From Candidatus Micrarchaeia archaeon (GTDB lineage Archaea; Micrarchaeota; Micrarchaeia; Anstonellales; J096), in assembly GCA_041500405.1 (NCBI GenBank), contig JBGQMB010000008.1, positions 1 to 27,548 on the forward strand: a stretch of 27,548 nt of DNA, in the 5' to 3' direction. Position numbers and translations under genes: made by a program. The notes under the pieces were generated by a model, which worked only from the letters and a program-made list of their open reading frames with translations, searched no databases and had not been told where the DNA came from. Shown in pieces: positions 1 to 27,548 of this stretch (position 1 is its first letter; each line of letters opens with the position of its first letter).

Positions 1-933
1 TATTCCGGCCACTGCCACGACAATGGCTGCTGGCGCGCAGCACGCCGCCCCGCTGCTGCTGAACGGAGTCTCGTCCTTGGACTGGTCGAACTCCGCGACT
101 GCGCCGTTGCCTGATTGCGCGGTCGTGACTTTTTCGCCGGCTTTAAGATTAACTGTGCCGGAGGCGCCGGTTACAGTGACGTTGCCCTTATACACTTTCG
201 TCACGCTCTGTTTGCTAGTGGGATCATAACTCACATAGAACTGCGTGCCCTTGACACCTATTACCGAGACGCCAGTGTCTATCTCAAATTTTGTTCCGTC
301 CCTTTTTGTCACGTCGCTGAAAAGGGCCGCTTTGACAAGCTCAAGCACTACGGCCAGGGTGCCCGCGCTCTTGACCCTGGTGAGCTCTTTCATGCGCAGC
401 ACCGCGCCTCCGTCAAGGAAGAGCTTGCTGCCGTCGTCGAGAACTATTGACGCTTTGCCGCTGTTTCCAACCCTTATTGTGTCGCCCTCGCCAAGCTTGG
501 TGCCTGCGGCCGCCTTTGCCCATGTTACGCCGCCGTCGTTGCTCACAAGCAGCTCGCCGTCGATGCCGCTGACCTGGGCCAGGCCGCCTGTTGACTCTAC
601 GTCATCCATGCTCTTGCTGATGCAAAGCGTATTGTCGTCAGAGCACCCATATGAGCAGCCTGCGCACACGTCGTCGGACGGGGCGAGCTCGTCCTTCAGC
701 AGGCCAAATTCCGAATACGGGCAATAGCAGGCGCATGGCTTGCCTTGCGGGCACGCGCATGCCACATTCAGCCCTGTATCAGGGTCATGGAACCCGGTGC
801 AGGCGTCAGTGCTTGCGCAGGGTATTCCATCCCCGCCGCACAGGAAGCAGTCTGAAGCCCCCGCCGGGCACGTTCCTGCAAAGCACAAAGACGCCATAAC
901 CAGCAAGGTTGCAATCCCAAAAACAGCTTTCAT
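1..933 (-). CDS. Secreted/surface protein: signal peptide, Cys-rich domain, FecR-like domain and C-terminal Cys-Cys/hydrophobic anchor (3' end runs off window)
   Basis: Not in the ORF track; translated by hand from ATG 933 (GGAGG just upstream), open to base 1. MKAVFGIATLLVMASLCFA is signal-peptide-like. 14 Cys in residues 22-104. FecR-like segments GDTIRVGNSGKASIVLDDGSKLFLD and VIGVKGTQFYV. Ends SSSGAACCAPAAIVVAVAGI... Confidence 0.85.
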   Translation of the reverse strand, partial: MKAVFGIATLLVMASLCFAGTCPAGASDCFLCGGDGIPCASTDACTGFHDPDTGLNVACACPQGKPCACYCPYSEFGLLKDELAPSDDVCAGCSYGCSDDNTLCISKSMDDVESTGGLAQVSGIDGELLVSNDGGVTWAKAAAGTKLGEGDTIRVGNSGKASIVLDDGSKLFLDGGAVLRMKELTRVKSAGTLAVVLELVKAALFSDVTKRDGTKFEIDTGVSVIGVKGTQFYVSYDPTSKQSVTKVYKGNVTVTGASGTVNLKAGEKVTTAQSGNGAVAEFDQSKDETPFSSSGAACCAPAAIVVAVAGI

Positions 934-950
934 GCCTCCCTTTTCCGCCG

Positions 951-1014
951 TATATTTAAATTTCTTTGCCGTCTGCAATGTGTATGGGCGGCCTTTTGTC
1001 ATATATTTAAAAAG
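951..1014. promoter_or_regulatory. Divergent promoter region with two TATA-like boxes
   Basis: TATATTTAAA at 951-960 and ATATATTTAAAAAG at 1001-1014, between divergent starts at 933 (-) and 1050 (+). Confidence 0.55.
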
Positions 1015-1049
1015 CCTATCCTGCATAAAATGTGTTAAGGTGTTGAAAT

Positions 1050-1586
1050 ATGGCAGGACCATGCGAAAAAGCAGCAGAAGTGCTAGTGACTTCATTGTTA
1101 AAGGACATGCCGAATGTGCCCGTAAAATCCTATATGGAGCAGAAGCTCAGCGACAAGTTCGTGGAGCAGTTCAAGTCCATGAAGGACGGTTTCCTCACGG
1201 ACGTCATACCGAAAATAAACGACATCCAGGAGGGCATGAAGAAAATAATGGCCGAAAGGAAAGGCGAAATCAATTATGGCGCGGCGATGCTCATGTATTA
1301 TGCGGCCGCGTGCAACACAGGCAAGGACGACATAGAGAAGTTCCTTGTCGCCTACGGCAAGACCGAGAAGGAGATTCTTGCGAAGCACATCAGCGCCCCG
1401 GCGAACGCGAGGCTGGTGGAGCAGAAAAAATTGTCTGCGATGGAAATAGCGCTTCTTATGCCAGAGGCAGTGTCTGAAACGACCTTCAGGGCCTTCAGCA
1501 CGGAGCTCAGCAGATACAAGTCAGGCAAGATGGCGGAAGGCGAAAGGCCGGACGTGCTGTACAAGAAAACCGGGACAGTAGGGTGA
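1050..1586 (+). CDS. Hypothetical helical protein (178 aa), first gene of the AAA/vWA operon
   Basis: AGGTG upstream of ATG; codon style matches neighbours; stop lies 6 nt before the next start; no motif recognised. Confidence 0.8.
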   Translation: MAGPCEKAAEVLVTSLLKDMPNVPVKSYMEQKLSDKFVEQFKSMKDGFLTDVIPKINDIQEGMKKIMAERKGEINYGAAMLMYYAAACNTGKDDIEKFLVAYGKTEKEILAKHISAPANARLVEQKKLSAMEIALLMPEAVSETTFRAFSTELSRYKSGKMAEGERPDVLYKKTGTVG

Positions 1587-1592
1587 ATACCT

Positions 1593-4238
1593 TTGGTTAC
1601 TGCGCAGCAAGCCCCCGGCAGCGCTACCAAAGAGATTAAAACGCAAAAAGGGGAAACCCTGCGCGCCGCGCTTTCAAAAAAAGCCAGCAAGTACGGCAAA
1701 ATGCTGGACGTAATCCCAAGCATAAGCACGTTCGCTGTCAACAACACCATAAGGATGCACCCTGCGTTCACGTGCAATGCCATGTGCATGTTCCTTGACA
1801 TTGCAATGGGCGAGAAGCAGCCGTTTGTGCCGTACCTTGTTGGGCCGCCGGGCACGGGCAAGACGTTCGCGGCCGAGGGGCTGCTTGACATCACGCTTTC
1901 AAAGCTCAAGGGCGTATTCTCCTCAAAAGAAGGCAACGAGAAGATGCTGAAGGACGCGCTTTCAGGGTGCGTCAGCGCAGGCTTGCTTGAATCGGACTTC
2001 AGCCCTGAAAAGTGCAAAACATTCATCGAATACTTCAAGGTCTCGAACGTGCTTTCTGAAATCGCGTACGGCATGGCAGACACGTATCACTCTTCCCCTA
2101 CGCAGAAGAAGGGCCAGGTGAAAAGCAAGTTCGAGGAGCTCATGATATCGCTCAAGGCAATAGCCAACGCGTCTGGAAAAACAAGGGAAAATTTTGCAAA
2201 GGAGCTGGAAGCCGGCATAAGCACAGACGTCTATGTATTGCCGTCCGCCTCCTCCGCAACCGACATAATCTCTGAAGAGGCCTATGTCATAACCTATTCA
2301 GGAAGCATAGAGCGGATGGTGAAGCACCCGATAATAACGATGCTTAAAGATGCATACAACGGAAAGATAAGCGCGCTTATCATAGACGAGGCAAGCGAAA
2401 CGCTCAAGCAGAAGGAGGCAGGAAGGGTGAAGAACCTGCACCCGCTGATAGATGCACAGGTCAACGGCAAGCCATTGCTTGTTTCAGTGAACCCGGAAAG
2501 CCTGGACGAGGACGGCATAGTGATGCTCAGGGATTTCAAGGACGCGGTTGAAAACAGGATAAAGCAGGGCGGCGCCTGGGCTGAAGACAACATCGACGAC
2601 ATAAAGAGGCTCTCTGCGCAGATTGGCGAGGTCCTTGAAGGCAGGAGGGCCCAGCTTTCAATACTGCTGCCCAACACCTCGTGCATGATGATGACAGGCA
2701 ACGTGAGGCAGGAATACGAGCAGATAGGGCTGACCGGCGCGACATGGAGACGAATCCAGCCGATATCATTCTCATACCTCTCCCCAGAGCACATGGAAAA
2801 ATTCCTTGGCGACCTTGTCGAAGAATACAAGAAGGAGCTCAGGGCGGCGCTGGGCGAGGATTTCAATTCAATAGAAAACGAAATAGGGCAAAGAAGGCAG
2901 GAGTTCGTGAGGAGGCTTGTCGACACATACAAGAGCCTTTACGACGCCTACAACAACGAGCCGGCGAAGTTCGTGAACCGGATGCTGTCCTCGCTGAGGA
3001 GCATGGCATACGCGCTGAGGTCCTTTGAGAGCTATTATGCGATGTCAGGCATGATAAAAGAATCCGGCGAGATGAACAGCATGGAGTGCGCGGAGGTTTC
3101 GCTTGGCCTGAGCTCGCATGCCGGGCACAGGTTCGTTGAAATGAAGAAGGACAGGAAAGGCCTCGGAAGCATAATGCCGAGCCAGCAGAGGTATGGCGAG
3201 TTCCTTCTTGCCGCGCTTGAGCTCTCTACTTATATACCCGTCGGAAGCTTCACTGAGACCAGCGAGACCAGAAGCGGGGAAAGCGAGACCACGCTCAGGG
3301 CAAAGGCAAGGGAGATTTTCGCGGCAAGGGGCCTCAAGGGAGGCAGCGCGCAGGAAAAGATGATAACAGTGAAGCTGGGCAGGAGCGAATACGTGTATTC
3401 GGAGCCCAATTTCATTTACACCCTTTACGGATTGGCGAACGCGCTTTCAAGGCAGAGGCTCATGCTCCTTGTTGGCGAAAGCCAAGAGGGAAAGACCACG
3501 CAGGTGGAGTTCACCAGGGGCTTTGTCAAGGAGATGGGCAAGGCCTTCGGCTTCGAGGACGTCAAATTCCTGGGCATAGACGACGCAGAGGAGTTCACGC
3601 TGAAAATCCCGAGGATAAAAAGGAGGGAGAAGGGAGGCGAGGAGAAGGCAGTCAAGAAATCCCTGCTCATGGAGACGATAGAGGACGCAAACGCGAACCC
3701 GCAGACGCTTTACCTTGTCCGCGTGGACGAGATAGACAACCTCAGGTTCTCGCAGGAGCTGAACGCGCTGTTCACAAGGGACAGCATAAAAATCGGCGGA
3801 AAGGACTACAATGTCGGCAACCTCGTCATAATGGGGACGTCGAACATATCAAGGATGATGCTGGACAACTTCGTCAGCAGGGGCGGCATCCCGCTGGTCT
3901 TCACCAGCTCCATATCAAAGGTGGAATACCCGGGCCAGAACTTCGACATAAGGAACGTTTACCTGATGCACGCCGCGGTGGAAAGGGCGCTCAACAGCCG
4001 GGAAAAGGCCGACGAGGTCATGGGAAGCGTGCTAAGCGACGCGGACCTTGTGAACGAGCTGTCCAAGACCGACTTTTACGCCATAGCAAAGAACCAGGGG
4101 AAGCTTGAGAAGACATATCTGGCGTCGATAGAGAAGGGCATGCCTGCGGAGGACTACGCAGGCGCGGTCGCATCGTTCATAAGGTCGCTCAGGCAGATAG
4201 ACATCGAGCGCGAACAGGCAAAAAGGGGCGTGGTCTGA
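1593..4238 (+). CDS. Tandem (two-module) AAA+ ATPase, MoxR/dynein-midasin-related (AAA_5-like), 881 aa
   Basis: Module 1: Walker A GPPGTGKT (1842-1865), Walker B LIIDE, sensor-1 MMTGN, Arg finger ATWRR, sensor-2-like SSLRSM. Module 2: GESQEGKT (3474-3497), VRVDEID, IMGTSN, FVSRG. TTG start preceded by GGTGA. Confidence 0.85.
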   Translation: MVTAQQAPGSATKEIKTQKGETLRAALSKKASKYGKMLDVIPSISTFAVNNTIRMHPAFTCNAMCMFLDIAMGEKQPFVPYLVGPPGTGKTFAAEGLLDITLSKLKGVFSSKEGNEKMLKDALSGCVSAGLLESDFSPEKCKTFIEYFKVSNVLSEIAYGMADTYHSSPTQKKGQVKSKFEELMISLKAIANASGKTRENFAKELEAGISTDVYVLPSASSATDIISEEAYVITYSGSIERMVKHPIITMLKDAYNGKISALIIDEASETLKQKEAGRVKNLHPLIDAQVNGKPLLVSVNPESLDEDGIVMLRDFKDAVENRIKQGGAWAEDNIDDIKRLSAQIGEVLEGRRAQLSILLPNTSCMMMTGNVRQEYEQIGLTGATWRRIQPISFSYLSPEHMEKFLGDLVEEYKKELRAALGEDFNSIENEIGQRRQEFVRRLVDTYKSLYDAYNNEPAKFVNRMLSSLRSMAYALRSFESYYAMSGMIKESGEMNSMECAEVSLGLSSHAGHRFVEMKKDRKGLGSIMPSQQRYGEFLLAALELSTYIPVGSFTETSETRSGESETTLRAKAREIFAARGLKGGSAQEKMITVKLGRSEYVYSEPNFIYTLYGLANALSRQRLMLLVGESQEGKTTQVEFTRGFVKEMGKAFGFEDVKFLGIDDAEEFTLKIPRIKRREKGGEEKAVKKSLLMETIEDANANPQTLYLVRVDEIDNLRFSQELNALFTRDSIKIGGKDYNVGNLVIMGTSNISRMMLDNFVSRGGIPLVFTSSISKVEYPGQNFDIRNVYLMHAAVERALNSREKADEVMGSVLSDADLVNELSKTDFYAIAKNQGKLEKTYLASIEKGMPAEDYAGAVASFIRSLRQIDIEREQAKRGVV

Positions 4239-4601
4239 ATGGAAATGACAATGGCAGAGGCAAGGGAAACAACGCTTACGCTCAAGGGCGCGGAAAGGTT
4301 CGCGCCTGCATGGATAGTCTCAGGCTCAAGGAAGAACATCTCCAATTTCAATGAAACATACCAGTTCCTCGCAGCCAGGTTCGTGAAATACCTGGAGCAG
4401 AGGTTCGGGGACAAGGGCATCAACAAGGAGGCGTTCTCGCACCTTTTCATCAGGTTCCTTTCGCCGTTCTGCTCACCGGAGTTCCTGAAGCAGAACGAAA
4501 AGAGCAGGCTCAAGGCATGGAAGACCATTGAGGGCATGCTCAGCAACAGCATGGACAATCAGTCATACGCCATCGGGAACGGCGAATTCGTTGCGGCCTA
4601 G
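4239..4601 (+). CDS. Hypothetical protein (120 aa) within the AAA/vWA operon
   Basis: ATG directly abuts the upstream TGA (TGA-ATG) and its stop meets the next gene; no motif recognised. Confidence 0.75.
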   Translation: MEMTMAEARETTLTLKGAERFAPAWIVSGSRKNISNFNETYQFLAARFVKYLEQRFGDKGINKEAFSHLFIRFLSPFCSPEFLKQNEKSRLKAWKTIEGMLSNSMDNQSYAIGNGEFVAA

Positions 4602-7600
4602 TGGTTTGCATGGCCCCATTAAAGACCGGAATCATTGAAGAAACCAAAGGGGGGCAGGCGCGCGCAAGGCAAACGGGCATAATGGAGCCCGCGAGGCCCC
4701 TGACAAGGGAGATGGCGCGCAAGGCAAGGCGCTTTTCCGACTATGGCGCATTCACGGAGCTTGCCGCGCAATACGGCGGCGACGTTGTCAAGGCTTACGA
4801 GATTGCGAAGGGCGACGTTGTCGAGGAGGCAAAAAAGGCGTCCGAGGATTTGTTTCCCACTGCAGGCAACAGGGACGCGTTCGAAAAATCAGTGAGGAAA
4901 TTCTGCGACGACTCATTTTCGCTCCTGTTTGCCATGGTGCTGATGGGCGATCAGCTGGACAGGCAGTTTTCCGCCCGCATCGAGTCCGCGCTGGCGCAAA
5001 GGGGCAGGAACCTCATCGGCTTCGTCAACGATTTCGAGGACCTCAAGAGCCCAAGCAGGACAAGGGAAAGGGTGCTTTCAACATTGGAAACGTTCAGGGA
5101 CGAGTTCCCGCGCTCCCTCTCCGGACAGCTGGACAAGTTCGCATCCGAGGTGAAAAAGGGAACGCACGACGACACGTTTGCGCAAATCTCGAATATTTAC
5201 ACCGAGACAAAAATAGGCGAGCAGAAGGGGTTCGAATCGTACTTTTTCATAAACTACAGGGAGAATGCGTTCTTCGACATCGTTTCGCTTGCGATGCTGA
5301 ACGCGTCCAGCGGCATGATAAAGAAAAACGACATGGTGTCCATGTTCAGGCGCGAAAGCCCGGAGCAGGTTTTCCTGTTTCCCACGCTTTTCGTGCCCAT
5401 TTACGGGGCCGACGACTACATGAGGCTAAGGGCAGGCAAGGTCTCCGCAGACATCCCGATAGACGACCAGCTGAGGGCGGTCCTGTCCGAGCAGGAGATG
5501 TGGAAGGACGTGCCAATAAGGCCTGCCGAGCAGACAATTCCGCCGCTCGGAAGCATATCAAGACTGATAAGGGAGATGCCGTCCGCAAACGTGGACGCTG
5601 TCACAAGGGCGGAAAACAACACGCTCCCGCCGCAGGAGATGAAAAGCTTCATATTCAGGAGGATGGCGGAAAAGAAGATAACGCCGGTGCTTGACGTGGT
5701 GCCTTCAGGATGCTCGATGGGCGAAAGGGATGCCATAAGGGCGAATTCCTCTGCCAGGACTGTCCATTACGGGATAAACGACACGTTCCCGGAGATGGAC
5801 GGCGGCATAAGCATGATGTTCCACCACCTTTCAGACAGGCTAAGGTTCGTCAACAGCATGAAGCAGTCGATTGGGTACACCGACGGCACTGGCATATACC
5901 TTTTTCCGTATTACTCAAGGATGCCGACAAAGGACCTGAACGCCTACATGCTTTTTGGCATCGCAAGGCACGAGTTCGGCCACATAGACATGGGCTCGTT
6001 CGACTACACGGCAGGCGCGCCCCCGGAAATAGACCTTTTTGCGCCGCTTGCGAAGAATCCGGAATACGCCAAACGGTACAAGGAGAAAGGGGAACAAAAC
6101 ATAAAAGAGCTCCAAGATTTCCTCAATGGCGTCATGGAATCCGTTGACCATGAGCTTGGGATGAAAGCCAGCGGAAAGGCCAAGCTTCTTGAGGTGTTCC
6201 AGGCCATAAACAAAACCATAGAGTCGCACTACAAGAAGGAGGCGCATGGCAAGAACCCCTACATAAAGAGGTTCTACGAGCATTTCGGGGGCGAGACCTA
6301 CAGGTACACCGAAAACCTGCTGGACGACTACAGGATAGACAGGCACTTCTACGACGGAAAAGGAAGGGACGAGATTCTGTACGAGACCAGCGCCGCAGAA
6401 ACAGACAAGCTGAGGCAAATCTACAAGGTGTCCGAATGCATGCTTGCGATGCCGAAGGCGCTGCATATGCATAGGGAGTTCAAGGACGACCCAAAAACGT
6501 CCAATGCCCTGGACACGCTGTTCTATATGAAGATGCTCCGCGGCCGCGCGTTTGACGAGCTCATCGGCCCTAGCGTGGACCCGCTGTTCAGGGACATATG
6601 CGAGATGGCGCTTTCAAAGGCCTACACGGGCGGGAAAACGCCGAGAAGGATAAACGAAACCATGGGCGCAACCATAGAGTTCATGGCGCTTGCCATCATC
6701 TTCGACGATGCCATAAAGCCGCCGAAGGTCAAGATGCAGGAAAAAGGCGAAAAGGGCGAAAAGGGCGAAAAGGGCGAAGGCGAAGGCCAGCAGGGGCAGC
6801 AGGAAGGCGGAAAGGAGGGCCTGCCGAAAAAGGACCTTGACGAAAAAGAGAAGCCCAAGGAAGGCAAGGGCGGCGAAAAGGAAAAAGGCAAGGCCGAGAA
6901 AAAAGAGGAGGAAGGCAAGGATGAAGAGCGCGAAAGCGTGAGCCCGATAGACAAGGATCCGAACAGCGACGTCAAAATCAGCAAGGAGGAGAAGAAAACC
7001 AGCGAAAAAGGCAGGAAGGTCGAAGAGATGGGCTCAAAAGAGGAGAGGACGTACCAGACCATAGACGTTCCTGCTGAAAAAGTGGAGATGTTCAAGCAGT
7101 TTTTCAGGGACCTTAGGATAGACAAGATGGTCATAAACCGCGAGCTGGGGAAAAGGGGCGCAACCGTCGACGTCGACGAGCTGGCGAAGTTCATGTACAA
7201 AAGGGGGGCAAGGGAGGCGACATTCCTCGAGAAGCAGGTCACGGAGATTGACGTCGGGAGCCACCTTGAGGCACGGCCCATAGACATCTACATCGGCGTT
7301 GACACGAGCGGCAGCATGTCAGGGGGCAGGCTGGACCAGGCCAGGAGGATATCGCTTGAGATGCTTGCAGGCTACAGCGAGGTTGCAGGGGAGATGAGGG
7401 CCGCGAACATAAGGCTGCATTTCATAGCAGTTGCGACCGAAGGCGACCATATTGCCATAAGGGACTGGGACGCCACAAAGGGCCTGAGGGTCGAAAGGAA
7501 AGGCGACGTTTGCTCGATTTCCTACAAGTTCAGCGAGATAGGCGGCGGAACCGATCTGCCGGCCATGATAAGCCAGTTCAGGTCGTTTGTCGAGGAGATA

Positions 7601-7996
7601 AAGAAAGGCACCATATCCGAGATAGTCAGGGGCAGGAACGCCCTGAACCCTTCAGTGATGATAATGTACCTGACGGATTTCGGGGACAATGCCGGCGACC
7701 TTGAGGGCGTCGTTTCGGCGACAAGGGAGTTCGGCGAGTTCGCAACCCAGTACAGGTCCGACTCAAAGACGGTCAACTACGTCTCCAACGACGCGGGCAT
7801 AGCCACGCTGTTCGTTGTCCCTGACGACCATAGCGACAACGACGAGATAATGAACGCGGTCAAGGGCGCCACAAGCGGGGCAGTGGAGATGTTCACAGGG
7901 GAAAACGAGAAGGACGTTCTTGACAGGCTAAACGCGCTCAGGCCGGTCCTTGAAGGTCTGAGGGCGAGCAACGTGAAGGAAAAGCAGTCCAGATAG
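4601..7996 (+). CDS. Large vWA (MIDAS) protein with HEXXH zincin-like metallopeptidase domain and E/K/G-rich linker; start is GTG 4601 or ATG 4610
   Basis: GYTDGTGIYL, HEFGH (5969-5983) and ENLLDDYRID (6311-6340) resemble CobT/DUF2201-type peptidase-like domains. Charged linker about 6710-7050. MIDAS: IYIGVDTSGSM (DTSGS 7301-7315), GGGTD (7541-7555), YLTD (LTD 7670-7678). Confidence 0.88.
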   Translation: MVCMAPLKTGIIEETKGGQARARQTGIMEPARPLTREMARKARRFSDYGAFTELAAQYGGDVVKAYEIAKGDVVEEAKKASEDLFPTAGNRDAFEKSVRKFCDDSFSLLFAMVLMGDQLDRQFSARIESALAQRGRNLIGFVNDFEDLKSPSRTRERVLSTLETFRDEFPRSLSGQLDKFASEVKKGTHDDTFAQISNIYTETKIGEQKGFESYFFINYRENAFFDIVSLAMLNASSGMIKKNDMVSMFRRESPEQVFLFPTLFVPIYGADDYMRLRAGKVSADIPIDDQLRAVLSEQEMWKDVPIRPAEQTIPPLGSISRLIREMPSANVDAVTRAENNTLPPQEMKSFIFRRMAEKKITPVLDVVPSGCSMGERDAIRANSSARTVHYGINDTFPEMDGGISMMFHHLSDRLRFVNSMKQSIGYTDGTGIYLFPYYSRMPTKDLNAYMLFGIARHEFGHIDMGSFDYTAGAPPEIDLFAPLAKNPEYAKRYKEKGEQNIKELQDFLNGVMESVDHELGMKASGKAKLLEVFQAINKTIESHYKKEAHGKNPYIKRFYEHFGGETYRYTENLLDDYRIDRHFYDGKGRDEILYETSAAETDKLRQIYKVSECMLAMPKALHMHREFKDDPKTSNALDTLFYMKMLRGRAFDELIGPSVDPLFRDICEMALSKAYTGGKTPRRINETMGATIEFMALAIIFDDAIKPPKVKMQEKGEKGEKGEKGEGEGQQGQQEGGKEGLPKKDLDEKEKPKEGKGGEKEKGKAEKKEEEGKDEERESVSPIDKDPNSDVKISKEEKKTSEKGRKVEEMGSKEERTYQTIDVPAEKVEMFKQFFRDLRIDKMVINRELGKRGATVDVDELAKFMYKRGAREATFLEKQVTEIDVGSHLEARPIDIYIGVDTSGSMSGGRLDQARRISLEMLAGYSEVAGEMRAANIRLHFIAVATEGDHIAIRDWDATKGLRVERKGDVCSISYKFSEIGGGTDLPAMISQFRSFVEEIKKGTISEIVRGRNALNPSVMIMYLTDFGDNAGDLEGVVSATREFGEFATQYRSDSKTVNYVSNDAGIATLFVVPDDHSDNDEIMNAVKGATSGAVEMFTGENEKDVLDRLNALRPVLEGLRASNVKEKQSR
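6740..6787 (+). repeat. 9-bp coding tandem repeat (GAAAARGGC)x4 then (GAAGGC)x2, encoding (EKG)4(EG)2
   Basis: Read directly from the sequence, at the start of the low-complexity linker. Confidence 0.9.
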
Positions 7997-8131
7997 GAGC
8001 TATTTCTGTATTCTAAGGAAAAAATCCTTCCGACGGAGCGGAATCTAACCGCAAGATTTATAAATAGTATCATGACATCATCATGATTGTATCGTGGGTT
8101 TGTCAAAGCGAAACCATGACACGGTGTAAAG

Positions 8132-8584
8132 ATGGAACAAAGGGAATTTAAACGTTCGCCCGTTTGGGAGAATGAGATAGAGAAGGAAGCCAAAAACGTG
8201 CTCACAAGGCTCAGAGAAGACCCGGTGCTGCTGGGAGTTCTCATGTCCAAGCTCCTGGAGGAAAGGGAAAACACCAACAGGCTGCTCAAAACCCTGCTTC
8301 AAAGAATAGAGCAGCTGGAATCCAGGGCTACAAAAAACAGTGAGGTACAAGGGACTCGCGAAGCGATGTTGCCGGAGATTGACGAGCGTATTGTGGGATA
8401 CCTAAAGGAAAAGGGAAAGGCGAGCGCGGAGGACGTAAGGATTCAGTTCAATTATAAGGGAACCAATGCGGCCTCCGCGCGGCTGAATAGGCTATATGCC
8501 CTAGGCGTAATAAACAAGGCACAGGCAGGCAAAAGGGTTTATTTCTTTTTGCCGGAATGGCAAGGCGACCAACCCCCCGGTTAG
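8132..8584 (+). CDS. Coiled-coil plus C-terminal winged-helix protein, probable transcription regulator (150 aa)
   Basis: Heptad segment LLEERENTNRLLKTLLQRIEQLE; wHTH pattern IDERIVGYLKEKGKASAEDV...ASARLNRLYALGVINKAQAGKRVYFF. Confidence 0.75.
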   Translation: MEQREFKRSPVWENEIEKEAKNVLTRLREDPVLLGVLMSKLLEERENTNRLLKTLLQRIEQLESRATKNSEVQGTREAMLPEIDERIVGYLKEKGKASAEDVRIQFNYKGTNAASARLNRLYALGVINKAQAGKRVYFFLPEWQGDQPPG

Positions 8585-8621
8585 TCCCCGCACTGGTATA
8601 AGCCATATACACCCCAAAAAA

Positions 8622-10109
8622 TCAGCCGAACTCGCTTCCCTTCTCCATTTTCTTTGTTGAAAAATCAGCTTGGCCGGCCTTCCACCAGTTCTTGTCGTAT
8701 CTGTCGAACAGCTGCTCCTCTATCGTCTTTGCGTGGTTTATTGCCTCTGCAACGTGCCTTTTCTCTATCAACGGGCTTCCTTCAGAAACCGCGTTGTCGC
8801 CGGACAGGCGCACTATGCCGGAAAGCTTCCTCAGCCTGAGCGTAAGGGACTTCGGCGCATTGTCAACTGCGTCCGCAATCTTCCTTGCCTCCTTTATCAC
8901 ATCGTCAACCGCATCCTTTTTTGCGTGCGGTATCCTCTTGTCCCTGACAATCTCCTGGGCGACAAACTGCACAAGCTTTGCCCTGTATCCCTCTGTGTCA
9001 GGGACCTTCACGTCAAGAAGGACCTCATATCCCTCCCCCCTGATCCTGCTTCTCAATGCCGGGTTTATCTCGGCCAAGTCCGTGACGTTCATTGCGCCAA
9101 CGAAAATGAAGTCGCAAGGCACGCCGTCCACCCTGACTATTGCGCCAGTGCTGGTCGTGTTCCTTCCGACTATCGGGAAGTTCTTGTCCTGCATCGCGGT
9201 AAGTATGCTCTTTTGAAGCGAATAGTCTATTGACGTCAATTCGTCAATGAACAGCACGCCCTCATGCGCGGAATGCACGGCCCCGGGAATCACCCTCAAA
9301 AACGGCGGGATGCCTATCTCCGGATGCCCTCCGTACGGGTCGTGCTGGATATCGCCAATAAGCTCGCTCTCGCTTGCGCCTGTCGCCTGCACGAACGTGC
9401 TCCTGTTTATGGGAACAAGGACCTTCTTCTCGTCCTTTATGTTGCTTGTCGCCTTTTTCAGCTCATCCTGCGTCAGCACCCTTATCTTGCTTTCAAACTG
9501 CTCGTAGATGATTATTTCTTTCTTGCCAAGGGTGTCCCTTTTTTCTGCCTTGACAAACTTCTTTTTTGAGGGCATATCCCTCGTAGGGGCGACAAGGTCG
9601 TTAAACGGGTTTGAGAATGCGGAATGCTTTACCGCGCTGCAATTGGGGCAGATGCCAAGCTCAGGATTGCTTAGCTCCCCGCAGCGGGAGCACCTGAACC
9701 CAAGCTCTTCAGCCACGAATATCGGCGCATCCTGAGGCTCGATTATTTTTCCTACTGAGGGCTTGGACTGTTCCTTTGCTGAAATGTCCTCGCGCCTTTC
9801 AAGCTTGAGTATGGGCCTTTCCGGCTTTCCGGCATTGTGCAAGACTGAAATCTGCATCCTTGGCGCAGGAAGTATTGTTGCGACCGCCCTTGCTATCATG
9901 CTTTTGCCCGTTCCCGGCGGGCCGACAAGGAGAAGGTGCCTTCTTTGCATTGCGGAGACCCTTGCGAACTTCACCGCCCTTTCCTGGCCTATTATGCGCA
10001 GGAACGGGTCGTCCGGAATGGGGATTTCAGACGTGTCGCTGTAGTCGCCGACCGCCTTAAGAAGTTCCTTTTCCGCCATCTCCCTGGCCTTGTCAACATC
10101 GGAAAACAT
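8622..10109 (-). CDS. LonB-family AAA+ ATPase lacking the protease domain, with Zn-ribbon insert (495 aa)
   Basis: LonB N-terminus TSEIPIPDDPFLRIIGQE, Walker A GPPGTGKS, LIGDIQHDPYGG, AHEGVLFIDE, PALRSRIRGEGYEV, LTLRLRKLSGIVR. CSRC...CPNC at 9639-9692. Ends without a Ser-Lys protease domain. Confidence 0.88.
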   Translation of the reverse strand: MFSDVDKAREMAEKELLKAVGDYSDTSEIPIPDDPFLRIIGQERAVKFARVSAMQRRHLLLVGPPGTGKSMIARAVATILPAPRMQISVLHNAGKPERPILKLERREDISAKEQSKPSVGKIIEPQDAPIFVAEELGFRCSRCGELSNPELGICPNCSAVKHSAFSNPFNDLVAPTRDMPSKKKFVKAEKRDTLGKKEIIIYEQFESKIRVLTQDELKKATSNIKDEKKVLVPINRSTFVQATGASESELIGDIQHDPYGGHPEIGIPPFLRVIPGAVHSAHEGVLFIDELTSIDYSLQKSILTAMQDKNFPIVGRNTTSTGAIVRVDGVPCDFIFVGAMNVTDLAEINPALRSRIRGEGYEVLLDVKVPDTEGYRAKLVQFVAQEIVRDKRIPHAKKDAVDDVIKEARKIADAVDNAPKSLTLRLRKLSGIVRLSGDNAVSEGSPLIEKRHVAEAINHAKTIEEQLFDRYDKNWWKAGQADFSTKKMEKGSEFG

Positions 10110-10204
10110 ATGCTCAAATCTTGCCTATATATCTTTATAACGCTTTGCAGAAGGAAAAAAAGAAAAGCGTTTTTAACCTATGCCAGGAATATATTGTCTT
10201 TGTG

Positions 10205-10278
10205 GGGGCCTTGGGGTAACCTGGTTAGCCTGTTGGCTTCGGGAGCCAGAGATCCGAGTTCAAATCTCGGAGGCCCCA
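10205..10278 (+). tRNA. tRNA-Pro, anticodon CGG, intronless, CCA not encoded
   Basis: Acceptor stem GGGGCCT/AGGCCCC plus discriminator A; anticodon arm TTGGC-TTCGGGA-GCCAG; T arm CCGAG-TTCAAAT-CTCGG; TTTTTAA box at about 10171-10177. Confidence 0.95.
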
Positions 10279-10311
10279 CTCTTTATAAAATGTTGAATGC
10301 AAAATAGGGTC

Positions 10312-11010
10312 ATGGCGCAGGAAAGGCACAGGCTTGATTCTAATGTTGACAGAATGCTGGCAGCCTTATTCCGGCAGATGGCGAAAGAGCGGCATAAACT
10401 GGCAGACAAAAAGCTGCCTGCAGAAAAGAAAGCGCTAAGCAGACGTGCGCAGAGAGATCTTAACAACGAGTTAGCATTTGAAGCCCGGACAGGAACCGTA
10501 AGGAAAGTAAAGAAACTGTTGAAGGCCGGCGCAAATATGGAGGCAAGGAGCACCAAGTATGGCTGGACTGCAATCATGAGTGCCGCACTTAACAGCGATA
10601 TGGGGGTCTGCGCACTGCTCATTGAAAAAGGCGCAAAGGTTAATGCAAAGAATAACAGTGGAGTGACCGCGCTCATGCTGACCGCGAGACATGGATTAAC
10701 TGAAACCTGCGCGTTTCTGATACAAAAAGGCGCTGACGTTAAGGCAAAGGACGATATCGGCTTTACGGCCCTGTTTTATGCCGCACAAGGCGACAACCCC
10801 CAAACCTGCGCCCTGCTTCTTGAAAAGGGCGCAGATGTAAACACAAGGGATAAAAGTGGCAAGACTGCGCTCCAGCTTGCCAGATCAAACCACAAAAAGG
10901 AAACGACCGCATTCCTCACTTTGGTGACTTTTGCGCCAAGGATTTTTGCGGACAAGGAAACGCCCAAACTGTTCTATTCCGATTTCAAGGCGTGCGCCGG
11001 AATGCGCTGA
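10312..11010 (+). CDS. Ankyrin-repeat protein (Ank1), basic N-terminal leader, C-terminal FYSDFKAC motif
   Basis: Repeats GWTAIMSAA, GVTALMLTA, GFTALFYAA, GKTALQLA. ATG 10312 preferred over 10297 because TTTATAAAA (about 10282-10290) lies 22-30 nt upstream and MAQE matches Ank5. Confidence 0.93.
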   Translation: MAQERHRLDSNVDRMLAALFRQMAKERHKLADKKLPAEKKALSRRAQRDLNNELAFEARTGTVRKVKKLLKAGANMEARSTKYGWTAIMSAALNSDMGVCALLIEKGAKVNAKNNSGVTALMLTARHGLTETCAFLIQKGADVKAKDDIGFTALFYAAQGDNPQTCALLLEKGADVNTRDKSGKTALQLARSNHKKETTAFLTLVTFAPRIFADKETPKLFYSDFKACAGMR

Positions 11011-11065
11011 AAACTACCGCATCCCGCTACCTTTTATAAACACTTTGCCCCTAAAAGGATATTGC

Positions 11066-12184
11066 ATGAAAATCGGGTTCTTTGTTGACAGGCTGCACCT
11101 TACGGATGGCGTAAGCATAGCCCTTGAACTGCTGAGGAAGGAGCTGGAAGCCCTTGGCCACGACTCGTATGTGTTCTCGCCGGGCGAAAGGAAGAGGAAG
11201 GACGAGAACAAGGACCCGAAGGTGTTCTTTTTCACATCCCCTATATTCAAGGACTATCCTGATTTCAACATTGCGACCTTTCCGAACACGTCCGCATACG
11301 AACTGGCAAAAAAGCTCGACATTGACATAATCCACTCATTTGCGATGGGGACCATGGGCGTTGCTGCCTCAAGCGTGGCAAGCAAGATGGGCAAGCCCTC
11401 CGTCCTTACGGCTTACAGCCTTCCGCACAGGCAGATAGACAGCATGTTCGGCAACGGGCTCGGGTCGCTGGTGCACAAGATATCCTCAAAGTATATGAGA
11501 TGGTACCTTTCAGGCTTCAAGTGCTTCTGCGTCCCTTCAGAATTCGTAAAAAACAGCGTGGAAAAGGAGCTGGGCACAAAGGTCCACGAGACGCTCCCGT
11601 TGGGCATAGACTATGAGGCCGCGAAAGCAGGCCTGGCCTCAAAGAAGGAGAAGGGCAGGTTCGTGTACGCGGGAAAGATCGCCAAGGAGAAGGACCTTGA
11701 CCTTCTGGTCTCCTCAATGCCGTCAATATCCAACAGGCTGAGCGACGCAGAGGTCATGATCTACGGAGAGGGGCCTTACAGGGAGATGCTCATAGAGAAG
11801 GCGATATCGGCGAAGATAGACGACCATGTTTTTGTGGGCTCCTTCCTCACAAAAAGGAGGCTTATGTCGGAACTTTCAAAGGCGTCCCTGTTCCTTTTCC
11901 CTTCACAGACGGATACCCAGAGCCTGTCGCTCATCGAGGCCATGGCGGCCGGAGTTGTCCCGATATGCCCGCAGGAGTCGTGCGCATACGAGCTGGTGAA
12001 GGGAACCGCGCTTGAAAGGTTCAGCTTCAACAACAAGAAGGACTTCTCGGAAAAGGTCGTTTCCGCGTACGGCGACGTCAACGACAAGGACAGGGAGCTT
12101 GCGTCCCAGATAGCGTCCAAATACGACGTCAAAGAGATTGCGAAAAGGCACATTGCCCTTTATGAGTCCCTTTCAAAAAAATGA
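11066..12184 (+). CDS. Glycosyltransferase family 4 (GT-B)
   Basis: MKIGFFVD...DGVSIA...LEALGHD start; YAGKIAKEKDLD; FLFPSQTDTQSLSLIEAMAAGVVPI. Start moved to ATG 11066, 26 nt after TTTTATAAA. Confidence 0.9.
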   Translation: MKIGFFVDRLHLTDGVSIALELLRKELEALGHDSYVFSPGERKRKDENKDPKVFFFTSPIFKDYPDFNIATFPNTSAYELAKKLDIDIIHSFAMGTMGVAASSVASKMGKPSVLTAYSLPHRQIDSMFGNGLGSLVHKISSKYMRWYLSGFKCFCVPSEFVKNSVEKELGTKVHETLPLGIDYEAAKAGLASKKEKGRFVYAGKIAKEKDLDLLVSSMPSISNRLSDAEVMIYGEGPYREMLIEKAISAKIDDHVFVGSFLTKRRLMSELSKASLFLFPSQTDTQSLSLIEAMAAGVVPICPQESCAYELVKGTALERFSFNNKKDFSEKVVSAYGDVNDKDRELASQIASKYDVKEIAKRHIALYESLSKK

Positions 12185-12185
12185 G

Positions 12186-14675
12186 TCATCCTTTCAGCTG
12201 TTTTAGCTTGTTCTCCAGCTCGCCCATTGTCATTATCATCAGGTCCCCGGTGTCAATGTAAAACTTCAGGGCGGAGGAGAGCCTGCTTCCGTCGGATATG
12301 GAGTCGAGGAATCCCTTCTTGGATGTTTCGTCCTCGAATAATATGAAGACCAAGCCGCCTTTTATGAGCTTTCTGAAATTTTCCTTTATGTATCTTATCT
12401 CCTTGGGCTCGTAGAAATACAGGAACAGCGAGTTCCACATGAGCTTCAGCTCGGCATGGTATCCCTTCGTCCTGCCTATCTCGCTGAACGGGATTATGTT
12501 CTCGATGCACATGTCCCTGAGGGACCTGAACATGGCAAGCTGCCTTACGGAGAAGCCGGAATCCTTCTCCCACGACGTTAGGCCGTAGAAATCCATCTCC
12601 TCCTTGACGTATCCCTCTTTTTTCAGCATATCCATTATGTACTCTATGTTGAAGTCGCTTGCGTATATCCTGCTTCCCCTATAGTAAATGTTGGACAGCT
12701 GCCTCTTTATGTCCTGTATGGACACGGGCGTGTATCTCCACTTGTAGAACGTGTTTATGTCCTCGAACATCTTTACGAACGCGTCCCTGCCAAGAGGTAT
12801 CTTTATGGCATCTATTGACGGGAAGTCCGGTATGTCTATGCCGAATGCCATCTCGTCCTTCCTGGCAAGCACGACACCTGCGAAGTATATCAAGAGCGAA
12901 ACAATCCCGATTATTATGTTGGTGGTGCTGAACAGCCTTCCGAGCCCCGTGGTGTCCGGCCTTGTGACAGTCAGCACAGTCTTGTATTCCCCCACTTCGA
13001 CAGTGAAGTTATATTTTCCGACCGGAACCGAGCCGCTGAAATAATCCGACATCGAAACGACGAAGTTCGTCCTTCTTCCCGTAAACGAGTATGATTTGTT
13101 GTTGCAGGAATTGCATGTTACCGTCGCGCTTGCCACCTCCTGCGGGTTGCCCTGCGAGCTGAAGTTGAACGTAAACAAGGCGTCATTGAACTTCGGGATG
13201 ACTCTTACGTCAAGGCCGCCGAACTGGATGAACGTCCTTGCGTACCTTTCCCTTCCTGAAACCTCAAACACATATGGGACTGTGCCAAGCCCGCTGTTGA
13301 TATATTGGTAATATATCGGCGTGTTCAGGTTGGACTGGTCTATGTCCCTCTCGTCCTCCTCGCTTCCGTTTGCGGCCAAGACCGACATTTTCATGTCCAC
13401 GTCTGAGGCCGCGCCGACCGTGCCGCTTGCCACAAGCTCAAACCTTGAGCCCTGGCCGGATATGGAGTATGCAAGGAGCTTGGGCGCCCCGCTTTCCTGG
13501 GCATAGAGCGCTCCGGCGTAGTCCTTGATTGCGGACCTTGTCTCAATCACTGAAAAGGACACATTCTTGGAATTGGAGATGTCATACCTGATTAGCTCGA
13601 AAACATGGCCCCCGAGCTTGAACTTCTCGGAGCCGAAATAGCGGTAGGTTCCCTGCACAGGGTTGGCTATTGCCGCTGCGCCTGGGGCGAATCCAGCCCA
13701 TTCGTCAAACGCGGAGGAGACCTTGAGCGCGTCCATTGCCGCGCCCTTTGCGCTATCCCAGCCGTTCTCAAGCGTGTTGGGCACAAAGACCATCTCCCAT
13801 CCGCAGTTCTTGGGCTGGATGATTGATACGGCGTCAAATATTGTCGTTGCGTCGCCGCCAAGGGTGTAAAGCGCATTTCTCATGCTGAGCGCCTTTATTT
13901 CCCCCTCCGGCTGGCTTTGGAAAGAGACGCCGATGCTTCTCCAAAATGTCATCAGCTGCGCCTCGCTTCCGTCCCCCATGACCTGGACGTCAGGCAGTGC
14001 GCCGATATACATGAATGTTATGCGTTTTGCCCTGTTTTCGCCAAACTGGGAGATTATCCCCTCAGGCGGGTATCCAAATGGCACCATGACAGTGGAGCCC
14101 TCTGCTATCCTCGACAGGTCAGCGTTGTTCAGCACAACGGGGTTGAGGCCGGCTTTCTTTGCCATTCTGACAAACTGGAAAACAAACTCATCAAGCCTGG
14201 ACTCGTTCCTTCCTGTCGAAATGGACCTTGGCAGGATAATGTAGATGTCCTTTGACAGAGGCCTTTCAGTTACATAGATATTCAGGGTGGACGTCGCGTT
14301 CGCCGATGCAGAAAGGCTTATTATATTGACAAGGCTGCTTTTCTTGTCTGCATAGTTGCCGTAGTCTGCATACTGTACGCCTTTTATCTCCATGGACCCA
14401 TACGGCGCCGGGGGCTGCATGTTGAATATCGCGTTTATCTCCGACGCGAATGATGATATGAAAAAGAACAGGCCGATGAAAACAAGCAGGCCGACCATTA
14501 TCGGGATGTAGTTTATGATGTTTATGGGCTTTTTCTCCTCTTCCTCCCCGCCCCCTTTTCTGCGTTTTCCGAACAAGGACTCGCTGATGCCCTCCAAAAG
14601 CGGCTTTTCCACTTTCTTCAGGCGGTATTTGACCTCAAAGGGCCTTAGCAGCTGCAGCCTTATCTTGTCCTTCAT
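12186..14675 (-). CDS. Large two-TM membrane protein (829 aa) with a large predicted extracellular domain; last gene of the VirB4-like operon
   Basis: TM1 YIPIMVGLLVFIGLFFFISSFA and TM2 IIIGIVSLLIYFAGVVLA flank about 500 aa of beta-rich sequence with many N-x-S/T sequons; about 225-aa C-terminal soluble domain. Confidence 0.8.
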   Translation of the reverse strand: MKDKIRLQLLRPFEVKYRLKKVEKPLLEGISESLFGKRRKGGGEEEEKKPINIINYIPIMVGLLVFIGLFFFISSFASEINAIFNMQPPAPYGSMEIKGVQYADYGNYADKKSSLVNIISLSASANATSTLNIYVTERPLSKDIYIILPRSISTGRNESRLDEFVFQFVRMAKKAGLNPVVLNNADLSRIAEGSTVMVPFGYPPEGIISQFGENRAKRITFMYIGALPDVQVMGDGSEAQLMTFWRSIGVSFQSQPEGEIKALSMRNALYTLGGDATTIFDAVSIIQPKNCGWEMVFVPNTLENGWDSAKGAAMDALKVSSAFDEWAGFAPGAAAIANPVQGTYRYFGSEKFKLGGHVFELIRYDISNSKNVSFSVIETRSAIKDYAGALYAQESGAPKLLAYSISGQGSRFELVASGTVGAASDVDMKMSVLAANGSEEDERDIDQSNLNTPIYYQYINSGLGTVPYVFEVSGRERYARTFIQFGGLDVRVIPKFNDALFTFNFSSQGNPQEVASATVTCNSCNNKSYSFTGRRTNFVVSMSDYFSGSVPVGKYNFTVEVGEYKTVLTVTRPDTTGLGRLFSTTNIIIGIVSLLIYFAGVVLARKDEMAFGIDIPDFPSIDAIKIPLGRDAFVKMFEDINTFYKWRYTPVSIQDIKRQLSNIYYRGSRIYASDFNIEYIMDMLKKEGYVKEEMDFYGLTSWEKDSGFSVRQLAMFRSLRDMCIENIIPFSEIGRTKGYHAELKLMWNSLFLYFYEPKEIRYIKENFRKLIKGGLVFILFEDETSKKGFLDSISDGSRLSSALKFYIDTGDLMIMTMGELENKLKQLKG

Positions 14676-14687
14676 CCGCGTTCATCC

Positions 14688-15386
14688 TCAGATTGGCTTT
14701 ACGTAGCCGTTTGATATCATGTCCTGCAGCGCGTTCATGGCCCTTTGCTCATTCACATCATATCTTTGGGAGAATTCCCTGATGTCAAGCTCGCCGTCGT
14801 GGTCCCTTATCCACTCGGTTATCTTGAGCTGGAGAACCTCGTCCGTGAACTTCATGAATTTCTCAAGCTTAGCCTCCGTGGAGGAAAGCCTGTTGCCGAC
14901 CGCGTACAGCTTTTTCGTAAGCTCCTCGTTCTCATGCTTGTAGCTGTTGAGCAGCGCCGTGACCTCGTTCATCCTGCTCTTTAGCTTGTCCCTTTCGATA
15001 TACACTTCCTTTGAGCCGCCCGGTATCATGGATTCCATGTCCTTGACCAGGTTTCCGACCAGCTCCAGCATGAACCCGATGTCCATATCATAATATTGGG
15101 CCGCGACATTGAGGAGCGGGAACACCTTGTTGAGGACCTCCCATTTCCTCACCGCCTCTATCTTGTCAGGCATAGTATAGCCTATGTCTATGCTTCCTGT
15201 CTTGAAGTCAATTATGAAGAATTCCTGCGGCGTTCCCTTTATGTCCTTGGATTCCACATACGCGAGCGAAACCGCGTCCCTTGTCTTGACCAGCATCGCC
15301 TTTTCCCCGACTGCGGCCAGCGCGTCATAGACGTCCTTTGCCTTGCCCTTGAGCGAGGCGTTTATCCTTATGTATCCTGCCCTCAT
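14688..15386 (-). CDS. Hypothetical protein: N-terminal alpha/beta domain, coiled coil, C-terminal winged-helix-like domain (232 aa)
   Basis: Heptads ERDKLKSRMNEVTALLNSYKHENEELTKKL; ITEWIRDHDGELDIREFSQRYDVNEQRAMNALQDMISNGYV; ATGA overlap with the upstream gene. Confidence 0.75.
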   Translation of the reverse strand: MRAGYIRINASLKGKAKDVYDALAAVGEKAMLVKTRDAVSLAYVESKDIKGTPQEFFIIDFKTGSIDIGYTMPDKIEAVRKWEVLNKVFPLLNVAAQYYDMDIGFMLELVGNLVKDMESMIPGGSKEVYIERDKLKSRMNEVTALLNSYKHENEELTKKLYAVGNRLSSTEAKLEKFMKFTDEVLQLKITEWIRDHDGELDIREFSQRYDVNEQRAMNALQDMISNGYVKPI

Positions 15387-15817
15387 TTTTTACCGCCCCT
15401 TTTTTGCGGCTGCGCCTTTTTCGTTTCCTTTCCATCCTCTATTGCCGGGACATAAGTGAAAATCAGGAAAATCGGCACCATCAGCACCAGGAGCACGCCA
15501 AGCAGCAGCGCCCTCAGGATATCGGCAACATCCCCGCTTGAAAGGTTGACCACGAATATTATGACGAAGAACACTGCGGCCAGCGCGGAAAGCAACAGCA
15601 CGTTGCGCTCAAAGCCCTTCCTTTTCTTCATATACTCTTCCTTGTGCTTTTCGCAGACAAACAGCCTGTTGTTTTTCAGCTTCATGCCCAGCTTCTGCTT
15701 TGCCGCTTTCATCAGGTTAAGCACGCGGTCGTCCTTTACCCTGGATGCCTTGCCTCGCACTGTCTCGTGGCCTATTATGCACACATCAGCGTTTTCCGGA
15801 ACGTCGTCAGTCGTCAT
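15383..15817 (-). CDS. Small two-TM membrane protein with N-terminal Cys/His motif (144 aa)
   Basis: CIIGH...CEKH followed by two hydrophobic helices; ATGA overlaps on both sides. Confidence 0.8.
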   Translation of the reverse strand: MTTDDVPENADVCIIGHETVRGKASRVKDDRVLNLMKAAKQKLGMKLKNNRLFVCEKHKEEYMKKRKGFERNVLLLSALAAVFFVIIFVVNLSSGDVADILRALLLGVLLVLMVPIFLIFTYVPAIEDGKETKKAQPQKRGGKK

Positions 15818-17394
15818 TTCCTTTCATCCTCCAAAACGACCTGGGAAATCGAGGACGAGGTCTTGCCCTCCTTCCTGAAGTCCGCTTTCGTGAATATGTT
15901 GATTATGACAGTGTCGTCAATCCCCAATTCCTTCAGGAACGTGCTCATTATCCTCCTGTTGACGCCCATCCTCTCAAGCGTGACCACGAACGTTATCACG
16001 TCAACGTGCCTGCTGCTTTTCTCGAAGAGGTTGACAACGTCGTCAATCTTCTGCTCGTCAACGCCTATGGACCTGAGCTTGTTCCTTACTTCCTCTTTTC
16101 TTACCGAAATTGTATATGCCATTGCACCACCCTTCTTCTTTGCCATGACCTCCTTGAGGTCAATGAAATACTCCTTGAGCGGCTCTTCGCCCGCTATCTT
16201 TCCCACTATGAACGTCATTGGGAAGCTTTCCGGCGTGTGGAACGCCATATTGACCGCAGCCTGCCCCACGCCAAATTCCCTTATCCTGTTCCGTATGTAG
16301 TTGCTGAAGTTGAGCGTTCCCTGGAGATAGTCCAGGTACTTCTCGAACTTCACCTTGAGTATGAACGTTGTTCCCACGTTGCTGAATATGACCTCGCTGA
16401 TGTCGGTCGGGTTTTGGCTCGCGATTATCAGCGCGAAGTTGTATTTTCTTCCTTCGCGGACTATCATGACCGCGTCGCTGTTGGGGTCGCTTGATATTTT
16501 CCACGCCTCGTCCAGCACCGTGATAAGCTTAAGCCCCTTTGTCGCGGACCAGCCTTCCAGCCTCATCCTTTCCTTGATGAATTGCAGTATCGTGAGCCCG
16601 CCGAGCGCCCTCATTGTCTCGTCCGGGAGCCCGCTCAGGTCTATGTCGACAAGGCCTGCCGACGTAAGGCTCGCAAGGTCGACCGTGCTCTTGTTTGCGA
16701 AGAAGTCCTCGCCCGGCTTCGTGAACCTCTTGAGCCTGTAAATGCAGTTGTCAAGCTCCGCCGGAAACTCATATGTCCCAAGCTGGGACCTTTCCTCCAG
16801 TATCGCGACAACGTCCTTGAGCGTGGGCGCCTCCAGCGCCCTGCCGAGCTCGTCCTTCTGCTCATTGCTGTCCATCTTGAACTTGGCCTTCTTGTATGCC
16901 TGCTCTATGGCCTCTTCCGTGAGCCTCTTCTGCTCCGGGTAGTTCTCCATGTCCGTGAGCAGGGCAAGCGTCCTCATGACCTGCTTTATCCTGTCATACG
17001 GCTTCATGCCGCCGAGGTCAAGCAGGTTCAGGTAGTTGGCCCTTCCGAGCTGGATTATCTTTCCGCCTGTCTGCATCACCCAGTCCTTGTATTCCCCGGC
17101 CCAGTCTATGATTATCGCGTTTGAGTTCCAGACAAAGCTGGCCCTGACCAGCAGCGTCTTGATGAAATAGGACTTTCCGCTTCCTGAAATCCCGACTATC
17201 GCTATGTGCGGGTTGGTTATGATGTTATAATCCCAGAAGAACGGCGCGTTCAGCCCGTCCGTCTTTCCCACATAAAGCGAGTTCATGGGATCGCGGAACA
17301 GTATGTGCATCGGCGGCTCCGGCGCATGCGTGAGAATGTTCCTTCTTGACAGCTCAGTGTTGTTTATGCGGAACATCGTCAGCTGGGTCGCCAT
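15814..17394 (-). CDS. VirB4/HerA-FtsK superfamily ATPase (526 aa)
   Basis: NPHIAIVGISGSGKS, IIIDWAGEY, LNLLDL, PTLKDV, Walker B VLDEAWK, VREGRKYNFALIIASQNPTD; extra about 100-aa helical C-terminal domain. Confidence 0.9.
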   Translation of the reverse strand: MATQLTMFRINNTELSRRNILTHAPEPPMHILFRDPMNSLYVGKTDGLNAPFFWDYNIITNPHIAIVGISGSGKSYFIKTLLVRASFVWNSNAIIIDWAGEYKDWVMQTGGKIIQLGRANYLNLLDLGGMKPYDRIKQVMRTLALLTDMENYPEQKRLTEEAIEQAYKKAKFKMDSNEQKDELGRALEAPTLKDVVAILEERSQLGTYEFPAELDNCIYRLKRFTKPGEDFFANKSTVDLASLTSAGLVDIDLSGLPDETMRALGGLTILQFIKERMRLEGWSATKGLKLITVLDEAWKISSDPNSDAVMIVREGRKYNFALIIASQNPTDISEVIFSNVGTTFILKVKFEKYLDYLQGTLNFSNYIRNRIREFGVGQAAVNMAFHTPESFPMTFIVGKIAGEEPLKEYFIDLKEVMAKKKGGAMAYTISVRKEEVRNKLRSIGVDEQKIDDVVNLFEKSSRHVDVITFVVTLERMGVNRRIMSTFLKELGIDDTVIINIFTKADFRKEGKTSSSISQVVLEDERK

Positions 17395-17402
17395 GGTCGC
17401 AC

Positions 17403-18242
17403 CTAAATATTTGTCCCGGTCTTTTCCGACTCTGTCTGGTCCTCAAGCTCTTCTATCGTAGTTGGAAGGAACCTCTCCCACTCAAACGCCTTGAGCATCT
17501 CATCCCCGGTAAGGAGGTCTGTCTCGCAGTTGAATGAGTTTGACAGGAGCGTGCCGAGCTTGTCCGCGGCGTTCTTTACCCTTGCCACGGCCTCGTCCTT
17601 CGTTATTCCCGTATCAGTGACCATTGCGTAGAGCACGACCTTCATGGGCCTGAGCCCCTTGCTTAGCTGGTTTATCATGCCCTCAAAATAGGCAATCTGC
17701 CTTTCGAACTGGTTTATCCTGAGCACGTCCGGCTCGCTCTTCTCCCTTTCCTTCTGGAGCTTGAGCTGGGCCTCGGCCTTCTGCGTCTCCAGCTTTTTCC
17801 TGTCGTTGGAGATGTCCACCGCGTGCATCGCATACGAAATCTTGACGACCTTCTTGAACTGGGTCATGGCCATCTCGAACTGCTTGTTGTATGAGACCAT
17901 CTCGCCCTCTTCCCTTTCCAGCGCGGACTGGTATATCTTCATGCCAAGGAAGGCGGACGCATAGTAAACGCCGTTCTGCGCCTTCTTGACTATGGTGTCC
18001 TGCGCCGGCGGTATCTCGTAGCCGGTGTCAGTGACAACTACTGTCTTGGTCTTCTGGGTTATCATGGGCACAACAAGGTATCCCATTTTTATGAAAATCG
18101 CCGCGCCTATGGCGCCAAGGCCGGCAAGCGCGCCGCCTATCATTGAGAATATTCCGCCCCCTGTGGCTATAGACACCAATGCGCCCACGGCTCCTATGCC
18201 GATTGAGACGAGCGCAAGGTTTTTGTTCGAGACTTCTACCAT
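17403..18242 (-). CDS. Membrane protein (2 N-terminal TMs) with coiled-coil-containing soluble domain, possibly VirB3/PrgI-like fused to a VirB4 N-terminal-like domain (279 aa)
   Basis: Gly-rich TM hairpin, then an alpha/beta domain with a helical hairpin; AGGAGA RBS; 8 nt upstream of the ATPase. The family assignment is inference. Confidence 0.7.
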   Translation of the reverse strand: MVEVSNKNLALVSIGIGAVGALVSIATGGGIFSMIGGALAGLGAIGAAIFIKMGYLVVPMITQKTKTVVVTDTGYEIPPAQDTIVKKAQNGVYYASAFLGMKIYQSALEREEGEMVSYNKQFEMAMTQFKKVVKISYAMHAVDISNDRKKLETQKAEAQLKLQKEREKSEPDVLRINQFERQIAYFEGMINQLSKGLRPMKVVLYAMVTDTGITKDEAVARVKNAADKLGTLLSNSFNCETDLLTGDEMLKAFEWERFLPTTIEELEDQTESEKTGTNI

Positions 18243-18335
18243 TATATCTCCTCTCTTGAATTTTAAATGATGACTTTTAAATGCTTTCCTATTTTCTCCG
18301 AATATGAAATGGTTTTTTATGAGAAGAAGTGTTCA

Positions 18336-19625
18336 TCATTTCCTGGCTTTCTGCTCAGCCTTCTTCTTTTCCTCTTCCTGGGCCTCTTCCATCTCATCCG
18401 CAAGCCTGTTGGTCTCTATGCTTCCCTTGAGCATCATCATGCCTGCCGCGTTTATCCCTATCGTTATGATTATCAGCGCGGTCGCGATGTCCGGGAAAAG
18501 GGAGAACTGACTCTGCGCCCCTGCGCTTCCCCCAAGCTTGGTTATGAGTATGAACGGAAGGAATGCCATGACCGCGAAGTCCAGGCCCCTTGCCTGCATA
18601 ACCGTTATGACGGCGGCGTGCCTTGAGATTTTGCTTCTCCAGGTCGTTATGTAAGCCGCCACTGTCCTTGCGGCGAACAGCGCGCCTGCCGCGACCGCCG
18701 CAATCGTAAGGACCTTTACGCTTCCGAGGCTGACCATTGTTCCCAGGTATATGAAGAACAGCGTGTTTATGAAAAATGAGATCTCTGCCTGGAACCTTGC
18801 GGTTGCGACATCATCGTCTATCTCGCCCAGCTTCAGCATATTGCCTATGTTTTTCCTGTTGCCCAGCACTATGCCGTATGACAGCGCGGCGATGACTCCG
18901 CTTCCGCCGAGGTAGTCTGACGCAAGGTATAAGACCAACAAGACCGCTATTGTCAGCATGTACGAGTAGTCTATGTTCTCCCTTGTCTTTGCAAGGAAAA
19001 CGACTGTCAGCACGCCCACCATCACGCCCAGCACCAGGCCTATCGAAAGCGAGGACACAAGCGTCTTTCCGGCGCTTTGCAGGTCAAAGGAGTGCGAAAG
19101 GAACGAGGAGACAAGGATGACCGCAACGATGATGCATATCGCGTCGTTGGATGACGACTCTATGACAAAGAACTGCTTCAGCCGATTTCCCACGTTGAAC
19201 TTCTTTGCGAGCGGTATCACTATCTGCGACGCCGTGTTCGCCGCTATGACGCCGAATATTGCGCCAACCCAATAGTCAAATCCGAAGGCGTACTTGAGCG
19301 CAAGCGCGCACGCAACGGCAGAAAAAAGGACGGAGAATATCGACATCAGCAGCGCCCTGCCGGACTTGTGGATGACCGCGAAAATGTCAAGCTCCATGCC
19401 CGATTCGAACAATATGAAAACGATTGTAAGCGTTCCAAGGAAAAGCTTAAGGTCGTCGTATTGCGCGAAGTTGAGGTAACCGAGCGCCGAAGGCCCAAGC
19501 ACAAACCCTATCGCAATCAGGATTAGGACATGCGGCAATCCCAGTTTCCTGAATATCATGTCCGCTATGAATCCGAGGAACACAATTGCCGAAACAGCCA
19601 GCAAAAGCGTCGTTGTCAGGTCCAT
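18336..19625 (-). CDS. Cation:proton antiporter (CPA/NhaP-like)
   Basis: About 12-13 hydrophobic helices; LPHVLILIAIGFVLGP, ILFESGMELD, IESSSNDA, QARGL. Start moved to ATG 19625 (MDLTTT). Confidence 0.9.
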   Translation of the reverse strand: MDLTTTLLLAVSAIVFLGFIADMIFRKLGLPHVLILIAIGFVLGPSALGYLNFAQYDDLKLFLGTLTIVFILFESGMELDIFAVIHKSGRALLMSIFSVLFSAVACALALKYAFGFDYWVGAIFGVIAANTASQIVIPLAKKFNVGNRLKQFFVIESSSNDAICIIVAVILVSSFLSHSFDLQSAGKTLVSSLSIGLVLGVMVGVLTVVFLAKTRENIDYSYMLTIAVLLVLYLASDYLGGSGVIAALSYGIVLGNRKNIGNMLKLGEIDDDVATARFQAEISFFINTLFFIYLGTMVSLGSVKVLTIAAVAAGALFAARTVAAYITTWRSKISRHAAVITVMQARGLDFAVMAFLPFILITKLGGSAGAQSQFSLFPDIATALIIITIGINAAGMMMLKGSIETNRLADEMEEAQEEEKKKAEQKARK

Positions 19626-19642
19626 AATGGAGGATTGGCGCA

Positions 19643-19655
19643 ATTTATTTAAAAA
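19643..19655. promoter_or_regulatory. Shared bidirectional TATA element for the antiporter and sod genes
   Basis: ATTTATTTAAAAA near the middle of a 52-bp gap between divergent ATGs at 19625 and 19678, about 20-30 nt from each. Confidence 0.6.
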
Positions 19656-19677
19656 GATTGTCATAAAACGCCAATAT

Positions 19678-20250
19678 ATGGCATATCCGCAGAAAAACTT
19701 CGACGGCCTTTTGGGGCTGAATGGTTTCAGCGAAGCGCTCCTGAAAACCCATTTTGCGCTTTACAGCGGCTATGTCGCAAATGCGAACAAGCTGGCTGAC
19801 GCGCTTTTGGCAATGTCCAAGGAAGGAAAAACTTCAACCCCGGAATACGCCGAATTGAAGCGCAGGTTCGGCTGGGAATTCAACGGCATGAGGCTCCATG
19901 AGCTGTATTTTGGGAACCTGGCAAAGGGCGGGGCGAAGATGCCTTCTTCTTTTGCGAAAATGATTTCCTCGGAGTTTGGCTCAGTTGAAGGCTGGGAAAG
20001 CGACTTCAGGGCGACTGGCGCGATGAGGGGCATCGGCTGGGCTGTCCTATATTATGATAAGGCCGGAAAAAGGCTTTTCAACTGCTGGATAAACGAGCAC
20101 GATGCGGGCCATCTTTCCGGATGCGTCCCAATCCTGGTGATGGACGTTTTCGAGCACGCTTATATGCTGGACTATGGGACAAAAAAAGCTGATTACATAT
20201 CAGCGTTCTTCAGGAACATAGACTGGAAGGAATCTGAATCCAGGCTTTAG
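19678..20250 (+). CDS. sod: Fe/Mn superoxide dismutase family protein
   Basis: Ligand motifs KTHFALYSGYV, NGMRLHELYF, DVFEHAYMLDYG; GIGWAVL. Start moved to ATG 19678. Confidence 0.9.
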   Translation: MAYPQKNFDGLLGLNGFSEALLKTHFALYSGYVANANKLADALLAMSKEGKTSTPEYAELKRRFGWEFNGMRLHELYFGNLAKGGAKMPSSFAKMISSEFGSVEGWESDFRATGAMRGIGWAVLYYDKAGKRLFNCWINEHDAGHLSGCVPILVMDVFEHAYMLDYGTKKADYISAFFRNIDWKESESRL

Positions 20251-20264
20251 GCCCTTTCTTTCGT

Positions 20265-20308
20265 AAGGGAACCAAGGTCCCCTTGGAGCTTTTTAGAAAA
20301 AAGCTCCA
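20265..20308. repeat. Two adjacent inverted repeats between convergent genes (terminator or REP-like)
   Basis: AAGGGAACC-AA-GGTCCCCTT (20265-20284, one mismatch) and TGGAGCTTTTT-AGA-AAAAAGCTCCA (20284-20308, perfect 11 bp). Confidence 0.7.
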
Positions 20309-20381
20309 GCAAAAAACGGCTTGACGCTCAACCTTCCTTTCATTTGGCGCCTGGGAAAGAAAAACAGAGTGAGTGCTTCAT

Positions 20382-21551
20382 TCACGCCCTCTTATAGATA
20401 TGGACGACTGACGTTGCGCCGCTTCCGCCAACATTCTGGCTAAGCCCGTATTTCAGGTCCTTCACCTGCCTTTTTTCCGCGTCTCCCCTTAGCTGCATCG
20501 TTATCTCCACAGCCTGCTTTATGCCGGTCGCCCCGACCGGGTGTCCCGCGGCTTTCAATCCTCCGCTGCTGTTGACAACAAGGTCTCCGCCGAAAGTGGT
20601 CCTGCCGTCAACAACCGCCTTTGCGCCTTCTCCTGCCTTGAAGAAACCCAAATCCTCTGTTGCGATTACTTCCGCAACAGTGAAGCAGTCATGGACCTCG
20701 GCCAGCTGGATGTCCTTTGGCGTTAGCCCTGCCTGCTTGTACGCCGCCTTTGCGGCTATCTTCGTCGCGTTTATGCTTGTGAGCGATTGCCTGTCCGCCA
20801 GCCCTATCGTGTCGGACGCCTGCGCCGACGCCATTATCTCTATCGGCTTTTTTGTGTAGCTCTCCGCCATGTCCAACGGGCACAATATCACGTCCGCAGC
20901 GCCGTCCGTGATTGGCGACGCGTCAAAAACCTTTATCGGCGATGCGATGACCTTTGATTTCATGACTGTTTCTATGGTTATCTCATTCTGGTATTGTGCA
21001 TACGGGTTCATGCTTCCGTGCCTGTGGTTCTTCACTGCAACAGCCGCGAACTCCTCCTCCGTTGCGCCGTACTCCATCATGTACTTTCTCATCATCAGCG
21101 CATAGAGCGACGGAAACGTCGCGCCCATGAACAGCTCCCATTCCTGGTCCCCTGCGCCTCCCAATATTTCCGTAACGTCCGCTGTTGACAAATCCGTCAT
21201 CTTCTCAACGCCGCCAACAACGACTATGTCGTGGATGCCAGAGGCAACGGAGATGAATCCCTGCCTCAATGCAAGGCCCCCTGATGCGCATGCCCCCTCA
21301 ATCCTTGTGATGGGAATTGGATTAAGCCCAAGATAATCCGCAAGAAGCGCGCCAAGGTGCTCCTGGCCCGCGAAGTTGCCTGCGGCCATGTTGCCCACAT
21401 ATCCGGCGTCAATCTGCTCGCCGCGGATGCCTGCGTCTGCAACGGCCTTCAGCCCGGCCTCTAGCGCAAGGTCCCTTAGGCCCTTTTCCCAGTGCTCCCC
21501 GAACTTCGTGATGCCGATTCCTATGATGGCTACCTTCCTGTGAGCGTGCAT
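20382..21551 (-). CDS. Archaeal-type acetyl-CoA acetyltransferase (thiolase)
   Basis: KVAIIGIGITKFG, catalytic EGACASGG, VGGVEKM, SPITDGAA, EVHDCF, NSSGGLKAAGHPVGATG. Start moved to ATG 21551, with TTTAAAAA about 25 nt upstream. Confidence 0.93.
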   Translation of the reverse strand: MHAHRKVAIIGIGITKFGEHWEKGLRDLALEAGLKAVADAGIRGEQIDAGYVGNMAAGNFAGQEHLGALLADYLGLNPIPITRIEGACASGGLALRQGFISVASGIHDIVVVGGVEKMTDLSTADVTEILGGAGDQEWELFMGATFPSLYALMMRKYMMEYGATEEEFAAVAVKNHRHGSMNPYAQYQNEITIETVMKSKVIASPIKVFDASPITDGAADVILCPLDMAESYTKKPIEIMASAQASDTIGLADRQSLTSINATKIAAKAAYKQAGLTPKDIQLAEVHDCFTVAEVIATEDLGFFKAGEGAKAVVDGRTTFGGDLVVNSSGGLKAAGHPVGATGIKQAVEITMQLRGDAEKRQVKDLKYGLSQNVGGSGATSVVHIYKRA

Positions 21552-21617
21552 GCGTCCTTTGTCGGACGTCTTGTTTTTAAATGTTGGAGAGGCGAACTTC
21601 GTCATCTGCCTAAGATC

Positions 21618-21640
21618 CTTTTTCTTCAGAGAAGAAAAAG
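21618..21640. repeat. Perfect inverted repeat in the divergent intergenic region
   Basis: CTTTTTCTTC-AGA-GAAGAAAAAG (10-bp stem). Confidence 0.75.
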
Positions 21641-21760
21641 TCTTCACCCCAAAAGAAGCTACTATTGGTCGCTGAGGCGACAATAAGCCCCTGGGTTCAA
21701 AAGAAAGCATTTTGCCGCCTGCCGGCGCTATTTTTAACCCCTTTGCCGCATAATAAAGCC

Positions 21761-22324
21761 ATGCAGGAAAGGAAGGGCTTGCTCAGGCGCGCGCTTGAGA
21801 GGATGCATATCATAAAACGCATCAAGGAGCCAGCGCCAAGCGAAAAACCGCATATTTCCGAGGAAGAACAGAAAAGGCTGAACAACGAACTGCTCAGGGC
21901 CGCGAACATCGGCGATAATGCAGGCATTGAACGGCTGCTCAAAAAAGGCGCAAGCATCAATGCAAAGGACAATGACGGCTGGACCGCGCTCATGTGGGCC
22001 GCAGCGAGTGGACACACCCCAGCCTGCGCCTTCCTTCTTGAAAAGGGCGCAAATCTCGAGGCAACGGACAAAGACGGCTGGACCGCGCTCATGTTTGCCG
22101 CATACTGCGGACACGCCCAAACCTGCGCTTTGCTGATTGAAAAAGGCGCGGACGTAAACGCGAAGGCAGAAGAAAAAGGAGCTTGGAAGGGCAAGACCGC
22201 ATCCTCAATCGCCGAAGCAAACGACAAAAGGGAAACGGCCGCATTCCTCAAGTCCATGGAATGGCTTATCGGCATGACCGAAAACGCGTTCATGAAGCCG
22301 TTCGGCGAGTGCCTTGCCCGATAG
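21761..22324 (+). CDS. Ankyrin-repeat protein (Ank2), MQERK leader, C-terminal FMKPFGEC motif (187 aa)
   Basis: DNDGWTALMWAAASGH, DKDGWTALMFAAYCGH, GKTASSIAE. Start ATG 21761 set by homology with Ank3/Ank4 and the upstream TTTTTAA. Confidence 0.93.
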   Translation: MQERKGLLRRALERMHIIKRIKEPAPSEKPHISEEEQKRLNNELLRAANIGDNAGIERLLKKGASINAKDNDGWTALMWAAASGHTPACAFLLEKGANLEATDKDGWTALMFAAYCGHAQTCALLIEKGADVNAKAEEKGAWKGKTASSIAEANDKRETAAFLKSMEWLIGMTENAFMKPFGECLAR

Positions 22325-22407
22325 CGGCTGTCTGTAATCCTGCGAGGGCTTTGTAGTGGGGAACATTAACCGTAATATTTAAAAAATGGTAGGCACTACA
22401 ATGTGGC

Positions 22408-23325
22408 ATGGCGTTCATAAGGAAAAAGAGAAAGGGCAACACTTACTACTACGAGCTTGTCGAAAGCAGGCGCATCGGAGGAAAAGTGGTGCAGAAGGCG
22501 CTTGAGTATTTTCCAACACTGCAGGCTGCGGAGGCGTACGCGGAAAAGCACGGGATTGGCATGCCTGCGCATGAGGAAGAGTGGATGGACGCGCCGCTGC
22601 GCAGGGCGCTGGAAACAAAGCTGAAAAAGCTCAACGCCGTGCGGCCGCTTCCGCCGGCCGCCCTTGCGCGCCTCAGGGAAAAGTTTGAGGTTGACATGAC
22701 CTACAATTCCAATGCGATAGAGGGAAACAGGCTCAGCCTCCGCGAGACGTGGCTTGTGCTGACCAAAGGCATGACTGTGCGGGGCAAGTCCGTGAAAGAG
22801 CATCTTGAGGCCACCAACCACCGGGAGGCGATAGAGCTGCTTGAAAGGCTCGCCGATTCAAGAAAAAGAATTACTGAGGCGGACGTGCTGGGCCTTCACG
22901 CAATCATACTGGACAAGATAGACCCAATCAATGCAGGCTTTTACAGGCACGAAAGCGTTTTCATACAAGGCTCAAGGCTTCAGCTTCCGAAATGGAGGGA
23001 CGTGCCGGGGCTCATGAAAATGGTATATAAACAGCTGAACGACGGAAGCAAAGGCGCAAAGGCCGTGTATTCCGCAATAGCAGTCCATCATGGCGTGGCA
23101 AGGATACACCCGTTTGTTGATGGGAACGGGAGGCTTGCGCGCCTTCTGATGAACCTGCGGCTGATGCGCGCCGGGTTCCCGCCGACAATCCTGCGGAAGG
23201 AGGAAAGGCGGGCATACTATTCGGCGCTTGAGAAGGCGGACGGCGGGGATTTCCGGGCGCTGGCAATGCTGATAGGGAAAGATATAGAAAGGGCAATCGA
23301 CAGCTACATCGAGGCCGCAGAATAG
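22408..23325 (+). CDS. Fic family protein (class II-type, canonical AMPylation motif) with basic N-terminal beta domain
   Basis: HPFVDGNGRLAR (23107-23142); inhibitory-helix motif SNAIEGN (22708-22728); N-terminus MAFIRKKRKGNTYYYELVESRRIGGKVVQK. Confidence 0.93.
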   Translation: MAFIRKKRKGNTYYYELVESRRIGGKVVQKALEYFPTLQAAEAYAEKHGIGMPAHEEEWMDAPLRRALETKLKKLNAVRPLPPAALARLREKFEVDMTYNSNAIEGNRLSLRETWLVLTKGMTVRGKSVKEHLEATNHREAIELLERLADSRKRITEADVLGLHAIILDKIDPINAGFYRHESVFIQGSRLQLPKWRDVPGLMKMVYKQLNDGSKGAKAVYSAIAVHHGVARIHPFVDGNGRLARLLMNLRLMRAGFPPTILRKEERRAYYSALEKADGGDFRALAMLIGKDIERAIDSYIEAAE

Positions 23326-23341
23326 CGCCAAGGCGGGCAAC

Positions 23342-23395
23342 TAGCGTTTTTTAAACAGTTGCGGACACAACAAAGCCATGCAGGAAAGGAAGCCG
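23342..23395 (+). repeat. 54-bp exact direct repeat, copy 1 (TATA box, start codon and first codons of Ank3)
   Basis: TAGCGTTTTTTAAACAGTTGCGGACACAACAAAGCCATGCAGGAAAGGAAGCCG, identical to 24047-24100. Confidence 0.95.
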
Positions 23396-23989
23396 TTGCT
23401 CAGGCGCGCACTTGAGAAACTGCACATAAGAAAACGCATCAAGGAGCCGGCGCCAAGCGAAAAGCCGGCATTATCTGCAGAAAAGCAGAATCAGCTCAAT
23501 TATGGCCTGCTGAAAGCCGCAAGGAACGGCGACAACGAAGAAATAGGCCGGCTCCTCAAAAAGGGCGCAAGCATCGAGGCAACGGACAAAAACGGCAATA
23601 CCGCGCTCATGCATGCCGCAACGTACGGAAACACCGAAACCTGCGCCTTCCTGCTTGATCATGGCGCAAAACTCGAGGCAAAGGACATCTTCGGCAGGAC
23701 CGCGCTCATGTGCGCCGCAGAGAACGGACGCACCCCAACCTGCGAATTCCTGCTTGAAAAAGGCGCAAGCATCGAGGCAACGGACAACGACGGCTGGACC
23801 GCGCTCATGCATGCCGCACAGAACGGATACACCCAAACCTGCGCTTTGCTGATTGAAAAAGGCGCAGATGTGAACGCGAAGATTGAAAAAGGAGATCATA
23901 AGGGCATGACCGCGTCCTCAATCGCCGAAGCATACGGCAACGAAAAAACGGCAGCATTCCTCAAGTCCATGGAAACATTGCAGGGCTGA
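23378..23989 (+). CDS. Ankyrin-repeat protein (Ank3), close paralog of Ank2; probably prematurely terminated (frame continues to 24049)
   Basis: Three full internal repeats (GNTALMHAA, GRTALMCAA, GWTALMHAA). After TGA 23987-23989 the same frame reads IGKEEVQGFLSDFRACLGK*. Confidence 0.92.
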   Translation: MQERKPLLRRALEKLHIRKRIKEPAPSEKPALSAEKQNQLNYGLLKAARNGDNEEIGRLLKKGASIEATDKNGNTALMHAATYGNTETCAFLLDHGAKLEAKDIFGRTALMCAAENGRTPTCEFLLEKGASIEATDNDGWTALMHAAQNGYTQTCALLIEKGADVNAKIEKGDHKGMTASSIAEAYGNEKTAAFLKSMETLQG

Positions 23990-24046
23990 ATTGGCAAGGA
24001 AGAGGTGCAGGGTTTCCTCTCTGATTTTAGGGCATGCCTCGGAAAA

Positions 24047-24100
24047 TAGCGTTTTTTAAACAGTTGCGGACACAACAAAGCCATGCAGGAAAGGAAGCCG
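24047..24100 (+). repeat. 54-bp exact direct repeat, copy 2 (promoter/start of Ank4)
   Basis: Identical to 23342-23395. Confidence 0.95.
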
Positions 24101-24571
24101 CTCCAAGGGAATGTTCCAGCAGAGAAACCAGCGAAGCATAATGTCAATATTGCGCCAAGCGAGAAGCCAAAATTATCAGCAGAAGAACAGAACCGGCTCA
24201 ACGATGCGCTTCTCGAAGCCGTACGGAATAACGAAAAAAATGAGATAGAAAGACTCATCAAGAAAGGCGCTGACATTGCCGCAAAAGGCGATGACAGTTG
24301 GACTGCCCTTCACTGGGCTGCGGGTTACGGATTAACAGAAATCTGCGCCCTGCTTTTAGAACAATACGCAAAGGCAGGCGGAAACATAAAGGAGCTAATC
24401 ACCGCAAAAGGCAGTTTGTTCGGCTGGACACCCCTAGACTGGGCTTCAAAGAGAAGGGGCGCCAAAACCGCGCAGTTTCTTGCAGTCAAATTGCTTGAAG
24501 CAACATTTGGAAATGAAACGGCGGCCGCCTTCATGAAATCCTTCAACGAGTGCATCTCGGATGGTGGCTGA
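24083..24571 (+). CDS. Ankyrin-repeat protein (Ank4), MQERK leader, YAKAGG insert, C-terminal FMKSFNEC motif
   Basis: SWTALHWAAGYG, GWTPLDWA; LSAEEQNRLNDALLEA capping segment shared with Ank2/Ank3. Confidence 0.9.
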   Translation: MQERKPLQGNVPAEKPAKHNVNIAPSEKPKLSAEEQNRLNDALLEAVRNNEKNEIERLIKKGADIAAKGDDSWTALHWAAGYGLTEICALLLEQYAKAGGNIKELITAKGSLFGWTPLDWASKRRGAKTAQFLAVKLLEATFGNETAAAFMKSFNECISDGG

Positions 24572-25255
24572 ATGGCGCAGGAAAAAAGTCAAACAACCAA
24601 AAGCCAAGCTCTATTTTCAAGCCCAAGGCTAACAAATGACATATTGCCGAGCGAGAGGCAAAAACTCACGATACAAGAGCAGAAACGGCTACATGACGCA
24701 TTCCTCATTGCTGCAGAGAAAGGCAACAACACAGAAATAGAGCAGCTCCTGGATGCAGGCGCGGATATCGGCGCAATGGACAGCTATTCTCACATGACAG
24801 CCCTGCATTTGGCTGCAGACAAAGGCCATACTGAAACCTGTGCCCTGCTGATACGGAAATACGCAGAATTGGGCAATGGATTGAAGCAGCCAGTAAACGA
24901 CCCGGAACTGGAGCTCCGCTATGGAACCATCTACGGAACCATTTATGGATCAAAATGGGGAGGAGTGAAGGAGTTCATTTCCGCAAAAGCCAGACGGAAC
25001 GAGACAGCCATGCACAGGGCCGCAGAGCGTGGACACACCTTGACCTGCCTGCTGCTCATGCAAGAATACGCAAAAGCCGGCGGAGACATGAATGAGCTTG
25101 TTGCTATGGGAAATTGCAATGGCTTTACAGCCGTGGACAAAGCCGCAGGGGTTACCAAGCAGGTCATAAAGCATGCGCCGCTATTGCACAATTTGCTGGA
25201 TAATGAAACGCTCATCTCATTCGTAACATCCTTCGCGGAATGCACGAGCCAATAG
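24572..25255 (+). CDS. Ankyrin-repeat protein (Ank5), with inserts, C-terminal FVTSFAEC motif
   Basis: MTALHLAADKGH, ETAMHRAAERGH, GFTAVDKA; ATG abuts the Ank4 TGA. Confidence 0.9.
   Translation: MAQEKSQTTKSQALFSSPRLTNDILPSERQKLTIQEQKRLHDAFLIAAEKGNNTEIEQLLDAGADIGAMDSYSHMTALHLAADKGHTETCALLIRKYAELGNGLKQPVNDPELELRYGTIYGTIYGSKWGGVKEFISAKARRNETAMHRAAERGHTLTCLLLMQEYAKAGGDMNELVAMGNCNGFTAVDKAAGVTKQVIKHAPLLHNLLDNETLISFVTSFAECTSQ
24920..24952 (+). repeat. 12-bp coding tandem repeat encoding YGTIYGTIYGS
   Basis: TATGGAACCATC TACGGAACCATT TATGGATCA. Confidence 0.8.
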
Positions 25256-25288
25256 CGTTTTTTAAATTATTGCAACCAGGTTGAATAT

Positions 25289-25702
25289 ATGGGCAAAAAT
25301 GGACTAGATGAGCTTCTTATGTCCGCAATCGAAACCAATGACGCAAAAAAAGCCAAGGAACTGCTGAAAAAAGGCGCGAACCCCAACGCGGCAGACGCCG
25401 ACGGCTGGACCGCGCTGATGTACGCGGCATGGAAGGGCAACGAAGAGGCGTGCAAAATCCTTCTTGAAAACGGCGCAAAAGCCAATGAGAAAAACAAAAT
25501 TGGAAGGACCGCGCTCATGTACGCGGCACTGATGGGAAATACCGGCATATGCAAGCTTCTTGTGAAGCACGGCGCAGACACAACAATCAGGAGCGTGTGC
25601 GACATGGACGCGCGCATGCACGCCGAGCACGAAAAGCAGGAGGAAACCGCGAAGTTCCTCAAATCCCTGGAAAGGCGCAAGGGCAACGTTATTAAACCTT
25701 GA
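25289..25702 (+). CDS. Minimal ankyrin-repeat protein (Ank6), no leader and no F-x3-F-x2-C tail
   Basis: DADGWTALMYAAWKGN, NKIGRTALMYAALMGN; preceded by TAGCGTTTTTTAAA (25253-25266). Confidence 0.9.
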   Translation: MGKNGLDELLMSAIETNDAKKAKELLKKGANPNAADADGWTALMYAAWKGNEEACKILLENGAKANEKNKIGRTALMYAALMGNTGICKLLVKHGADTTIRSVCDMDARMHAEHEKQEETAKFLKSLERRKGNVIKP

Positions 25703-25720
25703 CCGGACTAAGACAAACCA

Positions 25721-26578
25721 ATGAAGCTCAAGGAAATCGTTTTCATAGGTGTAGGCGGCGGAAGGTCCGCCGTGATTCGGCAGCGCAAGGACTTCGGCAC
25801 AGGCGGGTTCAGGATAAACGGCGACCTTAACATCCACGTCGACCCGGGCCCCGGCGCCGCGGTCTATTCCGCGCATTTCGGCCAGAACATAGAGAACATA
25901 GACATCCTCATCATAAGCCACAACCATCTTGACCACATGGGCGACGCGGAGGTTTTCGCAGAGGCCATGAACGGTTTCGGGTTCAGCGAAAAGGCGATGC
26001 TAATCGCTTCAGAAGACTGCATAAACGGTCCCAGGGGAGACGAGTGCGACAAGGCTTTGGACTCATACCACATGGGCATGTTCAAGGACATAATAATAGG
26101 CAAGCCCGGGGAAAAGAGGGAGATAAGCAAGAACGGGAAAAAGTTCGAGATAGAGTTCACGCCAACGAAGCACGAGGACAAGAGCGGCTTCGGGTTTGTC
26201 ATAAGGGCGGAGAACGTTTCAATAGGCTACACATCAGACACGGAATACTTCAAGGGCCTGGAAAAGCACTTCGCTGACGTTGACGTGCTGATAATCAACA
26301 GCATAAAGATGAACCACGGCGGAAGCTTCTACAAGGGGCACTTGGCGGTCTTTCCGGACGCGGAGAACATCATAAAGGGCGTAAGGCCGGACCTCTCGGT
26401 CCTTTACCATCTTGGATATGAGATGGTGAAGGAAGACAGGACGGACGAGCTGAGGTATGAGATGAACTCAAGGACAGGGGAGCAGGTCATGGTGCCGCGC
26501 CAGGGATACAGGATAAACCTCAACAACCCGCTGGTGTTCCCGAAAAGGTTCGGGATGCTGAAGAAGGAGCGAAAGTGA
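25721..26578 (+). CDS. MBL-fold metallo-hydrolase (RNase Z/PhnP-like archaeal group)
   Basis: FIGVGGGR, VDPGPG, SHNHLDHMGD (HxHxDH), TKHED, YTSDT, LYHLG. Confidence 0.9.
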   Translation: MKLKEIVFIGVGGGRSAVIRQRKDFGTGGFRINGDLNIHVDPGPGAAVYSAHFGQNIENIDILIISHNHLDHMGDAEVFAEAMNGFGFSEKAMLIASEDCINGPRGDECDKALDSYHMGMFKDIIIGKPGEKREISKNGKKFEIEFTPTKHEDKSGFGFVIRAENVSIGYTSDTEYFKGLEKHFADVDVLIINSIKMNHGGSFYKGHLAVFPDAENIIKGVRPDLSVLYHLGYEMVKEDRTDELRYEMNSRTGEQVMVPRQGYRINLNNPLVFPKRFGMLKKERK

Positions 26579-26616
26579 ATATCTGTTTATAATCCTTATC
26601 CTACAAACCAAAACCC

Positions 26617-27548
26617 ATGAAGCCGGAGCATTATCACTGGTCAGAGCGGCTGGCAGACAAGGTCATCGCAGAGAAGAAGGAGCCGTACGTCATAACAGCA
26701 GGCATGACAACCTCCGGCCCGATGCACTTCGGAACCCTGTGCGAGATGCTGTTTCCGATGGCAATAAAGGAGGCGCTGGAAGCAAGGGGAAAGAATGCAA
26801 AATACTATTTCATAGCCGATATACTGGACGCATTCGACTCTGTCCCGCTTGCGATGGACAAATACAGGGCGCAGCTTGAGCCGCACCTGGGCAAGCCGCT
26901 GTGCTACGTCCCTGACCCGATGGGCAAGAGCAGGAGCTTCGGCGACCATTTCCTTGACGAAGGAAGGGCGCTCATGAAACTGTTCGGCATAGACGCAGAG
27001 GTCATCAGGGTAAACGAATACTATGAGCAGGGAAAATTCGACGAATGGGCAAGGTTCTTCCTGGAGCACGACGCAGAGGCAAAAAAAATCGTCGAGGAGA
27101 CCAGCGGCCAGGCGGAAAAGAAGGACTGGTCGCCCATAATGCCCATATGCGAAAAGTGCGGCAGGATTGCGACAACGCGCGTCACAAAGCACGACAATGA
27201 GAGCTACGAGTATGTTTGCGACAAGGACGTGAAATACACAAAAGGCTGCGGCCATCAAGGAAAGAACAAAATCAGCGACCACAAGTACAAGATAGTCTGG
27301 AGGCTGCACTGGCCTGCCTGGAAGCAGATATTCCACAGCAGCATAGAGGGCGCAGGCATAGACCACCACACAAAGGGAGGGAGCGAGGACACGTGCAAGG
27401 CAATAACCCTGAACCTCATGAAAAAGGACTACCACATCCCCTACCGCTACGGCTTCATACTTTTCCAGGGCAGGAAATACTCCAAGTCAAAGGGCACAGG
27501 CATGGGCATCACCGAGATATCGAAACTCCTGCCGCCTGAGGTCATAAA
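26617..27548 (+). CDS. lysK: Class I lysyl-tRNA synthetase (3' end runs off window)
   Basis: Not in the ORF track; translated by hand. MKPEHYHWSERLADKV, AGMTTSGPMHFGTLCE (HIGH-like), LGKPLCYVPDP, PICEKCGRI, WRLHWPAW, EGAGIDHHTKGGS, KYSKSKG (KMSKS-like). TTTATAA lies 25 nt upstream. Confidence 0.95.
   Translation, partial: MKPEHYHWSERLADKVIAEKKEPYVITAGMTTSGPMHFGTLCEMLFPMAIKEALEARGKNAKYYFIADILDAFDSVPLAMDKYRAQLEPHLGKPLCYVPDPMGKSRSFGDHFLDEGRALMKLFGIDAEVIRVNEYYEQGKFDEWARFFLEHDAEAKKIVEETSGQAEKKDWSPIMPICEKCGRIATTRVTKHDNESYEYVCDKDVKYTKGCGHQGKNKISDHKYKIVWRLHWPAWKQIFHSSIEGAGIDHHTKGGSEDTCKAITLNLMKKDYHIPYRYGFILFQGRKYSKSKGTGMGITEISKLLPPEVI

What the first reader, a model, noticed from the sequence alone, without database searches (positions are those of the whole stretch)
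12186..18242. Five-gene membrane operon around a VirB4-like ATPase with no mobile-element context
Seen: 2TM plus soluble domain (279 aa), ATPase (526 aa), 2TM Cys/His protein, coiled-coil/wHTH protein and an 829-aa two-TM protein with a large external domain. They are joined by an 8-nt gap, two ATGA overlaps and a 12-nt gap. No relaxase, coupling protein, integrase or nurA/mre11/rad50 is nearby, and the flanks are housekeeping genes. Established: VirB4/HerA ATPases drive conjugative T4SS and the crenarchaeal Ced DNA importer. Inference: a domesticated chromosomal trans-envelope channel for DNA or protein transfer, plausible for host contact in a symbiotic archaeon, with components unlike named T4SS/Ced subunits.
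Basis: partly seen in the sequence, partly recalled or inferred. Interest (0 to 1): 0.75.

Follow-up and report, generated by a model that had tools for sequence, protein, structure and literature searches.

The report
Split conjugation-type motor operon, Micrarchaeota
Five tightly packed chromosomal genes, kept in the same order across most Micrarchaeota (tiny, mostly host-dependent archaea), encode an ATPase and four partners that likely form the motor of an apparently undescribed relative of bacterial conjugation machines, which would help these cells contact other cells and probably draw material from them.

Summary
The five genes, gaps and overlaps are as described. They are core genes: the ATPase is in 134 of 151 Micrarchaeota genomes and the 829-aa protein in 133 of 151. 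The 279-aa protein folds like the N-terminal domain of VirB4, so it and the ATPase are likely one split VirB4-type motor. In other families the same operon begins with a VirB2-like pilin and six CedA/VirB6-like membrane paralogs. This genome holds 7 such pilins and 12 such paralogs on other contigs. No integrase or coupling protein was found, and a separate repair HerA exists. A published co-culture proteome holds abundant proteins that fit four of the five genes by size and order (not sequence-checked). Best reading: a domesticated type IV secretion-derived contact machine, probably importing. Cargo and direction are untested, the ATPase tree does not exclude HerA kinship, and the CedA/VirB6 link is indirect. 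I found no paper describing it. This scan reported the same system before on other genomes.

The parts
17403..18242 (-). A (279 aa): two TM helices plus a detached VirB4 N-terminal-type alpha/beta domain with a coiled-coil hairpin; likely membrane anchor and scaffold of the motor
   Evidence: Model pLDDT 84. All 12 listed Foldseek rows of ranks 1-13 are R388 TrwK/VirB4 entries, best E 5e-4. VIA Z 11.7, rmsd 4.9, 145 aligned. hhalign to a CD1110-family VirB4 N-domain E 0.0034.
15814..17394 (-). B (526 aa): FtsK/HerA-superfamily ATPase without N-domain or HAS barrel, plus a ~100-aa helical C-terminal domain that other families also encode as a separate small gene
   Evidence: Pfam DUF87, AAA_10, P-loop_TraG. 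NCBIfam CedB 70.8, VirB4s 68.3 and 65.6, CedD 65.4, HerA 52.1 bits, all far under cut-off. Walker A, Walker B and REGRK invariant in 59 of 59. Separate small copy of the C-domain.
15383..15817 (-). C (144 aa): small basic domain with an eroded Cys motif plus two TM helices; accessory membrane subunit, absent from most single-channel modules
   Evidence: no family over cut-off.
14688..15386 (-). D (232 aa): soluble alpha/beta domain, coiled coil and C-terminal winged helix; likely cytoplasmic adaptor; the partner most often kept with the ATPase
   Evidence: Alignment; weak winged-helix hits to CdvB, PCI and EAP30; kept in most paralogous modules; the three Atlas clusters shown are Microcaldota hypotheticals.
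12186..14675 (-). E (829 aa): two TM helices around a ~490-aa external part (beta-sandwich domains with an inserted alpha/beta domain) and a conserved ~200-aa inner domain; likely envelope-spanning strut or adhesin
   Evidence: Model pLDDT 78. Residues 142-327 match the alpha/beta domains of GH42-type and ThuA-like proteins, best Z 11.4, rmsd 3.7, 173 aligned; 385-574 match Ig/FN3-like sandwiches. In 133 of 151 genomes.

Best explanation
The five genes are a conserved chromosomal operon of Micrarchaeota that likely encodes the motor half of a domesticated type IV secretion-derived machine, which would build a conjugation-type pilus or dock for contact with another cell and probably import material through it. 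Shown: the operon, its spread, the intact ATPase motifs, and linkage in other families to a pilin-like gene and six membrane paralogs. Predicted: A folds like the VirB4 N-domain. Inferred steps: A anchors in the membrane and recruits the ATPase, rebuilding a VirB4 from two genes; the ATPase drives VirB2-like pilins out of the membrane onto a ring of six different CedA/VirB6-like subunits; E spans the envelope as strut or adhesin; C and D tie motor to ring; with no coupling protein found, flow would be inward, as in Ced. This genome has two six-gene rings and seven pilins for one motor, which would give alternative surface ends. My odds: T4SS-derived machine about 0.88; used on a host or partner cell about 0.55; nucleic acid as the cargo about 0.35.
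For: Fold of A matches TrwK/VirB4 residues 15-374. One operon pilin + six paralogs + A + A' + ATPase + C-domain copy + C + D + E in G049 and G127, and in G042 with the pilin about 2 kb upstream. Compact modules pilin + one paralog + A + ATPase in L068, L069, L076, L091, L092, L095, L099-L101, L135. Pfam T4SS_pilin gives exactly 7 matches at E<=1 in the whole genome, the 7 candidates. Pilin profile matches the paralogs' N-terminus, E 8.5e-4, the same internal relation reported for CedA1 and CedA (PMC9905601). An Atlas neighbour cluster of the paralogs carries Pfam CedA1 on 23% of 78 members. Paralogs found in 20 of 20 ATPase-positive and 1 of 17 ATPase-negative genomes. They cluster by array position: 14 changes against a shuffled mean of 44.5, 0 of 200 as low. 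CedB and VirB4 models outrank HerA models in best E over 59 ATPases. No T4SS-DNA_transf or integrase match in G000. Proteome rows of cultured ARM-1 fit B, its C-domain copy, C, D and E by mass and order, at iBAQ 0.7-2.3e9.
Against: The ATPase profile ranks six HerA-type structures above the VirB4 structure 4ag5. The ATPase clade sits outside the VirB4 clade; joining it to HerA is not rejected (p-AU 0.49) and the join to VirB4 has support 87 only. No CedB sequence was in the trees. The six paralogs hit no VirB6 or CedA model in Pfam or NCBIfam and no solved structure, and did not align to three single candidate channel proteins (E 0.67, 0.53, 0.046). All pilin hits are under cut-off. A did not align significantly to four other N-domain-bearing proteins (E 0.07, 0.1, 0.26, 0.28). 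The tubes seen between ARM-1 and its host come from the host (PMC11329633). G000 is 86% complete, so a coupling protein could be missing; other families hold further FtsK/HerA ATPases. The machine-negative genomes are kin, so the co-occurrence rests on few events.
Confidence: 0.5

Rival explanations
1. Same machine, but used like Ced: DNA import between cells of the same species for repair and recombination, not host contact.
For: CedB is the best NCBIfam model. Pilin, channel and ATPase are the Ced/Ted trio (PMC9905601). Repair HerA and NurA are present in G000.
Against: Ced genes are induced by DNA damage (PMC11868833), whereas the matching ARM-1 proteins are abundant in the co-culture samples (identity inferred, culture conditions not read). 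DprA in only 4 of 44 genomes. Six or twelve divergent, surface-decorated paralogs and several pilins suggest partner recognition (inference).
Confidence: 0.2
2. An effector exporter that sends proteins, such as the many ankyrin proteins of this genus, into a host.
For: About 60 ankyrin ORFs in G000, many with a shared C-terminal motif; 23 of 25 ORFs with the motif are ankyrin ORFs. All 16 genomes with ankyrin matches are among the 27 machine-positive ones; 0 of 6 machine-negative ones have any. A Fic gene lies in the window.
Against: 11 of 27 machine-positive genomes have no ankyrin match. No coupling protein in G000; most secreting T4SSs need one (PMC12102498). The motif may be an ordinary capping helix of a recently expanded family.
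Confidence: 0.15
3. A HerA-like ATPase reused for another envelope job (division, membrane remodelling, surface-protein export); the T4SS likeness is only remote ancestry.
For: HerA structures lead the PDB profile search. D's winged helix hits CdvB and EAP30 weakly. Very high conservation, 50% or more identity across families.
Against: VirB4 N-domain fold in A; operon linkage to pilin-like genes; not found in 17 of 151 genomes, 16 of them in six families, which ill fits an essential division role.
Confidence: 0.1
4. Remnant or core of an integrated conjugative element.
For: Distant ATPase relatives lie on conjugative plasmids. A tRNA-Pro gene lies 1.9 kb away.
Against: Present in 134 of 151 genomes with conserved flanks. 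No integrase or coupling protein match in G000. GC like the rest of the contig. Listed plasmid hits under 28% identity. No relative of A among viral contigs.
Confidence: 0.02

Closest known systems
Ced (Sulfolobales: CedA, CedA1, CedA2, CedB, CedD, CedE) and Ted (Thermoproteales: TedA, TedB, TedC) DNA-import systems; PMC9905601, PMC11868833 (passages read)
   Same: Chromosomal, archaeal, T4SS-derived trio of pilin, polytopic channel and VirB4-like ATPase; pilin homologous to the channel's N-terminus; VirB4 N-domain divided between proteins.
   Different: N-domain and ATPase are separate genes here; six position-specific channel paralogs (12 in this genome); three partners (C, D, E) with no named family; CedB score 70.8 against cut-off 700; no evidence on damage induction or DNA import.
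Patescibacteria T4SS (MPF-FATA derived); PMC12102498, PMC12857230 (passages read)
   Same: Domesticated T4SS in a small-genome host-dependent lineage, mostly without relaxase, with an array of VirB2-like pilins; essential for epibiotic growth in Southlakia epibionticum.
   Different: Bacterial; has VirB3/PrgI, VirB8 and VirB1 homologues, none shown here; the ATPase here falls outside the VirB4 clade in my trees.
R388 T4SS inner-membrane complex (TrwK/VirB4, TrwI/VirB6, TrwM/VirB3)
   Same: A's predicted fold matches the TrwK N-domain.
   Different: Plasmid-borne exporter with coupling protein and relaxase (established knowledge); single-chain VirB4.
Giant VirB4/TraG-domain proteins of Nanohaloarchaeota; PMC10266531 (passages read)
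   Same: The one DPANN VirB4-like system I found in print; proposed for host contact.
   Different: ATPase fused to a giant Ig-repeat protein; no five-gene operon.
Repair HerA (HerA-NurA)
   Same: Same ATPase superfamily; NCBI-style names call the protein HerA.
   Different: No HAS barrel; G000 has its own HerA and NurA on other contigs, and the HerA falls in another clade.

Membership tests
Type IV secretion system | ATPase domain belonging to the VirB4 clade | tested here: inconclusive
   Own clade beside VirB4, support 87; HerA join not rejected. NCBIfam favours CedB/VirB4, PDB profile favours HerA.
Type IV secretion system | VirB4 N-terminal domain | tested here: met
   Present as the separate protein A: Foldseek E 5e-4, VIA Z 11.7, rmsd 4.9, 145 aligned.
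Type IV secretion system | VirB2-type pilin | tested here: inconclusive
   7 candidates on other contigs hit T4SS_pilin (best E 2.8e-5) and one hits TrbC at 26.7 bits against 27.9; all under cut-off.
Type IV secretion system | VirB6-type polytopic channel protein | tested here: inconclusive
   12 paralogs on other contigs; no HMM or PDB hit; indirect support. Not folded.
Type IV secretion system | VirB3/PrgI or VirB8 homologue | tested here: inconclusive
   A's TM hairpin sits where PrgI would, but the alignment to 3 PrgI proteins was out of register. No Pfam hit for A, C or E.
Conjugative T4SS / integrated conjugative element | Coupling protein (VirD4) | tested here: not met
   No PF02534 match in G000, 86% complete; the only other FtsK/HerA hit is the HAS-barrel HerA.
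Conjugative T4SS / integrated conjugative element | Integrase and patchy, mobile distribution | tested here: not met
   No PF00589 match in G000; 134 of 151 genomes.
Conjugative T4SS / integrated conjugative element | Relaxase anywhere in the genome | not tested
   Only the 25 window proteins were scanned; none hit a relaxase.
Ced/Ted system | CedB/CedD orthologue (TM, N-domain and ATPase in one chain, over the curated cut-off) | tested here: not met
   70.8 bits against 700 and 65.4 against 600; TM and N-domain are on another gene.
Ced/Ted system | Pilin homologous to the channel's N-terminus | tested here: met
   hhalign E 8.5e-4 over 43 columns, low probability; the channel HMM also finds two pilins.
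Ced/Ted system | DNA-damage induction and DNA import | not testable with these tools
   Needs cultures.
Repair HerA | HAS barrel and nurA/mre11/rad50 context | tested here: not met
   No HAS barrel in B; HerA with HAS barrel on contig C9 and NurA on C2.

The most novel reading that the evidence does not exclude
The machine is a receiving dock: the six-paralog ring, E and the split motor form the 21-nm barrel seen in the ARM-1 envelope where host nanotubes arrive (PMC11329633), and pump host nucleic acids or proteins inward as food. Swapping rings and pilins would set host range. This would be a conjugation machine turned into a feeding organelle, matching by convergence the T4SS of Patescibacteria.
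Probability: 0.15. Interest if true: 0.92.

Novelty: new variant of a known kind. Interest (0 to 1): 0.72.

Why it matters
How DPANN archaea attach to and draw on their hosts is an open question, and papers on cultured Micrarchaeota name no such machine. This operon gives named, conserved and probably abundant proteins to test in an existing co-culture. If right, both great lineages of small symbionts, Patescibacteria and Micrarchaeota, have separately domesticated a conjugation machine. The split motor and six-way channel would also be a new T4SS architecture. The ATPase is easily mistaken for repair HerA in annotations, which may explain why it was missed.

Tried and rejected
Complex prediction of ATPase with D: no verdict, score 0.00; not evidence either way. 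RNA runs: none was listed. Viral contigs: no relative of A. Plasmids: only remote ATPase hits. A against Pfam and PDB sequences: nothing meaningful. Homologue searches with the A and channel alignments gave only hypothetical proteins, named ones from Micrarchaeota or 'uncultured archaeon'; range outside the phylum was therefore not tested. Wide VIA search of A was filled by coiled-coil hairpins, with TrwK tied at Z 8.0. E's inner domain looked by eye like a winged helix plus a nuclease-type fold (recalled), but the candidate Asp is kept in 29 of 34 rows, is His in this protein, and no E-x-K follows; nuclease activity rejected as unlikely, and the domain's fold was not searched alone. D and E winged helices align only at E 0.011. 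DprA does not track the machine. The two VirB11/TadA-type ATPases of G000 lie on C7 and C3, not beside the operon or arrays; one is about 21 kb from two pilins. Promoter and terminator scan was uninformative. Pfam CedA1 is not in the local library, so it was not scored directly. The careful ATPase tree did not finish; a quick tree was used, and one VirB4 row was dropped because my motif pattern missed it. Group labels in the trees (HerA, VirB4, VirD4-like) are mine, from annotation, length and context. My second notebook entry says the G166 array lies at a contig end; one search shows 5.8 kb more sequence without A or ATPase, so that note is wrong.
Full report
Setting. The window is the whole contig C8 of genome G000 (916 kb, 60 contigs, 86% complete). 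Of 29 related loci, 28 are titled Micrarchaeota or a lineage within it and one Woesearchaeota. Two titles name Anstonellales or Anstonellaceae, so the order is probably Anstonellales (inference).

Observation. I call them A (279 aa), B (ATPase, 526), C (144), D (232) and E (829). GC is 0.49-0.55, like the rest of the contig. Flanks are a convergent glycosyltransferase, tRNA-Pro and LonB on one side, and an antiporter, superoxide dismutase and thiolase on the other, plus six ankyrin genes and a Fic gene.

Spread. B has a match in 41 of 41 genomes in the relatives search and in 134 of 151 in a phylum sample at E<=1e-20 (both counts include G000). E is found in 133 of the same 151 at E<=1e-15, with the same family pattern. 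Order A-B-C-D-E holds in 25 of 29 loci; three others are cut by contig ends and one is a paralogous module. Of the 17 B-negative genomes, 16 belong to six families, so they are few independent events. The genes are not on viral contigs or plasmids as close relatives, and G000 has no integrase or coupling-protein match. This is a core operon, not a mobile element.

The motor. B keeps Walker A, Walker B and the REGRK motif in 59 of 59 rows. Its family is unresolved by sequence. NCBIfam gives CedB (best E 3.5e-30), CD1110 VirB4 (5.3e-27) and CedD above HerA (5.9e-17), but the PDB profile ranks six HerA-type structures above VirB4 4ag5. In quick trees of 72 and 33 rows the Micrarchaeota ATPases form their own clade, apart from the HerA clade that holds G000's own HAS-barrel HerA; the join to VirB4 has support 87 and the join to HerA is not rejected, p-AU 0.49. 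No CedB was available for the tree. Protein A decides more. Its model (pLDDT 84) finds R388 TrwK/VirB4 entries in all 12 listed Foldseek rows of ranks 1-13 and reaches Z 11.7, rmsd 4.9, 145 aligned to residues 15-374. A profile of A aligns weakly to the N-domain of a CD1110 VirB4 (E 0.0034), and not significantly to four other candidates (E 0.034). So A and B are likely a VirB4 split into anchor plus N-domain, and ATPase. Several families carry two A genes and a separate copy of B's C-terminal domain. Split arrangements also occur on Firmicute plasmids, so splitting alone is not new.

The rest of the machine. Clustering neighbours showed a family of polytopic membrane proteins and a small two-helix protein upstream of A in other families. 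In G049 and G127 one run reads pilin(s), six membrane paralogs, A, A', B, C-domain copy, C, D, E; G042 is the same with the pilin about 2 kb upstream. Compact modules with a pilin, one membrane gene, A and B occur as second copies or alone, and the six-paralog type nests inside them in the ATPase tree. G000 holds six paralogs on C22, six more running from the end of C2 into C43, five pilins on C9 and two on C3. Pfam T4SS_pilin matches exactly those seven in the whole genome, all under cut-off. The pilin profile matches the paralogs' N-terminus (E 8.5e-4), as reported for CedA1 and CedA (PMC9905601). One Atlas neighbour cluster carries Pfam CedA1 on 23% of 78 members. Direct proof of a VirB6/CedA fold is lacking. 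Among 37 genomes I chose, the paralogs are in 20 of 20 B-positive and 1 of 17 B-negative ones; the exception, G166, has a six-gene array and a diverged compact module, and its main motor operon was not found. The paralogs cluster by array position (65 rows; 14 changes, shuffled mean 44.5, 0 of 200 as low), though G000's own copies are long, unresolved branches. That fits a ring of six different subunits (inference).

The partners. E's external part is predicted as beta-sandwiches with an inserted alpha/beta domain like the middle domain of GH42 enzymes and ThuA-like proteins; a shared fold shows no function. D ends in a winged helix and stays with B in most modules. C is a small TM hairpin protein whose Cys motif is eroded. 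None passes a family cut-off.

Expression. Supplementary file 1 of PMC11329633 lists, for cultured Microcaldus ARM-1 in co-culture, BCS90994 ('HerA', 56.5 kDa, iBAQ 2.33e9), 90995 (12.6 kDa, 0.68e9), 90996 (15.1, 0.85e9), 90997 (28.3, 1.66e9) and 90999 (90.9, 0.79e9), followed by topoisomerase VI B and a KH protein. Family masses are B 52-61, C-domain copy 10-12, C 13-19, D 25-31 and E 81-99 kDa, and topoisomerase VI B and the KH gene follow E in 6 of 6 loci of those families. The fit is by mass and order only; 12.6 kDa is slightly above my range, and no A precedes the ATPase there, as in 2 of those 6 loci. If right, B is five times the other HerA-named protein (4.65e8) and about half of ribosomal L14e (4.9e9).

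Mechanism. I commit to a T4SS-derived contact machine: A anchors and scaffolds B, B powers pilin assembly on the six-subunit ring, E braces or adheres, and flow is probably inward because no coupling protein was found. Cargo and direction are not shown. Against a symbiont-made tube, the ARM-1 paper traces the nanotubes to the host and sees a 21-nm barrel of unknown make-up in the symbiont envelope; that barrel is the bold candidate for this machine. Ced-like repair exchange and effector export remain open; the ankyrin expansion hints at export but is missing from 11 of 27 machine-positive genomes.

Literature. Eight full-text searches listed no paper that ties Micrarchaeota to VirB4, Ced or a T4SS; broad searches showed only the top 25-30 rows. 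I read passages of PMC10266531, PMC4158269, PMC9905601, PMC12857230, PMC11329633 (plus rows of supplement 1; file 3 unreadable), PMC5498576, PMC11868833 and PMC12102498. Term searches of PMC8975820 and PMC8784108 found no VirB, type IV, secretion or HerA in the main text; their supplements were not read. Most subscription papers and preprint supplements are outside the library. This scan has reported the operon and the arrays before on other genomes; my reading was formed before those look-ups, and they are not independent support.

Verdict. Real, conserved and apparently undescribed in print: a new variant of domesticated T4SS. Interest 0.72.

Noticed in passing
window 10297-11010, 21665-22324, 23378-25702; genome-wide in G000: About 60 ankyrin ORFs, many with a basic leader and a shared C-terminal F-x-x-[DNSAE]-F-x-x-C motif. 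Large expansions also in G001, G002, G008, G124; none in 6 machine-negative genomes.
   Followed up: partly
window 22408-23325: Fic-domain gene inside the ankyrin cluster.
   Followed up: no
window 1593-7996: Operon of an 881-aa double AAA protein, a 120-aa protein and a 1131-aa protein with a vWA-like DTSGSM motif (label recalled; no Pfam hit); resembles MoxR-vWA pairs.
   Followed up: no
window 21697-22293 minus strand: This 198-aa ORF is a shadow of the plus-strand ankyrin gene.
   Followed up: yes
L082:1524-5189 (G000 C43): A cysteine-rich predicted lipoprotein of over 1222 aa directly after the second six-paralog array.
   Followed up: no
L060:8488-11628 (G043): The ATPase carries a LAGLIDADG intein, 1047 aa in all.
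   Followed up: yes
L130:3149-11884 and L131:904-11088 (G111): A machine-negative genome has giant proteins of 2912 and 3395 aa ending in an FtsK/HerA-type ATPase domain, followed by a small ATPase; like the Nanohaloarchaeota giants of PMC10266531.
   Followed up: partly
L132:4085-12222 (G139): A machine-negative genome holds a conventional T4SS cluster: TrbC pilin over cut-off, PrgI-like fusion, VirB4 and a second ATPase.
   Followed up: partly
L052:3930-5501: The ATPase is read as two ORFs (315 and 181 aa) in this record; assembly error or broken gene.
   Followed up: no
G000 whole genome: No tyrosine recombinase match at all, not even XerA, probably a gap in the 86% assembly; this weakens the no-integrase test.
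   Followed up: no
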